This document shows positions 1 through 64,000 of a stretch of 64,000 bases of DNA, piece after piece. Source of the stretch: a virus; IMG/VR virus record IMGVR_UViG_3300040801_002923, positions 54,482 to 118,481 of that record. One strand, written 5' to 3'. The translations under genes were made by a program, and so were the position numbers. The notes below the pieces were generated by a model. It did no database searches. It saw only the letters and a program-made list of their open reading frames with translations, and had not been told where the DNA came from. The stretch's first letter is position 1, and each line of letters starts with the position of its first letter.

Positions 1-39
1 GGTCAGGGTGTTGCACTTGGTGGTGCTGGTCGAGAGTAA
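1..39 (+). CDS. 3' end of an upstream gene (GQGVALGGAGRE*), possibly a tail tube or other structural gene
   Basis: Open frame from base 1 to TAA at 37-39, followed by a terminator; product guessed only from context. Confidence 0.4.
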   Translation, partial: GQGVALGGAGRE

Positions 40-105
40 GGTTAGCGTCCGTCGGAAGACAAGGAAGTCTAACACATCTAACAGGAAGTTTACTTTCTGG
101 ACGCA

Positions 106-134
106 GGGGGGCCTTTTGGCCCCCTTTCTTTATT
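106..134 (+). terminator. Rho-independent terminator
   Basis: GGGGGCC-TTTT-GGCCCCC stem followed by TTTCTTTATT. Confidence 0.8.
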
Positions 135-162
135 TGTTAGAACACGCTTTTTTACTGAACAC

Positions 163-168
163 TAAATA
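163..168 (+). promoter_or_regulatory. T4-like late promoter core TAAATA
   Basis: TAAATA 5 nt before ATG 174; the same hexamer recurs before most structural genes. Confidence 0.7.
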
Positions 169-173
169 ACCGC

Positions 174-1292
174 ATGGCTCTAGATCCTCGCTCATTTCTC
201 ACTAATCCTGTGGTCCGCCAGGTAGCCAACGCTGTGCCTGGCGGTGACCTAGTTATTCAAGCCGTAGACACAGTCCAGGACTTCCGTGATAACGGGGTGG
301 ACTTTAAGAACGGACGCCTGACAATCGGCAGTCCGTCACCATACGCAGTTGATTTAGTGGCTAGAGCTCCTAAGCACAAGTTCATGTTCGTACTGCAAGT
401 GGTTATCGATGGGCCGTTTCAGCAACTGTTCCCTGAATCGCTGCTTGAAGAGATGGCCTTCGTGGTTAAGCGAGCAGGTCGTCCTAATGTTTCGTTCGAC
501 TACGAGGAAGTAAACTTCTACAACCATCGATCCAAAGTACTGAAGCGGATTGAATACCAACCAATCACAATCGGCTTCTACGATGACATGAACAGCAACG
601 TTCTTTCGTTTCTTGAGCGGTATCTTGCAGTAACGTCTCCGATTTCACGTCTTGGCGATAAAGGGCAAGTATACAAGCTGTTTGAAGAGAGCGGTATGAA
701 CTCACCGAACGACTTTGCGTCCGCATCTACGGATGGCTTCGCTCGTGTGCCCGGCGTTACGGATACTGACACATCGATCATCAGCTATATCAATCTCTTT
801 CATATCTATAACGGTGGCTCGCTAGTGGATCAATACACGTTCGCTAAACCCAAGATCACAGAAATTCAGTTGGATGATGTTGATATGACAATGTCTGGAG
901 ACGGCACAGAGGCTGCGTTTACCTTCTCATACGAAGCACTTGGAATCCAGACACGCATTCGAGCTGCTGAGCTTCGCAATCGAATTCAAGATTACACGGA
1001 TGCAGGCCTACATACGCTCAATCTACCACGCTCGCTCAACACACCCCTATCTACTGGTGGTGTATTCGGTGCAGCTGGTCCTGGTGACGTCATTCGCGAA
1101 ACCGCCCGTGATATTGCTTCTGATGCGCTATCCGGTGCGGCGCTAGGAGGTGCAATTGGCGGCGCTATTGGAGGTGTCGGTGGTGCTATCCAGGCTGGGG
1201 TTGGTACAGCAACCAACGTCGTAGGAAACGCTGTTTCAGATCTTCTTGGTATTGGTGGCGACGATCAAGCCAACTCGGATAATTTCGACTAA
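174..1292 (+). CDS. Tail tube-fold protein (T4 gp19/gp54-like) with Gly-rich C-terminal tail
   Basis: KHKFMF...VKRAGRPNVSFDYEEVNFYN...IEYQPITIGFYDD...FTFSYE pattern typical of tube and tube-initiator proteins. Confidence 0.65.
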   Translation: MALDPRSFLTNPVVRQVANAVPGGDLVIQAVDTVQDFRDNGVDFKNGRLTIGSPSPYAVDLVARAPKHKFMFVLQVVIDGPFQQLFPESLLEEMAFVVKRAGRPNVSFDYEEVNFYNHRSKVLKRIEYQPITIGFYDDMNSNVLSFLERYLAVTSPISRLGDKGQVYKLFEESGMNSPNDFASASTDGFARVPGVTDTDTSIISYINLFHIYNGGSLVDQYTFAKPKITEIQLDDVDMTMSGDGTEAAFTFSYEALGIQTRIRAAELRNRIQDYTDAGLHTLNLPRSLNTPLSTGGVFGAAGPGDVIRETARDIASDALSGAALGGAIGGAIGGVGGAIQAGVGTATNVVGNAVSDLLGIGGDDQANSDNFD

Positions 1293-1303
1293 ATAGACTC
1301 GCT

Positions 1304-1738
1304 ATGGCGAGATCATATAAGCAAGGTGTATTCACACCGCGACATCCAGAGAAATATGTAGGCAACGCGAATAATATCGTGTTCCGCAGTTCATGGGAGC
1401 TTTCCATGAACCAGTTTCTAGATAACAACCCCAACATTCTTCGCTGGAGTTCCGAAGAGATCGCCATACCGTACGTTAAACCTACCACCGGACGCGTGCA
1501 CCGCTACTTCCCTGACTATTGGATCGAGTATAAGGACCGTGATGGCAATTTGCTTCAGGAAATACTCGAGGTAAAGCCAAGTACGGAAGTTAACCCTAAT
1601 CTCAAGAAACGCAAATCCAACTACGATAAGCTCACCTATGCAATCAACCTTGCAAAGTGGAAAGCAGCCTCTCAGTTTTGCGAGAAGCGGAACATGAAGT
1701 TTAGAATCCTAACCGAAAACCAGTTGTTCAGCCGCTAG
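1304..1738 (+). CDS. Head completion nuclease (T4 gp4-like, TnsA-type PD-(D/E)xK fold)
   Basis: FTPRHPEKYVG...FRSSWE...WSSEEIAIPY...HRYFPDYWIE...EVKP...NLAKWKAA...FRILTE. Confidence 0.9.
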   Translation: MARSYKQGVFTPRHPEKYVGNANNIVFRSSWELSMNQFLDNNPNILRWSSEEIAIPYVKPTTGRVHRYFPDYWIEYKDRDGNLLQEILEVKPSTEVNPNLKKRKSNYDKLTYAINLAKWKAASQFCEKRNMKFRILTENQLFSR

Positions 1739-1748
1739 TAAATACAAC

Positions 1749-2225
1749 ATGAGCAGCAAAAAAGAAATCGAAGTACCTACATCGCATCCTCTAGAGGCTG
1801 TACTTAACGTAGAGGAGGGGACTACTATGGTCCCTAAAACCATCATCCAGGGTGATGTTGAGCCGCACCAAACCTATGACGAGAAAGACATTGAGATCGA
1901 TAAGCAGTTTCAAGAGATTTACGATCTAGCGTTGACTGCGTTCGAAGATCAAACAGAAACGGCTGAAATTGTAGACCCCCAGTACAAGGCCCGCACAGCT
2001 GAAGTTGCAGCAGCTTATCTAACCACCGCTCTCAACGCCGCGAATTCCAAAATGGCACTCAAGCAACAACGCGAGAAGCTAGAGGTGTCCAAGTCTCGTA
2101 TTACCGGTGGCATCACAAACAATGGCAACATGATTGTCACCAATCGTAATGACCTCCTGCGATTGATGGAAGAAAGGGACGGCGAGCGCGACGCAATCGA
2201 AGGTGAGTTTTCCTCCGACGAGTAA
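1749..2225 (+). CDS. Probable terminase small subunit
   Basis: 158 aa helical protein immediately upstream of TerL; C-terminal TNNGNMIVTNRNDLL typical of gp16-like proteins. Confidence 0.6.
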   Translation: MSSKKEIEVPTSHPLEAVLNVEEGTTMVPKTIIQGDVEPHQTYDEKDIEIDKQFQEIYDLALTAFEDQTETAEIVDPQYKARTAEVAAAYLTTALNAANSKMALKQQREKLEVSKSRITGGITNNGNMIVTNRNDLLRLMEERDGERDAIEGEFSSDE

Positions 2226-2255
2226 CCCCTTGGTTTTGGGTATGTAAATACTCAC

Positions 2256-3809
2256 ATGTCACGAGCATTCAAAGATCCGCAAATCAAACGCGCCGGAACC
2301 GAGACGGAATATACCGTCGAGCAGATCCGTGAGTTAAAGAAGTGCATGAACGATCCGGTGTACTTTATCCGGACATACTGCCGAATTCAGCACCCCGTCG
2401 AAGGCGCTATTCCGTTTGAGCTCTACGACTATCAAATTGAGATGGTCGAGAACTTCCACAATCACAGAAACAACATCGTTCTTAGTGCACGGCAGACTGG
2501 TAAGTCGACTGTCTCTTCGATGTACCTGCTGTGGTTTGCTATGTTCAATTTCGACAAGACAATTCTCATTGCGTCGAATAAGAACAAAGGTGCGATGGAA
2601 ATGATCGCTCGTATTCAGTATGCATACAAGAACCTCCCGCACTGGCTAAAGCCGGGAGTAACTGACGATGGTTGGAACAAGCACTCACTAAAGTTTGACA
2701 ACGACAGTGAAATTCAGTCTGAAGCGACGTCGGAGAATTCTGGTCGTGGTATGTCTATCTCCCTACTCTACCTCGATGAGTTTGCGTTTGTTCCCCCAGC
2801 TGTAGCTCAAGAATTCTGGACAGCCATTGCGCCTACGTTGTCTACAGGTGGTGCTTGTATCATTTCTTCTACACCAAACGGCGATCAAAACATCTTCTCT
2901 GAGCTGTGGAACGGTGCTGAAATGGGAGTAAACAACTTCCATCCTTCTCATGTGCGCTGGGATCAACCACCGGGGCGCACTAAAGCGTTCAAGGAAGACA
3001 TGATTGCGCAGATTGGTGAAACGGCCTGGCTGCAAGAATACGAGTGTGAGTTCCTATCATCCGATGCGCTGCTGATCGACACACTTGTTCTTCAGAACTT
3101 GACGCCTGGCATATCCAAGATCAAACCAGACTTCGAGATCAATGATGTTAAGTTCTGGAAAAGACCACAGAGTGGTGTGCAATACCTTGTTGGAGTTGAT
3201 CCAGCTACTGGTACCGGCGAAGACTTCACTGTGATTACTGTTTGGGAATTTCCAGCGATGGAACAAGTGGCTATGTATCGTTCGAATACGATGTCGTCGG
3301 CCAAAGTGTATCCGATTCTCAAGAACCTACTGAAGTTCTTGGAGCGCACTGGGTCGCAGGTCTACTTCTCAATCGAAAACAATGGTGTTGGTGAGGGCCT
3401 TCTAGCACTGTATGAAGCAGACGAAAACCCACCTCTGATGTCCGAAATGATTTCTGAAACGGGCAAGAATCGTCAAGGCGTAACTACGACGGGCAAGTCT
3501 AAGATGCGTTGCTGTCTCAATCTCAAGGAATTGATTGAGAAGCGAACGATGACAATTAAAAGCGAGCTGATGCTCAAAGAGTTGAAGAAATTCGTTCGTC
3601 GCGCGGCTGGGTATTCAGCACAAAACGGGGCAACCGACGACATCATTTCTTCAACACTAATCGTCCTTCGAATTCTCGAAGAAATCTCCTCGTATGACCA
3701 AGCGGCCTTTGATACGCTCCGTGCAGTTGAGGACAGTCCGTGGTCCGAAGCTGACGTCATTCACTACGACGAAGAAGACCCTGATCACGGACCTATGCCT
3801 TTCATCTAG
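2256..3809 (+). CDS. terL: Terminase large subunit (T4 gp17-like)
   Basis: LYDYQ, Walker A SARQTGKS, Walker B LLYLDEFAF, SSTPNG, QEYEC, nuclease GVDPATG and DD motifs. Confidence 0.97.
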   Translation: MSRAFKDPQIKRAGTETEYTVEQIRELKKCMNDPVYFIRTYCRIQHPVEGAIPFELYDYQIEMVENFHNHRNNIVLSARQTGKSTVSSMYLLWFAMFNFDKTILIASNKNKGAMEMIARIQYAYKNLPHWLKPGVTDDGWNKHSLKFDNDSEIQSEATSENSGRGMSISLLYLDEFAFVPPAVAQEFWTAIAPTLSTGGACIISSTPNGDQNIFSELWNGAEMGVNNFHPSHVRWDQPPGRTKAFKEDMIAQIGETAWLQEYECEFLSSDALLIDTLVLQNLTPGISKIKPDFEINDVKFWKRPQSGVQYLVGVDPATGTGEDFTVITVWEFPAMEQVAMYRSNTMSSAKVYPILKNLLKFLERTGSQVYFSIENNGVGEGLLALYEADENPPLMSEMISETGKNRQGVTTTGKSKMRCCLNLKELIEKRTMTIKSELMLKELKKFVRRAAGYSAQNGATDDIISSTLIVLRILEEISSYDQAAFDTLRAVEDSPWSEADVIHYDEEDPDHGPMPFI

Positions 3810-3810
3810 C

Positions 3811-3850
3811 GTTGATCTTCCTGTTGAGCTCAGTGATAACTAAGACTCAC
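3811..3850 (+). promoter_or_regulatory. Conserved putative early promoter element, copy 1
   Basis: GTTGATC-N8-GAGCT-N2-GTGAT-N7-ACTCAC, matching 62551-62591. Confidence 0.55.
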
Positions 3851-3865
3851 AGGAGGAAAATAGCA

Positions 3866-4069
3866 ATGGCTGACCCTAGATATCGATGGCGCGTTGACAT
3901 CTTCGAATATGAGCGTGGGTGGGGCAGACGTCACGAAGGCGCGAAGTTTTTCGACGATGAAAACGAAGCGTACCAATTTGTCCGAGACTACAATTCTGAA
4001 AACACAGAAACGGTAGTCCCTGATTGGTATATGGCTGCTTCTGCCCCCCAAAAGGTGCAGGTGGCCTAG
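3866..4069 (+). CDS. Small hypothetical phage protein (67 aa, MADPRYRWRVDIFEYERGWG...)
   Basis: AGGAGG RBS at 3851 places the start at ATG 3866. Confidence 0.75.
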   Translation: MADPRYRWRVDIFEYERGWGRRHEGAKFFDDENEAYQFVRDYNSENTETVVPDWYMAASAPQKVQVA

Positions 4070-5007
4070 TGGGTATAGATGTTGTAGTTGCGTTCTTCGT
4101 ATTGGGCGCTGTTTCTGTACTCATTCGTTCACCAATCAATTTCCCCGAGGGGCTCTACCAAGGGTTGAGCCTCTTCCTGATGTTGGCTATTGGTCTGAAG
4201 GGCGGCGTGGCTTTAGCTGACCACTTTACAGCAAATGTCCTGCTCCAATCAGCCGGAGTGCTGACCTTGGGGCTGGTGATACCCATCATAGCCTTTCTGA
4301 TACTGCGAGGGGTCGGAAACTTTGATCGCATAAATGCTGGATCGATAGCGGCACATTATGGCTCTGTTAGTGTCGGAACTTATGCTGTTGCTATGTCTGT
4401 GTTGCAGAGTATGAACATCTCTTACGAAGAGTACTTCCCGATGTTTGTTGTTCTGCTGGAGATGCCGGCAATATTGGTGGGGTTGTGGCTTGCAAACCTG
4501 GGTGCTGGTGAGCTCAATAAGAAAGCGCTCCTACACGAAATGACTTGCAATCAGGGCGTTACGTTGATGCTCGGTGGTCTCATTATTGGTGCAATGGCCG
4601 GGCATGAAGGTACGGAATCAATTATGCCCCTGTTCAAAACCCTATTCAGCGGCGCACTAGCGTTATTCCTCCTCGAAATGGGGATCGTCGCAGCCAAGCG
4701 GGCTAGAGACATCGGTAACCGTCTGATGTTCTTGTTACCGTTCGGGATGACGATGCCAGTGATAGGCGCCGTGTTGGGGATGTGGATGGGTGATGTGTTG
4801 CACTTCTCTCAAGGTGGCGTGGTTCTACTCACTGTTTTGGCGGCAAGTTGTTCTTACATAGCGGTACCTGCTGTAATGCGCGCTGCTCTGCCTACAGCGG
4901 ATCATGGGATGGCGATAGCCACATCGCTTGCAATCACATTCCCATTCAACGTAATTGTTGGAATTCCAATGTACATCTGGTTCATTCAACGCTTGCACTT
5001 GGGTTAA
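4069..5007 (+). CDS. sbtA: Sodium-dependent bicarbonate transporter, SbtA family
   Basis: About 10 TM helices; FF.LG, LAIGLKGG, AAHYGSVS, LLEMPAI, LFLLEMG, AASCSYIAVPA, SLAITFPFN motifs; GTG start overlaps the upstream TAG. Confidence 0.9.
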   Translation: MGIDVVVAFFVLGAVSVLIRSPINFPEGLYQGLSLFLMLAIGLKGGVALADHFTANVLLQSAGVLTLGLVIPIIAFLILRGVGNFDRINAGSIAAHYGSVSVGTYAVAMSVLQSMNISYEEYFPMFVVLLEMPAILVGLWLANLGAGELNKKALLHEMTCNQGVTLMLGGLIIGAMAGHEGTESIMPLFKTLFSGALALFLLEMGIVAAKRARDIGNRLMFLLPFGMTMPVIGAVLGMWMGDVLHFSQGGVVLLTVLAASCSYIAVPAVMRAALPTADHGMAIATSLAITFPFNVIVGIPMYIWFIQRLHLG

Positions 5008-5021
5008 ATCCTCTGTATCAT
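4993..5021 (+). promoter_or_regulatory. Sigma70-like promoter for the HD-kinase gene
   Basis: TTGCAC-17 nt-TATCAT. Confidence 0.5.
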
Positions 5022-5047
5022 GCGACTCAACTTCTGAGGATAGAAAC

Positions 5048-6172
5048 ATGTACACAGATCAAGACAAATTCATTCACTGGTACAATGAAGTGTTCCGGTA
5101 CGATCCACTCTACGCAGCTATGTGGGAGACGGTCGAGGGTTCACCGTGGCACCGTGAGGCCAACGTCGGCGTTCACACCGATATGGTAGTCAGTCAATAT
5201 CTAATGCTGTCCAACAGCGAAGGGCCGGGCATGCTGGATAGTGAGTGCTTTAACGTCCGCGGCGCTCTCGGATGTGCTTTCCACGACGTTGGTAAGCCGC
5301 CCGCTATGCAGATCAAATTCAAGGAAGATCGTGGGGAGTACAAAGCATTCCATGGTCATGAATTGATTTCAGCCCGCATGTGGGAAAATTGGGCTGTTGG
5401 TAACTGGAGCTTTTTGCAACGTGAGTTCGGCTTCGAACCCATCGACATCTACACTGTGGGTTGGATGATCGAACATCATGTACCCTGGGCAACCAAGAAG
5501 GATGAAAAGCTCGACGCATTTGCTGCAACAGCTTACACGACGCTGGGGCATTCATGTGCATGGACCGATATGTTAATGGCTGATCAGCGTGGACGAATCT
5601 CTGATTCGAGCCACCAGCGGTTTGAAGAGGCGCAGATCTGGATTTACGATCATGAAGAGCGTCGTGCTAAGGCTGAGTGGGGGTTCGAGCTGGTCACCGA
5701 CAAGACGGTGTACATGCTTATCGGCGCCCCAGGAGCTGGCAAATCGACGTACCGCCAGAAGCTGCTAGCGGAAAATCCCGGTGCAGCGGTTCTAAGCATG
5801 GACGATCTTCGGATCGAGTTCTATGGTGAGCCGTATGAGAATGCGTTTGCCAAAGCCTCGAAGGACAGCTCTTTCAACGCCAAAGTGGATGCACGGTACA
5901 TCGACACACTTCGCCAGAATGAAGTTGTGATTCTCGACAATACCAATACGGCGGCACGCGCACGTAAGCGCTGGCTCGCTCCGGCACGGGCTCGTGACTT
6001 TCGAATTGTTGCGGTGTTGTTCCCTGTGCAATTGCAGACGGTGCTTGACCGACAGCGGTCGCGAACCGACAAGACAATCCCGGATCAGGTTGTATCCGAT
6101 ATGTACAACCGTATGTCGTTGCCTATGATCGGCGATTTCGATGAGATTATCGTTCACGACGGCAACCTCTGA
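5048..6172 (+). CDS. HD phosphohydrolase / P-loop kinase fusion (HD-Pnk-like nucleic acid end-healing enzyme)
   Basis: H...HT..V, FHDVGKP, GHE, HH and D HD-domain residues; C-terminal GAPGAGKST, D.TN, R...R AAA_33-type kinase; RBS GAGGA before ATG 5048. Confidence 0.85.
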   Translation: MYTDQDKFIHWYNEVFRYDPLYAAMWETVEGSPWHREANVGVHTDMVVSQYLMLSNSEGPGMLDSECFNVRGALGCAFHDVGKPPAMQIKFKEDRGEYKAFHGHELISARMWENWAVGNWSFLQREFGFEPIDIYTVGWMIEHHVPWATKKDEKLDAFAATAYTTLGHSCAWTDMLMADQRGRISDSSHQRFEEAQIWIYDHEERRAKAEWGFELVTDKTVYMLIGAPGAGKSTYRQKLLAENPGAAVLSMDDLRIEFYGEPYENAFAKASKDSSFNAKVDARYIDTLRQNEVVILDNTNTAARARKRWLAPARARDFRIVAVLFPVQLQTVLDRQRSRTDKTIPDQVVSDMYNRMSLPMIGDFDEIIVHDGNL

Positions 6173-6174
6173 GC

Positions 6175-6195
6175 AAGCCCCCTTCTGGGGGCTTT
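6175..6195 (+). terminator. Terminator hairpin
   Basis: AAGCCCCC-TTCT-GGGGGCTT just after the stop codon. Confidence 0.7.
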
Positions 6196-6211
6196 GCGCT
6201 AAATACGATCC

Positions 6212-6760
6212 ATGGAACTCAAAGTAATCCGTGGTGACCGTCTACTGACTCAATTCAACGAAGACTCTACGTACAACCAACTATACACTGGGATTGTTCA
6301 GGCTTTCCCCAACACACGAAAGCGGCAGAATGCCACAGCTCCGGTTGTGGTTAGTCGTATTGAATATGTCCCGTATGTGAACAACGGTGTGCTACGGGTT
6401 GAAGCCGAAGCCCGCAATGGTCCCGGTCGATATCAACCCGTTATACAGTTTCGTGAAGTGAGCTTTGCAGAACAGGGAGCTAGTAACACCGTCACATTTA
6501 GAGCAGCAGACGGTCAGGAGTATGGCATCGTACCTATCCGTCTAGCGGGGTCAAATATCAAAGTTCGTTGCACGTGTCTCGACTTCTATCACAGATTCAG
6601 CATGCACAACCACTCTGACGGTAGTTTAGCGGGCAATCCCCCACCTCCGTACGTTCCGAAGGGTGGGCGGCCATCGGTTAATCCAACGCAAACGCCCGGT
6701 GTGTGCAAACACATAATTAAGCTAGTAGAGCAGCTCAAGCGAGCTAGAATCGTTACTTAA
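6212..6760 (+). CDS. SWIM zinc-finger-like phage protein
   Basis: VRCTCLDF...GVCKHI (CxC...CxH); TAAATA 6 nt upstream. Confidence 0.7.
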   Translation: MELKVIRGDRLLTQFNEDSTYNQLYTGIVQAFPNTRKRQNATAPVVVSRIEYVPYVNNGVLRVEAEARNGPGRYQPVIQFREVSFAEQGASNTVTFRAADGQEYGIVPIRLAGSNIKVRCTCLDFYHRFSMHNHSDGSLAGNPPPPYVPKGGRPSVNPTQTPGVCKHIIKLVEQLKRARIVT

Positions 6761-7688
6761 CGACCTTACCGCCTTTCTTAAACGCGGCAGTGCTGGGCTT
6801 CGCAGGTTCTGCTTTGAAACTCTCGAGAACAGCCTTCGCGCGCGCGTCAGCTTCCGCATCAATTTGAACTGAGGCGGCCTTGGGGGCACCTTCGGTAATT
6901 ACAGGTTTGGCTGGAGCAGCCTTTTTGGCTTCTGCATTTTTCCGCTCAAGTTGAATCTCGCGGCGCTTTTTCTTCTCAGCTTCCTGTCGCTTGTGCTCAC
7001 GAATAATTTGCTTAACGTCTTTATCGCTAGTTTTGGCTAGGGCAGAATCACCTGTCTTCTCTTCAGCAGCTAGCAGCTTCTTGGCAACGCGGCGCGCTTC
7101 CGTTAGAGCATCTTGATCCGCAAGCGGTTTAACATCTACCGGCTTTTTAGCTGGTGCTGGTTTGGCGTCCTCAATAATAGTCTCCGAAGACGTCAGACGA
7201 GAGATAATGTCCTTGACTTGATCTTCTGTGACATTATCTCCTGGTCGCGCTGGCCGCTGTACTACCCGCTTCTCAGGCACATGATCTTTGGCCTTTGGTT
7301 TCACCGGTGTGGTTGGCGCCGGCTCTTCGGTTACAGGCTTCGGTGCATCCGCCGCCCGCGACTCGACACGCATTTGCATGTCTTCGCGCTTTACGTAAAT
7401 CTCCGGGGACTTACTAACGGTGATTTCGCCTCTATGGGCTTCGAAATAGTAGCCCGTGATCACAGCCGTCACAGTGAATGTGTATGTGGTAGGTACAAGG
7501 TATTGCATCTTCGGTAGGTCAACGCCCCATTTGCCGGGCTTCACACGCTTACACTCAAAACACATGTCAAATGGCTGAGACAAGATGTTGAAGCACACTT
7601 TAGCGTCACTATCATCTAGACCTTCAACAACAAGGTCGAATTCAAAATAGTGCTCGCGGCTGTTGACGATAATCAGTTGTTCGCTCAT
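6753..7688 (-). CDS. Hypothetical late protein with beta-rich N-terminus and Lys/Ala/Glu/Pro-rich C-terminus (possible internal head protein)
   Basis: 311 aa ORF with RBS and minus-strand TAAATA at 7710-7715; repeated [VIL]-x-E sites. Confidence 0.6.
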   Translation of the reverse strand: MSEQLIIVNSREHYFEFDLVVEGLDDSDAKVCFNILSQPFDMCFECKRVKPGKWGVDLPKMQYLVPTTYTFTVTAVITGYYFEAHRGEITVSKSPEIYVKREDMQMRVESRAADAPKPVTEEPAPTTPVKPKAKDHVPEKRVVQRPARPGDNVTEDQVKDIISRLTSSETIIEDAKPAPAKKPVDVKPLADQDALTEARRVAKKLLAAEEKTGDSALAKTSDKDVKQIIREHKRQEAEKKKRREIQLERKNAEAKKAAPAKPVITEGAPKAASVQIDAEADARAKAVLESFKAEPAKPSTAAFKKGGKVVK

Positions 7689-7723
7689 GAGATCCTCTTG
7701 TACAGAGCGTATTTATGGGAGCC

Positions 7724-8179
7724 TTACCTCTTCTTCCTGAAGTTGAGGGCCTTAACGATGTTCTTGGAGATGCGTTGGATGTTCTGAGCAGCCACTCTCA
7801 TTCGTTCTTCTGTCATATTCATGAAATTGGCCACACGAACAATCGTCTTCGCACGCTTAGCAGAAACAATGTATTCCTTTTCTGTGGTGGTTTCACCTAT
7901 CGTGATTCGAAGGGTAACATGATTCTTTTCACGGAAGATGTCAGGATACTCGGGGCGAACGTACCCTGGGTGATCCACAGGCTGATACAGGTTGCCAATC
8001 TCCCCAGGCGCCATGGGGTGGCTACCACCGCCGCCCGGGCGGACAATAACTTCGATCTTACCCGCTAGATGGAAAATGTGAGCTGTAATCAGTCCACCAC
8101 TACATGCAGGTAAGCAACTGATGCCGCCTGTAATGATTTGGGTACAAACCTGCGACTCGGTAAGGGTCGTTTCTGACAT
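7724..8179 (-). CDS. Hypothetical protein
   Basis: 151 aa ORF coupled to the upstream minus-strand gene (TAATG overlap). Confidence 0.65.
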   Translation of the reverse strand: MSETTLTESQVCTQIITGGISCLPACSGGLITAHIFHLAGKIEVIVRPGGGGSHPMAPGEIGNLYQPVDHPGYVRPEYPDIFREKNHVTLRITIGETTTEKEYIVSAKRAKTIVRVANFMNMTEERMRVAAQNIQRISKNIVKALNFRKKR

Positions 8180-8757
8180 TACGGTTGTGGATCTCTCTCA
8201 CAAACCTCAGCTGTGCTTGGTGTTCCGGTGCGATCTCTGAGCGTGAAGACAGTCAGAGGTGTCACCCCATCATCGTCAAACACAGTCAGGGTTTTAGCAG
8301 TGGTGTCAATGCGAGTACGGTTTGTGTGGTATTTGCGAACAAGATCAATTAGAGCTTCTATGTCCACAAGATCCAGCAAAATCTGTTCAGTATTCGAGAA
8401 AGTCGCGTTCGCCCGCCCGCCCATCGTAAAGACATCTGTATAAGCAGATTGATCAGCTTCCCATACGCCATCGGCAATCACCTCCGGCTCCGAGGCACAG
8501 CAGGCACCCTCTTGAAAGCGCTCAAATGGGCTGGAAATGCTACTGCCTCCGTCGGCGTCATATACGAAATCCTCACGAGGGTCAAAACCATCTACGTCAG
8601 TGAATTCATATTTGTACCAGCCGTTCGCTACCTCAACCATGGCACCATCATTTACAACTAGCGCATCGTCACTGAGTCGATAGATGTCGATAGTTGGTGT
8701 AAGACCTGTTTGTGGCGTGCCATTGTTTCGAAATCTGGCAGCGATGACTTTTGCCAT
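8179..8757 (-). CDS. Hypothetical structural protein
   Basis: Start MAKVIAARF with AGGAG RBS; perfect TATAAATA on the minus strand at 8790-8797. Confidence 0.65.
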   Translation of the reverse strand: MAKVIAARFRNNGTPQTGLTPTIDIYRLSDDALVVNDGAMVEVANGWYKYEFTDVDGFDPREDFVYDADGGSSISSPFERFQEGACCASEPEVIADGVWEADQSAYTDVFTMGGRANATFSNTEQILLDLVDIEALIDLVRKYHTNRTRIDTTAKTLTVFDDDGVTPLTVFTLRDRTGTPSTAEVCERDPQP

Positions 8758-8789
8758 AACCCTTTGTGCTCCTGACGACGTTCGACTCG

Positions 8790-8824
8790 TATTTATATCA
8801 CCTTCCAAACGCGCTTCATAAATA
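8790..8824. promoter_or_regulatory. Divergent pair of late promoters
   Basis: TATAAATA (minus, 8790-8797) and TAAATA (plus, 8819-8824) back to back. Confidence 0.65.
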
Positions 8825-8859
8825 AGGCAAACACGTATACACAGGTTTCGGAGCGCTGA

Positions 8860-9105
8860 ATGAGCATGTTTTCCCTTCTTTCGGGTCTAGATCGAGACGC
8901 TAAAGCTGCAGCGGCGCTCGACCCCAATGCACCCAGTATCACATATCAGCAGTACGATATTCCGGTGAGCGGTGAGGAGACATGTGTCCTTATTCCAGAG
9001 CGAGAATGTAATAACTTTGAGAACGCCGTGATAGAAGCCGGTGAGCTCTCACAAATCAAACTGAAGAAGCTGGTGAGGGAACACCGCGGCATCTTCTCAC
9101 AATAA
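8860..9105 (+). CDS. Hypothetical protein
   Basis: 81 aa ORF with GGAG RBS. Confidence 0.6.
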   Translation: MSMFSLLSGLDRDAKAAAALDPNAPSITYQQYDIPVSGEETCVLIPERECNNFENAVIEAGELSQIKLKKLVREHRGIFSQ

Positions 9106-9119
9106 CCATAAGGTAGAAT

Positions 9120-9608
9120 ATGTCAGGAGTAGTCCTACTAAGACCAGTTGGTGGCGGCGGATCAGGAACGTCAAATATCACGATCAGTACGATTAACGGC
9201 CAGCTGGTACCTACATTTCAGGACACCACACGTTCAAAGCAGCTTAGCGTTACAGATCACCCAGTTGTGTGGTCTGAAAATAGGCTACGCGACCGCGATT
9301 GGCTAAATATTGGTAATGCCGTCGATGCTGTGAGTGGTTATATTGCTGACCTCAATGGAACAATTGTGAGTGCCGTTGCACAATGTGAGAGCACAGGAGT
9401 TGCGGAAAAGGAAATCCACGTGTTCGTAAATGGCACAGATCAGGGAAGTTTGGGTATTTTAGGTCCGGGAACTGGAGTGACCTTTATAAATACATCAACA
9501 GACATTGACTTTAACCAAGGCGACTTGATTCGCCTCCGTGCCCTGGATGGCGTTTCGGGCCAGATTGAAGACACGGTGGTTAAACTCACACTAAAGTGGC
9601 GAGCTTAA
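9120..9608 (+). CDS. Virion structural protein, stand-alone copy of the C-terminal domain of the 9623 gene product
   Basis: TTR.K.LS....VVWSENR....W..IGNAVDA.SGY...N.TIV and IEDTVV...LKWR shared with the end of the 949 aa protein. Confidence 0.75.
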   Translation: MSGVVLLRPVGGGGSGTSNITISTINGQLVPTFQDTTRSKQLSVTDHPVVWSENRLRDRDWLNIGNAVDAVSGYIADLNGTIVSAVAQCESTGVAEKEIHVFVNGTDQGSLGILGPGTGVTFINTSTDIDFNQGDLIRLRALDGVSGQIEDTVVKLTLKWRA

Positions 9609-9622
9609 GGAGAAGCTAACAA

Positions 9623-12472
9623 ATGAGTTTTATCGTTCGTAACCTAACAGGTTCGGCAATCGCGATTGACGATCTGGGGTTGACAATCCCGGCATCAGCT
9701 GACCTGGACATCACATCCGAGCAACCACAAGACGTTGCTCTATCTGACGACCTTGTAGCTGCCATTCAAGCGAACAGCGTCGCTGTTCTAGATCCACTCG
9801 ATGGAACTACCCCACTAAACGCGGCACGAAGTGAAGAGATCGTTCGTGTTCACAACGATCCGCACTATCGGATCCGAGGTGGTACTCTAGATCAGCTCGA
9901 AGATGTTGATCTGACTGGTGCAGCACAAGACTTCGTGCTGCAGCAAAACGGTGCAGGCACGTTCGTTCCCGTATCTCCTTCATCGCTTGCTTCGAACATT
10001 AATCTCGACGACCTCGGTGATGTTGATGACGCAACGCCACACACTCTCGACACAATTTATGTGTTCAAGGGTGATGGCACAAACCTCGATGTCGTTGACG
10101 CAACAGCTGATCCAGAATTTGGTGAGGTTATCGAAGACATTATTGGTGCAGCATTCCAGAATGGTACTGACACCACTTTTGTGTATGACGATGGGAATGG
10201 TACTCTTCAGGTAGACGTTGATGACGTATTCCTACGCAACACAGGCGATACACTCGACAGCGGCACGCTAACAATCGCTTCTGGTGCAGCAATCAACGTA
10301 GCGACGGGCGGCACGCTTACAATCCAAGACGATCCCGTTAACCCCAAGGATGCGGCTAACAAGGAGTACGTTGACAGCGTAGCATCAGGTCTCGATCCAA
10401 AAGAATCCGTACGAGTCGCAACGACGCCAGTAGGCGGTGACATTGGTGGTACATATAACTCTGCTGGTGGTACAGGCGGTACGGGTAACTTCACCGGTGT
10501 CGACCTTACCTCCGATGCGATTTTCGACGGTGTGCCATCAGGCGTCGGCGCTCTCCAGGTCGGCGACCGTATTCTCATCAAAAACCAGACTGACAGCACA
10601 CAGAACGGTATCTACGTTGTAACCGTTGCTGGGGCAGCTGGCTCTATCGAACGTGCTCCGGACCACGACGCCTCTCCTTCTAACGAAGTGTCTGGTGGTA
10701 ACTTCACGTTCGTTGAGAACGGTACCGTTAACGCGGGCACAGGTTGGGTATTGCAGGGCGACGGCGAACAAACACTGAACACAGATCCGATCACATGGGC
10801 GCAGTTCAGCGAAAGTACAACATTGAACGCCGGGGAAGGTCTGTCGCAGAGTGGTAGCACAATTGATCTCGATATCGACGACCTAACCGTTGCTTCAATC
10901 GTAGATACAGACTTCCTTGCGTTTCACGATGGCAACGGAGCAGCACAGCCATCCGGTTCTCAAACATACAAGATTACAGCAGCTGACTTTATTGCTGATC
11001 TGGGTATTCTCACCGGTGGTCCAGGTGGCGCTCTAACAGCGTCTGATGGTGTCCTGATCACAGCTGGTAATGACATCCAGCTTGACATCACTAGCCTCGC
11101 CAACACGCCTGTAACAGCTGCTGATGAGCTGGTATTTGACGATGGTGCTTCAGGCTCTCACATCAAGCGTACGGCTGGTGACTTCCTTAACGACTTGGAC
11201 GTTGTACGCAATCTGGGTGGTAACGGTATTGCTGTACAAACGGCGCCTGACACATATACGGCACGCTCAATCGCAGTTGATGGTCTTGGCAACCTAGACG
11301 GTCTTGCCGTTACAAACGGTGACGGTGTTGCTGGTAACCCTACACTCGGCCTCGACATCCAGAACCTGCCAATTCAAACGGGCATTTCCACAGTTGACCG
11401 AGTTGCTGTTTACGACGTAACTGCCGATGCAAACGTCTACTACACAGTTGGCGACATCGCTGGTGCTCTTGCAAACGTCAACTCTTTTGAAACATGGTCC
11501 GCAGCTGGTAACACGACAGGTGATGCGAGCATCGTTGCCGACGACGCGACCGATACAGTAACACTGACTGGTGGCACGGGTATCAACATCGATTTCAATT
11601 CCGCGTCTGATACGCTGGTATTTGACTTCGACGTCGCCCTACTGACAGCTGGTACAGGTCCTCTTACGCTTTCGGATCAGATTGTTGTACTCGACGGTAC
11701 AGATAATCTGCGCTTCACACTGCAGGATCTGGTTGACGATCTCGACATCGTTAACGGTATCGCGGCTGACGGTATTCTGGTCCGCACAGCAGCTGATACA
11801 TACGCTTCTCGCACGATCGAAGCTTCCGCCGCAGCTGGCGAAGAAGGTCTAACGGTAACAAACGGCGACGGTGTTGCTGGTAACCCAACAGTCGGCCTAG
11901 ATATCGACAACCTGGCTGACAGCGCCGACGATCTAGCGGCAACTGATGAGCTTGTTGCATTCGATGGCACGAACAATGTTTCGATGTCTGGTCAGCAGGT
12001 TGCTGACGGTGTATCAACAATTCTGGGTCTAGGCGGATTGACGGTAACAACAATCGGCGGCCAGGAAGTCCTAACACTCGAAGATACAACACGAGCAAAC
12101 AAAGTGCTTTCGATTGAGACAACGCCAGTTGTATGGTCTGAAAACCGCATCACCAACAACGATTGGATGAGTATCGGTAACGCCGTTGACGCCGACAGTG
12201 GATATGTTCTTCCTCTCAACGCAACAATTGTTAAGGTGTCGATGCACACAGCAGACGACAATAACAACTCGAAGGGCATCGATCTTTACATCGACGGTGT
12301 GAATAACGGTAACATCGCTGCGTTCACAGCTGTGAACGGTGAAAACGAAGTTACCGACGTTACTCTCAACATCGATGTCAACGCTGGCCAGAAGATTCGT
12401 CTACGCGGCGATGCAGCCGGTGGTGTAATTGAGGACACTGTAGTTACCGTATGGCTCAAGTGGAGAGGCTAA
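9623..12472 (+). CDS. Long fibre/appendage structural protein (949 aa)
   Basis: KDAANKEYVD..ASGLDPKESVRVAT...GDRILIKNQ...NGIYVV fibre module; repeated L.VTNGDGVAGNPT.GLDI.NL; acidic Gly/Thr-rich composition. Confidence 0.8.
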   Translation: MSFIVRNLTGSAIAIDDLGLTIPASADLDITSEQPQDVALSDDLVAAIQANSVAVLDPLDGTTPLNAARSEEIVRVHNDPHYRIRGGTLDQLEDVDLTGAAQDFVLQQNGAGTFVPVSPSSLASNINLDDLGDVDDATPHTLDTIYVFKGDGTNLDVVDATADPEFGEVIEDIIGAAFQNGTDTTFVYDDGNGTLQVDVDDVFLRNTGDTLDSGTLTIASGAAINVATGGTLTIQDDPVNPKDAANKEYVDSVASGLDPKESVRVATTPVGGDIGGTYNSAGGTGGTGNFTGVDLTSDAIFDGVPSGVGALQVGDRILIKNQTDSTQNGIYVVTVAGAAGSIERAPDHDASPSNEVSGGNFTFVENGTVNAGTGWVLQGDGEQTLNTDPITWAQFSESTTLNAGEGLSQSGSTIDLDIDDLTVASIVDTDFLAFHDGNGAAQPSGSQTYKITAADFIADLGILTGGPGGALTASDGVLITAGNDIQLDITSLANTPVTAADELVFDDGASGSHIKRTAGDFLNDLDVVRNLGGNGIAVQTAPDTYTARSIAVDGLGNLDGLAVTNGDGVAGNPTLGLDIQNLPIQTGISTVDRVAVYDVTADANVYYTVGDIAGALANVNSFETWSAAGNTTGDASIVADDATDTVTLTGGTGINIDFNSASDTLVFDFDVALLTAGTGPLTLSDQIVVLDGTDNLRFTLQDLVDDLDIVNGIAADGILVRTAADTYASRTIEASAAAGEEGLTVTNGDGVAGNPTVGLDIDNLADSADDLAATDELVAFDGTNNVSMSGQQVADGVSTILGLGGLTVTTIGGQEVLTLEDTTRANKVLSIETTPVVWSENRITNNDWMSIGNAVDADSGYVLPLNATIVKVSMHTADDNNNSKGIDLYIDGVNNGNIAAFTAVNGENEVTDVTLNIDVNAGQKIRLRGDAAGGVIEDTVVTVWLKWRG

Positions 12473-12489
12473 TCATCTGATTAGCCTCT
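12464..12489 (+). terminator. Perfect 12 bp inverted repeat over the stop codon (terminator or processing hairpin)
   Basis: AGAGGCTAATCA-TC-TGATTAGCCTCT; weak U-tract. Confidence 0.5.
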
Positions 12490-12490
12490 T

Positions 12491-12523
12491 ACTCTCCTAA
12501 ATACGTTAATACTGTTGGAGAGT
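12491..12523 (+). promoter_or_regulatory. Late promoter inside an RBS-sequestering hairpin
   Basis: ACTCTCC (12491-97) pairs with GGAGAGT (12517-23, the RBS); TAAATA at 12498-12503 lies between the arms. Confidence 0.6.
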
Positions 12524-12531
12524 GCTAAAGC

Positions 12532-13476
12532 GTGTTCATAATTCGTAATGTTGCTCCGGGGGTTGTAATACTCGATGATTTGGGTATCGAGCTGCAGCCC
12601 TTGGAGGAGTACAACTTCTCTGAAAACGAGAGTCCAAACGATGTTCAAATCAGTAGCGATCTCCGCGATCGCATCAGCGCTGGTGACATTGTTGTACTTG
12701 ACCCCCTCGACAACGTAACGGCCCTTAACACTATTCGTAGTTTAGAAGCTGTCGATCTAGCCAACTCTCCGAACTACCGCATCTTTGGGGGTGACCTCAA
12801 CCAGCTCGAAGATGTTGTGATCACCACACCAACCACCAATCAGTTACTGAGATACAACGGTTCGGAGTGGGTGAACGTAACGATTGACGAAATCGGAACG
12901 ATCGTTGTAGAGGATGAGGGGGTGACAGTTCCAGGCGGACCGCACGGCACTCTCAATTTCGTGGGGCCGGGCGTAGTTGTAACAGACGCCGGCAACGGCG
13001 AAGCAACGGTAACAATCACTGGTACTGAGCAATCGCATCTACTACGCACCAATGGAGTAACCACTCAAACGTTTAACACAACCCCAATCACAGTGTTGTT
13101 TGGTACGAGCGTACGCACAGACACGGAGTTCGCATATAGTGCTGGAGTTGTTACTGTGAGTGAAGCCGGCTGGTACGATATTGCATTTGATGTCACCACA
13201 CAAGCCACGGCGGGTACTGCATTCTTCTCAACGGCCCAAGCGACTGCCCAAGCATCTATCTTCATAAATGGTGTGGAAGACACCGACACGAGAGCATATG
13301 GGTGGCACCACGCTTCTGCTGGCAATACAACTACTTTCTCTAGTCGGATGAAGGTTAATCTCGCGGCTAATGACGATATAGAAGTACGCGTCGTTCGTTC
13401 GGGCGGAGACAACTTGGGACTACAAACACTAGCACAGGGATGTCGATTGGCTATTCAATCGATCGACGCACCATAA
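12532..13476 (+). CDS. Fibre protein with C1q/TNF-like C-terminal head
   Basis: N-terminus homologous to the 9623 protein; C-terminal GVVTV.EAGWY.I.F.V...L..ND.IEV C1q-like pattern. Confidence 0.7.
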   Translation: MFIIRNVAPGVVILDDLGIELQPLEEYNFSENESPNDVQISSDLRDRISAGDIVVLDPLDNVTALNTIRSLEAVDLANSPNYRIFGGDLNQLEDVVITTPTTNQLLRYNGSEWVNVTIDEIGTIVVEDEGVTVPGGPHGTLNFVGPGVVVTDAGNGEATVTITGTEQSHLLRTNGVTTQTFNTTPITVLFGTSVRTDTEFAYSAGVVTVSEAGWYDIAFDVTTQATAGTAFFSTAQATAQASIFINGVEDTDTRAYGWHHASAGNTTTFSSRMKVNLAANDDIEVRVVRSGGDNLGLQTLAQGCRLAIQSIDAP

Positions 13477-13477
13477 T

Positions 13478-15145
13478 ATGGCAGTCACTTATCTAAGAGC
13501 GTTTACAACAACATGTCCGGGTGCTCTAATTGACGCAGTTAACGATGACGTGTCAATCACACCGGTACTTGAACAGATCACAAACGAAGGTGGAGCTGGG
13601 AACTCTACGTTCTACTTCACGTCTGCTCTATCCGGGCCAGAAGAGACAGCTTTTGATGCTATTCTCTCAACGTGGACGTGTGATCCTATTCCTGAAACGT
13701 ACACCAGTTTCGACGAGTTTGCTGACGATGTGCGCGGATTTGGAATCTACGCGTACGCAAAGACGCAGGGCAATGGTACGCCTGTTTCGAGCAATGGTTT
13801 GCTGGTTACGCGAACGGGCGTCGGCGTATATCAGTACGAATTCACACAACCATACGGTTCTGCCGATTACGCAGTAGTTGGCAATCCAATTCTAACCGTA
13901 ACCGATACCAATTTGCAGGTATCAAACGAAACATCAACAGGATTCACAGTTACGGTAGGACAAGGCGATAACGGTACAACATCTGATGTGCCAGTCGACG
14001 AACTCCACACAGTTGTTGTGTTTGGCGTAGATGGACCAACTGGCTTAGGAAGTGCTTACCAATCATGGCTTGCAGTTGGTAATGTAGGAACAGAAGAAGA
14101 CTTCCTTGATGATCTTCGTCCACCACCAGCCGATCTCGCTGTCGTTCAGGCTCGTCGTTCTACAATTGCTGCAGATATCCCCCTCGCGTGGATTGATGTA
14201 AACTTTGATGTCACTGATGTAGAAAACGATCCTGCGGTTATAGAGCACGACGATGTTCTTCGTGATCGCATCCTGATCAAGGAAACAGGACTGTACGAAG
14301 TGTGGTATTCGTGGACCGTTGACGACGAAGCGCAGGGCCGTGTGCGTGTTAACGATAATGTTGTCCTGCCTGGATCTGAGCGCGAGGCTGGTGAGATATT
14401 CGACGCCAATGATGTTATCGTAAGCATGAGCGTGAAAACAATCGCTCAGCTAACAGCGGGTGATTTCCTAACAGTTCAGATCCAATCACGCACAACAGCC
14501 GAAATTTTGTTTGAGAATGCGACATTCATTGTAACAAAACTTGAAGGCACCCAGGGCCCAGCTGGCCCACCTGGTGCTGGTTCTTCGGTTGTGCTCGAAG
14601 ACGAGGGTGCTTTGGTACCCGGTGGCCCTCACGGTATACTTAACTTTGTTGGCGACGGCGTCAACGTAGTTGACGCAGGCGGCGGTAGAGCTACTGTCAA
14701 CGTTCCCGGTTTCGAAGGAAAGGAAATCTTCTACCACCACAACGGCACAACGACGCAGACGTTGTCAGGTTCGTTTGCTACAGCGCTGTTTAACTCAGCT
14801 GTTCGAACAGACGGTGGAGCTTTCTCGTATGCTTCAGGAGAAGTGACAGTCACACAAACGGGGTGGTATGAAGTCACATACAACATCGGCGCTGACTCCG
14901 ACAATGGCGATCGCTCGACACTAGAAGCAGTGCTTCAGCAAAATGCTGTCGACGTGCCAGGCACGTTTGCTTACTCGTATCATCGAACTTCCGCCGCGGG
15001 TGAAAATACAGCGTCATGCACAGCGATTGTAAATATCACAGCGAACGATGTGATGCGAGTTCGGATTCGCATTCGCGACGGCTCAGGAATCGTAACACTA
15101 TCGAACGCGTGCCGCCTAATGATTAGACGCGTCGATGGGCCTTAA
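13478..15145 (+). CDS. Fibre protein with tandem C1q-like domains and a short collagen-like linker
   Basis: ILIKETGLYEV, GTQGPAGPPGAG, GEVTVTQTGWYEV; EDEG..VPGGPHG.LNFVG module shared with the 12532 protein. Confidence 0.7.
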   Translation: MAVTYLRAFTTTCPGALIDAVNDDVSITPVLEQITNEGGAGNSTFYFTSALSGPEETAFDAILSTWTCDPIPETYTSFDEFADDVRGFGIYAYAKTQGNGTPVSSNGLLVTRTGVGVYQYEFTQPYGSADYAVVGNPILTVTDTNLQVSNETSTGFTVTVGQGDNGTTSDVPVDELHTVVVFGVDGPTGLGSAYQSWLAVGNVGTEEDFLDDLRPPPADLAVVQARRSTIAADIPLAWIDVNFDVTDVENDPAVIEHDDVLRDRILIKETGLYEVWYSWTVDDEAQGRVRVNDNVVLPGSEREAGEIFDANDVIVSMSVKTIAQLTAGDFLTVQIQSRTTAEILFENATFIVTKLEGTQGPAGPPGAGSSVVLEDEGALVPGGPHGILNFVGDGVNVVDAGGGRATVNVPGFEGKEIFYHHNGTTTQTLSGSFATALFNSAVRTDGGAFSYASGEVTVTQTGWYEVTYNIGADSDNGDRSTLEAVLQQNAVDVPGTFAYSYHRTSAAGENTASCTAIVNITANDVMRVRIRIRDGSGIVTLSNACRLMIRRVDGP

Positions 15146-15155
15146 AGAGTAAGCT

Positions 15156-15947
15156 ATGTCAAACTATACCAGAACATTTTCAACCGACTGTCCTGCTGCT
15201 CTGCTTGAGGCTATCAACGCAGATGCTAACATCACATCTTCGCTGGTGCAGATTGTCTCTCTTGCTGGGGGTACTGCAATATTTGAGTTCGACGGCGAAC
15301 TGACGAGCAACGAAGTCACACAACTTGATGGCATATTGTCGGGGTGGACGTGCCCACCGCCAGTAAATGATATCGACGGAATGCTTGTTGTCGACGGTGA
15401 TCCTGCTGAGACCACACCAAACACACTTTGGTCCTCGTCACGCGTGGTTGAATTCACTACAGCTGAGATTACTGCAGTTTCAGCTGGCGATCCAAATAAC
15501 CTAACTGGTAAGACGTTTGGTGCAACGTTTGTTCACAACTCCGGCGCAAAAAACGTATGGCTGCGACACGAATCTCATGACGGTGGGCTATCTTCAGATA
15601 AGGTACCTTTTGTGATTCCATGGGATTGTAACCTAGTAGCGGTTACATACAGCAACCGTGAGTACACATCACGTGTTGACGTTGAAGTATGGGCCACACC
15701 TCTGGGGCAGAACCCTGAGACTAACTGCACAAAAAAATGTACTTTGGAAATTCGCAACCATCGAACTGCTGTAGCAACAGACCTTGGAGGTACTATCGCA
15801 TTCAATCGGGGCGATACGGTAGCTGTATACGTAGCCGACCGGGGAGAAGAAGCTGATCACCCCGTTGTTCACCTAACGATGCTAATCACCGACAACACGA
15901 TTGGTAATGTTAGCGATAACTTCCGCGACGATTTCGACCGCGACTAA
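15156..15947 (+). CDS. Virion structural protein
   Basis: N-terminus Y.R.F.T.CP.AL..A.N.D..IT..L.QI...WTC.P shared with the 13478 protein. Confidence 0.7.
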   Translation: MSNYTRTFSTDCPAALLEAINADANITSSLVQIVSLAGGTAIFEFDGELTSNEVTQLDGILSGWTCPPPVNDIDGMLVVDGDPAETTPNTLWSSSRVVEFTTAEITAVSAGDPNNLTGKTFGATFVHNSGAKNVWLRHESHDGGLSSDKVPFVIPWDCNLVAVTYSNREYTSRVDVEVWATPLGQNPETNCTKKCTLEIRNHRTAVATDLGGTIAFNRGDTVAVYVADRGEEADHPVVHLTMLITDNTIGNVSDNFRDDFDRD

Positions 15948-15961
15948 TAGGTAAATACAAC

Positions 15962-16993
15962 ATGGCAAGAATCTACACACTAACTAACGTATCAGGTACT
16001 TCGCGAACATACGCAGGTCAGACAATTGCTGACACAGCTACGTATACGGTTGCTAACGAAACAGAGCGTCAGGCCTTTAAGTCCGACAAGAATCTATTCC
16101 AAGCCGTATCATCGGGAATCGTCCGTGTTGGTGATGGCACCACGATTTTCGACGATCCCATTAAGGGATGGGAATGGTTGCAGGGCGCTGTCCCCGAAGT
16201 AACAATCGCTCAAAACACACCCGCGCTGGGTGGTAAAGTTGCTGTGCACTCGTCATCGAAACCAGAGCTCGAAGGTACGGAAACGTTTGTTGTGTGGACG
16301 GGTGCAGGCGATGATCCCAACGCTGCAGATGGCTGTGGTCTCGGCGATGGTGACCTGCTAAACTTTCAAATGACGATTGGCACGCCGCATGTAACGAAAG
16401 ACGTAATATGGAGCCAAAGAGAATTTGGCCGCGTGTGGATTCACGAAGCGTACTTGAAATTCACCAGTGGCGGTAATGGTGATTACATCACCGCACTCGT
16501 GATGTCAAAGCCGTCGACTATTCTGGATGCAGCCACCGTATCAGCACTCGAAGGAGCGGGACAGATTCCTCCCGGCGCGGTAAGTTTGGATCTTGTTCAG
16601 CACGAAACAGACGCAACCAGATTTAAGATGTCGCCCGATGGGCCGGGAACGGGTACACACGGCTTCGGCGACACACCTGTTTTGGTTCCTCACACATTCA
16701 CCAAGAATGGCGATTGGGACTATGATGGCGTCAACTTAATCCCGAACGTGAATGGAACCGGTGCATTCACTATTCACACCACCGAAATGAGTTGCCACAA
16801 ATACGTAAACAAAGTTCCGTGCTTTGGTACATGCTCGACGTATTTCATGATGTCATCAGACGAGACGGCTGAAATCCGTGATGGCTATTTTGTCCGGATA
16901 ACATGCTATAACAACTCTAACACTAACTGGCAAGCGTCTGTGCTGATGGAGATTTATCGAGAGCAAACTGTCTCGCACGATTGCACCGTGTAA
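15962..16993 (+). CDS. Virion structural protein
   Basis: TAAATA 4 nt before ATG; N-terminus weakly similar to those of the 9623 and 12532 proteins. Confidence 0.65.
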   Translation: MARIYTLTNVSGTSRTYAGQTIADTATYTVANETERQAFKSDKNLFQAVSSGIVRVGDGTTIFDDPIKGWEWLQGAVPEVTIAQNTPALGGKVAVHSSSKPELEGTETFVVWTGAGDDPNAADGCGLGDGDLLNFQMTIGTPHVTKDVIWSQREFGRVWIHEAYLKFTSGGNGDYITALVMSKPSTILDAATVSALEGAGQIPPGAVSLDLVQHETDATRFKMSPDGPGTGTHGFGDTPVLVPHTFTKNGDWDYDGVNLIPNVNGTGAFTIHTTEMSCHKYVNKVPCFGTCSTYFMMSSDETAEIRDGYFVRITCYNNSNTNWQASVLMEIYREQTVSHDCTV

Positions 16994-17023
16994 TAAATAC
17001 CTCTCATAACGCGCTATGAGAGG
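16994..17023 (+). promoter_or_regulatory. Late promoter with RBS-sequestering hairpin
   Basis: TAAATA at 16994-99, then CCTCTCATA-6 nt-TATGAGAGG covering the RBS of 17030. Confidence 0.65.
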
Positions 17024-17029
17024 CTATAA

Positions 17030-20000
17030 ATGAGACTGAACTTTCGCCAGGGAATCGTAAGCTACCCGCAGCCAGGTAACCCACCTAGCTTTCTGCTTGT
17101 GAGTGGTAACTTCGTTGATCTTCGTACAACCAACGGCCCAATAAGTGTTACGTTTGCCCACAAAGATACCGATTACTTCTTCTCTGAAGGAAGAGATGTA
17201 GTCGGAGCTTGGGGACCATTCCCCGATGGCTTTCCGGTGTGGTTGTACTGGGATATCGATCGTCAAACTGGCCAGCGTACTTTCGGTCACACAACTGTGG
17301 AGCCTATCGCCAGTATTTCAGCTCCTCTCGATCCTGTAGAAGACCAGCATTGGTTCAACACAGGCAATGCAACACACTTTGTGTGGCAAAGTGGTCGATG
17401 GGTAGAGGTAATTCGCGTCTTTGCAGCTCGATACGATGGTGGTGGTATTCCGTTTGGCGCGCTCGGCAGCAATTCACAACTCCCCTTCGCAGGTACACAG
17501 GTCGGTCTTGTTGGTGGAACAGTTTTCGCTGGCACACTTCTATTTGACGAAGCTGGCAACCCTATTGTAAAGTCTTCAAACGGCACATTCTACACCACTG
17601 AAACAGAGTTCTTCTCCGGTGCTACACGTATCAATGGTATCCGCCTCGAGAGCGACGTCATCACAGGCGTCGTCGCGCAGAACACACCCGCGTACTCCGT
17701 TGTCCGTTTCGGCTCAGACAACCGACTACAACTAGCTGAATACAACGACTCAGAGCTCAATGCAATCGCGATTACAACGCAGCAAGGGCTTGTTAATGAT
17801 TTGATCAACGTTGTGGCTCAAGGTGTTGTCGTCAATGAACAGTGGAACTGGCCTAACATTGGTGCTGCCTTGTACATCGGTGCGGGTGGAGTGCTCACAG
17901 AAGAAGACGCGCACGATACAAATCCATCAGTATTCCCAATCGCAAGAGTCCCAGTCGCTCGTGTAATCGGCAGACGCTCAGTTATCTTCCAACAAGGTCT
18001 CGGTGGGGTTGGTCCTGCAGGTCCGGCTGGTAGTGTTGGTAATCTACCTTTCGCCTCGTCAACAGAGCGCGGTACGACGTTCCTCGACGTAGACCCTGCA
18101 ACAGGCACACTACCCATCGCAGTTGGCGTTAACAGTCCGTTGCTGGCTGGCGCGCCTTTTGCGCCTCTAGCTCACCTCACGGATCCAAACGCACACCCAG
18201 CAACGAGTATCACATTCGCGCCGAGCGGTAACCTAACGTCAACTGACGTGCAGGCGGCACTCGAAGAGCTCGATACGTTTGCTCAGAGTATTGCAGCAGG
18301 ATTTGATCCAAAGGAATCTGTGCGTGCAGCTACAAACGGACCACTAGCGGGCGCTGTATACACCCCAACAAACGGTTTCGCAGGTACAGGCCAATTTACG
18401 TCCCCGCCTACGGTGATTGACGGCGTGACGCTGCAGACAGGCGACCGTGTTCTTGTTAAAGATCAAGCTGATCCTCGTGAGAACGGCATCTACACAGTCG
18501 TTACAGCGGGTGGTTTCTGGGACCGAGCTCCTGATCAAAACGGCACACCATCGGCCGAAGTGTCCGCTGGTAACTTCACGGTCGTTGAGCAGGGTGCTGT
18601 AAACACCAACGTTGGATGGATCCTCGCCGGCAACGGTGAACTTACACTGAACACGGATCCACTCGTATGGGTTCGCTTCTCCGGAGGCGTTCCACTATCG
18701 CACCTGACCGATCCCGACGCACACACTGCAGCTAATATCACCAACGTAGCCGCCGTGTCAACGCAGTTTGGCACACCGTCGGTCGTCGCCGATGTTGCAG
18801 CAACAGATGTTCAGGGAGCAGTTAACGAGCTACTCGACGAGAAGGCTCTGGCACGTCCTGCCTACACCGCGTTTGGAAATCTACCTGATGCAACCACGGC
18901 TAGTGGAATGTATGCCTTCGTTTCTGGCGACGACAAGCACTATGTGTCTGACGGCGTTGATTGGATCGGCCTGATCCGAGAAGACTCCAATCTCACAATT
19001 GATATTCCTTTCTTTGCGCGCGATACGTGGGCAACACCTGGTGATATCATGGCGTCATACGTCGCCGCAAGAACCATTACCGTTCCGGCTGGTGCTCCAG
19101 GTTCTGTTGCTGTGGCCAACACACCAGCAGCATCAAACACCAGCTTCGATCTGGTTCAGGTTCCTGTTGGCGGTGTCGGTTCTTTCATCGTCGGCACAGT
19201 AGACTTTGCAGCTGGATCAAACGTCGGTACTTTCAACGTTGCTGCTAACTTTGGTCTAATTGCTGGCGAGCAGCTTCGCCTTGTTGCCTCGGCACCTGTT
19301 GACGGTACGATTGCTGACATTTCCGTTAACATCGTTGGTTGTGCACCTCTAGCAGTTTGCATCCCTGTAACACCTGCACCGCCTCCTGTTGTCGGTCCAG
19401 AACTACTGATCTTCGGCTATGCATATGACGGTGTGTTCTCCTTGGATCCTGAAGATCCACCAATTGTGATTGCAGATGCTGGATATCTTGTCGATGCGTA
19501 CGCTGTCACGGAAAATAGTGACCTAAGTGACGTGATTGCACAAGGTGGCGATCCTATCACAAGCATCACCATCCGCGCGACGCATTACTACGCAGCCCCT
19601 GATAACTTCACACAGGTAGAGCGCGAAACGCCGCCCGAGTATCCATCGAGCGAGTGGTATGCTCTAGGCACAGGACCTAACCCAACGTATGGTGTTCGTC
19701 TGACGTACAACGCAGCGAGTGTAGATTATCCAGCTCTAACGCCGCTGGATATCACCTCTCTCACAGGCACGTTCGACTACACAGAACTTGCTGGTGGAAC
19801 ACCATCGGCTATCGGCCATTGGATTCGCGCGGAAGTCACAGCTGAGAACGGCGGTGGTGGTGAAACCGTTAAGGCTCTCTACCTGCGCAGACAAGTCGCA
19901 CAACCAAACGACTTGAACGCAATAGATCTCCTACTGACTGTTGATGGCTGGGTAGACCAGCACGACGCTCCAGTAACGCCTCTTGCACGTAATGCCGGTG

Positions 20001-23000
20001 ACTGGGATCCAAACGATCTGTATGCGTATGATCGCCTCCCAGCCGCAGTAAAACTGTCCGCAGGGCCAAACGCCTCTTCGAACGCAACGCGAATTCGAAT
20101 TGTACAGAAAAACGTAACATCAACGGCTGATGGATCAACACCACCGGCGTCTGGATGGGTTCCATTTGACAACGAGATCGACGTAACGGGTGATGGGTTG
20201 GTCATCGGTGCTCTTGGCTCAAACCTGGGATCGTTTACCGGTCAAGACAACACAGTTGTTCTCACTGATGCGACAACCGACGAACACGTGTTCCTCGCTG
20301 ACCTAACGGATATCGATTTCACAAATTTCTTTGCTGAGGCGCCTAACTCAACACCAGGCGCCTGGTATCGCATGGAAGTCACAGCACAGAACTACGTGGG
20401 CGGTGAACTCGACGCGCAGTCAAACACAGAAACGGTCGACGTTCGCGTAGGGTCTCCGCCTGCTGGCACACCAACGCTGACAATCAACGGTCCTGTCGAT
20501 CAAGCAGGCGAGGGTGGGCCTTCTGCGTTTACGAACCTCCGCGACGCTATTACAATTGGTGGTGGCACTATCCAAAGCTTCGGTCTGCGTTTCACGGCAG
20601 CAGAATTCAACACCACATCGACGTCCGCGGGGCCACCGCCAACAACTGGCTGGCAACCGCTATCAATGCCTGAACTCGCAACATCATCTATTGGTGACCT
20701 GGAATCTGTGAGTTGGAACGATGATGGCTACTACTCATCGGCATCGCGCCTAGTACCACGAAATACATCATCGTTTGGCACGGGTGTCGTTTCGCCGGTA
20801 CCGTTGCCAGATACAACAACGTTCTTCGCTCTCGGTGGCGAAGCGACGCCTGGTGTGTGGTTCCGCTATGCTGTAACAGCTGTTAACGCCAGTGGCGCAT
20901 CGCGCGCTGCATTGCTAACAATGCGTGTTGGAAGCGATGGTGTTGTTCCGACGACTCCAGATTTTCAGGTGAATGGATTTATTTCAAACCCAATTGCTCC
21001 GTTTTCCGGTAGTGTTATTGGTCACTCAGCTGCCGCTTCAACAAGCAGCAATCAAATCAACAACATTCTAACATTCCCAGGACCTAGCGTCGGCGCAACC
21101 GTGACAGCAACGGTCACTCACTACGCGGAGATAACACCTAGACACAATCTCACACCGCCTGATTATCCAACAGATGCTGATACAACATGGTATGTACCAG
21201 GTACAGGTCCTGAATCGACTGCAACACTATCTGTTGGGCCGTCAGGAAGTCAAGTCGTGTTCCCACCAGGTCCGAGTGTAGTATTTGACGTATCGTCGGG
21301 ATTCATGGCAGCTGTATTCACCGCCGGTCCTGATAACTCCGATGAAGTGTGGTGGAGACTTGAACTCGAGTACAACGATGGCGTTGGTGGTATTCAGACA
21401 CGTCCTCTATACCTCAAGTTTAGTGAGACATCCTACGGCACCATTGACAATGTTCCTACTTTGTCAGCAGAGGGGTGGATTGACCAAACAATGGGCGATG
21501 TTACACCAGCTCAGCGTATTCCGAATGAATACAACCCCAACGATCTGCATCCGTATGATTCGTTCCCCGACGCTGTTGTGCAGCAGGTCGATTCGGGTGG
21601 GGCAGCGACTGGCAGAACACTAGTACCAACAATCCTCGAAAAAAACCTCACTGCCACGTTGCCGGGGGAGGCACCACCAACAGCAGGGTGGATACCGTTT
21701 GGTGGCGAAAGTGAAACTGATGGTCTTGCTATGGGGGTCGCCTGGCGCTCAGGATCGACAGGAACTTCAACAGATATCGGATCAATTGCTGTTATCGGTG
21801 GAGACGACGTAACGGTACCCAACCTAATACCAGCTCCGTGGAGAGTATCTGGTCCGTCAACGAGTGGAACAGCACGATCCTTTGAGACGACCAACTACTT
21901 TGCGGAACTACCGGGATCTACCCCAGGTGCGTGGTATCGCGTTGGACTCATACCTCTTCAAGCAGATTTCTACCCGCAGGGTGGTGAATTGATTCCGGGG
22001 GAAAATGAACCAATCATCATCGAAGTCAAGGCAGGCCCAGCCGTTACGGGTGGTAATGGTGCACCAACGCTGGTGATCAATGGACCTGTTGATCAGTCGC
22101 CAGGTCGCGATTCTGGTTCCTTCGAAACGTTCGCGGATGCAATTACCGTTAGTGGTGTTGCCGGTGGGTCTGGCACGGGTCAGCTGAAGTACACACTGGT
22201 TGCTAAGAACGATACAGCACCGCAGGCTGGTGCAACACCACCGACGACTGGTTGGGTTGCGTTCGACGCTAACGATCCAACAGACGGTTTGATTATCAAC
22301 AACAGCTCTACCGATGGCCCAGGTGCAACAGGACCGTTTACGTTCCCTGCGCAGAGTTCGTTTATCTCCCCGTCGACGGGTACATATCGATGCTTAACAC
22401 CATCGACAACAACCAATTACCTTGCGGAGCGCCCTGGGGCAACGCCAGGTACCTGGTATCGTTTCCTTGTCACCGCGACACGGGACTCGGGATCTAACGA
22501 TCATGGCGCAAGAACAGCTACCGCATATCTGGATGTTCGTGTCTCCAACACGGGTGGCGGCAGCGGCGTTGAAATTCCGGGTCTGGTAACACTGTCGGCA
22601 CCTGGCGCGTTCTTGGTAGATGCTAATGGAGCAACACCAGCTGCGGGTGGTGTAACACAAATGTCGGATCTATTGGTTGTTGATCCAAGTGTGACAATTT
22701 TGAGCTTCACCCCAATAGGATTTGTTGACGCGGCGTCGGGTAGCAGTGGGAACCCACCACCGGCACCGGGCTCGTTTGGCACAATCACAGCCGTTACGGA
22801 AGGTATTCGCTTCAACCCGCTCACACAATATAGTGGTGGATCCTTCTCGGGATACCCACCGCAGACGGATGTATGGCCTGGTGGCACGCCAAGCTATGTA
22901 GTTAACCCGTATCAGGGAGTTCTGCCAGACGACACAGGTTCGTTCCTCAATAAGTTCATCACCGGCGGCGGTGGAACATCCGCTTCGGGTCGCTGGTGGG

Positions 23001-23071
23001 AGGTTGAAGTGCGCGCTGAACGGCTGGACGGGGACTTCACTCTCTTGACGGTGTATATGGCAGACTTCTAA
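17030..23071 (+). CDS. Very large fibre/adhesin-like virion protein (2013 aa) with internal repeats
   Basis: DPKESVRAAT...GDRVLVKDQ...ENGIY module, H...AH.A..I...DVQ.A..EL repeats, and about 170 aa repeats ending T.FFA..P..TPG.WYR. Confidence 0.8.
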   Translation: MRLNFRQGIVSYPQPGNPPSFLLVSGNFVDLRTTNGPISVTFAHKDTDYFFSEGRDVVGAWGPFPDGFPVWLYWDIDRQTGQRTFGHTTVEPIASISAPLDPVEDQHWFNTGNATHFVWQSGRWVEVIRVFAARYDGGGIPFGALGSNSQLPFAGTQVGLVGGTVFAGTLLFDEAGNPIVKSSNGTFYTTETEFFSGATRINGIRLESDVITGVVAQNTPAYSVVRFGSDNRLQLAEYNDSELNAIAITTQQGLVNDLINVVAQGVVVNEQWNWPNIGAALYIGAGGVLTEEDAHDTNPSVFPIARVPVARVIGRRSVIFQQGLGGVGPAGPAGSVGNLPFASSTERGTTFLDVDPATGTLPIAVGVNSPLLAGAPFAPLAHLTDPNAHPATSITFAPSGNLTSTDVQAALEELDTFAQSIAAGFDPKESVRAATNGPLAGAVYTPTNGFAGTGQFTSPPTVIDGVTLQTGDRVLVKDQADPRENGIYTVVTAGGFWDRAPDQNGTPSAEVSAGNFTVVEQGAVNTNVGWILAGNGELTLNTDPLVWVRFSGGVPLSHLTDPDAHTAANITNVAAVSTQFGTPSVVADVAATDVQGAVNELLDEKALARPAYTAFGNLPDATTASGMYAFVSGDDKHYVSDGVDWIGLIREDSNLTIDIPFFARDTWATPGDIMASYVAARTITVPAGAPGSVAVANTPAASNTSFDLVQVPVGGVGSFIVGTVDFAAGSNVGTFNVAANFGLIAGEQLRLVASAPVDGTIADISVNIVGCAPLAVCIPVTPAPPPVVGPELLIFGYAYDGVFSLDPEDPPIVIADAGYLVDAYAVTENSDLSDVIAQGGDPITSITIRATHYYAAPDNFTQVERETPPEYPSSEWYALGTGPNPTYGVRLTYNAASVDYPALTPLDITSLTGTFDYTELAGGTPSAIGHWIRAEVTAENGGGGETVKALYLRRQVAQPNDLNAIDLLLTVDGWVDQHDAPVTPLARNAGDWDPNDLYAYDRLPAAVKLSAGPNASSNATRIRIVQKNVTSTADGSTPPASGWVPFDNEIDVTGDGLVIGALGSNLGSFTGQDNTVVLTDATTDEHVFLADLTDIDFTNFFAEAPNSTPGAWYRMEVTAQNYVGGELDAQSNTETVDVRVGSPPAGTPTLTINGPVDQAGEGGPSAFTNLRDAITIGGGTIQSFGLRFTAAEFNTTSTSAGPPPTTGWQPLSMPELATSSIGDLESVSWNDDGYYSSASRLVPRNTSSFGTGVVSPVPLPDTTTFFALGGEATPGVWFRYAVTAVNASGASRAALLTMRVGSDGVVPTTPDFQVNGFISNPIAPFSGSVIGHSAAASTSSNQINNILTFPGPSVGATVTATVTHYAEITPRHNLTPPDYPTDADTTWYVPGTGPESTATLSVGPSGSQVVFPPGPSVVFDVSSGFMAAVFTAGPDNSDEVWWRLELEYNDGVGGIQTRPLYLKFSETSYGTIDNVPTLSAEGWIDQTMGDVTPAQRIPNEYNPNDLHPYDSFPDAVVQQVDSGGAATGRTLVPTILEKNLTATLPGEAPPTAGWIPFGGESETDGLAMGVAWRSGSTGTSTDIGSIAVIGGDDVTVPNLIPAPWRVSGPSTSGTARSFETTNYFAELPGSTPGAWYRVGLIPLQADFYPQGGELIPGENEPIIIEVKAGPAVTGGNGAPTLVINGPVDQSPGRDSGSFETFADAITVSGVAGGSGTGQLKYTLVAKNDTAPQAGATPPTTGWVAFDANDPTDGLIINNSSTDGPGATGPFTFPAQSSFISPSTGTYRCLTPSTTTNYLAERPGATPGTWYRFLVTATRDSGSNDHGARTATAYLDVRVSNTGGGSGVEIPGLVTLSAPGAFLVDANGATPAAGGVTQMSDLLVVDPSVTILSFTPIGFVDAASGSSGNPPPAPGSFGTITAVTEGIRFNPLTQYSGGSFSGYPPQTDVWPGGTPSYVVNPYQGVLPDDTGSFLNKFITGGGGTSASGRWWEVEVRAERLDGDFTLLTVYMADF

Positions 23072-23095
23072 GGGCTAGGGTAGGAGCAGTGGCTC

Positions 23096-23650
23096 CTACC
23101 CTAGAACGCACTCTACGAAGTCCAGGTTGGCAAAGCGGGGGAACGAGTAGTTCTCCCGTAAGTACTTGTATGTCACAGCTTTACGCCCCGTCATATCGAT
23201 GTATACAAGGTCTATACCAACAGCCCTGTAGGCTTCGGGCCACGGCCATCCGTCTTTTTGATATGGTGTCAGCGCCTGATTCTCAGCATCAGTTGTTTTA
23301 TGGATTTGCCTCTGCACACTAAGAAGATGTGAGAACTGTTTGAGTGTTGGTGGGTTATTACGCCTTGCAGCAAAGTAGTCGAGAATAATCACCCCACTCT
23401 GCTGTCTCGATCTGAAGTGCTCGGGTGTTCCTTTGAGAGCTCGTTTTTGTCGATGACATTCATCAAGTAGCGCCATCGACATGAATCCTGTCCAGATGTT
23501 GGGTAGATCGTAGATTGCGTTGCTAATGATTCGCGCCACTATACCGATTCTATCCGCGCACTGCTTATCGTAATCTTCGAGCCACCAATAAGATGTTAGC
23601 TTTTTGTGCAACATCTCAATCATGATCTCACTTCTTCCTGCTTTTGCCAT
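23096..23650 (-). CDS. Hypothetical protein, possibly an HNH-like (His-Me) nuclease
   Basis: GGAGG RBS; TPEH...IHKTT.AENQAL...W..AY..VGI pattern; lone minus-strand gene. Confidence 0.5.
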   Translation of the reverse strand: MAKAGRSEIMIEMLHKKLTSYWWLEDYDKQCADRIGIVARIISNAIYDLPNIWTGFMSMALLDECHRQKRALKGTPEHFRSRQQSGVIILDYFAARRNNPPTLKQFSHLLSVQRQIHKTTDAENQALTPYQKDGWPWPEAYRAVGIDLVYIDMTGRKAVTYKYLRENYSFPRFANLDFVECVLG

Positions 23651-23808
23651 ATATGCCTCCCTGTTGCGATCGTCCAGGGGACAACCGGTCAGGGGGGCTT
23701 ACAGGACGTCCAGCTCCGTTGTCAACGGGGACCTAGCAAATACCATTTTAACAGGTAAAAACCACGTTTAGGTAGTCTAAAAATAGGCAACTTTGTAAGG
23801 GTAAAGCA

Positions 23809-23935
23809 TAAATACCTATGTTAAGGACGTTGTCCTTAACTCAGAACGGAAGTAGTATTCAGAACTGAAGTACAGAACAATCTCCTCCAAAAAAGAAGAG
23901 AACAACAACAAGAAGAGAACAAATAGGAGGCCCCG
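23809..23935 (+). promoter_or_regulatory. SSB gene leader: late promoter, hairpin and A-rich repeated operator-like tract
   Basis: TAAATA 23809-14; GTTAAGGAC-GTT-GTCCTTAAC hairpin 23820-40; AAGAAGAGAACAA twice (23893, 23910) just before the AGGAGG RBS. Confidence 0.55.
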
Positions 23936-24868
23936 ATGGCACTTTCTCTCGAACAACTACGCGCCGCGTTCAAAACCCCCGAGCGTTCCGGCAACACACT
24001 ACCAAACAACTACTACCCCTTCTTCAACATGAAGACAGGCGAGCAGGCAACAGTCCGCTTCCTTCCGGATGCAAATGCTGATAACCCTCTCGGCTTTCTT
24101 GTCGAGAAGCTGACCCACGTACTAGAAATCAACGGCGAGCGTAAGACAGTTCCGTGTCTCCGCATGTATGGCGAAGACTGCCCGATCTGTGCCGTGTCCT
24201 CTGCATACTACAAGGCGGAAGACAAGGTGAACGGTAAGAAGTACTGGCGGAAGAAGTCACACCTTGCGCAGGCTCTTGTCGTCGAAGACCCAATGCCAGC
24301 TGATGAGCAGACAGGCGAAACACACGAAGGCAAGGTTCGCTTCTTGAACCTCGGTTACCAGGTGTACAACGTCATCAAAGATGCGTTCGAGTCGGGTGAG
24401 CTGGATGACGTACCGTTTGCTTTCGAAGGCGGGTGCAACTTCATCCTCAAGAAGACGCAGCAGGGTGAATACCCAGCATGGACGATGTCAAAGTTTGCAC
24501 GCAGCGAATCTGACCTCACGGCTGAGGAGATTGAGATCGCTGAAGAGGGAATGATCGACTTGTCCACTCTTCTGCCGAAGAACCCAGGTCGTGAAAAGGT
24601 CGAAGCGATGCTTGAAGCGGCTCTATCAGGTGCCGAGTATGTCGAGCCAAGCTCTGGCGATTCAGCACCGACAACTCCAGCTCCCGCTTCAGCTCCCGCT
24701 TCAGCTCCAGCTCCAGCTCCAGCTCCAGCTCCTACCAAGGCAGAGAACGTGAAGGAAACTTCAGTCCCAACCCCTGCAGTGTCTGACGAAGACAGCGAAG
24801 GTGGTGAAGCCGACGCGGAGAAGATTCTTGCGCAGATTCGCGCTCGCCGCAACAAGCGCGCGGAGTAA
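23936..24868 (+). CDS. Single-stranded DNA-binding protein (T4 gp32-like)
   Basis: ATVRFLPD, Zn ligands H...C......CPIC, YWRKK, GCNFILKK, SKF; adjacent to uvsX. Confidence 0.9.
   Translation: MALSLEQLRAAFKTPERSGNTLPNNYYPFFNMKTGEQATVRFLPDANADNPLGFLVEKLTHVLEINGERKTVPCLRMYGEDCPICAVSSAYYKAEDKVNGKKYWRKKSHLAQALVVEDPMPADEQTGETHEGKVRFLNLGYQVYNVIKDAFESGELDDVPFAFEGGCNFILKKTQQGEYPAWTMSKFARSESDLTAEEIEIAEEGMIDLSTLLPKNPGREKVEAMLEAALSGAEYVEPSSGDSAPTTPAPASAPASAPAPAPAPAPTKAENVKETSVPTPAVSDEDSEGGEADAEKILAQIRARRNKRAE
24677..24733 (+). repeat. 6 bp-period tandem repeat encoding a Pro-Ala linker in SSB
   Basis: (CCAGCT/CCCGCT/TCAGCT)n. Confidence 0.85.
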
Positions 24869-24887
24869 TCTGAAGTTGCATAATCAG

Positions 24888-24913
24888 ATGGGCGGCCCTG
24901 CCGCCCATGTTTT
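24888..24913 (+). terminator. Terminator or attenuator between SSB and uvsX
   Basis: ATGGGCGGC-CCT-GCCGCCCAT followed by GTTTT. Confidence 0.7.
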
Positions 24914-24929
24914 CCGGAGGTACGTCTAA

Positions 24930-26015
24930 GTGAAATTCCTCAACGACTTCAAAAAGGATCTGGGTAAGCTAGGTCTGCAGGAAGGTACGGCTGAGCCACC
25001 AAAGTACTGGTATTCGTCTGGTAGCTACGTCCTTAACCGCACAATTTCAGGCGACTTCATGAAATGTGTCGCACAAGGCCGCATTCTGGGTCTTGTCGGG
25101 CCGTCAGGTTCGGGTAAGAGTTTTGTAGCATGTAACATCATGCGCGAAGCTCAACGGGCAGGTGCACACATCGTCGTTCTCGACAGCGAAAACGCGCTCG
25201 ATAGTGACTTTGTAAGCAAAATTGGTGTCGATCCAGAGAACAACTACACCTACGTATCGGTTGATACGATTCCGCAGGTGCAAAAGGTTGTCTCATCCTT
25301 CATCAACGGCTACAAGAAAGAGTACGATGGTAGCGATGACGATCCGCAAGTTCTGTTCGTCATTGACAGCCTCGATATGCTGATCACCGAAACAGAGGAG
25401 GAGAACTTCCGCAAAGGGGTTCACAAAGGCGATCAGGGCCAACGAAACAAGCAGCTGAAAGCTATGCTAAGGCAGTTTGTTCAGGCTATCAAGAACTACA
25501 ACATCGCCATGGTAATCACCGATCAGGTTTATCGCAACCAAGATGTGATGAATGGCGAGGGTGTTTGGATGGTGAAAGATGCGGTCAAGTATTCGCTCTC
25601 TCAAATCATCATGCTAACGAAGCTCAAGCTGCGCGGCGAAGGTCGTGATATCGAGGGCATTCGCATGAAATGTGAGGGCTACAAGACCCGCTTTACAAAA
25701 CCATTCCAGACAGTAACGCTGGAGGTTCCATATGAGACGGGCATCGATCCGTATAATGGTCTTCTGGAAGTTGCAATCGAGCTTGATGTAGTTCAGAAGA
25801 AAGGCAGCTGGTATGTATTCAAAGACCAGCAGTTCCGTCGCACGGACTTTAACACGGTAGGCGAAGATGTAATGATTGCATGTCAAGCCCTAAGTGATAG
25901 GTTCCTCACAGCGTTGGTGTCAACGGATGAAGAAGAAACCGTTGATCAACCAACTAGCAAATCGCGGCGCGAAGCCAAATTCGTTGGCGATAAGCAGGAA
26001 AGACTAGACGACTAA
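24930..26015 (+). CDS. uvsX: RecA-like recombinase UvsX
   Basis: GPSGSGKS, LDSENAL, FVIDSL, K.D.G.R.K.LK, KTRFTKPF, GIDPYNGL. Confidence 0.93.
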   Translation: MKFLNDFKKDLGKLGLQEGTAEPPKYWYSSGSYVLNRTISGDFMKCVAQGRILGLVGPSGSGKSFVACNIMREAQRAGAHIVVLDSENALDSDFVSKIGVDPENNYTYVSVDTIPQVQKVVSSFINGYKKEYDGSDDDPQVLFVIDSLDMLITETEEENFRKGVHKGDQGQRNKQLKAMLRQFVQAIKNYNIAMVITDQVYRNQDVMNGEGVWMVKDAVKYSLSQIIMLTKLKLRGEGRDIEGIRMKCEGYKTRFTKPFQTVTLEVPYETGIDPYNGLLEVAIELDVVQKKGSWYVFKDQQFRRTDFNTVGEDVMIACQALSDRFLTALVSTDEEETVDQPTSKSRREAKFVGDKQERLDD

Positions 26016-26020
26016 GCCTT

Positions 26021-26057
26021 GGTGGGTCCGAGCTTGTCTCGGACCCACCTTTCCTTT
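26021..26057 (+). terminator. Rho-independent terminator
   Basis: GGTGGGTCCGAG-CTTGT-CTCGGACCCACC followed by TTTCCTTT. Confidence 0.8.
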
Positions 26058-26062
26058 ATACT
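26034..26062 (+). promoter_or_regulatory. Sigma70-like promoter overlapping the terminator
   Basis: TTGTCT-17 nt-TATACT. Confidence 0.5.
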
Positions 26063-26086
26063 AAGCTATTTGCTTAGGAAATAACG

Positions 26087-26785
26087 ATGAGACGAGACGA
26101 AATACTCAACCGGCTTATTTGTAGGCACGTGGCAGGATCCCGTGCCTACGGGACCAGCGGTGAAATGTCTGACTGGGATTATCGTGGTATCTGGGCGTCA
26201 CCTAGAAAGGCGGTGCTCACACCGCTGTTTGGAAATCACCAAACATTCGAAGATGGTCAAGAAGAAGATACGGTGTATTACGAGTTGCGCCACTATGTCA
26301 AGCTCGCTGCAAACATGAACCCAAACGTTCTCGAAACGCTTTGGATTCCTCTTGAGAAGTTTGACATTGCGGAGACACCCTATATGTTTCTTCGCAACAT
26401 TCGCGACTCGTTCATGTCGAAGCAAATCGCAACAACTACCATTGGCTATGCAACAGCTGAGTTCAGTCGAGTTAAGAAGAAACTCGAACGCACCGGTGCA
26501 ATGAGTCATAAAAATGCAATGCATGTTGTACGACTAATGCGTATGGGAATGGAAGCGTTACAAACTGGACAGTACAACGTTGAACGGCCAGACGCCGATG
26601 AGTTGCTCCACATTAAAAATGGCGGGTGGACTCTCGATGAGTTAGAGGCGTATACTAACGATATGTATGCTAAAATGAAGAAGGTTGAACTCACAACTGA
26701 TCTTCCTGAATCACCAGACCGCGAAGAGATTGCTGAAACGGTTTGGGATATCTATAACCTGACGTGGAGTTTGCATGACGACTAA
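26087..26785 (+). CDS. Pol-beta superfamily nucleotidyltransferase (T4 NrdC.11/RlaP-like)
   Basis: GSRAYG....SD.DYRGI, NPN.LE.L, K.AMH..RL, LL.IK.G. Confidence 0.85.
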   Translation: MRRDEILNRLICRHVAGSRAYGTSGEMSDWDYRGIWASPRKAVLTPLFGNHQTFEDGQEEDTVYYELRHYVKLAANMNPNVLETLWIPLEKFDIAETPYMFLRNIRDSFMSKQIATTTIGYATAEFSRVKKKLERTGAMSHKNAMHVVRLMRMGMEALQTGQYNVERPDADELLHIKNGGWTLDELEAYTNDMYAKMKKVELTTDLPESPDREEIAETVWDIYNLTWSLHDD

Positions 26786-27317
26786 GCTCAGCCTTCTGTT
26801 CAAACGCAGATCAGAGCAGTTCAACAAAACAACAAAGGTGATCGAAGGGGCGCTCGAGCCAACACTACGGGCAATTCGCACCCATCTAGCAAACCAACAG
26901 GGACAAGACTTCGCAGATGTAGTAGAATGGATTGGATTTGGAACTGGTGAAAGAACAGATAGTGCTGATGACACGGACTATCTGGTAATCGTAGCAAAAG
27001 CTAATTACACCATCGACCAACCTTTCCAAGATGCAGATGGTAATTACATCGCAAGCATGAGTCCGACAGATGTAGCACATCTGTCGCAGCCGTTCCAAGT
27101 TATCATGCCCATGGCTCTAGCCGAAGAGGGCGACGAAGCAAAAGTTTTGAAGTTCTTTGAGGACTTGCAGCAGGAACGCAAAGAGATGTCCGAGGCATGG
27201 ATGGGTGCCTTCGATGACGAAGCCTTTGACGATGATGATGACGAAGGCATCAACGTCGATGATGAACTAGAGATGCTTGATCACCTTCGTGGACCAACGG
27301 AGAAAATCATCCATTGA
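26775..27317 (+). CDS. Hypothetical protein with acidic C-terminus
   Basis: 180 aa ORF in a coupled operon. Confidence 0.65.
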   Translation: MTTKLSLLFKRRSEQFNKTTKVIEGALEPTLRAIRTHLANQQGQDFADVVEWIGFGTGERTDSADDTDYLVIVAKANYTIDQPFQDADGNYIASMSPTDVAHLSQPFQVIMPMALAEEGDEAKVLKFFEDLQQERKEMSEAWMGAFDDEAFDDDDDEGINVDDELEMLDHLRGPTEKIIH

Positions 27318-27778
27318 GCGCACTAGATCGCATTGTAGGCAACATCCACCGTCTCCCCGCCGTACTCGAAGAGTATGAGCGGGGCCTTGACCAGGAGACA
27401 GTTGAAGCAAACCTTGCGATCAAAGGGAAGGTACTCGAAGTAGCCAATACCGAACAAGCGGGTTGGCTACTCTATTACTCCTCACGCAAGGCTGAGCTGT
27501 ACGCTCTTCTTAAATGGCTGGAGGGGCAACTGTCCGCCGTTCGAGGCAAGCACTTTCGCGCGTATACCGAACACTATCAGCGCGAGCTATCAGACCGACA
27601 AAAGGACAAGTACATCGACAATGAGCAAGATGTACAAGTGCAGCTGGAATTGTACCTCACAGTTAAAGAGATGCACGATCGCTATGAAGCTGTAGTTGAT
27701 GCGTTTCAAGCGAGAGGTTTCGCACTGCGAAACATCACCGAACTAAGAATAAGAAGTCTTGAAGACTCAGTAATTTAA
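27314..27778 (+). CDS. uvsY: Recombination mediator UvsY-like
   Basis: Helical 154 aa protein with KYID.E...RGFAL.NI..LR pattern, directly upstream of uvsW. Confidence 0.75.
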   Translation: MSALDRIVGNIHRLPAVLEEYERGLDQETVEANLAIKGKVLEVANTEQAGWLLYYSSRKAELYALLKWLEGQLSAVRGKHFRAYTEHYQRELSDRQKDKYIDNEQDVQVQLELYLTVKEMHDRYEAVVDAFQARGFALRNITELRIRSLEDSVI

Positions 27779-30327
27779 TGGCCCATGTTAAGGTAAAGAT
27801 CCTAGACGAAGTTAACTGCGTAATCATCGGTCTCAAAGGCGACCACGCACTATATTTCTGGGAAGAATACGGCAAGCACCCACCCAACCACTTTTTCAAC
27901 CCGCGATTCAAAACGGGACAGTGGGACGGGAAGATCCGCTTTTTCACAAAGGCGGGGAAGACGTACGTCTTTCTGCTACCCGAGATTATTCCACGGCTGA
28001 CGGGACTGGGGTATAAAGTCCACATTGACGACCAACGTACAGCTGAAATTCCTGAAGTCCCGCTGATTGACAAGAACTACTTTAAGCACATCTTCCATCC
28101 AGACTTCGACGAATACGTCGAACTGCGCGATCATCAAGTAGAAGCGGTAAACACCATCACACAGGACCCGGGAATTATCATTGCGGGAACCGGTGCTGGT
28201 AAGGCACAACCACTGTACAGCAAGGTTCTCACTACCACAGGGTGGAAACGCATGGGTGATATCGATGTTGGCGAAACACTAGTTAATCCGGCTGGTGGTG
28301 TGACCTCTGTGATTGGAGTGTTCCCGCAGTCGCATCCCAAGCCTGTGTATGAATTGACGTTCCACGACGGTGCAAAAGCTAGAGCGTGTAATGAGCACTT
28401 GTGGGATGCATATGTGCCGAAGCAACAACACAAGGCTTGGACGGAACGTAAAACAATCACCACCCAACAGATTGTTGATTTCTATAGTAGAAAGTCTAGC
28501 GAACGCCGCACTCCGGGGAATATATCAATTCCACTAACCGAACCAGTTGAATATTGCGAACAGGTGTTGCCTCTTGACCCCTACGTACTGGGCCTGCTGA
28601 TTGGGGATGGACACTTGTGTCACACGCCAACTTTCACCACAGCAGACGAAGAACTGTTATCTGCTCTAGAAGAAGGACTTTCATGTTTTTCAAACATCGG
28701 TGTGAAATATACTGGACATGGATACGATTATCGTCTGTCAAAGCTAAATGAAACACACAATCGCTATGTTTCTAATGAACTATCAGATGTGTTAAAGGAT
28801 CTCGGTCTGTATGGTACTACTAGCCACACAAAGTTCATCCCTGCCACATACATGCAGGGCAGTATTGAACAGCGACTGGCTATGGTGCAGGGGTTGATGG
28901 ATACTGATGGTACCGCTGACCGCCGCGGAAATACATCGTTTAGCACCGCCAGTCCACAACTAGCCAGGGATATGCAGGAAGTTTGTTGGTCGTTGGGCAT
29001 GACGTGCACAATGACTGAAAAGATATCTAACATACAGACTGTGTCGTACACTCTACAAATACGATCTAAGACACCACGACAACTCTTCCGCCTTGCGCGA
29101 AAGCGAGATCGATGCCGGAATACCCACGCCAACGGTCGTATTGAGTTAACTCGCCGCGTGAAAGCTGTTGAATTTGTAGGATATGAAGATACGCAGTGTA
29201 TAGCTGTCGATAGTGATCAACATCTTTACATCACCGATGACTATGTTGTGACGCATAACACGTTGATGTGTGCCGCTTTGTGCGATCTGTACGGTAAGGC
29301 TGGCCTCCGCACACTAACGATAGTTCCTTCGAAAGACCTCATTGAGCAGACGCACAAGGAATACGTTATATGTGAGCTTGACGCCGGTCGGTACTATGGC
29401 GAAAAGAAAGAATTGGGACATCCGCATCTAGTATCGACGTGGCAATCACTCAAGAATAATCCAGGCTTGATGGAATACTTTGATATGATCATCGTAGATG
29501 AGTGTCATGGTGCCAAGGGCCAAATGCTGCAGAGTCTTCTGATTGAACATGGTGCTCACATTGCCTTACGGTTCGGTCTAACGGGTACACTACCCAAAGC
29601 GCAGACGGATGCAATGGCTGTACGGATCTGTATAGGTGATGTGAAATACACGATCACGGCCCGACAATTGATGGATCAAGGGCACCTGGCGCAACTCGAC
29701 ATCCAGATCATGCAGCTGGAAGAGGACTTCGACGAAGATTATGCTGAGTATAAAGCAGCTAATCCCCTCGCCGTTGAAACCTTAACGCAATACAAGGATG
29801 GATATTTTCCTGATTACCAGGCAGAAAAGCGGTTTCTTCAGCACAATAACGAACGGATCGCCTACATTGCTGATTACATCTCGTTGAAAAGAGACGACAA
29901 AAAAGGTAATGTCCTTTGTCTAGTTGATGGAGTTCGGTTTGGTCAAAAGCTAGCTGATGCAATACCAGAGTCTAAGTTCATTTATGGAAAGGACAAACAA
30001 AAGGCTAGACAAGAGATTTACGAGTTGTTCAGAGAGAACGATAACTTAGTTGTTATCGCGACAGTCGGAATTGCGTCAACGGGTTTGAGCATTAACCGCA
30101 TTTACAACATGATGTTCATCGACATTGGGAAATCATTCATCCGCGTTATTCAGACGATCGGGCGAGGATTACGAAAAGCGAAGGACAAGGACAGCGTACT
30201 GGTCACAGACATATGCTCTGACTTAAAGTACGGAAAGCGCCATCTAGCGGAGCGAACAAAGTTCTATAGAGAAGCGCAGTACCCATATAAGAAGATCAAG
30301 GTAAAATACAGCAATGCTGATACTTGA
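27778..30327 (+). CDS. uvsW: SF2 DNA helicase UvsW interrupted by an intein
   Basis: WDGKI, LRDHQ, GTGAGK|T, DECH, GLTGT, STGLSI, QTIGRGLR; extein total about 497 aa. Confidence 0.93.
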   Translation: MAHVKVKILDEVNCVIIGLKGDHALYFWEEYGKHPPNHFFNPRFKTGQWDGKIRFFTKAGKTYVFLLPEIIPRLTGLGYKVHIDDQRTAEIPEVPLIDKNYFKHIFHPDFDEYVELRDHQVEAVNTITQDPGIIIAGTGAGKAQPLYSKVLTTTGWKRMGDIDVGETLVNPAGGVTSVIGVFPQSHPKPVYELTFHDGAKARACNEHLWDAYVPKQQHKAWTERKTITTQQIVDFYSRKSSERRTPGNISIPLTEPVEYCEQVLPLDPYVLGLLIGDGHLCHTPTFTTADEELLSALEEGLSCFSNIGVKYTGHGYDYRLSKLNETHNRYVSNELSDVLKDLGLYGTTSHTKFIPATYMQGSIEQRLAMVQGLMDTDGTADRRGNTSFSTASPQLARDMQEVCWSLGMTCTMTEKISNIQTVSYTLQIRSKTPRQLFRLARKRDRCRNTHANGRIELTRRVKAVEFVGYEDTQCIAVDSDQHLYITDDYVVTHNTLMCAALCDLYGKAGLRTLTIVPSKDLIEQTHKEYVICELDAGRYYGEKKELGHPHLVSTWQSLKNNPGLMEYFDMIIVDECHGAKGQMLQSLLIEHGAHIALRFGLTGTLPKAQTDAMAVRICIGDVKYTITARQLMDQGHLAQLDIQIMQLEEDFDEDYAEYKAANPLAVETLTQYKDGYFPDYQAEKRFLQHNNERIAYIADYISLKRDDKKGNVLCLVDGVRFGQKLADAIPESKFIYGKDKQKARQEIYELFRENDNLVVIATVGIASTGLSINRIYNMMFIDIGKSFIRVIQTIGRGLRKAKDKDSVLVTDICSDLKYGKRHLAERTKFYREAQYPYKKIKVKYSNADT
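28204..29259 (+). mobile_element. Class 3 intein (352 aa) with LAGLIDADG homing endonuclease
   Basis: Starts AQPLYSKVLT after GK and ends VVTHN|T; block B NEHLW, block F TQCIAV; LGLLIGDG and QGLMDTDG motifs. Confidence 0.92.
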
Positions 30328-30808
30328 CGACGAAGAGCGTGTAATCATGCTCGACAGCATCTACAATCCGACTCCAACGGAGTTCATGTGGGTTCTAGAT
30401 CTCAACATGATGGACTACACCTTAGCACCTATAACCAATCTAGAAGAGCACATCTGTTCATGTGTGCAGCTAATGGTCAACGGGTTTCGATTCTATGTGC
30501 CTGGCGGGTGGAATGTGTTGACGGTGTCGGATGATACATCACAACTAGATGTGATTGCAGTGAAGGATCTTGTAGGCAAAGAGTTCATGGCGCTTGTTGT
30601 TGGTATGACGAAAAACGGCGCGCTCAAGCATCAGCCTTCCACGATTGTGGCTACTGATTTTCAAATGGACCACATGCTTGTGACACCACAGTTGGCAAAG
30701 CATCAAATGCTGTGTCATATGATTGGACCAGCATGCTGGGTCAACGTAGCCCCCTCAGATACGTACAATAAATACTTCAAAGACCTCGTAGTGGGCGACA
30801 TCATATAA
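30314..30808 (+). CDS. Hypothetical beta-rich protein
   Basis: 164 aa ORF overlapping the end of uvsW. Confidence 0.7.
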   Translation: MLILDDEERVIMLDSIYNPTPTEFMWVLDLNMMDYTLAPITNLEEHICSCVQLMVNGFRFYVPGGWNVLTVSDDTSQLDVIAVKDLVGKEFMALVVGMTKNGALKHQPSTIVATDFQMDHMLVTPQLAKHQMLCHMIGPACWVNVAPSDTYNKYFKDLVVGDII

Positions 30809-30822
30809 GAGAGATAACATAG

Positions 30823-31566
30823 ATGGCAATCGGCGATTGGGGTATCATTAATTCCATCAAGAGCGCAAGCAACGGACTAGATCCTGACAATTACACGTAC
30901 ACATCTGGTACTTCAGGTGACTATATGTGGTACGCCATGCGCGAAAACCTAGCAAAGACGTGGAACGGATCGCAGTGGGTTCACACCCCTGCGCATAAGC
31001 TTGATGGACACACCGAACAGCTATCCGCTGATCATCCTGAAGATCCTCCGTCGGATTTGCCAGGACCATCCGACGAGTACATTTCCGTAGCAGATTTCAA
31101 GCGGGCGGTCACCAAGATTGTGCGCAACAAGGGTGGTGCCTTACCCGACGTTTCAGATTGGAAAGAAATCAAACAGCTAATGGACAAGCTGTATGATATT
31201 GAGCTACACGGAAATGTACCCCAGCCATCCAAGGTGGATGCCTTGCCTCCCGCTCCGCAGGAAGATGAGGTATGGAAAGACGGGGTATATAATCCCCAGT
31301 CTCTTCAAGAAGACTATTACTTTGGTGGAACTATTGGAAGTTTGGCTGCCGTCCCTCCCATGACGCATGCAGCGGTGTGTGATTCAATTCAAGTAGGAAA
31401 CGTAGGATTCGATCCCCGCGTAGAATCTCTCACTGTTTCTAACATGACGGTGGCAGCACAGGTTGAGGCCAGTCTTGTGGATATTGAGAGTGAAATCTGC
31501 GACCGCCTCGCCAAACGGCTTAGAGCAGAGATAGATCAACGTTGCACCACAGGAGATTGGAAATAA
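30823..31566 (+). CDS. Hypothetical protein
   Basis: 247 aa ORF in an operon. Confidence 0.6.
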   Translation: MAIGDWGIINSIKSASNGLDPDNYTYTSGTSGDYMWYAMRENLAKTWNGSQWVHTPAHKLDGHTEQLSADHPEDPPSDLPGPSDEYISVADFKRAVTKIVRNKGGALPDVSDWKEIKQLMDKLYDIELHGNVPQPSKVDALPPAPQEDEVWKDGVYNPQSLQEDYYFGGTIGSLAAVPPMTHAAVCDSIQVGNVGFDPRVESLTVSNMTVAAQVEASLVDIESEICDRLAKRLRAEIDQRCTTGDWK

Positions 31567-31997
31567 TGGCCAGTAAAGTAGAGAAGCTAAAAGCTCTGCT
31601 TGAGGCACTAGATCTCATGCAGGAAGAAGAGGAGTGGACGCCCACACCCAAGCAGTGGAAGCGCATTCGCTCGCTAATTGAGGACCTCGATGAAGAAGCA
31701 CCAGCACCAGCAGCTGAAGCACCAGTACGTTTCGTAGGTGCAGATCGAGCAGGATCTGGGGCACGGCCAGCTGGTCGATCGAATCCCTGGGCCGATGGTA
31801 CCGCTCGTATGCCAGAAGTACCATCCGCGATTCCCGAAGGAGCAGAGCGCTTGGCACCAACGGGCACATCTGCACTAGCCCCCCAGGGGTCTGCGCTAAG
31901 ACCACAGGGAGGTGTTGCCAACCCAAATCAACCTATCGGAATGTTAGAGGATGGCACACCTGTACACGATTCCCATCCAGGAAGCCCTGGACTGTAA
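31566..31997 (+). CDS. Hypothetical protein with Pro/Ala-rich C-terminus
   Basis: AGGAG RBS and TAATG coupling give the start MASKVEKL. Confidence 0.65.
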   Translation: MASKVEKLKALLEALDLMQEEEEWTPTPKQWKRIRSLIEDLDEEAPAPAAEAPVRFVGADRAGSGARPAGRSNPWADGTARMPEVPSAIPEGAERLAPTGTSALAPQGSALRPQGGVANPNQPIGMLEDGTPVHDSHPGSPGL

Positions 31998-32529
31998 CCT
32001 ATTCACGGAGCTAAAGGACCGTGTCCTGTTTTTCGACGGCGATATGGTTGTTCCCTCATCAGAAGTAACAAAGTTTCTCAAATTAGCCAGCACTGGCAAA
32101 CTCTGCGTTACCGAAACGACGCCAGATATAGAGATGTTTAATTCAGTGTCTGACGTGCCGATCAGGCAGAAAGAAGATGTCACAATACCTGATCTCGCGT
32201 GGAATCTTCCTGACCCCTGGAACAGCCTGGATGTCGAAGCGTACATATATGAGCGCTTCGAAGAAGAGCTGCAGAATGATTCAACTGTGGCTGTAAATGC
32301 TAAAGTGTATCTGAAGAGAGTTGAAGAAGAGATTGAGGCCTATCGGGACCTTAAACTCTACGCGCTGCTCCGGGCAGTCATATATACGGTAAGTACACTT
32401 CGTAGCTATAATGTCGTGTGGGGAGTTGGTAGAGGAAGTAGCGTATCTAGCTACGTATTGTATTTAGTCGGAGTACATGACGTAGATAGCGTTTTCTTCG
32501 AACTAGACTACACCGACTTCCTACGCTAA
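31951..32529 (+). CDS. DNA polymerase III alpha (DnaE)-like N-terminal palm fragment
   Basis: YLKRVEEEI...VVWGVGRGSSVSSYVLYLVGVHDVD...ELDYTDFLR matches DnaE Y..RL..EL...GPGRGS..GSLVAY.LGIT..DP...L.FERFL; start uncertain. Confidence 0.85.
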   Translation: MAHLYTIPIQEALDCNLFTELKDRVLFFDGDMVVPSSEVTKFLKLASTGKLCVTETTPDIEMFNSVSDVPIRQKEDVTIPDLAWNLPDPWNSLDVEAYIYERFEEELQNDSTVAVNAKVYLKRVEEEIEAYRDLKLYALLRAVIYTVSTLRSYNVVWGVGRGSSVSSYVLYLVGVHDVDSVFFELDYTDFLR

Positions 32530-32542
32530 CAGGGAGAACCGT

Positions 32543-32896
32543 ATGGGTAAGAAAGTAAGATCAATGCGTGGCCAGCTGATCGATTGGGATCTAGCGATGG
32601 TCAAGAACGAAATGAAGAAAAAGCCTGCACCACTTAACGTCACCAACCGTCAAGATTTCATCGATGCAAAACTTCGCCGCCGAGTTAAGAAAGTCCGAGA
32701 TGATCTAAGCAAGGTTGAGGCAGCTAAGGTTGAACGAGAAATTGCTTCACCGCCTGTTGAAGAACAACCACTAATCGATGAAGCTGTGGACAAGACTAAT
32801 GCAGATGCACCTGAGACAGCAGTGGTTGATGAAGATACCACAGCAACAACTCATCGGACGGTTCGCAGGAAGTCTCAAACCTCCAAACCTAAGTAA
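32543..32896 (+). CDS. Hypothetical basic protein
   Basis: GGGAG RBS, 117 aa. Confidence 0.65.
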   Translation: MGKKVRSMRGQLIDWDLAMVKNEMKKKPAPLNVTNRQDFIDAKLRRRVKKVRDDLSKVEAAKVEREIASPPVEEQPLIDEAVDKTNADAPETAVVDEDTTATTHRTVRRKSQTSKPK

Positions 32897-32905
32897 GGAA
32901 CATAC

Positions 32906-33226
32906 ATGGATACAACAGTTTTTGACGAGATTGAGGTACTAGACGGATTTATCCTTTTCCAATTTGAAGAGGAGATTGATCCGAGTCGCCACAACGCCTT
33001 TACGGAGAAGACACAATCAGGTATCATTCTGCCGTCTAACCCACTTACCGCAGGTCAATATGCTCGGTGGGCTACTGTTGTAGCTGTTGGTCCAAATGTT
33101 CCAGAAGACGTAGTGCCTGGATCAAAAGTCTGCATCGAAGCTCTAAAGTGGACGAAGGTCAGCACATACAAAGGCGAAGAGTTCGCACGAACTGAAGCCA
33201 AGTTTATTCTTGCCGTGGGAGAATAA
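32906..33226 (+). CDS. GroES-like co-chaperonin, divergent (T4 gp31-like role)
   Basis: EKTQSGIILP...ATVVAVGP....VVPG..V...ILAV. Confidence 0.8.
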   Translation: MDTTVFDEIEVLDGFILFQFEEEIDPSRHNAFTEKTQSGIILPSNPLTAGQYARWATVVAVGPNVPEDVVPGSKVCIEALKWTKVSTYKGEEFARTEAKFILAVGE

Positions 33227-34590
33227 TGCTAGCCGCTGTTCTTGCTTTCCTAACCTCGCTCGCACTGGCCGGTGTTGCTGCATACTTCAGCATCACTGGT
33301 CTAATGGCTATTTTTGCCGCATTGCCTGTTTCCATTGCTGTAATGGCGGGTGTTCTTGAAGTTGGAAAACTGGTTACAGCTAGTGTTTTGTACCGGAACT
33401 GGTCAACAATTCCGTGGTCGTTGAAAACATATCTATCATCAGCTGTTGTCATCCTGATGTTGATTACATCGCTTGGAATCTTCGGATACTTGAGCAAAGC
33501 GCACCTTGATCAAAACGCTCCTGTGTCAACCAACCTCGCTCGCGTCGAGCGCATTGAGGCTCGAATAGAGCAACAAGAGCGTGTGATTGCTGATGCAGAC
33601 GCCGAAATTGAGATACTTGACGGTATCGTTGCCACTTTGATTGAGTACGATAAGATCAGTGGTCCAGATGGGTCTCGCGCTGTCCGTGCTAGCCAACAAG
33701 AACAGCGCGATGAGCTCACTGATAGAATCGACGCCGCACAAGACCGCATCGAAGAATTGCAGGACGAGAAGTTCGAGTACGAGCAGGAAGTCCGCGATTT
33801 TGAAACAGAAGTCGGCCCAATTAAGTACATCGCAGCGCTTGCGTACGACAACCCAGCTGACCATTACGATTCGGCTGTTCGTGGAATCATTCTACTGTTA
33901 GTGTTTGTGTTCGACCCCCTAGCTGTGCTTCTGTTGATTACTGCAAACATGCTACAGATGCAGCACCGCAACCCAAATCCCGATGACCCCGATGGTTTGG
34001 AAGAATTGTTCGACCCTGCAGAAGAAGTCGAACATGACCCCGCTCCCCGTAACCTTGTTGAGTTTTATCAGGACCCATCCATTCCGTTCACCTTGACGGA
34101 GGATGACCATCCTCCGCCCCCACCAATGCCCGAGAACACCGAGTGGAAAGAACATGATGTCAACATTGACAACGACTTGGGATCGGTTGAAGATGCATTC
34201 TTTAATGCGGAGATTCTAGATGAAAACAATGGACCAAAAGCTAGCGCTAGCGAGGAGCCTCAGGAGCTACCGTGGCGGATCCAAGTCCAAGAAGAGTGGG
34301 ACGAAGAAGAGGAGTCCATCGAGACTGCTGTCTCAGAGACATTGGACAGACAAGAACATGCCGGTGAAAAAGAAGAAGTACTCAACAGCGCCGAAAACAC
34401 GATGCCAGACACCCTCGACCGAGAGCGTAGATTCGACCCAAGATCAGTACAGCTACGAGAACGAATCGCGCGCCAGCACGAGGCGCTCGAGAGAGTCGCA
34501 GGATCAACCGATCGGAATCGCGTCGGCGGCACTCGCGTTGTTCCTCCTGTCATAGCAGACGTTACGGAAAACGGTACACGTATTAGTTGA
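33226..34590 (+). CDS. Membrane protein with 3+1 TM helices, coiled coil and acidic tail
   Basis: AAYFSITGL..IF...LEVGKLV.AS, LITSLGIFGYLSKAH, EVGPIKYIA, FVFDPLAV motifs recognised from T4-like phage membrane proteins. Confidence 0.75.
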   Translation: MLAAVLAFLTSLALAGVAAYFSITGLMAIFAALPVSIAVMAGVLEVGKLVTASVLYRNWSTIPWSLKTYLSSAVVILMLITSLGIFGYLSKAHLDQNAPVSTNLARVERIEARIEQQERVIADADAEIEILDGIVATLIEYDKISGPDGSRAVRASQQEQRDELTDRIDAAQDRIEELQDEKFEYEQEVRDFETEVGPIKYIAALAYDNPADHYDSAVRGIILLLVFVFDPLAVLLLITANMLQMQHRNPNPDDPDGLEELFDPAEEVEHDPAPRNLVEFYQDPSIPFTLTEDDHPPPPPMPENTEWKEHDVNIDNDLGSVEDAFFNAEILDENNGPKASASEEPQELPWRIQVQEEWDEEEESIETAVSETLDRQEHAGEKEEVLNSAENTMPDTLDRERRFDPRSVQLRERIARQHEALERVAGSTDRNRVGGTRVVPPVIADVTENGTRIS

Positions 34591-34616
34591 CACCCGATAC
34601 GCTACCCGACTATAAT
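34587..34616 (+). promoter_or_regulatory. Consensus sigma70 promoter for the clamp loader operon
   Basis: TTGACA-18 nt-TATAAT. Confidence 0.8.
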
Positions 34617-34646
34617 CAGCTGATAACAATAAGGAGAAACAGCTGA

Positions 34647-35570
34647 ATGCCGGGTGCTCACGCTCTGTGGGTCGAGAAGTATAGACCCACCACGCTAGAC
34701 GGATACATCTTCCACGACGAGTCGCACAAGCGTGCTTTTGTGCGAATGGTTGCAGATCGCAGTATTCCACATCTCCTACTCACAGGAATTCAAGGTGCTG
34801 GTAAAACAACGATTGCACGCATACTGATCAACGAACTCGAAGTAGACGAACTTGATGTTCTATACATCAACGCCTCCGAAGAGAACTCAGTCGACACCAT
34901 TCGCGACAAGATCAAAAGCTTCGTCTCCACCTTTGCTCTCGGTGATTTCAAAGTCATTCTACTTGACGAGGCCGACTTCATTACACTGAACGGTCAAGCG
35001 ATTCTCCGCAACCTAATGGAAGCGTACAACGAGACTACCCGCTTCATTCTTACGTGCAACTACGAGCACAAGATCATGCCGCAGATTGTATCGCGGTGTC
35101 AGCATTTTCGCTTCAAAGCAGGTAACCGCGACGATATCACTGAGTACGTAGCTCAAATCCTCATACAAGAAGGGGTAAAGTTCGATCTGGATACACTGGA
35201 CCGTTACATCAGCCTTGCATATCCGGACGTCCGTAAGATCGTCAACTCACTTCAGCAGAATGTATACGAGGGCGCTCTTCATGACCCGATTGGTATGGCT
35301 GATTCTGGCGACTACAAGCTAGAGTTGCTGGGGAAGATTGAGGCAGGCGATTGGCACGGCGCGCGCGAAATTTGTTGCGGGGCCGTGGTAGCTGAGGAAT
35401 GGGAAGACGTATATAGGTTCATTTACGAAAATGCACACAAGGCGTTTAAGGATCAGGCTAAGTGGGAAGCTGCAATCGTCGTTGTAGCAGAGCACTTGTA
35501 CAAACATGGTATATGCGCCGATCCAGAGATCAACGCGGCGGCGATGTTTATTTCGCTGTCGACAATTTAG
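34647..35570 (+). CDS. Clamp loader AAA+ subunit (gp44/RFC small subunit-like)
   Basis: LWVEKYRP, GIQGAGKTT, INASEE, LLDEAD, SRC arginine finger. Confidence 0.95.
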   Translation: MPGAHALWVEKYRPTTLDGYIFHDESHKRAFVRMVADRSIPHLLLTGIQGAGKTTIARILINELEVDELDVLYINASEENSVDTIRDKIKSFVSTFALGDFKVILLDEADFITLNGQAILRNLMEAYNETTRFILTCNYEHKIMPQIVSRCQHFRFKAGNRDDITEYVAQILIQEGVKFDLDTLDRYISLAYPDVRKIVNSLQQNVYEGALHDPIGMADSGDYKLELLGKIEAGDWHGAREICCGAVVAEEWEDVYRFIYENAHKAFKDQAKWEAAIVVVAEHLYKHGICADPEINAAAMFISLSTI

Positions 35571-35579
35571 GAGTCTAAA

Positions 35580-36341
35580 ATGAAATTACCGGCACAAACG
35601 TTACAAACTTGTAGCGTTAAAATTAGTCATACAGGTACGCATGAAATTACAGCTTCAATTGAGTACAATGTAGCAGAATCGCGCCACCCGACGGAGAACG
35701 ACTACGCAACGTTGTATGTTAATGGTCAAGTTGTAGCATCTAATTGCGCATCGAAGGTATCTGATAAGGAGTGGTTCTGCGGCGTGGCAGACGGAGACCG
35801 GCGCGTGATGGAAGCCGGTTTCATCTTGCCGTTTCAAGACGGGGATATCGTAGAAGTACATTTTCACGATTCCGAGATGAAACAACTAAGTTACGTCCAT
35901 ACATTTGACATCACCGCGCAATCAATCTTCGAAATTGATTCCATCGAAGATTCCCAATCGCAGGCAGATGATGGTGCAATTACCTTCTGTGATGCTAGTC
36001 TGGGATCGAATGCTAACATTGCTCTCAGTACAATCGACTCGGGGTTGCTTGCGAACGGTTCAATCTCGATTGCCGAAACGTTCGACCGTCACAAGCTACG
36101 GTTCTTTGATGGTAGTCAAGATATCATGTCGATCAATACGATGACAGGTGAGATCGAATTCCACACTGAGCCGTCGGAAGCGGCACGCAAGGCGTGGGAA
36201 ATCATGGCTACAGCGTACTCAGAAATGTTCCCACCAATGAGCGCAACACTTGATGTCGACAAAGAAGCTCGCGAGGAGCTGATCGCACAATTGGAAACCA
36301 ACGACGCTCGGTTTGAGCGAGCAATGAGGATTGTAGAATGA
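35580..36341 (+). CDS. Hypothetical protein
   Basis: AGGAG RBS, 253 aa. Confidence 0.65.
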   Translation: MKLPAQTLQTCSVKISHTGTHEITASIEYNVAESRHPTENDYATLYVNGQVVASNCASKVSDKEWFCGVADGDRRVMEAGFILPFQDGDIVEVHFHDSEMKQLSYVHTFDITAQSIFEIDSIEDSQSQADDGAITFCDASLGSNANIALSTIDSGLLANGSISIAETFDRHKLRFFDGSQDIMSINTMTGEIEFHTEPSEAARKAWEIMATAYSEMFPPMSATLDVDKEAREELIAQLETNDARFERAMRIVE

Positions 36342-36853
36342 ACTGCAGAGACGCCGACAATCTAATCCGCATCAAGGAAGGAGACCCTGACTGGAAGCTT
36401 TATTGTGCTGTCGATGTTCCTTATTGTCCTGATGAAAAGCTACGCGAACGGGTAGATGCTTCCGCAGCGCTACAAACGGATATGCTGTACTCAGGCACGC
36501 TATGGAAACTCAAGGCCGCTAGACCTAACTGTACGATCTGGAATCGTGTTAGTGACTGGGTTGCCCCCGCCGTTACGCAGTACAATCCTGAAGGCCGATA
36601 CGGAGGAATGCGAACCAGACTAACGTTCCACTTCGGCGGTGACCACTATAGAGCGGGCATATATGCGGCCCGAGTCAGCTGGATTGACGATGAAACGGGT
36701 CTAGCTGCTCCAATTGGAAAACCTAGATTGATTGGCAAGGCACGTGTTGAAGCCGGTCCTCCTGTGCGAGCTGAGTCAATTCGCGATATGAATAGGTACA
36801 TTCATGAACTGCTCACTGCAGAACGATACAAGTATGCCATGGAGATTGTATGA
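36338..36853 (+). CDS. Hypothetical protein
   Basis: ATGA coupling, 171 aa. Confidence 0.6.
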   Translation: MNCRDADNLIRIKEGDPDWKLYCAVDVPYCPDEKLRERVDASAALQTDMLYSGTLWKLKAARPNCTIWNRVSDWVAPAVTQYNPEGRYGGMRTRLTFHFGGDHYRAGIYAARVSWIDDETGLAAPIGKPRLIGKARVEAGPPVRAESIRDMNRYIHELLTAERYKYAMEIV

Positions 36854-37140
36854 GTAAGAAACTGATTGAACGTGTAGCCAATACACCAAATCGAAGTGAT
36901 AAGGTGTCGTGGAACCGCAAAATGGACAACATGGTGAAGCTAATCGCCAAGATGTCTGCGCTTGAGGAGCAAGCAGCAGACATCGAAGCTCAGAAGATGC
37001 CGATCTTCGATGAAATTCAAGAGCTCCGTGAAGTGATGGTTCGTGAATGCATTCACCCGCTTCAATACCTCGTTGAGCACGAAGATCACATCCTCTGCAA
37101 GTTCTGCAACACCAAGATTGCTCCAGCTGTCGATGGCTAA
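36850..37140 (+). CDS. Hypothetical coiled-coil protein with CxH...CxxC zinc motif
   Basis: ECIHP...LCKFCN. Confidence 0.65.
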   Translation: MSKKLIERVANTPNRSDKVSWNRKMDNMVKLIAKMSALEEQAADIEAQKMPIFDEIQELREVMVRECIHPLQYLVEHEDHILCKFCNTKIAPAVDG

Positions 37141-37612
37141 ACAACGCGCACTTGACATCTTCAATCTGCTCTCTAACATCAGTACAAAGCGAAGAGAGCA
37201 CTTTGATGCTCTCACGGAGCAGGAACTCAAGGAGATGCAACCATATGTGGTTATGCGCTGGCTGACCGGTACGTTCGATGCGCAACAGATTTATTTCATC
37301 AACGAGCTTGTCAACCCCTTCGTGTTTGAGTTGCGAGATAAGCGATTGCTGTACTACCTACTGACGATCGCCGCGGCTGGAAAAAATCAACGCTATAAGT
37401 GGATTAAGCCAGCTTCTCGCAAGGGAACAGGGTTATCGACAACGATGTTAGTAATCAAGAAAACCTATAACTACACCACCAAGCAAGCCACAGAAGTGTT
37501 GCCGATACTGACAAACGAACAGATCATGCAGCACGCGGAGGATCTTGGTCTTCAGAAGGAGGAGATCGCCCAACTCCGTAAAGAGCTGAAGACCCGTAAT
37601 GGCAAAGTATAA
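37133..37612 (+). CDS. Clamp loader small subunit (T4 gp62-like)
   Basis: PYVVMRWL...INELVN...YKWIK...YNYTTKQATEVL.ILT pattern; start MAKQRAL. Confidence 0.65.
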   Translation: MAKQRALDIFNLLSNISTKRREHFDALTEQELKEMQPYVVMRWLTGTFDAQQIYFINELVNPFVFELRDKRLLYYLLTIAAAGKNQRYKWIKPASRKGTGLSTTMLVIKKTYNYTTKQATEVLPILTNEQIMQHAEDLGLQKEEIAQLRKELKTRNGKV

Positions 37613-38279
37613 ATTCCGATGCAAATTCTGTGGATCTGGCTTCGTTCGTGAAGACAGATACCTCAAACATCGCTGCAAAGCAATGGAGCGTGACGAAGAA
37701 ATTCGCACGCCCGTTGGGCAAGCAGCATGGGAGTACTATAAGCTTTGGATGACCCTTCAGCGTCGCCAACCACCGACGATCCAGACCTTTCTTGATTCGC
37801 GCTTCTACACGTACATGATTAAGTTCGCTAAGTTTGTGAACAAGGTTGGTATTCCAGACGCGAAACTGTACATCAAGTACATGATTAGGCAGCAGACGCC
37901 GCCTATGCTGTGGACAAACGATGAGATCTACAGTGAGTATTTGCAATACTTGGATCGCGGTAGGGATCCAATGGGGCAGGTACAATACACTATCGACTTC
38001 TTATTCAAGGTAGCTGATGCAATTGAGTGTGACGTAGGCGACATATTCGATCACCTAGATCCCGACGAAGTGATCATGATGCTACGCCGCCGACAACTAA
38101 CTCCTTGGATTCTGTTGCATTCTCAGAAGTTCCGACAGTTTACTCAAGATAAGATGTCGACCGATCAGAAGATGGTGTTCAAAACTGTCGTCAAGCCTGA
38201 AACATGGGTAAAGCGCAGAAAGGACAATCCTGAGCTCGTTGCTCAAATGAAAGAAATCGTCCGTGAACTGAACTTGTAA
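37599..38279 (+). CDS. Hypothetical protein with N-terminal C2HC zinc finger
   Basis: FRCKFCGSGF.RE....KH.C. Confidence 0.7.
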   Translation: MAKYKFRCKFCGSGFVREDRYLKHRCKAMERDEEIRTPVGQAAWEYYKLWMTLQRRQPPTIQTFLDSRFYTYMIKFAKFVNKVGIPDAKLYIKYMIRQQTPPMLWTNDEIYSEYLQYLDRGRDPMGQVQYTIDFLFKVADAIECDVGDIFDHLDPDEVIMMLRRRQLTPWILLHSQKFRQFTQDKMSTDQKMVFKTVVKPETWVKRRKDNPELVAQMKEIVRELNL

Positions 38280-38314
38280 GTCCGCCTAAATACGGCACAA
38301 GTTTTCACGGATGG
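38257..38314 (+). promoter_or_regulatory. Late promoter in the loop of a long RBS-occluding hairpin
   Basis: TCCGTGAA/TTCACGGA, AACTTGT/ACAAGTT and GCC/GGC stems enclosing TAAATA at 38287-92. Confidence 0.7.
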
Positions 38315-38317
38315 AAG

Positions 38318-39622
38318 ATGTCAGATACATACTACCTCTATTACGCCGACGGCGCGTTTGCGGGAGCTGTCGAGCCGGGCACCACAGTTACTCTCAATGA
38401 TTTGAAGCTAGATGGGTTTCAGAAACCCATCTATGGCGAACGACGTAACAACAACCTGATTAAACTCCTCACACACTTTGCTAGTGAGGAAGATCCGTCC
38501 AATCCCGGAAACCCACCTCCAGAAGTGATCGCAGCTCCTCGTCCAGGCCAGCTGTGGTTCAACCGAACGCCAAACCCACCTTCTTACCCCAATGGACAGC
38601 TGTTACTGTTCGATGGTAGCGTTAACCAGTGGGTAGAAATTGGGACCGACATTTATTCGATCGATGCTGTTGGCACATCTGGTACTGTGACAATCAACAA
38701 GATTGCGGCTTCAGAACCACCTACAGAGATTACAAATATTGCGCCAAGAGACCTATTCGAAGCGCATGTAGTTGAAACCACAGATGTGCACACGTCTGGT
38801 CAAATTGAAGTAAATCCTGCAATCAACGGTCAAGAGGATGTGCAAAACGCTATTGCTGCTCTTGCTATCCCCACCCAACTTCACATCGACATGCTGACCG
38901 GTGCTCACGCTAGTGAGCACATCTCTATTGCTGGAATTCCAGGTCTAATTGCAACTGATACCAGAGCAGCGATTGACGAGCTTCAATCAGACATCAACAC
39001 CCTGAGCTCGACGGTTGGTGGGTCGGGCGCTTCGCTGATTGCCCACATCAACAGCGGCACCGACGCGCACGACGCAGAGGCAATATCCTTTGATAACGCA
39101 GTTACAGGATTTTCTGCAACAAACGTAGAAGCCGCGCTCGTCGAACTCAACAACAACGCCAACGTATCTTCGGCGAGTAACGTACTCGATAGTTTGCGTG
39201 TATTTCGGTCAACCAACCAGACGCTAAACAGTACCGCCGGAAACAAGGTGCTGTTCAACCAGCAAACGGTTGGGATTGGAACACTGGGTGCACAATATAA
39301 CACCATTACCGGCCGGTATACAGCAGCATATGATCAGATCATCAGGGTCCGCGTGACGCTGAGATTCCAAGGCATTCAAAATGAAAACTACTCTTTCGGA
39401 GAGATTCGCAGAAATGGGTCTGTGCAACGACGCGCTCAGATGTACGAGTGGTCAGAAAATACACCCCTAGCTGGCACAGTCGCATTCTCATGCTTGGTTG
39501 AACTGTCAGCTGGTCAATATATCGAAGTGTTTGCGGGGCGAAATAATCCAGGATCGCATAACTTAATCGGTGGTTCGTCTTCCACATACATGGAAATTGA
39601 TATTCTGAGGGATCTATCATGA
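38318..39622 (+). CDS. Short tail fibre with C1q-like head, paralog 1
   Basis: G....YGE..N.NL..LL.HFA...GQLWF anchor, AHDA.AI repeats, C1q-like C-terminus. Confidence 0.75.
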   Translation: MSDTYYLYYADGAFAGAVEPGTTVTLNDLKLDGFQKPIYGERRNNNLIKLLTHFASEEDPSNPGNPPPEVIAAPRPGQLWFNRTPNPPSYPNGQLLLFDGSVNQWVEIGTDIYSIDAVGTSGTVTINKIAASEPPTEITNIAPRDLFEAHVVETTDVHTSGQIEVNPAINGQEDVQNAIAALAIPTQLHIDMLTGAHASEHISIAGIPGLIATDTRAAIDELQSDINTLSSTVGGSGASLIAHINSGTDAHDAEAISFDNAVTGFSATNVEAALVELNNNANVSSASNVLDSLRVFRSTNQTLNSTAGNKVLFNQQTVGIGTLGAQYNTITGRYTAAYDQIIRVRVTLRFQGIQNENYSFGEIRRNGSVQRRAQMYEWSENTPLAGTVAFSCLVELSAGQYIEVFAGRNNPGSHNLIGGSSSTYMEIDILRDLS

Positions 39623-40974
39623 GCGACAGATATCTACTAACGTTCGCTGATGGCCAGTTTATCGGTTTTGTTGAACCAAACGATAGGCTCAACGTTGGTG
39701 GGTTGGTTATTACAGGTCGTGGTGACAGTCCGTATGGCGATCACCGTAACGAAAACCTACTACACCTACTTGAGAACTTTGCTAGTGACGAAGTTGCTCC
39801 GGATACCCCCGACTCAACTATTATCGGCATCCCTGTCGTAGGTCAAACGTGGTTCAACAAAGCAACCAACAGCCTGCTGGTATTTAACGGCGTAGAATGG
39901 ACTAACGTATCAATCGATCGACACGTTACTACTTCTGACGATACGCGCTTGGTGTCGGACGGTATCATTGAACTGGAACGCAATCTGCCGGTAACAGGTC
40001 TACCGGATCTGGTGATCGAGAACATTTTGCATAACACAGAGCCAGGATTACCGATACCGCTGGGTCCTGGTGGCTTCCAGCAACATCTGGTCCAAAATCC
40101 TGCACACGCAGGGACATCAGTTTCATTCATCCCTATATCAGTCAATCCTCCGGCTGTCCTTATATCAGCAACCAACGCACAAGATGCGCTGGTACAAACC
40201 TACACGCTCATTAATGACCACATCAACAATACAGTTGCCGCACACGACGCCTCCGCAATAGGATATATCGGTGCTGTACCAGAACCCAATGTCCAGCTGG
40301 CTCTAGAAAATCTCGATACACAGCTAGACACTATCAGCGGCGACATTGGTGGGGGTAGTGGTGATCTTCAAGATCACATCGATGATCTGTCAGATGCGCA
40401 CGATGCGTCGGCTATTTCTCTCCCTGTGGGACTGGGCATTGCAGGTAACCCAACGAATGTCCAAGATGCTATCGAGATCATCAATACTATCGTTGGCGTA
40501 GGCACTTCAGGACTACTTGAAGTTACTCGAGCAACTGCGGCTGGGGGACAGGTAATTGGTGCATCTACCAAACTTAACTTCACCAACGTAGTACTTGGTA
40601 ACGCCTCCAATCAATTTTCAACCGCAACTAGCACATATACAGCAGCGTTTGATCAAGAAGTAAACATTACAGCGGCCTTATTGTACAACATTCCAAACAA
40701 CACTCTATCGTCAACATTATCTATTCGCGTTAACGGTGTTCAACGGGCCTCGTGGACTACGGCTAACAGTTCTAACACTGTTAGCCCGTCGTTGATCGAT
40801 GCTGACTTTGGCTTTGAGCTTCACCTTAAAACGATATTGTCTGCAGGTGATACAGTTGAGATCTTCGCGTCTGCTGATAACCCTTCAGTTGTCCAAGTAA
40901 CAGATAGAGCAGGTGCGCTCCTTGCAGGAGCCGGTACATCGGTTGAGTTCGATATTGTAAGAGATCTATCATAA
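39619..40974 (+). CDS. Short tail fibre with C1q-like head, paralog 2
   Basis: GRG...YG..RNENLLHLLENFA...GQTWF, AHDASAI repeats. Confidence 0.75.
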   Translation: MSDRYLLTFADGQFIGFVEPNDRLNVGGLVITGRGDSPYGDHRNENLLHLLENFASDEVAPDTPDSTIIGIPVVGQTWFNKATNSLLVFNGVEWTNVSIDRHVTTSDDTRLVSDGIIELERNLPVTGLPDLVIENILHNTEPGLPIPLGPGGFQQHLVQNPAHAGTSVSFIPISVNPPAVLISATNAQDALVQTYTLINDHINNTVAAHDASAIGYIGAVPEPNVQLALENLDTQLDTISGDIGGGSGDLQDHIDDLSDAHDASAISLPVGLGIAGNPTNVQDAIEIINTIVGVGTSGLLEVTRATAAGGQVIGASTKLNFTNVVLGNASNQFSTATSTYTAAFDQEVNITAALLYNIPNNTLSSTLSIRVNGVQRASWTTANSSNTVSPSLIDADFGFELHLKTILSAGDTVEIFASADNPSVVQVTDRAGALLAGAGTSVEFDIVRDLS

Positions 40975-42269
40975 TGGCTAATACGTACACAATTACATCT
41001 AGCGACGGTACGTTTGATTTTCTCGTCGATGAATCAACCGAGGTACAGCAGTACGGACTCACATTCACGGGGAGAGGCGTCACTAATTATGGTGCGAGCA
41101 GAAACCAAAACCTCCTACTACTGTTGGATAATTTTGCAAGTGCAAACACAAGTGAACCAGTGCCGTTGCTTGGTAGATTGTGGTATGACACCACCGATGA
41201 CACATTAAAATTATGCGACGATGGAGCTAATTTCAACACGTTCGGAGATGACATCTATCTGTTGGGCGTCACGCGAGGTATCTCTGGCAATACAGTCTTG
41301 CTTCCCCGAGCTAATGCTTCTGATATAAATCTGTCGCCGACGGCAAACATCGCGCAGCAGAATGAACTATTGGACCACTTTAACGGAACGGAGTCGCACA
41401 GGGCGGATGCGATTTCATTACCAGCAGGCCTTGGTATTCCAACGAACCCAACGAACGTGCAAGCCGCGCTGGCACAAATCGATCTGGTGCTTGATAATCA
41501 CTTAGCGCTAGTCAACAGTCGCCACACCGCGTCGGCAATTCGTGTTAACCCAGCGGTACTGAGTGAGAACAACGTACAAGACGCTCTCGAAGCGTTGAAT
41601 TCGCGGCGTCAAACGCTACAAGCCTCCGCCGGTGGGGGGTCGAGTGCGGTCACCGCTCACATCAACGACCCAACAGATGCGCACGATGCAACAGCCATAT
41701 CTTTCGACAATACTGGCGTTGTTCCACCAATGGCCAGTACAGATGTGCAAGACGCCATCGAGGAAATCAATACCAATATTGGAGCTCTACCAACAGCTGT
41801 TGGCTACGTAGACGTTGCACGGGCTTATGCGGTATCGAGCACCTCAATTACCCCAACCCCATCCACGTGGACGCCACTCAACACGAGTACGGTACTCTTT
41901 GGAGACGACTTCAACAACTTCAGTGGGGGTGTATACACCGCCGATCGCAACATGCTGGTTCGGATTCGGGGGTATGCCACATTTGAATTTGGAGCAACTA
42001 ACCCGTTTGCTTCACAGGAAGCGGGATTACGGATCACCGTGAACGGTAACATGGTTCGCCGTGGCAGCGAGCCCAGAAAGGGAAGTACGTCTGTGCTTCC
42101 TGTTCGCATATACGTCGAATGCTCCGTTGTTGCTGAGCTTGCAGCGTCCGATCAAGTGAGACTTGAAGCCACAACTCTAAAAACATCTGGTGTGGAACCG
42201 GAAGGATCTACTGTACTTGGTGGCTTCTCCAACAACTCACTTGAGATCGAAGTTCTAGCAGAGCTTTAA
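40974..42269 (+). CDS. Short tail fibre with C1q-like head, paralog 3
   Basis: GRG..NYG..RNQNLL.LLDNFA...GRLWYD, AHDATAI repeats. Confidence 0.75.
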   Translation: MANTYTITSSDGTFDFLVDESTEVQQYGLTFTGRGVTNYGASRNQNLLLLLDNFASANTSEPVPLLGRLWYDTTDDTLKLCDDGANFNTFGDDIYLLGVTRGISGNTVLLPRANASDINLSPTANIAQQNELLDHFNGTESHRADAISLPAGLGIPTNPTNVQAALAQIDLVLDNHLALVNSRHTASAIRVNPAVLSENNVQDALEALNSRRQTLQASAGGGSSAVTAHINDPTDAHDATAISFDNTGVVPPMASTDVQDAIEEINTNIGALPTAVGYVDVARAYAVSSTSITPTPSTWTPLNTSTVLFGDDFNNFSGGVYTADRNMLVRIRGYATFEFGATNPFASQEAGLRITVNGNMVRRGSEPRKGSTSVLPVRIYVECSVVAELAASDQVRLEATTLKTSGVEPEGSTVLGGFSNNSLEIEVLAEL

Positions 42270-42326
42270 GGACCCCTAGAGCACCACGAGTAAATACGCC
42301 GCACGTATTGAGGAAAAATGCGCTAA

Positions 42327-44600
42327 ATGGCAAATCCAGAAGACTACATCATCAGATTTACGGATCCTGTTCGTAGTGACGGTCAAGTTGTAAGCTCTAC
42401 CGAAGCACCTACGTTTATCATTCGTCCGTTTACAGTAGATGGTCCACAACACCCAACGCTTAATCAGGTGTTTTCGGATCCCGAGACAGGCACCGGTGTT
42501 AGTAAGCGATCTCCTGTTGTACTGTACGGTAAAGGTATCCCTCAGTACGGCGAACAGATGGCAAACAACTGGTTGCAATCTGTTGAAAACTTTGCTGGAT
42601 CTACTCCTCCTTTGGGATCTGCAGCTATCCCCGGCGTGGCGTGGTTCCAAGACGAGCGGTATTGGTTCAATACCGCTCTAGGCACGTTGTTTGTGTGGTC
42701 TGATGCCACTGACGAATGGCTGCCTCAAGCGGTTACCGTTCAAGGACCTGTACCAACCGCAGCAGGAACTGTTGGCGACTATATCTACGCAACAGACACG
42801 GGGGAACTTTTCCTCTACTACGAGTGGACAGATTACACCCCTGCGTTCGGTGGGTGGATTCAGCGTCTCGTTCGACAAGAGATCGTTGATGCGCCTAACC
42901 CTGTAGTAAATCCAGCGGATTTGCCGCGACGTACGCTAAGTGTATACGATCCGACTGTTGGTACCGAAGGGTTCAACAAACTGCTATCGTATCGTGGTAA
43001 CGACGCGGGCGATCCGGTTCTTGGAGATCTGCACGTCGGCGGCGAGGGGTTCTTCGCTGGAACGGTTACCGCAGCTGCGCCAACACTCGATACGCACTTA
43101 GCCACAAAGCAATATGTTGATGGTGAAATTAGCATTGCGATTGGCGGCAACAATCAACTTCACGAGCTGCTCGATGTTGATACAGGAATCAACGCATTAT
43201 CTACGCCACCGGCCGATGGTGATGCCTTTTTCTTCGACACCAGTCTTGGAGGTACATTCGGAGGTGAGGCGTATCCCGGTAGGTGGACGGCCCGCGGAAT
43301 CGTATCTGCAGACATTGGCGATCTAACAGCGACAATCAATGCGGGTATCGGTGGAGCCTCTCTGACCGACTTGGCAAACGTAGACGTCCCCGCACCGAGC
43401 AATGACCAGATTCTCAGCTTCAATAACGTTTCAGGCAGCTGGGAAGCGCGCAACGAGCGTTTTGTACTGGGTACAGCCGAAGCAACGTCATATACAGTTA
43501 CGAGTAACGAAATCACGCTAAATCGAAACGACGGTAGCACAGTTGTTATCGGTGATGTTTCAGCAGCTAGCGATCTTAGCGCCCACATTGGTGCAACTAT
43601 CGCCCACGATGATACTCAGATTGATTGGACAGGTGGTGCTCTGCCTAATGCAGCCAGCACACCTAACAACATTCAGGAAGCGGTTATAGCAGTTGACGCA
43701 GCTCTTGCTTCTGCTGGCGCTATTGGATACACCTCTCTGGGCGGTGGTGGAACAAATGGTAGCGGCTCAGCCGATTCATCCACGGGACTCGGTTCCATTC
43801 AATTTGTTTCTAACACAGCAGCTATTGGCATTACTGTAGCCAACGGTTCGCCAGTCGACACAGTAACATTCACTTTCAGTGATGCAGGAATCAACCATGA
43901 CGCCCTTTTGAACTTTGTCGCAAACGAACATATTGATCACGCATCGGTTAATATCAACTCCGGTGCAGGTCTAACGGGTGGTGGCAACATCACAACGTCC
44001 CGAACGCTGTCCCTCGACACGAGTAACTCTAGAAACGTTGACCACAACGCAGTCAGCATTAATGCCGGTACGGGGTTGACTGGTGGTGGCACAATTGCTT
44101 CGTCCCGAACAATCAACCTGACCAACACCGGTGTAGCAGCAGGGTCATATACAAACCCCAACATTACCGTCGACGCACAGGGGCGAATTACGTCTGCAGC
44201 AAATGGATCGGGTGGATCTGGTGTTACGGAATCAGGCACTTCAGCTGCGTTCACACCAAACGGTGGCACAAATATTGGGATTGTGAATCCTTTGAGTGGA
44301 CCACCCGATATGTTCCAATGCGTACTGGTTTGCCAGAGTCCTGACCAAGGATATGCAGCTGGGGACATCATTGTGTTGAATCCCCAAGGTGTAGATTTCG
44401 ATGAAGCGGGCGGCCAATCGACATATGGTGGTAAAGTTGCTTATGACTCCAGCTCGGACCAATTCCGTGTAAGCTTCTACTCGCACACAGTTGCTCCTGG
44501 TCTTGCTATTCTTGTGCAACCATTTGCGACAGCAACTTCTGCAATGGCCACAATCGTATCAGCAAACTGGCAAGGCTTCATTAAGGCGATAAGGTTTTAA
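42327..44600 (+). CDS. Tail fibre protein
   Basis: Same anchor motif (GKG..QYGE..ANN.L..VENFA), ATKQYVD, GAGLTGGG repeats, AGSYTNPNITVDAQGRIT.A. Confidence 0.8.
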   Translation: MANPEDYIIRFTDPVRSDGQVVSSTEAPTFIIRPFTVDGPQHPTLNQVFSDPETGTGVSKRSPVVLYGKGIPQYGEQMANNWLQSVENFAGSTPPLGSAAIPGVAWFQDERYWFNTALGTLFVWSDATDEWLPQAVTVQGPVPTAAGTVGDYIYATDTGELFLYYEWTDYTPAFGGWIQRLVRQEIVDAPNPVVNPADLPRRTLSVYDPTVGTEGFNKLLSYRGNDAGDPVLGDLHVGGEGFFAGTVTAAAPTLDTHLATKQYVDGEISIAIGGNNQLHELLDVDTGINALSTPPADGDAFFFDTSLGGTFGGEAYPGRWTARGIVSADIGDLTATINAGIGGASLTDLANVDVPAPSNDQILSFNNVSGSWEARNERFVLGTAEATSYTVTSNEITLNRNDGSTVVIGDVSAASDLSAHIGATIAHDDTQIDWTGGALPNAASTPNNIQEAVIAVDAALASAGAIGYTSLGGGGTNGSGSADSSTGLGSIQFVSNTAAIGITVANGSPVDTVTFTFSDAGINHDALLNFVANEHIDHASVNINSGAGLTGGGNITTSRTLSLDTSNSRNVDHNAVSINAGTGLTGGGTIASSRTINLTNTGVAAGSYTNPNITVDAQGRITSAANGSGGSGVTESGTSAAFTPNGGTNIGIVNPLSGPPDMFQCVLVCQSPDQGYAAGDIIVLNPQGVDFDEAGGQSTYGGKVAYDSSSDQFRVSFYSHTVAPGLAILVQPFATATSAMATIVSANWQGFIKAIRF

Positions 44601-44601
44601 C

Positions 44602-45141
44602 ATGAATACACTAGCAGCACTTGAACACCTCGGCTTTGTAAATGGTACCGATTTCACTGTTTCTTTCGACGGCACTCTTACGTGGCTGTCCGCTAGCTCA
44701 CAGCCTACCGAACAGGAGATTGTTGATGCGTGGGACCAGATACAGATTGACGTATCGGGACAGGAGTTTGCTCTCAAACAAGCGCTATGTCTGCACGACA
44801 TTGACACGCTGGCTGAGCAGAAGCGACTAACCTATATCTCAGCTGGTAACGGACAAGTTCTCGTTTATGAAAAAAAGGAACAACAAGCGCAGGCATTCAA
44901 AGATGGTGGGTATGCTAATCCAGAAAATTATCCTTTTGTGCAGAAAGAAGCGGCTGCCGTGGGGTTAACACCAACCGAAATGGCTGACCTGATTCTTCTC
45001 AGAGCAAGTGAATGGGAAAATGTGGGATCGTCCATTGAAGCACTGCGCCGCGCTGCTAAAATTGCCGTCGAAGCAGCGATCAATACTCCAGAAATCGAAG
45101 GAATCATGACGCAATACCAAACGGATCTTGACGCGATCTAA
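44602..45141 (+). CDS. Tail fibre assembly chaperone-like protein
   Basis: W....QPT..EI N-terminus; Q...YE.K..QA, IEALRR.AK..V..A; follows a fibre gene. Confidence 0.7.
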   Translation: MNTLAALEHLGFVNGTDFTVSFDGTLTWLSASSQPTEQEIVDAWDQIQIDVSGQEFALKQALCLHDIDTLAEQKRLTYISAGNGQVLVYEKKEQQAQAFKDGGYANPENYPFVQKEAAAVGLTPTEMADLILLRASEWENVGSSIEALRRAAKIAVEAAINTPEIEGIMTQYQTDLDAI

Positions 45142-45156
45142 TCGCCCTGGTATAAT
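45128..45156 (+). promoter_or_regulatory. Sigma70 promoter giving a probable leaderless mRNA
   Basis: TTGACG-17 nt-TATAAT with TG extension; the A of ATG 45163 lies 7 nt after the -10 box; no SD. Confidence 0.75.
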
Positions 45157-45162
45157 GTCGGT

Positions 45163-45738
45163 ATGGATATTGACATTGACTTTCCTTCCGACTTTGACCC
45201 ACTTACCATCTTCGATGCTACCAGAGCGTCGATGGTTAAGAACGGCAACTTGGTCAAGCATCCGGTTGGTATCTATTTTCAGAATATTCCAACCGACTCG
45301 CTAACGGGATTAGCCGCGATTCCGCATAAAGAAGCTCAGGATCTTGGATATCTGAAGATTGACTTTCTGCACTTGACTATCCTGGACAACTTCAACAACA
45401 AAGAAGAAATTCGGCAGTTGATGAAGATTCCTCCCGATTGGTCTTTACTGCAAGATCCAGAGGTAGTGCCCAAGTTGTTTCAGCTTGGTAGACAAGGTCA
45501 GCTCCTGGCTAAAACCAAACCCCAATCGATTCAGGAGCTAGCTGAAACGATCGCTCTAATCCGCCCCGGAAAACGTGAACTCGTGCCAGCCTATCTCAAA
45601 GACCCGGACGCTGTGCGCCCGTACCTGTACACTAAACCTGAGAACGGAAAGCAGTATTACAAGAAGTCGCATGCAATTGCTTATGCATTGACGATTGTTC
45701 TTCAGTTACACCTCATCAAAGGTGGGATCATCCCATAA
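45163..45738 (+). CDS. DNA polymerase III alpha (DnaE)-like catalytic fragment
   Basis: MDIDIDF, KHPVGIY, GYLKIDFLHL, LFQL, KPQSIQELA..IALIRPG, KKSHAIAYA. Confidence 0.9.
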   Translation: MDIDIDFPSDFDPLTIFDATRASMVKNGNLVKHPVGIYFQNIPTDSLTGLAAIPHKEAQDLGYLKIDFLHLTILDNFNNKEEIRQLMKIPPDWSLLQDPEVVPKLFQLGRQGQLLAKTKPQSIQELAETIALIRPGKRELVPAYLKDPDAVRPYLYTKPENGKQYYKKSHAIAYALTIVLQLHLIKGGIIP

Positions 45739-45746
45739 ATAGTTGC

Positions 45747-46097
45747 ATGAGAATCTTCGAAGACCGCACAGCAGCCATACTATCGCCCACACTTCATCAG
45801 AAGATAGTGTTGGCTAAAATTCACGTTTCTGCAAACCCCGAGGTCGCGGGACGCGCAATTTCTGCTGACGGCAAATTAGTCGCCGCGCGTGACATTCTAG
45901 CTCGGTTAGGGATGATTGAGTATTCCGACAAAGGCGCTCGATTGACTGCTCAGGGTGAGGAGCTTATGGCAAACGTAAGTCCGCCTCTTATTGACGAAAC
46001 AGGTTCTTTGACTCCCGAAGGCGAAAAGCTAGCTAAAGATGGGACGCAACAAACGGAAAGTATTTTCCGATCTATAGCTCGACAGTTGCGTTCTTAA
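45747..46097 (+). CDS. Hypothetical late protein
   Basis: TAAATA 5 nt before ATG; LT..GE.L occurs twice. Confidence 0.65.
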   Translation: MRIFEDRTAAILSPTLHQKIVLAKIHVSANPEVAGRAISADGKLVAARDILARLGMIEYSDKGARLTAQGEELMANVSPPLIDETGSLTPEGEKLAKDGTQQTESIFRSIARQLRS

Positions 46098-46530
46098 TGA
46101 TTTGAACCCCCGCGGGTACAGGTTTGCGGCGACGACGCTTAACGCTGCGGACCTTCTCCATGTCAAACATCGGTAACGGTCCTATTACGCGCGTGACGAA
46201 CTCTGTGTTCATCGTGCGATAGACGGGCGCTAGCTGTCCACCCAGCCCAGCTCTTGCAAACGCCATTGACACGGGGATCGTGCCGTAATCAGGCTCTTTG
46301 AACCACTCATGAGCGGCAGTAATTAGAAGTTCTTCGCTAACCCCCGTTGGACTGCACAGGTCAAGTACGTACGCCCTAATTTGCTTGTCGTCAGCATTGT
46401 CAATTACGGTTAGAGAGTGCTCTTTTCGATACTGAACAAGTGTGATGAATGGATAGCCTGAATAGGTGTCCGGATGCGGTTCGACGATCAGTGGATATGG
46501 ATTGCCGCGCTTCGATCTCTTTCTAGTCAT
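46072..46530 (-). CDS. Hypothetical protein
   Basis: 152 aa; YPFITL...DN...I..YVLD...EW; basic C-terminus. Confidence 0.65.
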   Translation of the reverse strand: MTRKRSKRGNPYPLIVEPHPDTYSGYPFITLVQYRKEHSLTVIDNADDKQIRAYVLDLCSPTGVSEELLITAAHEWFKEPDYGTIPVSMAFARAGLGGQLAPVYRTMNTEFVTRVIGPLPMFDMEKVRSVKRRRRKPVPAGVQIIKNATVEL

Positions 46531-46579
46531 GTATCTCTCTGTCCGACTTGATAAATAGAGTTAGTTACGGGGTGTATAT

Positions 46580-46924
46580 ATGAGCAAGACACAAGGACTA
46601 TCCTTTGGTGAATTCCTCTCTCTTGAAGAGGGATCGAACAACTACTGCGATTCAATCAAAGACCCAAAATTACGCAAGCAGTGCAAGAAGATGTTTAGCA
46701 AAACAGCTCGTAACGTGACGTACGGGGGTTACTTTGGCCGTGGAAAATCAAACGGCCAGCACCACGGTGCTGGAACCGGTCCTGGACCAGGTACAGGTGG
46801 TGGACACGGACCGGGAGATGGTTCCGGTGGAGGAGCGTACGGTGGTTCTGCTGGTGCCGGTGGCGCAGCAGGTTCAGGATCTGGTAGCGGGGGAGCAGGT
46901 GCAGGCACAGGTGGAGGCGCGTAA
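46580..46924 (+). CDS. Gly-rich late protein
   Basis: TAAATA at 46552; C-terminal half is G/A/S/T low complexity. Confidence 0.6.
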   Translation: MSKTQGLSFGEFLSLEEGSNNYCDSIKDPKLRKQCKKMFSKTARNVTYGGYFGRGKSNGQHHGAGTGPGPGTGGGHGPGDGSGGGAYGGSAGAGGAAGSGSGSGGAGAGTGGGA

Positions 46925-46932
46925 ATATGTCT

Positions 46933-47508
46933 ATGTTAGATGAAGTGCTACAGGAAATGACAACATCAGGTCGCATCCCTTTGGTATGGGAAAAGCGACT
47001 GCCCTATGTAGCTCAAAAGCGCCTCAAGGGGTCTGTTGAGAACGAGGAAGAGGATGATGATCTTGAGTTCGATGATGAAGATCCGGCATCCGACATTGAT
47101 GATGAAGATCACGACTTCGAGTTCGACGACGAGGACGACGAAGACTTTGACGACGAAGACGATCTTGGTCTCGACGGCGATGATGATCTCGAAGACTTTG
47201 AAGTTGGCGACGACGACTTCTCGGAACTCGACGACGAACAAGATGACCCCGACCGTCAAGGCCTAATCCGAGTAGTTCCAAACGCGCATCTGGTGTACAA
47301 ACGGGCAGCCGAAGACGGGACGTTCGAAGAGCTTTGGATCTACAATACGGGCGACTCCTTTGAGCCTGAGCTCGAAACTCGCCGCGCGATCCTGGCTGGC
47401 ACGGACATCCCGATGAATAGTATGACATCTCAAGATGGCAACCAAGCCTATGTGCTATGGACAGCCGGCAACGCTCAGATGCTACATATTACAGGACTGC
47501 CTTCATAA
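46933..47508 (+). CDS. Highly acidic late protein
   Basis: About 70 aa Asp/Glu tract; TAAATA at 46922-27 favours ATG 46933 (alternative start 46927). Confidence 0.65.
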   Translation: MLDEVLQEMTTSGRIPLVWEKRLPYVAQKRLKGSVENEEEDDDLEFDDEDPASDIDDEDHDFEFDDEDDEDFDDEDDLGLDGDDDLEDFEVGDDDFSELDDEQDDPDRQGLIRVVPNAHLVYKRAAEDGTFEELWIYNTGDSFEPELETRRAILAGTDIPMNSMTSQDGNQAYVLWTAGNAQMLHITGLPS

Positions 47509-47549
47509 CCGTTGCCCTGGCCCGAAGGTTTCCTTAAACTGGAGGATCC

Positions 47550-47840
47550 ATGAGCAAGATTAGCCCCGTATTCACTGAACCGAAGAAACCTGCATCAGTA
47601 GAAATTGCTGAAGATGCAGAACTCACGCCGATTACCAAAAAGAAGATCCCCAAAGTCGATGCATCGCGTTGGGATGACATGACTCCCAGTGAGCTGTATG
47701 ACCAACTGTTTATTCTTGAACAGCGCATAATGTATTGCAAGCAATATGGTCATATGGATGCTGCGAAGCAAATTGAACGTGGTGTTGTAGCTCTTCGGCA
47801 ACTAATCGAACAACGAGACAAAGGACTAAACCTACTATGA
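47550..47840 (+). CDS. Hypothetical protein
   Basis: GGAGG RBS, 96 aa. Confidence 0.65.
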   Translation: MSKISPVFTEPKKPASVEIAEDAELTPITKKKIPKVDASRWDDMTPSELYDQLFILEQRIMYCKQYGHMDAAKQIERGVVALRQLIEQRDKGLNLL

Positions 47841-48094
47841 GCGTTACAGTATACACCAAAGGTGGATGTACATATTGCGTCCGCGCCAAGCGACTCCTAA
47901 CACAGCGCGGTGTTACATTCCGTGAAGTCAATCTAGATCACGTCGATCGCCGAGACATCGATGCGTTGATTGAAAGCACAAACTGCCGTACAGTTCCCCA
48001 GATATTCATCAACGGGAACTTCATTGGTGGATTTGATGCCCTCGAGGCACTCGACATGAAAGGCGAGCTTGAAGACTTCAAGCCTATCGACTGA
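47837..48094 (+). CDS. grx: Glutaredoxin
   Basis: CTYC, TVPQIF, IGGFD. Confidence 0.93.
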   Translation: MSVTVYTKGGCTYCVRAKRLLTQRGVTFREVNLDHVDRRDIDALIESTNCRTVPQIFINGNFIGGFDALEALDMKGELEDFKPID

Positions 48095-48095
48095 A

Positions 48096-48422
48096 ATGGA
48101 ACAAGAACAGCAACAAGAGCGACACCCAGAGCTAGTTGAAATCCTGCAAGCGGAACTGCAGGAGCTTGCTGCAATCGGAATCTCGCTCAAGAACAAGATT
48201 GCATCGGCTAAGACAAAGCCGAAAAAGGCTTTGTATCTCAAGAAGCAGGAGCGCAACAGTAAGCGTGCTGCTGAGATTCTTCTCTATCTCGAGCGTGTTC
48301 AGATCAGTCAGGCTATCAAGCGCGGTCGCCAGAATCAAGAAATGATTGACGAAAGGACGTCCGATGAACACACTCCTACCGGAGAAAACACTAGCAGCGA
48401 AAGCAATCGACCACAAGTTTGA
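48096..48422 (+). CDS. Hypothetical basic coiled-coil protein
   Basis: ORF in an operon. Confidence 0.55.
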   Translation: MEQEQQQERHPELVEILQAELQELAAIGISLKNKIASAKTKPKKALYLKKQERNSKRAAEILLYLERVQISQAIKRGRQNQEMIDERTSDEHTPTGENTSSESNRPQV

Positions 48423-48804
48423 TTGGCCCAGCATGACCTTTTATGCATCAGCAGAAGGTATTCCCTTCGCAGATGTAGAGATCATCACACTCGCCCAGCG
48501 GTGCAGAGACATTCACGTAAATGCAGCGTTTGGGTGGTGTATGGAGACAGATCTCGTTAACCCCGAAAAGGTCTTGAGTAAACATTTCAACACATTAACA
48601 GAGCCCGAAGCGTATCGTGAGTTTGTCGAGGTAATCACAACCCCCGAGCCACGTGTAATCGTTGGCGTTAACGCTGAGGAAGTAGATGACAACGCGCTTT
48701 CTCATGCGCTCTCTCTCCTCGAGAACGTTGAAAACTACAGCGTACCTTCCTATACTGAGTTTGGATCAACTATCACGATAACTCCCTCCGAGGTGTGGCA
48801 ATGA
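48364..48804 (+). CDS. Hypothetical protein
   Basis: AAGGA RBS before ATG 48364. Confidence 0.55.
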   Translation: MNTLLPEKTLAAKAIDHKFDWPSMTFYASAEGIPFADVEIITLAQRCRDIHVNAAFGWCMETDLVNPEKVLSKHFNTLTEPEAYREFVEVITTPEPRVIVGVNAEEVDDNALSHALSLLENVENYSVPSYTEFGSTITITPSEVWQ

Positions 48805-49421
48805 TTGTAGCTGTTATGGGTAGTCAAGGCTCCGGTAAGTCAACCGTGTTGGCCGAACTAGAAAAGCGTGGCCACAACGTTGTGTCGCGGAAAACGTCGC
48901 GCTCTATTCTCGAGGAGTGGGGTGTAACTCTTAGCCAAGTCAACAACGATCGCGAGTTAACAATTCGGTTTCAAGATGAAATTCGTGACCGCAAAATTCA
49001 AGATGACATGCAACACAAGATCGGTTCAGAAGAGATTTGGTTCACGGAACGCACCTTCGCAGACCTTTTCACTTACGCGCTGATTGCTGTTGGGAAGGAC
49101 AACGAGTTTAGCGATTGGTTGAATGAATACTATGCCGCTTGCAGGTATTCACAAAATTGCTACGATGGTATCTTCTATCTCAAGGGGGGTCTGTTCGCTG
49201 TTGCCGCCGATGGGGTCAGAGGTGCCAATCAACATTACGCGCGCATGGTTGATATCGTAATGGAAGACATTACGACTGGTATGAATTACGATAGAACTCC
49301 TCTATATAAGGTTGACATTGTAGACTTGCAGGCGCGTGTTGATTTCATCGAAAGCACTGCATTGCGTTTGCAGGCCGAAAAAAGAGTCAGATTCTCATCA
49401 GAGCGGAATACGACTTCGTGA
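48801..49421 (+). CDS. P-loop nucleoside/nucleotide kinase-like protein (AAA_28-type)
   Basis: IVAVMGSQGSGKST, TERTFAD..TY, DGVR. Confidence 0.75.
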   Translation: MIVAVMGSQGSGKSTVLAELEKRGHNVVSRKTSRSILEEWGVTLSQVNNDRELTIRFQDEIRDRKIQDDMQHKIGSEEIWFTERTFADLFTYALIAVGKDNEFSDWLNEYYAACRYSQNCYDGIFYLKGGLFAVAADGVRGANQHYARMVDIVMEDITTGMNYDRTPLYKVDIVDLQARVDFIESTALRLQAEKRVRFSSERNTTS

Positions 49422-49609
49422 CCACATCCGAGTCCACGATCGCTACGCTCCGTCGCGATCATATCAAACATATTCAACAACGCGTTGAAGGTTTGACGAC
49501 AGCGCAGCTTGAAGCTGTTCGGCTGGTCGTGGACAACGCCAGTGATTTTGAGCGATTTATTTGGTTGCTCGGACAATTTGCCAAGAATAAAAGCAGGGAG
49601 AAACTATGA
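49418..49609 (+). CDS. Small hypothetical protein
   Basis: GTGA/ATGA coupling on both sides. Confidence 0.55.
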   Translation: MTTSESTIATLRRDHIKHIQQRVEGLTTAQLEAVRLVVDNASDFERFIWLLGQFAKNKSREKL

Positions 49610-50697
49610 AAGACAATTGCTGCCAACAAGGCTGCTGCGATCAAACACACGCGCACGAGCACCAAGCACCATCGGGCACGTACAACCATAACGATTACAG
49701 CGAGAAGATGCCCGATCTGTTGTTCCGCTACGATCAAGAATACTATCCGATGGATGAAGAGCTACCTGATCCGCAGGTAGATCCTATCTTGCCTGGAGCA
49801 CGTGTGCCGATTCAAAAGGTTGGTATTGCTCCCGTCGATTTCCCTATCCAGGTTCGCCGCCGCGATGGTGGTATCCAGACACTGCAAGCACAAGCATCGC
49901 TCTATTGTTCCCTAGATGATCCGGACGCAAAAGGCTTGAACCTTAGCCGTCTGTACTTGTTGATGCACGAGAAGATCAAAGATCACCTCACGATTGATGG
50001 TATCCGGAGTGTGCTTGAGGCAATGGCCACAAAGCAGGGATCTGACAACGCATACTGCAAACTGCGTTTCCGATACCCCTGGACACAAAAAGCGCTGCGC
50101 ACCCGCCAGCCGCTGAACGCGTGGGAAGAGGAAAATGGAGAGTACGAAACACTGGCCAATGGCGAGAAAGTATCGTTGCGCAAGATGGTTGGTCACATTG
50201 CATACGACGTCGTAATTGAAGGTCGCTTCCATCGCCATGCACCTGACGGCCGTCAGTTCCGGTTCTTCCTAACGACCGACTACACGTACAGCTCTACGTG
50301 TCCGTGCTCGTTTGAACTGGCACACACAGCCACTGAGAAGCGAGAAGCTGCAGCAAACGCTCACTCACAGCGTTCAATCATGAAAACGACAGTTGAGTTC
50401 GATCCTTCAAACTTCATCTGGATCGAGGATATGATTGAGCTGCATCGTCAGCACATTCCAACAGAAGTACAGATCGTTGTTAAGCGTCGCGACGAACAGG
50501 CGTTTGCGGAACTTAATGGGTCTAATCTGTTGTTCAGTGAGGACGCGGTCCGCATCATGTACAACGCTCTCGATCAATGGTACGACGAAGGTAAGGTGTT
50601 TGACTTCACAATCTCGACGTCACACGAAGAGAGTCTTCACCCATGGGATGCTATTGCGGTAGTGTGGAAGCACAGCGATGTTGCACCCAAAGGCTGA
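49606..50697 (+). CDS. folE2: GTP cyclohydrolase I type B (FolE2)
   Basis: LPDPQ, IQKVGI, KG.NLSRL, YSSTCPCS, AHSQRS, VKR.DEQAFA..N..N..F.EDA.R, H.ESLH..DA. Confidence 0.92.
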   Translation: MKDNCCQQGCCDQTHAHEHQAPSGTYNHNDYSEKMPDLLFRYDQEYYPMDEELPDPQVDPILPGARVPIQKVGIAPVDFPIQVRRRDGGIQTLQAQASLYCSLDDPDAKGLNLSRLYLLMHEKIKDHLTIDGIRSVLEAMATKQGSDNAYCKLRFRYPWTQKALRTRQPLNAWEEENGEYETLANGEKVSLRKMVGHIAYDVVIEGRFHRHAPDGRQFRFFLTTDYTYSSTCPCSFELAHTATEKREAAANAHSQRSIMKTTVEFDPSNFIWIEDMIELHRQHIPTEVQIVVKRRDEQAFAELNGSNLLFSEDAVRIMYNALDQWYDEGKVFDFTISTSHEESLHPWDAIAVVWKHSDVAPKG

Positions 50698-50710
50698 TCG
50701 ACACGGCGGT

Positions 50711-51181
50711 ATGCGCGACCAGATTGCTGATCTGGTCGAACGTGTTATGAATCTGCCCGACTCAGAGAGATCTCTGCGATCGGGTTTGCGGCGCCACCTT
50801 CGCTTGCAACAGTTCATCCACGAGCACCTATCGCTTGCGATTCGGTTACCAAGATGCAGCGGTCATACCTCCGCTGCAGCCGTTCTGTGGAAAAGATACA
50901 ATGCGGTTTACATTGCGCCGCAGTGGGAAATGTGTCGGTACTTTGCACAGTACTATCTTGAAAGGCGACTAACTAACGACATGCCTGTGTACTCAGCTGA
51001 ACCAATTGCGCGAGACGTCTGTAGATACGTTAACATCCTAGAAGGATTGGGACATCCGCTTGATCTGATCATCCTCGATGTGTATTCGCAGGTCCGTGAG
51101 CGCGATAAGCCTTATTTGCAAATGTTCATTGGTGAATTGGTAATGCGTAATCCCATCAGAGCAGTGGCTTATCTACAATGA
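50711..51181 (+). CDS. Hypothetical protein with degenerate P-loop-like motifs
   Basis: LPRCSGHT and LIILD; start uncertain (50678 or 50711). Confidence 0.5.
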   Translation: MRDQIADLVERVMNLPDSERSLRSGLRRHLRLQQFIHEHLSLAIRLPRCSGHTSAAAVLWKRYNAVYIAPQWEMCRYFAQYYLERRLTNDMPVYSAEPIARDVCRYVNILEGLGHPLDLIILDVYSQVRERDKPYLQMFIGELVMRNPIRAVAYLQ

Positions 51182-51243
51182 CCGTTGAACTCTTCTAAGT
51201 GGACAGTGGACAATCCATAGTTCCTAACCACAAAGGAGTTATT

Positions 51244-51441
51244 ATGCAACCGGTTCTAGCAATCACACCAAATACCCGCAACACAGTCGTATTCAGTTCT
51301 ATCAACAGCGCAGCACGTCAGCTGAGTGGTGATGGAACGACGAGTCGAGCTCGCACGATTCGTCGTCGACTTGCAGAGGGCGGCGGTTACGTCGGAGGCG
51401 TTTACGTAGAGCGCCTGGCAACGCGTCCTTTGGGACGTTGA
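51244..51441 (+). CDS. Small NUMOD1-like DNA-binding protein
   Basis: VFSSINSAARQL...IRRRL; AAGGAG RBS. Confidence 0.6.
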   Translation: MQPVLAITPNTRNTVVFSSINSAARQLSGDGTTSRARTIRRRLAEGGGYVGGVYVERLATRPLGR

Positions 51442-51467
51442 AAAAAGGGGGCACAAGCCCCCTTTTT
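51442..51467 (+). terminator. Bidirectional Rho-independent terminator
   Basis: AAAAAGGGGGC-ACAA-GCCCCCTTTTT. Confidence 0.85.
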
Positions 51468-51510
51468 CAATTCTGTACATACTAAATAACAACTATAACA
51501 GAGGTATTCC

Positions 51511-51795
51511 ATGGCATTTCGAGCACTCCACGCTGTCGTCGCTGTAAAGGTAGACGAATCGCAAGAATTCAAACGAGGTATCGCAATCCCTGTGTTTGCA
51601 CGTGAAGAATTGGACACGGGAACTGTAGTGTCTGCTGGTCCCGGTGAGTATGATAAGAATGGACGCTTCAAGCCGAACCCAGTCTCAACTGGAGATCGCG
51701 TTTTGATTGCTAAAGGTGCTGGATTTAAGGTTGAGGTTGAAGGCGAAACCCTTCTAATGCTAACCCCCTCAGAAATTACAGGCATCCTTCCGTGA
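51511..51795 (+). CDS. groES: Co-chaperonin GroES
   Basis: GIAIP...GTVVSAGPG.YDKNG...P..V..GDRVL..K.AG..V.VEGE..L.L...EI.GI; TAAATA at 51483. Confidence 0.9.
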   Translation: MAFRALHAVVAVKVDESQEFKRGIAIPVFAREELDTGTVVSAGPGEYDKNGRFKPNPVSTGDRVLIAKGAGFKVEVEGETLLMLTPSEITGILP

Positions 51796-52388
51796 AGTTT
51801 GAGTTCCCCAAACTACCGTACGCGCTTGACGCTCTCGAGCCCGTGCTTTCCAGAGAGCAGGTTGATGAGCACTACAATAAACATCATCGCAAGTACTACG
51901 ATAACCTGGTTAAACTAGCCAAAGGCACAGAGTTTGAGGACATGGATCTTGTTGAGATCATCCGAAAAGCTCGAAATGATGTTCTGTTTAACAACGCCGC
52001 TCAAGTGTACAATCACGACGTTTGGTGGAATTCGCTCTCACCCGAAGAAGTTAAAGTCCCGCAATCTCTCCAGCAAGCCATAGAGGATCACTATGGAACG
52101 TTTGACGCGTTCAAGGAAGAGTTTCTCTCCCGCGGCACTAAGCACTTTGGATCCGGATGGATATGGCTTGTGTGGTCGAACAACCAGGTTGCTTGGTGGA
52201 CCCGCGGAAATGCCGAAACCCCAATCACACGATCTGATGAAACGCGCGCTGTGGTCCTTGGTGTGGTAGATCTGTGGGAGCACGCGTGGTACATCGACTA
52301 TAAATCCGCCAAGGCAGAGTATCTTGAAAAGGTATTCGGTAGGCTGAACTGGAACTACGTGAACGATAACCTACACAATTCCATGTAG
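51792..52388 (+). CDS. sodB: Superoxide dismutase, Fe-type signature
   Basis: LPY..DALEP, HYNKHH..Y, FNNAAQ..NH, FGSGW.WL, DLWEHAWY.DY. Confidence 0.95.
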   Translation: MKFEFPKLPYALDALEPVLSREQVDEHYNKHHRKYYDNLVKLAKGTEFEDMDLVEIIRKARNDVLFNNAAQVYNHDVWWNSLSPEEVKVPQSLQQAIEDHYGTFDAFKEEFLSRGTKHFGSGWIWLVWSNNQVAWWTRGNAETPITRSDETRAVVLGVVDLWEHAWYIDYKSAKAEYLEKVFGRLNWNYVNDNLHNSM

Positions 52389-52413
52389 ACTTTTTCCGTG
52401 CGATATGTATAAT
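52385..52413 (+). promoter_or_regulatory. Sigma70-like promoter, probable leaderless mRNA
   Basis: (G)TAGACT...TATAAT at 52408-13; the A of ATG 52420 lies 7 nt downstream. Confidence 0.6.
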
Positions 52414-52419
52414 GATCGC

Positions 52420-52968
52420 ATGGTCAACGTAATCGAACAAATCGAAGCCTACGATATTCCCACCCACTCCTATATCGCCGCCATCCAGTATATGACGGAT
52501 GATCCAGGTAGATATGCAGACGTCTCGCTAGAAGAAGCGGTCGTAATGATTCAGAACATTGTTGGGTTCTCGATTGATGTCGAGAACGCTGGCTTTGAGT
52601 TCGATCAGCGTGCTGCAAACTATATCCTTGCTTATCTAGTTCAGGAGTCCATTCGAGCGCATCTACAGGGATCTACTCCAGATTCACTAGACATCTACAA
52701 TCTGGCGATCGATAAAGCGCTCTCTTTCATCGAGAACAACCCATGGGTGTTCGCTAAGCCCGAAGAGGAAGAGCGAATCGACGAAGCCACTGGCAAGCCG
52801 AAGATGAAGAAAGGCAAGAAGCAAGAAATTGCTGCCGATCTCTACAAGCAATACCGAGAAGAAGGTAAGGACAAGATCATCGAAGTGTTTCAGGCTGAGC
52901 TCGACATGTCGAAAGCAGGAGCACGCACGTACTACTACAACATGAGAAAGAAGTTCGGAGACACCTAA
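52420..52968 (+). CDS. Hypothetical protein with possible C-terminal DNA-binding helix
   Basis: K...A..LY....I..F..EL.MS..GARTYYYN. Confidence 0.65.
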   Translation: MVNVIEQIEAYDIPTHSYIAAIQYMTDDPGRYADVSLEEAVVMIQNIVGFSIDVENAGFEFDQRAANYILAYLVQESIRAHLQGSTPDSLDIYNLAIDKALSFIENNPWVFAKPEEEERIDEATGKPKMKKGKKQEIAADLYKQYREEGKDKIIEVFQAELDMSKAGARTYYYNMRKKFGDT

Positions 52969-53339
52969 TGGGAGAGACGTACCGAGTGTATAGCGAAGAA
53001 GTCTACTGCACGCTCCAAGTCGAAGCGCTGCATTGCTGGCCTGGTTGTCCGTTCGACGAAGTTGCATATCTTCGCGATCCACACCGCCATATGTTCCACA
53101 TCAAAGCTCACAAGACGGTTACACACAGCGACCGCGACGTTGAGTTCATCATGCTCAAGCACGAGATTCGTGACTACCTCCATGAGCAGTATCGAGTTCA
53201 TACTACCAAAGTGCTTAACTTCGGTGCTAAGTCCTGCGAGATGATTGCAAAAGAACTGATTGAGCGTTTCGATCTCTGCCGGTGCGAAGTATCCGAAGAC
53301 GGCGAGAACGGCGCTATCGTCACAGTGGAGGAAGTGTAA
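52968..53339 (+). CDS. QueD/6-pyruvoyl-tetrahydropterin synthase-like T-fold protein
   Basis: E.LH.W...PHRH.F....VEFI.LK...SCEMIA...V.EDGEN: His triad and conserved Glu of PTPS/QueD. Confidence 0.75.
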   Translation: MGETYRVYSEEVYCTLQVEALHCWPGCPFDEVAYLRDPHRHMFHIKAHKTVTHSDRDVEFIMLKHEIRDYLHEQYRVHTTKVLNFGAKSCEMIAKELIERFDLCRCEVSEDGENGAIVTVEEV

Positions 53340-54229
53340 TGGCCAAACAGACTGCTAAGCGCGGCTACCCTCGCTTCTGTTTCATCACTCCTACGGCGTA
53401 CCTAGAGCGTTATGCATCTCAATCAGAGATGCACCTTGTACTCGCGCATCTCGTTGATACGGACGAGGAGTACGCAAACTTCTACGCCAAGAACGACTAC
53501 TACAAGATCATGGACAATGGTGCATTCGAACTTGGCGAAAGCTATGCACCAGAGAAGCTCGTTGAGCTCGGTCGTAAGTGTAATGCGAATGCTGTAGTCC
53601 TTCCTGACTATCCGTTCCAGCCAGCGCAAGTAACAATCGATGCGAGCTCTGCTGTCCTCGATGAGATCAAGGATGCAGGGTTCGAGACGATGTTCGTTCC
53701 TCAGTCCGAAACTGGTGACCTCAAAGATTGGATCAACGGTTATGTGTGGGCTGCAACTAACCCGAGTATCGACATCATCGGGATGAGTATTCTCGGCATG
53801 CCGAATGCAATTCCGCATGTCGACATCTCCTACGCACGTGTGGTGCTGACACAGATTCTGATCGAACGCGGCGTGTTCAACTTCGACAAGTACCATCACT
53901 ATCTTGGACTCAACGCAGGTCCTGCTCTTGAGATCCCAACGCTGATCAAGATGGGTGCACTCGATTCCTGCGATAGTTCGAATCCAGTGTGGATGGCTAT
54001 CTGTGGACACAGGTATAATCCGTTCAGTGATAGCTTCCTGCAAGTGGGTAAAGTCAAGAAGGAAGTCGAGTTCGACTACCCAATGGTCAAGGATCCAGCT
54101 GTGCTCAGCAACATTCAGTACAACATCGATCTCACGCAGGATATGATCGAGCGGTGCCGTGGCCGCCGCGATGAGTCGACCATTGAGCAGATCCAACGCG
54201 AGAAGCTAATCGGAGTCGTCGACGCATGA
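53339..54229 (+). CDS. TGT/DpdA-like TIM-barrel guanine transglycosylase homolog
   Basis: IMDNGAFE (cf. DSGxF), VLPD, FVPQ, HYLG, SCDSS in the order of the TGT active-site motifs. Confidence 0.65.
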   Translation: MAKQTAKRGYPRFCFITPTAYLERYASQSEMHLVLAHLVDTDEEYANFYAKNDYYKIMDNGAFELGESYAPEKLVELGRKCNANAVVLPDYPFQPAQVTIDASSAVLDEIKDAGFETMFVPQSETGDLKDWINGYVWAATNPSIDIIGMSILGMPNAIPHVDISYARVVLTQILIERGVFNFDKYHHYLGLNAGPALEIPTLIKMGALDSCDSSNPVWMAICGHRYNPFSDSFLQVGKVKKEVEFDYPMVKDPAVLSNIQYNIDLTQDMIERCRGRRDESTIEQIQREKLIGVVDA

Positions 54230-54513
54230 GCACAATGAGCATGTACAGCTTGACTGCAAGCGACTTGTCGAATCACATCAACGCCGCTCTTCACAATTAT
54301 CTACTCCAGATGATGAGAGAAGAGGTAATAACCGAGGAACAGTTCGAACGCATGGTTCGCAACTTTAAGATGGTGGCACACGAACCAGGCTTGTTTGGTA
54401 CGTTGGTCAGCAGCGTCCTCGGACATGAGAAAGGACTACGATACACAGTCGTAAAAGTCCTCGCAGACGAAATGAGGGAAACAGATGATCATCGATCCGA
54501 GAATAGCGATTGA
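54226..54513 (+). CDS. Hypothetical protein
   Basis: ATGA coupling. Confidence 0.55.
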   Translation: MSTMSMYSLTASDLSNHINAALHNYLLQMMREEVITEEQFERMVRNFKMVAHEPGLFGTLVSSVLGHEKGLRYTVVKVLADEMRETDDHRSENSD

Positions 54514-55048
54514 AGAGGGCTGGGTAACCGGCATCGCTAATCCAGAAAAGCAAGTCCAACCCAATGCGATCGACTTTACGGCCGATCGTGCATTCCGCAT
54601 CGACTTCAAGCCTTTCTACGTTAGTGAAGAGCAAAAGGTGATGCGTGGCAGCGTTCCCGCTGCAAGACGAACAGTATCTGGCACCTCACCACATGATCCA
54701 CTTTGCCAAGTAGAGGGCAATCAGGCATGGCTGCTATCAACCAGCGGCACATACAGGTCGCTTGACATCCTATCTGATATGTTCGTTAAGCTACCCGAAG
54801 GTGTAGCTGCACAACTAATCATCAGATCAACGCTCGCCCGCAATGGTTTGATTCTACGGTCCGGTCTGTACGACAGCGGGTTCGAAGGACACATCGGTTG
54901 TGTGATCCATAATCTGCACAACTGGGATGCCTACATCGCACCCGGCACGCGTGTTGGTCAGATCTTCTTCGTCGAGGCAGGTACATCAGGCATGTACAGC
55001 GGTTCATACAATCACGATGAAGGTACAGCTTTGGAGTATCAGGGATGA
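54485..55048 (+). CDS. Trimeric dUTPase/dCTP deaminase family protein
   Basis: QPNAID, RSTLARNG, SGLYDSGFEG, GTRVGQ, Y.G.Y. Confidence 0.88.
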   Translation: MIIDPRIAIEEGWVTGIANPEKQVQPNAIDFTADRAFRIDFKPFYVSEEQKVMRGSVPAARRTVSGTSPHDPLCQVEGNQAWLLSTSGTYRSLDILSDMFVKLPEGVAAQLIIRSTLARNGLILRSGLYDSGFEGHIGCVIHNLHNWDAYIAPGTRVGQIFFVEAGTSGMYSGSYNHDEGTALEYQG

Positions 55049-55344
55049 AGCGATCAATTGAGGAGCTCAGAGGATCGCTGCGTGCTCCAGCTAAGCCAAG
55101 GCTAGCGGCCGCGTGCGAGTTGTTTGAGCTTGAGCGCGAGAACCAGCTGAGCCGCGGATATACTGAGAACCGAGACACGAATCATCACACCGTACCGAGC
55201 TTTCTTTTGATGCTCGAGCGTCACCTTGCAGAAGCAAAGGAAGCCTGGTACACACATGGCGATGGTGCAGCTCTCAAACCACTAGTCCAGATCGGAACGC
55301 TTGCTGCGGCATGCATCCAATCGCAGTACGAGGATGACCGATGA
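55045..55344 (+). CDS. Small all-alpha protein, possibly MazG-like
   Basis: ERE.Q...GY....H......L..HL.EA...LVQIG.LAAAC pattern. Confidence 0.45.
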   Translation: MKRSIEELRGSLRAPAKPRLAAACELFELERENQLSRGYTENRDTNHHTVPSFLLMLERHLAEAKEAWYTHGDGAALKPLVQIGTLAAACIQSQYEDDR

Positions 55345-55628
55345 ACGAAGACATCGAACAAGAGCTTACCAGTGCAATCGAAGAAGCCAAGGAATTGCGC
55401 ACCGTAAGACGGTACTATCCAGCCACTGGTACATCGGAAGTGGTTCGTATGATCGAACTTAGAGAAGGCGACATTTTCTCTCTGCAGAACTCTGATGGTA
55501 CGTTTGTGGGCAGTGATGACCCGAACACCGAAACGAAATGGATTGCATGCGATGATCCACAACTAAACGGATACGCCCAACTTGGTGTTCCGGCAAAGCC
55601 CTACGAGGAAACCAATGAAGACGCTTGA
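55341..55628 (+). CDS. Hypothetical protein
   Basis: ATGA coupling, GAGGA RBS. Confidence 0.55.
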   Translation: MNEDIEQELTSAIEEAKELRTVRRYYPATGTSEVVRMIELREGDIFSLQNSDGTFVGSDDPNTETKWIACDDPQLNGYAQLGVPAKPYEETNEDA

Positions 55629-55938
55629 AGAGATCGTCACGCATCTGAATCAACCGACACAAGACTTTTACATCGTCACAGTCACGCATCCGATTAATGG
55701 CGTTGTGCTAAACGAGGTGTTTGACAATCTCAACGACGCAATTGCATACAGCGCTGGAAGCAACGTGTACGAACAATTGTCGATTGAGTACGGTGAAGAC
55801 GTGGCTAGCAACCCCAACGTCGCTATCGTGATGAGCACACGAAAGCTGAATGCTGCAGACGCAATCACAGCTGATCGAGTACTTGTCAATAGACTCATTC
55901 CATTTACGGTGCGGGAGCGTAACGATGGCGACGATTAA
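55615..55938 (+). CDS. Hypothetical protein
   Basis: GAGGA RBS before ATG 55615. Confidence 0.55.
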   Translation: MKTLEEIVTHLNQPTQDFYIVTVTHPINGVVLNEVFDNLNDAIAYSAGSNVYEQLSIEYGEDVASNPNVAIVMSTRKLNAADAITADRVLVNRLIPFTVRERNDGDD

Positions 55939-56548
55939 GGGCAAGCCAACAGGCTACTTTGAGAAGCTACTCGTCATGGATGCCGAGACAACAGGTCTTG
56001 CATTCAACAGCGATGATCCTTCATACGACCCGCGCACATGCGAGGAGTATCAGGCTGTTTCATGGGGACTGATCGTAGCCGACTCTCACACACTGAATCC
56101 AATTGAAGAGCTGTACGTCGAAGTGCAGTGGAACGGCGATTCGGTGTGGAGTCCTAAGGCAGAAGCTATTCACGGTCTGTCGAAGGATTACCTACTGAAC
56201 AACGGTGTTGGTGAAGACGAGGCTGTCGCTCAGATTGCGAACTTTGTGATCAAGCACTGGGGACCAGAAGTCAGCATTCGAGCTCTTGGCCACAACGTTG
56301 CAACATTCGACATCTGGTTCATGAAGCGGATGTGTCGCCGTCATGGCATTGAGCTGAAATTCGGTAACCGTAACATCGACACATCAACGGTTGGCTTCGT
56401 CAACTATGAAGTGTACACATCGGATCAACTATTTGAACTCATGGGATATGACCCGCGTGGCGACCACAACGCACTAGAAGATGCACACATGTCACTTGCG
56501 TCTGCGCGAATGACGCGACAAGCAATGCAAGCGGCACTCGGATCATGA
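55925..56548 (+). CDS. DEDDh 3'-5' exonuclease (DnaQ/epsilon-like)
   Basis: VMDAETTG, IHGL, GHNV..FD, IDT, HNALEDA. Confidence 0.9.
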   Translation: MATIKGKPTGYFEKLLVMDAETTGLAFNSDDPSYDPRTCEEYQAVSWGLIVADSHTLNPIEELYVEVQWNGDSVWSPKAEAIHGLSKDYLLNNGVGEDEAVAQIANFVIKHWGPEVSIRALGHNVATFDIWFMKRMCRRHGIELKFGNRNIDTSTVGFVNYEVYTSDQLFELMGYDPRGDHNALEDAHMSLASARMTRQAMQAALGS

Positions 56549-56871
56549 AACTAACAGATCTCAATAAAGAGTACGACACAATGGAAGTCAAGGACTGCTT
56601 CCACATTGTCTTCGCGACGGAGAGTGGTGAATTCATGCATTCCGTCGCGATGGAGAATCGTCCCGGTGAAGAGGACATCGAGCGAATTTACGATGTCCTA
56701 CTCAACGATTCTGAGATAGGTGTACCTGAGGAAGTTCTTCGCGAGTGGCGGGTTGCTGTTCTAGACCCAAACGAGAATCCAGACGAGGTCAAAGAGTTCG
56801 AAGAGTTTCTCGCATCTCTGGATATTGACGACCACGGTTACGTTCAGCTGCCAAACAAAGCCTCCGACTAA
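56545..56871 (+). CDS. Hypothetical acidic protein
   Basis: ATGA coupling. Confidence 0.6.
   Translation: MKLTDLNKEYDTMEVKDCFHIVFATESGEFMHSVAMENRPGEEDIERIYDVLLNDSEIGVPEEVLREWRVAVLDPNENPDEVKEFEEFLASLDIDDHGYVQLPNKASD

Positions 56872-64000: not shown

Follow-up and report, generated by a model that had tools for sequence, protein, structure and literature searches.

The window analyzed here is a 64,000-nt stretch (positions 54,482 to 118,481) of the IMG/VR record IMGVR_UViG_3300040801_002923. Near its start, a run of phage genes holds a gene for a permease of the Sbt_1/SbtA family (Pfam PF05982, TC 2.A.83), here called sbtA. The genes of this run are as follows.

174..1292, + strand: tail tube-like protein g047, which opens the conserved block (PHROG phrog_4542 and phrog_13438, tail tube; gene order shared by homologs at related viral loci)
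1304..1738, + strand: TnsA-like endonuclease-fold protein g048, kept in the phage family (Pfam Tn7_TnsA-like_N, E 2e-23)
1749..2225, + strand: small terminase subunit g049 (phrog_445, terminase small subunit, E 3.1e-8)
2256..3809, + strand: large terminase TerL g050, T4 type (Pfam Terminase_6N and Terminase_6C)
3866..4069, + strand: small phage protein g051, 67 aa from ATG 3866 in a frame open from TTG 3812 (phrog_14410, function unknown)
4069..5007, + strand: sbtA-like gene for a 312-aa Sbt_1-family permease (Pfam PF05982, 351 bits)
5048..6172, + strand: g053, a polynucleotide-kinase-like protein with an HD domain and a P-loop kinase, conserved as the next gene downstream (Pfam AAA_33, weak HD match)
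6212..6760, + strand: conserved phage protein g054, which closes the conserved block (homologs directly 3' of g053 in most related loci)

The sbtA open reading frame extends from GTG 4069 to TAA 5007 on the plus strand. We preferred this start to the upstream TTG 4024 because all 25 homologs start at that column (alignment A1). The first base of the start codon (4069-4071) is also the last base of the g051 stop codon TAG (4067-4069), and AGGTGG lies at 4059-4064, which bears out the translational coupling to a small phage gene that had been claimed in the original prediction, made from the letters alone. That prediction also placed sbtA directly after terL; the gene is indeed near terL, but g051 intervenes, so that sbtA comes second, between terL and the HD/kinase gene. 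AGGAGG precedes ATG 3866 of g051, and copies of g051 with 53-57% identity lie 3' of terL in three related viral loci that do not carry SbtA (L158, L159 and L162). Copies of g048 occupy the same position in most related loci (44-69% identity, with one truncated copy at 33%), and g053 further matches NCBIfam Pnkp and PSTK (partial), phrog_6931 and phrog_505.

The position of sbtA in a packaging and structural block may point to late expression. Promoter-like sites occurred at chance frequency (5 found versus 4.7 expected), and the stretch from terL to the kinase gene held no convincing promoter-like or terminator-like site. Terminator-like sites numbered 8 versus 4.1 +/- 2.2 expected; the sole plus-strand one near the locus (4090-4109) lies inside the sbtA coding region and was taken as chance. 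The T4 late-promoter motif TATAAATA had 3 matches versus 0.62 expected, none of them near the locus.

The source record (118,481 bp) belongs to a T4-like jumbo phage with a genome of ~350 kb, of which it is estimated to cover 34%, and it also encodes TerS, TerL, a tail tube protein, gp32, UvsX/RecA, UvsW and the clamp loader. A tRNA search of the 118 kb came up empty, giving no tRNA-based hint of the host, and megablast of window positions 1-12000 against GenBank phages gave no match. The best isolate match of TerL was Xanthomonas phage XacN1 (50.5%), and the cultured phages nearest by TerL infect Xanthomonas, Stenotrophomonas and Ralstonia. The three runs that contain the sequence are labeled microbial mat metagenome, come from one study and may themselves cover the source sample; there was no RNA run among the runs listed as containing the sequence.

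An intact member of the SbtA family

The predicted protein matched Pfam Sbt_1 over nearly the whole profile (positions 2-308 of 308, E 7.3e-105, 351 bits versus a cut-off of 27), and the same match was recovered in a search of the whole record. The HMM search that the original prediction had proposed therefore supports its claim of a full-length SbtA. No NCBIfam model and no PHROG family matched the protein. Among the 95 columns invariant in 21 bacterial homologs, 92 are kept in the phage protein, and one of the three apparent losses is the GTG initiator. At columns conserved to at least 90%, the phage protein deviates in 5 of 119, all conservatively, compared to 0-5 in the other rows. The synonymous codon usage of sbtA is atypical for the phage (z = -3.4), and its GC content is typical (z = 0.24).

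Predicted fold and substrate site

The closest characterized structure is that of Synechocystis SbtA (Slr1512, SbtA1; PDB 7CYE, 7CYF, 7EGK, 7EGL and 8ZOR), a protein of the same Pfam family with 26-28% identity to the phage protein. Chain 7cye aligned in two halves (E 1.8e-24), and in an AF2 model of the phage protein (pLDDT 90.9, pTM 0.88) helices are interrupted at 97-101 and 260-264, precisely where the two conserved crossover motifs lie. Synechocystis SbtA accounted for all of the top five fold matches of this model (TM 0.77-0.87), followed by ASBT at ~0.65. The two-half alignment, the model and the fold matches thus agree on a ten-helix, 5+5 inverted repeat with discontinuous, crossing TM4 and TM9, and the phage protein is predicted to share this fold and its two broken helices with SbtA1. 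The phage protein lacks the ~47-residue disordered cytoplasmic loop between TM5 and TM6 of SbtA1 (S166-W212); the alignment jumps from query 153/chain 166 to query 161/chain 221, and the two proteins measure 312 and 374 aa.

In SbtA1, docking and mutagenesis led to S114, Y140, S324 and S327 as proposed bicarbonate ligands (PMC8352866). The phage protein keeps the crossover motifs and the two serines (S101 and S262), that is, only two of the four ligands, with V127 in place of Y140 and A265 in place of S327. All four phage residues are invariant in the 26-row alignment. The Na+ site of SbtA1 is formed by backbone oxygens of F110, G111, A112, A320 and S322 (PMC8352866), to which Y97, G98, S99, A258 and S260 align; the motif is kept, although ligands that are backbone oxygens cannot be judged from sequence.

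Origin of the gene and its regulatory partner

In a 110-row tree (quick IQ-TREE, with support given as SH-aLRT only), the phage protein forms a clade with four unnamed relatives, P0002-P0005 (68-77% identity; support 100). This clade is nested in a 31-row clade (support 100) that contains locus L012 and five of the six loci with purE-purK and no PII gene, and whose named members are all marine heterotrophic gammaproteobacteria (Halioglobus, Kangiella, Neptuniibacter, Ferrimonas, Marinobacter, Microbulbifer, Shewanella and others). Cyanobacterial sequences branch far away from it. We conclude that an ancestor of the phage lineage took sbtA from this gammaproteobacterial clade, which answers the call of the original prediction for a phylogeny of the donor. 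P0002 (77%) and the kinase homolog P0134 (65%) were each found on one Logan contig, in both cases 4945 bp long. This suggests that a related phage shares the gene order, and it is the one observation on which a phage origin of P0002-P0005 is based.

In the donor clade the genes run LysR (divergent), sbtA, purE, purK. The permeases of four such operons (L008 Halioglobus, L009 Kangiella, L010 Neptuniibacter and L011 Alteromonadaceae) are in the same tree clade as the phage protein (support 100), are 53-56% identical to it by tblastn, and share with it a length of ~310 aa, the short central loop, the core motifs and the lack of an adjacent PII gene. The phage copy differs in having neither purE-purK nor the LysR gene and in its place among packaging and structural genes. 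Among the best 80 of at least 599 bacterial sbtA loci, purE and purK lie directly 3' of sbtA in 11, spread over several clades of the tree; Pfam searches verified the purE assignment at 5 loci and that of purK at 2. In the available portions of the literature naming both "SbtA" and "purK," we found no description of this operon linkage. Searches of the phage record (~34% of the genome) for purE, a purK-type ATP-grasp, a CPSase ATP-grasp and beta-carbonic anhydrase found none, so it is the donor operon, and not the gene content of the phage, that ties sbtA to purines.

Bacterial sbtA is usually paired with a gene for its PII-like regulator, as the original prediction stated: an adjacent PII gene was present in 64 of these best 80 of at least 599 loci. 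The prediction was also right that no sbtB follows the phage gene, given that the 3' neighbor is the HD/kinase gene g053 and that no P-II match at E<=1 occurred anywhere in the 118,481-bp record (~34% of the genome). Its reading of the transporter as unregulated for want of SbtB did not hold up. The donor clade itself has no PII gene (0 of 6 loci) and carries the divergent LysR gene instead, so the stand-alone form was inherited from the donor and not lost by the phage.

A variable cargo spot

Related viral loci share the block g047-g050 ... g053-g054. A g053 homolog was present in all 80 related IMG/VR loci and terL lay upstream of it in 60 of the 80, with 33 to 5485 nt between the two. This gap is a variable cargo spot that elsewhere holds HNH, DUF7487/REase, HD_4 and SPFH genes; SbtA was found in none of the 80 loci. 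Contigs assembled from raw reads bridge the terL/g051, g051/sbtA and sbtA/g053 junctions with no mismatches. With TerL upstream, a conserved phage kinase downstream, a gene order common to related viruses and bridged junctions, sbtA is an auxiliary gene, intact, stand-alone and derived from a host, in the genome of a T4-like jumbo phage.

Phage-borne SbtA is apparently rare and undescribed. The phage protein had no tblastn hit in 50,697 GenBank phage records, a single-protein scan of IMG/VR returned no relative, and the literature searched contained no phage SbtA, in line with the earlier remark that this is not a commonly described phage gene. A scan of JGI metagenomes with a profile of the five-member phage clade gave 67 loci, the best at 58-59% identity, and thus no further member of the clade.

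Discussion

We hypothesize that the phage SbtA probably imports bicarbonate to feed PurK and other carboxylases of the host during phage replication. The protein would insert in the inner membrane of the infected cell and take up bicarbonate by ion-coupled elevator transport, as in the SbtA family. The imported bicarbonate would then sustain bicarbonate-using enzymes of the host, first PurK (N5-CAIR synthetase, purines), and besides it acetyl-CoA carboxylase, anaplerotic carboxylases and, for pyrimidines, carbamoyl-phosphate synthetase. Demand would be high because a genome of ~350 kb is copied many times, and the transporter would be needed most in settings with little CO2 and predominantly bicarbonate, for example in an alkaline, photosynthetically active microbial mat. 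According to the available part of PMC10880623, PurK uses bicarbonate and purK mutants require high CO2. The idea of a purine supply, already present in the original prediction, gains support from this and from the position of sbtA directly upstream of purE-purK in the nearest bacterial clade.

Transport of bicarbonate has been described for SbtA1 (PMC8352866) and, in the sections available to us, for SbtA-family proteins of autotrophic Pseudomonadota (PMC10880623, PMC12628692). It has also been described for the divergent SbtA2 of marine alpha-cyanobacteria (~25% identity to SbtA1), which takes up bicarbonate in E. coli with an apparent chloride dependence (PMC13187645, available part). Uptake by SbtA2 despite its divergence indicates that SbtA function holds across deep splits in the family, as far as that part of the paper goes, although SbtA2, unlike the phage protein, is paired with SbtB2 and apparently depends on chloride (PMC13187645). 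The phage protein also differs from SbtA1 in having no SbtB partner and in its setting, which is that of a heterotroph and its phage rather than a carbon-concentrating mechanism. Non-autotrophic bacteria need an active supply of bicarbonate at atmospheric CO2, as the accessible text on the DAB/MpsAB pumps states; these pumps belong to an unrelated family, work by energy-coupled CO2 hydration and are not phage-borne (PMC6689103).

We considered that the transporter could work and yet benefit the phage in another way, by moving another small anion, or Na+ (or Cl-) and bicarbonate for cytoplasmic pH, ion balance or membrane potential. This seems unlikely to us, although several observations favor it: two of the four proposed bicarbonate-binding residues differ from SbtA1 (PMC8352866), coupling varies in the family, as the apparent chloride dependence of SbtA2 illustrates (PMC13187645, in part), and the heterotroph clade contains no characterized member. 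There is also no PII "valve" in the record (~34% of the genome), so that transport could run either way, and SbtB has been proposed to block the back-leak of bicarbonate (bioRxiv 10.1101/2023.08.10.552651, available part). These points are countered by the repeated occurrence of sbtA in an operon with purE-purK (11 of the best 80 of at least 599 loci), where the substrate of PurK is bicarbonate, by the transport of bicarbonate by all characterized family members in the papers cited here, and by the invariance of the two crossover serines. That sbtA boosts the carbon fixation of an autotrophic or phototrophic host within a CO2-concentrating mechanism, as the original prediction had allowed, is very improbable given the marine heterotrophic gammaproteobacteria that make up the named relatives in the 31-row clade, the Xanthomonas, Stenotrophomonas and Ralstonia hosts of the nearest cultured phages by TerL, and the distance of cyanobacterial sequences in the tree. 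The case for it comes from the microbial mat label of the runs and from the cyanobacterial and chemolithoautotroph carbon-concentrating mechanisms for which SbtA is best known (PMC8352866; PMC10880623, in the part available).

The variability of the terL-kinase gap, with its HNH, DUF7487/REase, HD_4 and SPFH genes elsewhere, and the atypical codon usage (z = -3.4) would also fit a neutral passenger or a decaying hitchhiker in a cargo hot spot, of no benefit to the phage. We regard this as improbable, since the frame is intact with a translationally coupled start, 92 of 95 invariant columns are kept, deviations at conserved columns are not in excess, and a five-member clade at 68-77% identity that keeps the family core indicates long retention under constraint. 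A chimeric assembly, one of the refuting outcomes named in the original prediction, or bacterial contamination joined to phage sequence is scarcely credible even for a metagenome-assembled record whose three sequence-containing runs come from one study and possibly cover the source sample. The genes on either side of sbtA are part of a single conserved phage block, and short contigs from independent read assembly cross each of the three junctions without a mismatch. The GC content fits the phage (z = 0.24), the start of sbtA overlaps the stop of a phage gene, and a 77%-identical copy seems to share its 4945-bp contig with a kinase homolog.

Phage auxiliary genes reveal which host processes limit virus production. 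Those for nutrient acquisition, such as cyanophage pstS, are host-derived and support a bottleneck supply step. The phage sbtA is like them in being host-derived and lying between viral genes, and unlike them in its predicted substrate, inorganic carbon, and in its host, which is likely a heterotroph. If import of bicarbonate for PurK is indeed its role, dark bicarbonate uptake would join the host processes that limit virus production and would be tied to purine synthesis rather than photosynthesis, with consequences for how bicarbonate-labeling and dark-fixation data from mats and seawater are interpreted. The recurrence of sbtA-(PII)-purE-purK operons suggests that SbtA homologs of heterotrophs may have an unrecognized housekeeping role in feeding PurK. 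The donor operon (LysR, sbtA-purE-purK, no PII) offers a testable hypothesis for the role of these many homologs, and a compact, naturally stand-alone phage protein may interest groups that move bicarbonate transporters without their regulators.

More broadly, we tentatively suggest that the supply of bicarbonate limits phage nucleotide synthesis in heterotrophic hosts of CO2-poor settings and that jumbo phages have captured stand-alone SbtA importers independently at least twice, from marine Gammaproteobacteria and in a cyanobacteria-like form in ~500-kb phages, an idea that we hold as somewhat doubtful. A profile scan of IMG/VR returned only 6 distant SbtA loci. The second, independent SbtA lineage is of the cyanobacteria-like form and belongs to the ~500-kb phages, where one copy adjoins an alternative oxidase.

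The sbtA locus in the phage genome

The product of sbtA is full length, as had been predicted: the Pfam profile PF05982 (Sbt_1), titled "Na+-dependent bicarbonate transporter superfamily" (Pfam), matched it at 351 bits (cut-off 27) over profile positions 2-308 of 308. The gene and its neighbors in the window are arranged as follows.

2256-3809, + strand: terL, large terminase
from ATG 3866, + strand: g051, 67 aa, AGGAGG before the ATG; PHROG match, function unknown
4069-5007, + strand: sbtA, 312 codons, GTG to TAA; Pfam Sbt_1 (PF05982)
5048-6172, + strand: kinase gene g053, weak HD match plus P-loop kinase domain, polynucleotide-kinase-like

ATG 3866 is the most likely start of g051, which is a phage gene given that copies 53-57% identical to it directly follow terL in three related viral loci without SbtA. 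The last base of its TAG stop is the G of the sbtA GTG start, and AGGTGG lies four bases 5' of this GTG, which upholds the proposed translational coupling of sbtA to the small upstream gene. TTG 4024 was rejected as the sbtA start since all 25 of the 25 aligned homologues begin at the GTG column. The GC content of sbtA (0.503, z = 0.24) and its GC3 (z = 0.87) both fit those of the phage genes; its synonymous codons are chosen atypically (z = -3.4 versus 82 other phage genes of at least 450 nt), although the phage SbtA clade appears old. The gene is set within the packaging/structural block and lacks a convincing promoter or terminator of its own, and thus its expression may be late.

An assembler join at sbtA was considered and rejected. 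The sequence is contained in three runs of one microbial-mat study, and short, independently assembled contigs span the terL/g051, g051/sbtA, and sbtA/kinase junctions with zero mismatches. The source sample may be among those sequenced: the bridging contigs exclude an assembler join but do not amount to independent biological replication. The chimera that could have undone the original prediction is therefore excluded at the level of assembly.

The IMG/VR virus record, of which the window makes up bases 54,482-118,481, is 118,481 bp long and rated 34% complete by CheckV, which places the genome near 350 kb. It encodes a tail tube protein, TerS, TerL, a gp32-like SSB, a RecA/UvsX-like protein, a UvsW-like helicase, and a clamp-loader-like ATPase, and no tRNA genes that might hint at the host were found in the 118 kb. 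TerL is closest to those of jumbo myophages (Xanthomonas phage XacN1, 50.5%), with further near matches in Stenotrophomonas phages CM1 and RAS14, Xoo-sp13, and Ralstonia phage RsoM2USA. A profile search of IMG/VR with the kinase gene returned 80 loci, several in records of 290-364 kb, across which the order tail tube, TnsA-like gene, TerS, TerL, then kinase and g054 (the gene following g053) is conserved. The junction between terL and the HD/kinase gene is a cargo hot spot of this phage family. In 60 of the 80 loci, some of them near-duplicates, terL precedes the kinase gene on the same strand, at a distance that ranges from 33 to 5485 nt and is at most 210 nt in 21; in the present phage the gap is 1238 nt (window 3810-5047), filled by g051 and sbtA. 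Cargo in the relatives comprises HNH, DUF7487/REase-like, HD_4, SPFH/Band 7, and endosialidase-chaperone-domain genes, as well as unknown genes of about 410-430 aa; an SbtA homologue is present in none of the 80. The TnsA-like endonuclease-fold gene (window 1304-1738), flanked by the tail tube and TerS genes, is kept at the same position in most related loci (44-69% identity; 33% for a truncated copy) and therefore acts as a core gene and not as a mobile element.

Origin of the phage gene

In a search of 5.8 billion clustered proteins, only four matches exceeded 61% identity, namely P0002 (77%) and P0003-P0005 (68-70%), all on short contigs. The next matches, at 55-61%, are where named organisms start among the matches listed, and the names belong to marine Gammaproteobacteria (Halieaceae, Kangiellaceae, Litorivivens, Ferrimonas, Marinobacter, Microbulbifer, Shewanella, and others). 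A tree of 110 rows was built by a quick search, with SH-aLRT as the only support measure. Besides the query it comprised 24 of the other 119 matches listed (top matches and those with names) and 85 of the 86 proteins taken from loci; the protein of locus L007, matched over fewer than 250 residues, was left out. The query groups with P0002-P0005 (support 100), and the stem of this group measures 0.4 changes per site. The group is nested in a 31-row clade (support 100) that otherwise consists of such marine Gammaproteobacteria only, and it sits beside a Halieaceae-containing group (support 91). P0002 and P0134, a 65%-identical homologue of the kinase, each occur on exactly one Logan contig of 4945 bp, which is most simply explained if a related phage shares the sbtA-kinase arrangement.

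The absence of SbtB

Bacterial sbtA is usually paired with sbtB, as the original prediction stated: of the 80 best bacterial loci, 64 have a PII-like ORF after sbtA (51 by tblastn, 53 by jackhmmer; union, 64), with a Pfam P-II match confirmed in the two loci checked. No sbtB follows the phage gene, as originally noted, and the 118 kb of the record, about one third of the genome, contain no match to P-II, to AIRC, to ATP-grasp domains of the PurK or CPSase type, or to beta-carbonic anhydrase. We considered that the phage could have streamlined an SbtA-SbtB pair and so lost the regulator. This was rejected, given that the 16 PII-less loci (one of which, L021, offers merely 507 nt of downstream sequence) include all six donor-clade loci, L008-L013. 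The stand-alone state of sbtA is thus older than its transfer.

Linkage of sbtA to purE and purK

In the donor clade, whose named members are marine heterotrophic Gammaproteobacteria, purE and purK lie immediately 3' of sbtA in five of the six loci, and a divergent LysR-type regulator gene lies upstream in all six by tblastn (Pfam-confirmed in two). The layout in L008-L011 and L013, in locus coordinates, is as follows.

about 2700-3700, minus strand: LysR-type regulator
about 4000-4930: sbtA
about 4950-5450: purE
about 5430-6610: purK

In contrast, the phage copy retains neither the LysR nor the purE-purK neighbors within the 118 kb. Overall, 11 of the 80 best bacterial loci (the others being L015, L023, L027, L032, L058, and L082) have purE-purK directly downstream of sbtA or of sbtA-PII, with the order sbtA-PII-purE-purK in five loci outside the donor clade. 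The linked loci are scattered in the tree, occurring in the donor clade, in its Pseudohongiella-containing sister, three times in PII clades, and at a distant betaproteobacterial locus. PurK is the bicarbonate-consuming step of purine synthesis, and purK mutants require high CO2 (PMC10880623). No description of the linkage was found in the papers searched, one of which covers SbtA and purK as separate topics. Given that purEK is recurrently joined in operons to a bicarbonate-transporter family, there is good genomic evidence that these SbtA-family permeases feed PurK.

Predicted function of the phage SbtA

SbtA1 transports bicarbonate (PMC8352866), as do SbtA2, about 25% identical to it (PMC13187645), and members of the family from autotrophic Pseudomonadota (PMC10880623, PMC12628692); all characterized branches cited in these papers move bicarbonate. 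The phage protein retains 92 of 95 positions invariant among 21 bacterial homologues, without an unusual number of deviant residues at conserved sites, and its predicted SbtA fold (pLDDT 90.9) has helix breaks exactly at the crossover motifs YGSVS and SCSYI. Compared to Synechocystis SbtA, two of four proposed bicarbonate-binding residues are replaced (Y140 by V127, S327 by A265); these ligands were proposed by docking plus mutagenesis, with the substrate not resolved (PMC8352866). V127 and A265 are invariant in the 26-row alignment and are therefore a trait of the whole alignment and not phage decay. Given the purEK operons, the bicarbonate-moving family, the conserved positions, and the confident fold, we read the phage SbtA as a predicted working bicarbonate importer.

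The imported bicarbonate would top up host PurK during replication of a very large genome, and carbamoyl-phosphate synthetase and other carboxylases of the host could also be supplied. The microbial-mat label would fit, on ecological grounds, a setting with high daytime pH and scarce CO2. Within the carbon-supply idea originally put forward, it is the purine part that gains support, from the recurrent sbtA-purEK operons and from the consumption of bicarbonate by PurK, and this genomic evidence gives a specific, testable rationale for a phage sbtA: bicarbonate for PurK.

Rarity and a second viral lineage

The expectation that SbtA is not a commonly described phage gene held: the protein had no tblastn match in 50,697 GenBank phage records, no PHROG family matches it, and listings from full-text literature searches contained no description of a phage-encoded SbtA. 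The finding is real: sbtA belongs among the auxiliary metabolic genes of phages, and its transporter family is a known one. Besides the phage's own record, a search of IMG/VR (2.9 million contigs) found six distant SbtA loci (37-38% identity) that form their own group beside short cyanobacterial SbtA forms (support 91-93). This second lineage (records G001-G005) includes the following genes.

L002, 7989-9631: SbtA
L004, 3089-4680: SbtA
L006, 7968-9271: SbtA

The record of one of its loci is 518,643 bp long, has direct terminal repeats and a T4-type TerL, and is rated 100% complete. No NCLDV capsid match was found in this record, a weak negative given that the control profile matched nowhere. 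SbtA is followed there by an alternative oxidase (AOX/PTOX-like) and in other loci of the lineage by a TerC-family protein or a cupin, and the complete genome contains no P-II and no purE. Since two separate SbtA lineages occur in very large phages, stand-alone SbtA genes have entered such phages at least twice.

Other genes in the window

Further genes are listed here; the four at 48795-55048 are of metabolic type.

9623-12472: putative structural protein, 949 aa, head-decoration/virion-structural PHROG matches
13478-15145: putative structural protein, 555 aa, BclA C-terminal domain
17030-23071: putative structural protein, large ORF, 2013 aa
27778-30327: UvsW-like helicase, 849 aa
48795-49421: AAA_28 kinase-like protein
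49606-50697: FolE2-type GTP cyclohydrolase I
51792-52388: Fe/Mn superoxide dismutase
54485-55048: dCTP deaminase/dUTPase-like protein

FolE2 draws on GTP and thus fits a high purine demand; no QueC, QueD, or QueE genes were identified among its scanned neighbors. In the UvsW-like helicase, LAGLIDADG_3 and Hom_end matches at about residues 354-432 separate the UvsW_N part from the ResIII part and look like an intein or an inserted homing endonuclease. LAGLIDADG_3 is also found in several TerL homologues of 856-885 aa from related phages.

Follow-up and report, generated by a model that had tools for sequence, protein, structure and literature searches.

Two distant genes in the 64-kb stretch of viral DNA analysed here (the window), designated A and B, encode the halves of one family C polymerase catalytic core, with the break falling after the FxxFL helix and before the DxD strand. 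Their products are best explained, with a probability of about 0.7, as the subunits of a split, minimal enzyme similar to DNA polymerase III alpha (Pol III alpha) that serves as an accessory DNA polymerase of low processivity in a T4-core phage of group 2.2 (RaK2/XacN1/Atu_ph07-like). The argument builds on the homology of both halves, the constancy of the break point, the conservation of residues, the joint occurrence of the two genes and a predicted interface between their products.

The pair represents a rediscovery and not a discovery, as it is the split minimal Pol III alpha already known from group 2.2 phages. Novelty, implied by the original prediction, does not hold: the pair was described by sequence analysis in 2021 (Iyer et al., Viruses 13:63, PMC7824862), and PHROGs holds both halves. 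The available text of that paper describes, for jumbo phages of group 2.2 (RaK2/Atu_ph07-like), a "minimal" Pol III alpha divided over two genes and consisting, like A and B, of two stand-alone proteins of ~170–200 aa encoded by distant genes, of which the N-terminal protein is the NTP-binding subdomain and the C-terminal protein the Mg2+- and template-binding subdomain. In the same account, these phages combine a T4-like core with a family B polymerase, which always accompanies the split enzyme, and carry no other Pol III domains; compared with this description, nothing essential differs in A and B. One-strand synthesis or repair was suggested there as the role of the enzyme, the fingers part of the C-terminal half was taken as template-binding, and the two-chain minimal form was proposed as a possible ancestral state of family C, as opposed to the outcome of reduction. 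No biochemical or genetic test of the split enzyme was found in the literature searched. In comparison with the group 2.2 isolates, A and B come from the record of an uncultured phage and show at most 37% (A) and 58% (B) identity to any isolate phage.

Gene A (31951–32529, plus strand) encodes 192 aa and ends in WGVGRGSSVSSYVLYLVGVHDVDSVFFELDYTDFLR followed by the stop codon; gene B (45163–45738, plus strand) encodes 191 aa and lies 12.6 kb away. Both are exact open reading frames with the coordinates and ends originally assigned to them, and their combined length of 383 aa agrees with the ~380 aa proposed. The product of B opens with MDIDIDF, followed by HPVG (residues 33–36), KIDFL (65–69), IRPG (133–136) and KSHA (168–171), so that the three catalytic Asp, the HxxG, the IRPG and the KSHA expected by the original prediction are all located, together with the short spacings that it had pointed out (25 residues from DIDIDF to HPVG and 31 from IRPG to KSHA).

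Gene A represents the N-terminal half of the split enzyme. Residues 103–191 match positions 7–94 of PF07733 (E 7.3e-9, above the Pfam cut-off), the protein belongs to phrog_11127 (E 1.1e-31), and its profile matches E. coli DnaE 275–393 (E 3.9e-6). The AF2 model has a mean pLDDT of 89.9. Residues 80–192 (32188–32526) correspond to E. coli DnaE ~277–395 and make up the N-terminal, helical portion of the family C palm: hhalign aligns A 91–192 with DnaE 284–395 at a probability of 94.9%, and when A 80–192 was structurally aligned (VIA) with 48,161 chains, the top seven were all family C polymerases (Z 8.9–13.3; 5m1s_A 277–393: Z 12.4, rmsd 2.4, 112 aligned residues), followed by the next row at Z 4.1. 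Within this part, the loop G158-V-G-R-G-S163 (32422–32439) is placed by hhalign opposite the loop GPGRGS in E. coli DnaE, and neither a set of 13 diverse sequences nor a set of 44 shows any change at G158, G160, R161, G162 or S163. We take the GRGS loop to be triphosphate-binding in this position.

Residues 1–79 of A (31951–32187, ending just before 32188) form a family-specific alpha/beta N-terminal module at the sequence position of the DnaE PHP domain. The module was covered by no match in the Pfam, PDB-profile or VIA searches, and residues 1–85 had no convincing look-alike in the Atlas (feature scores at most 0.84, all TM values below 0.5). Five of its residues (L21, D29, G30, N64 and K74) do not vary among 44 sequences.

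Gene B represents the C-terminal half, with the catalytic palm strands and the proximal fingers. Residues 93–160 match the PF17657 finger (E 2.9e-6, above the Pfam cut-off) and residues 1–188 correspond to phrog_11778 (E 2e-65). Structural alignment (VIA) of B 65–191 again placed family C polymerases in all top seven rows (Z 5.7–9.2; E. coli 559–783; fingers Z 8.4–9.2), followed by the next row at Z 4.8. The sequence evidence is weaker for B than for A: the profile of B had no match among PDB sequences at E ≤ 0.01, and hhalign against E. coli DnaE (510–642) gave a probability of only 6% (E 0.0062). Foldseek searches with A and B never reached E ≤ 0.001. The catalytic residues of B were compared among 80 IMG/VR relatives with 39–67% identity. 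The metal-binding DxD strand, D2-I-D4-I-D6 (45166–45180), lies directly after the initiator Met, and its Asp presumably correspond to D401/D403 of E. coli; D2, D4 and D6 are kept in 80/80 relatives, and D4 and D6 are also invariant in 14 diverse sequences. K65-I-D67 (45355–45363) contains the third catalytic Asp in a KxDFL strand aligned to the VKFDFLGL strand of E. coli (within 510–642) and the LKMDFLGL strand of 3e0d_A, with K65 and D67 likewise present in all 80 relatives. The conservation of catalytic Asp in homologues, on which the original prediction depended, is complete in these 80 relatives for D2, D4, D6 and D67. In the fingers, R134-P-G-K137 (45562–45573) is aligned to FRPGP of E. 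coli DnaE (R134 in 80/80, P135 and K137 in 79/80 each), and the KSHA motif H170-AIA-Y174 (45670–45684), which lies in the last long helix and has a weak local alignment to FNKSHAAAY of 3e0d_A 813–824, keeps H170 and Y174 in 80/80.

The proposal that the two proteins form a heterodimer gains support from a predicted complex, whose ipSAE of 0.86 (median of three runs) compares with 0.02 for the best of three controls. That mark was passed by 58/80 solved complexes and 2/110 mismatched pairs, a calibration that is rough since it used its own alignments. At least 95% of contacts were shared between the runs, with a pLDDT of 90 or more for the partner. The predicted interface includes the C-terminus of A (189–192) and the N-terminus of B (1–8), as well as residues 16–32, 42–51 and 78–86 of A, largely from its N-terminal module. 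When B was folded alone (mean pLDDT 81.8), pLDDT fell below 50 at residues 1–5 and 62–66, which are exactly its two catalytic strands. The complex score may mirror likeness to solved single-chain DnaE structures instead of binding.

In the mechanism that we favour, A and B would be translated separately and then assembled without a covalent join. A would provide the helical N-palm, the GRGS nucleotide-binding loop and the family-specific N-terminal module, while B would provide the metal-binding D4, D6 and D67 together with K65 and the fingers residues R134, K137, H170 and Y174. The assembled core, devoid of PHP, thumb, distal fingers, clamp-binding and OB domains, would act as a low-processivity template-directed DNA polymerase, accessory to the phage family B replicase, with gap filling, repair, recombination-linked or one-strand synthesis as candidate tasks. 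We infer its assembly in the cell, its catalysis, its DNA substrate and its accessory role from the evidence above and below. Because a thumbless core may not grip a primer-template as DnaE does, DNA-templated synthesis is put forward here conditionally.

A comparison with E. coli DnaE (2hnh, 5fku) defines what the core has kept and what it lacks. Shared features are the Pol-beta-fold palm, the GRGS loop, the DxD and KxD strands, and the RPG and KSH motifs, with A matching DnaE 277–395 and B matching 510–642 and 559–783. Unlike DnaE, A and B are two chains with no PHP domain, no thumb and nothing beyond ~E. coli 783, the fingers span ~125 residues versus about 225, and A has the extra 79-aa N-terminal module. 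No PHP match was found by Pfam in A or B; PF02811 was present in 0/5 complete relatives (controls positive in 14/14) and HHH_6 (PF14579) in 0/5 relative genomes. The region where the thumb would lie has 25 residues in B versus about 105 in E. coli, the aligned E. coli strand beginning at residue 510, and the end of B at E. coli ~783 leaves out the distal fingers and the HhH/beta-binding and OB domains. Pfam, motif spacing, structural alignment and the genomes of relatives agree with the earlier claim that PHP, thumb, HhH and C-terminal domains are missing.

The same losses give some weight to an alternative in which the heterodimer is a nucleotidyltransferase and not a templated DNA polymerase, for instance a terminal transferase, an enzyme that modifies RNA or tRNA 3' ends or one that makes a nucleotide signal, with only the Pol-beta-fold active site retained after the DNA-gripping domains were lost. 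The short thumb region and the missing distal fingers and C-terminal DNA- and clamp-binding domains would fit such an enzyme, as would the richness of the relatives in tRNA and RNA-repair genes (XacN1 paper; available text of Iyer et al., PMC7824862). However, R134, K137, H170 and Y174 in the proximal fingers, the part that Iyer et al. (PMC7824862, available text) regarded as template-binding, persist in 79–80/80 relatives, neither A nor B contains an RNA-related domain (Pfam, PHROGs), and the gene context is one of DNA replication and recombination, A being located among gp32-like SSB, UvsX, UvsW and clamp-loader genes. We consider the non-polymerase reading unlikely. The UvsW helicase of this phage carries an intein-like insert.

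A further possibility, which we regard as speculative and improbable, is a machine of three parts, in which the thumbless core of A and B would be completed by the N-terminal module of A and possibly by the basic protein encoded next to B, and whose task might lie outside bulk replication, for example in specialised repair or in initiation primed by recombination. The neighbour gene (46072–46530, minus strand) is convergent with B and encodes 152 aa with a basic C-terminal tail (phrog_11637, E 3.1e-18); its Atlas lead is DUF6633 (score 0.91). In the window, as in 6/6 isolate phages, it and B stand tail-to-tail, and it is present in 67/76 IMG/VR loci with room for it, on the opposite strand in every case. 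This arrangement leads us to hypothesise that the neighbour is functionally linked to the polymerase. The other candidate partner, a DEDDh (DnaQ/epsilon-like) exonuclease (55850–56548, plus strand; PF00929 E 2.5e-5, phrog_192 E 2.4e-21), had been proposed originally and did not withstand the comparison of genomes. Judged by phrog_192, the one family traced, it occurs in just 13/19 records and is missing at E ≤ 1e-5 from the complete genomes of SCTP-2 and Slicko01, both of which carry A and B, which rules it out as an obligate partner.

The relation of the split core to replication was evaluated in 19 long or complete relatives, comprising five isolate genomes and 14 further records. A family B polymerase is encoded in 16/19 (5/5 isolates and 11/14 further records) and in 10/10 of the most complete ones (the five isolates and five IMG/VR records at least 90% complete). 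A separate family B replicase, for which a search had been recommended, is thus the rule among relatives and bears out the earlier view that A and B are unlikely to be the main replicase. The record of the window itself has no PF00136 match and is only 34% complete, so the accessory role rests on the relatives. It is very unlikely that the split core nonetheless serves as the main replicase of the phage, or as one of a pair of obligate replisome polymerases (e.g. for one strand), made processive by the clamp and clamp loader that the phage encodes. In favour of this reading, the gene of the clamp-loader large subunit is found 2.1 kb downstream of A both in the window and in XacN1, one-strand synthesis was raised in the available text of Iyer et al. 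(PMC7824862), and conservation is strong in both halves (1826 and 2412 metagenomic homologues at E ≤ 0.001). Against it, a full family B polymerase stands alongside in most records, and in other clades, with up to about 182 kb between A and B, A is not close to the clamp loader. Neither protein shows a clamp-binding domain or a conserved clamp motif at its C-terminus, and B ends differently from clade to clade.

The break point itself is a fixed trait and not a sign of decay. The G.GRGS motif is present in 263/268 homologues of A, and in those 263 the protein ends 29–45 residues after it; the best 150 representatives of A from a search of 1.84 billion proteins are all 114–205 aa long. DxDxD is found in 120/120 homologues of B and is preceded by Met alone in 116. 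None of 769 candidates for longer homologues of B (336–2000 aa) reached E ≤ 0.001, weak evidence by the tool's own grading. Both halves occur together in 17/19 long or complete relatives, as expected from the proposed pairing: A is present in 5/5 isolate genomes that hold B and in 12/14 further records, and the two exceptions are a 90% complete record with B at the contig end (G001) and a 33% complete one (G012). The distance between A and B varies from <1 kb to about 182 kb and their order changes (B comes first in GAP32 and RaK2), which excludes cis-splicing of a single gene. The palm match of A extends to residue 191/192 and the DxD of B begins at residue 2; with the end of A at the final residue of the palm helix and B starting with Met and then DxDxD, intein halves would have nowhere to fit, and the claim of a split without an intein is upheld by the absence of split-intein halves at the junction. 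A bacterial dnaE that was captured and is now decaying into A and B, or a joining of the two by an intein or trans-splicing, is hence highly improbable, despite the shortness of pieces of a protein normally >1000 aa and the intein-like insert in UvsW, because hundreds of divergent relatives agree in length, ends and catalytic residues, the junction leaves no space for intein halves, and gene order and distance vary; on these grounds we rejected pseudogenes, an intein and cis-splicing as explanations.

The family counts at least 591 IMG/VR loci. One complete isolate phage of 141 kb carries both halves, so the family is not restricted to phages >200 kb. A profile search of genome contigs, based on narrow patterns, gave 86 pattern matches, of which one, on a MAG contig of 330 kb, was a relative; this weakly suggests that the family is confined to phages.

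Several other systems invite comparison. Cyanobacterial DnaE is encoded by two distant genes with split-intein halves and is spliced into one full-length protein. A and B share the two distant genes, whereas they have no intein, are minimal and would stay two chains. CBB_328 (172 aa, PMC5259590) and XacN1 ORF245 belong to the same family as A and were called "truncated" DNA polymerase III alpha; the isolate papers (PMC5259590; XacN1) noted this one piece without pairing it, and the B of XacN1 (ORF228) was annotated as hypothetical. A split DNA polymerase with a clamp-derived subunit, described for Chimallivirus (bioRxiv 2026, PMC13648687), also consists of separate polypeptides and belongs to another phage group; the available text of that preprint has no mention of polymerase III, DnaE or RaK2.

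If active, a naturally split core of ~380 aa would define the minimal catalytic unit of family C and offer a simple model for the mechanism and evolution of the family. Family C polymerases are bacterial replicases, and to our knowledge all characterised members exceed 1000 aa. An active pair would also raise the question of why large phages with a T4 core retain a second polymerase. To the published account of Iyer et al., as far as its available text extends, the present analysis adds the ~80-aa N-terminal module on A, the conserved convergent neighbour gene, the presence of the pair in a 141-kb phage and a conserved leaderless-type promoter in close relatives.

This promoter-like site (45128–45156, plus strand) is of the sigma-70 type, TTGACG-17-TATAAT with TGn, and matches 11/12 consensus positions. 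Its -10 hexamer ends 6 nt upstream of the start codon (ATG) of B, which lacks a Shine-Dalgarno sequence. The sequencing runs listed as carrying the sequence are three DNA rows from one study (shares 0.15–0.26), with no RNA row among them. Compared with other group 2.2 members, the B of the sub-clade to which the window belongs appears, from its sequence, to have a leaderless-type promoter. Comparative support for the leaderless reading, in the form of consensus matches, comes from seven close relatives with a like geometry: including the window, it was found at 8/78 gene starts versus 27/2000 random positions.

Both open reading frames (ORFs) of the split polymerase III alpha subunit (DnaE, family C) occur in the window exactly as the original prediction described them: ORF A (31951–32529, + strand; 192 aa) ends in WGVGRGSS...ELDYTDFLR, and ORF B (45163–45738, + strand; 191 aa) starts with MDIDIDF and carries the motifs HPVG (33–36), KIDFL (65–69), IRPG (133–136) and KSHA (168–171). 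The structural claim that A and B form a two-chain family C core without thumb or intein, accompanying a family B replicase, is supported by our analysis. Most likely, the two chains would assemble non-covalently, and the assembled pair would serve in an accessory role as a template-directed DNA polymerase of low processivity. A 103–191 matches positions 7–94 of the Pol III alpha NTPase/palm model PF07733 (E = 7.3e-9), and B 93–160 matches the fingers model PF17657 (E = 2.9e-6), both over the curated Pfam cut-offs. The PHROGs families for the two halves, phrog_11127 for A (E = 1.1e-31, 171 positions) and phrog_11778 for B (E = 2e-65, 197 positions), are both labelled DNA polymerase.

A profile of A matched residues 275–393 of E. 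coli Pol III alpha (E = 3.9e-6), and hhalign equated A 91–192 with E. coli DnaE 284–395 at a probability of 94.9%, with the GRGS loops in register. The sequence evidence for B is weaker than that for A: phmmer aligned B 59–169 with 3e0d_A 610–733 (E = 0.0058), hhalign placed B on E. coli DnaE 510–642 with E = 0.0062 but a probability of only 6%, and a narrow profile of B gave zero matches at 0.01 among PDB sequences. Predicted structure makes up for this weak match to family C. Structural alignment of an AF2 prediction for A (pLDDT 89.9) over residues 80–192 returned family C polymerases as all of the top seven of 48,161 chains (Z 8.9–13.3; next row, Z 4.1), including 5m1s_A 277–393 (rmsd 2.4, 112 aligned). 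For B, residues 65–191 of the AF2 model (pLDDT 81.8) aligned with the family C proximal fingers; its top seven matches were likewise all family C (next row, Z 4.8), with E. coli 5fku_A 559–783 at Z 8.4 (rmsd 3.5, 122 aligned). In Foldseek, the top-ranked matches of both A and B were family C polymerases, yet no E-value came down to 0.001. Based on the structural and sequence alignments, A and B therefore keep approximately E. coli 277–395, the DxD strand, 510–560 and a condensed 559–783. Absent from the pair are the PHP domain, the thumb (25 residues in B versus about 105 in E. coli, a figure that depends on the E. coli DxD numbering as we assume it), about 100 residues of fingers inserts that B lacks relative to E. 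coli DnaE, and all DnaE regions C-terminal of about residue 783.

The model of the complex supports binding of A to B. It reached an ipSAE of 0.86 (median of three runs), with none of three controls above 0.02, a pass that may mirror likeness to DnaE because full-length DnaE structures are solved. Of solved complexes, 58 of 80 reached the ipSAE mark applied, as did 2 of 110 mismatched pairs; both figures are approximate, as our own alignments were used. Contact agreement among the runs was at least 95%, and partner pLDDT was at least 90. The predicted interface takes in A 189–192 and B 1–8, both ends of the break, and also opposes segments 16–32, 42–51 and 78–86 of the A N-terminal module to B 25–54. 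This conserved alpha/beta module (A 1–79), for which a search for relatives matched nothing known, is predicted to pack on B. When B was folded alone, confidence was low exactly at the catalytic strands (residues 1–5 and 62–66), which fits a sheet that would be completed by A.

The split itself is ancient and fixed. Searches of similar-length proteins gave 1826 homologues of B and 2412 of A at E ≤ 0.001, at least 591 IMG/VR loci encode a B relative, and B is present in 34 Escherichia phage records. G.GRGS is present in 263 of 268 A homologues, all 263 of which stop 29–45 residues past the motif, and the best 150 cluster representatives of A span 114–205 aa. On the other side of the break, DxDxD lies within the first 40 residues of all 120 B homologues, preceded by Met alone in 116, and a Met stands 1–5 residues ahead of the first Asp in 78 of 80 IMG/VR relatives. 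Residues D2, D4, D6, H33, G36, K65, D67, R134, H170 and Y174 of B are kept in 80 of 80 IMG/VR relatives (39–67% identity). A longer B homologue (336–2000 aa) was found in none of 769 candidates, which is weak evidence. Halves joined by an intein can be dismissed, since the ends of A and B leave no room for intein halves. A single interrupted gene is excluded by the varying order and distance of A and B: in the window A precedes B by 12.6 kb, the distance is about 4–15 kb in RsoM2USA, Xoo-sp13, CM1, RAS14 and XacN1, less than 1 kb in the B-holding record L033, about 116 kb in SCTP-2 and about 182 kb in Atu_ph07, and in GAP32 and RaK2 the order is reversed, with B about 33 kb ahead of A.

The expected co-occurrence of the halves was borne out: gene A (phrog_11127) was found in all five isolate genomes and in 12 of 14 further records holding B (four of the five that are at least 90% complete), the two records in which it was not found being G001, where B lies at the contig end, and G012, which is 33% complete. 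A separate family B polymerase (PF00136) was found in 5/5 isolates and 11/14 further records, including all five that are at least 90% complete; it was not found in the window's own record (118,481 bp, of which the window forms the final 64 kb; estimated 34% complete), a one-third fragment, so that its absence there is uninformative. Neither PHP nor HHH_6 domains were detected in the five isolate genomes, with positive search controls. The DEDDh exonuclease (55850–56548, +), originally put forward as a possible partner, fared less well: it turned up in 13 of 19 records, and two complete genomes with both halves had no match at E ≤ 1e-5, a pattern that rules out this epsilon-like exonuclease as an obligate partner. 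Genomes below 200 kb can also have the pair, since the complete 141-kb Alishewanella phage Slicko01 carries A and B. Family B polymerase matches in Slicko01 fall in two adjacent open frames (3529–5033; 578 and 322 aa), and this polymerase may also be split; similar paired frames occur in two other records (G005 and G011). A search of 185,579 species genomes with narrow patterns gave one B relative, on a 330-kb contig of a metagenome-assembled genome (MAG) labelled Pseudobdellovibrionaceae; a contig of this size suggests that binning placed a jumbo phage genome in a bacterial MAG.

A sigma-70-type promoter-like site (11/12, with TGn) stops 6 nt short of the ATG of B, and no Shine-Dalgarno sequence was found before this gene. 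Seven close relatives share this geometry (6 nt, with 7 in one case), which is consistent with the proposed promoter of B's own and, judged purely by consensus matching, supports a leaderless B mRNA in the window's sub-clade. Including the window, the geometry occurs at 8 of 78 gene starts versus 27 of 2000 random positions, and a Shine-Dalgarno-like tetramer at 42 of 78. Nine promoter-like sites in the window score at least 10/12, and one besides that of B (52386–52413, +; 10/12) also ends 6 nt before an ATG, which is in frame inside ORF 52405–52968; this ORF may instead begin at that internal ATG, giving a second leaderless transcript. A perfect 12/12 sigma-70 consensus, TTGACA-18-TATAAT (34587–34616, +), precedes the clamp-loader large-subunit gene by 30 nt. 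At the start of A, GAGG directly abuts the ATG with zero spacer, and a 151-aa ORF in a different frame (31542–31997, +) overlaps the first 47 nt; the N-terminus of A is kept in close homologues despite this overlap.

The split DnaE is not new, being already present in PHROGs families and in text passages of Iyer et al. 2021 (PMC7824862). These describe a minimal Pol III alpha encoded by two genes in group 2.2 (RaK2/Atu_ph07-like) jumbo phages, always alongside a family B polymerase, equate the two parts with the NTP-binding and Mg2+/template-binding subdomains, and raise possible cooperation with the family B enzyme in one-strand synthesis or repair. The original prediction is therefore a correct rediscovery, and the additions made here relative to those text passages (the A module, the promoter, the convergent gene, the 141-kb phage and the exonuclease result) are modest. 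The CBB paper (PMC5259590) lists a "truncated" Pol III alpha of 172 aa, the XacN1 record annotates A and not B, and the XacN1 and RsoM2USA papers leave the split polymerase undiscussed. A split polymerase in a 2026 preprint (PMC13648687) differs in concerning chimalliviruses, and the text of that preprint does not mention Pol III. The literature searched holds no functional study of a split Pol III alpha, which makes A and B an attractive biochemical target.

A small convergent gene (phrog_11637; 46072–46530, − strand), encoding a protein with a basic KRRRRK tail, lies tail-to-tail with B in the window, in 6/6 isolate phages and at 67 of the 76 IMG/VR loci long enough to include it, and stays beside B while A wanders across genomes. 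A likeness of its product to DUF6633, from Atlas, is a lead. Between A and B, 38318–44600 (+) encodes three tandem paralogues of about 430–450 aa with a common N-terminal motif, followed by a 757-aa protein; all of these lack a Pfam match, and one has a weak PHROG match of unknown function. The paralogue run also separates A and B in XacN1 (ORF233–237). Upstream of A, an 849-aa UvsW-type helicase (UvsW_N, ResIII, Helicase_C; 27778–30327, +) is broken at about residues 124–505 by a LAGLIDADG/Hom_end segment, which has further matches to terminase PHROGs that bear inteins. The helicase at the equivalent position in XacN1 has 513 aa. The insert in the window probably represents an intein carrying a homing endonuclease. 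Downstream of B, the plus strand encodes a FolE2-type GTP cyclohydrolase I (49606–50697; E = 4.3e-57), an Fe/Mn superoxide dismutase (51792–52388) and a dCTP-deaminase/dUTPase-like protein (54485–55048).
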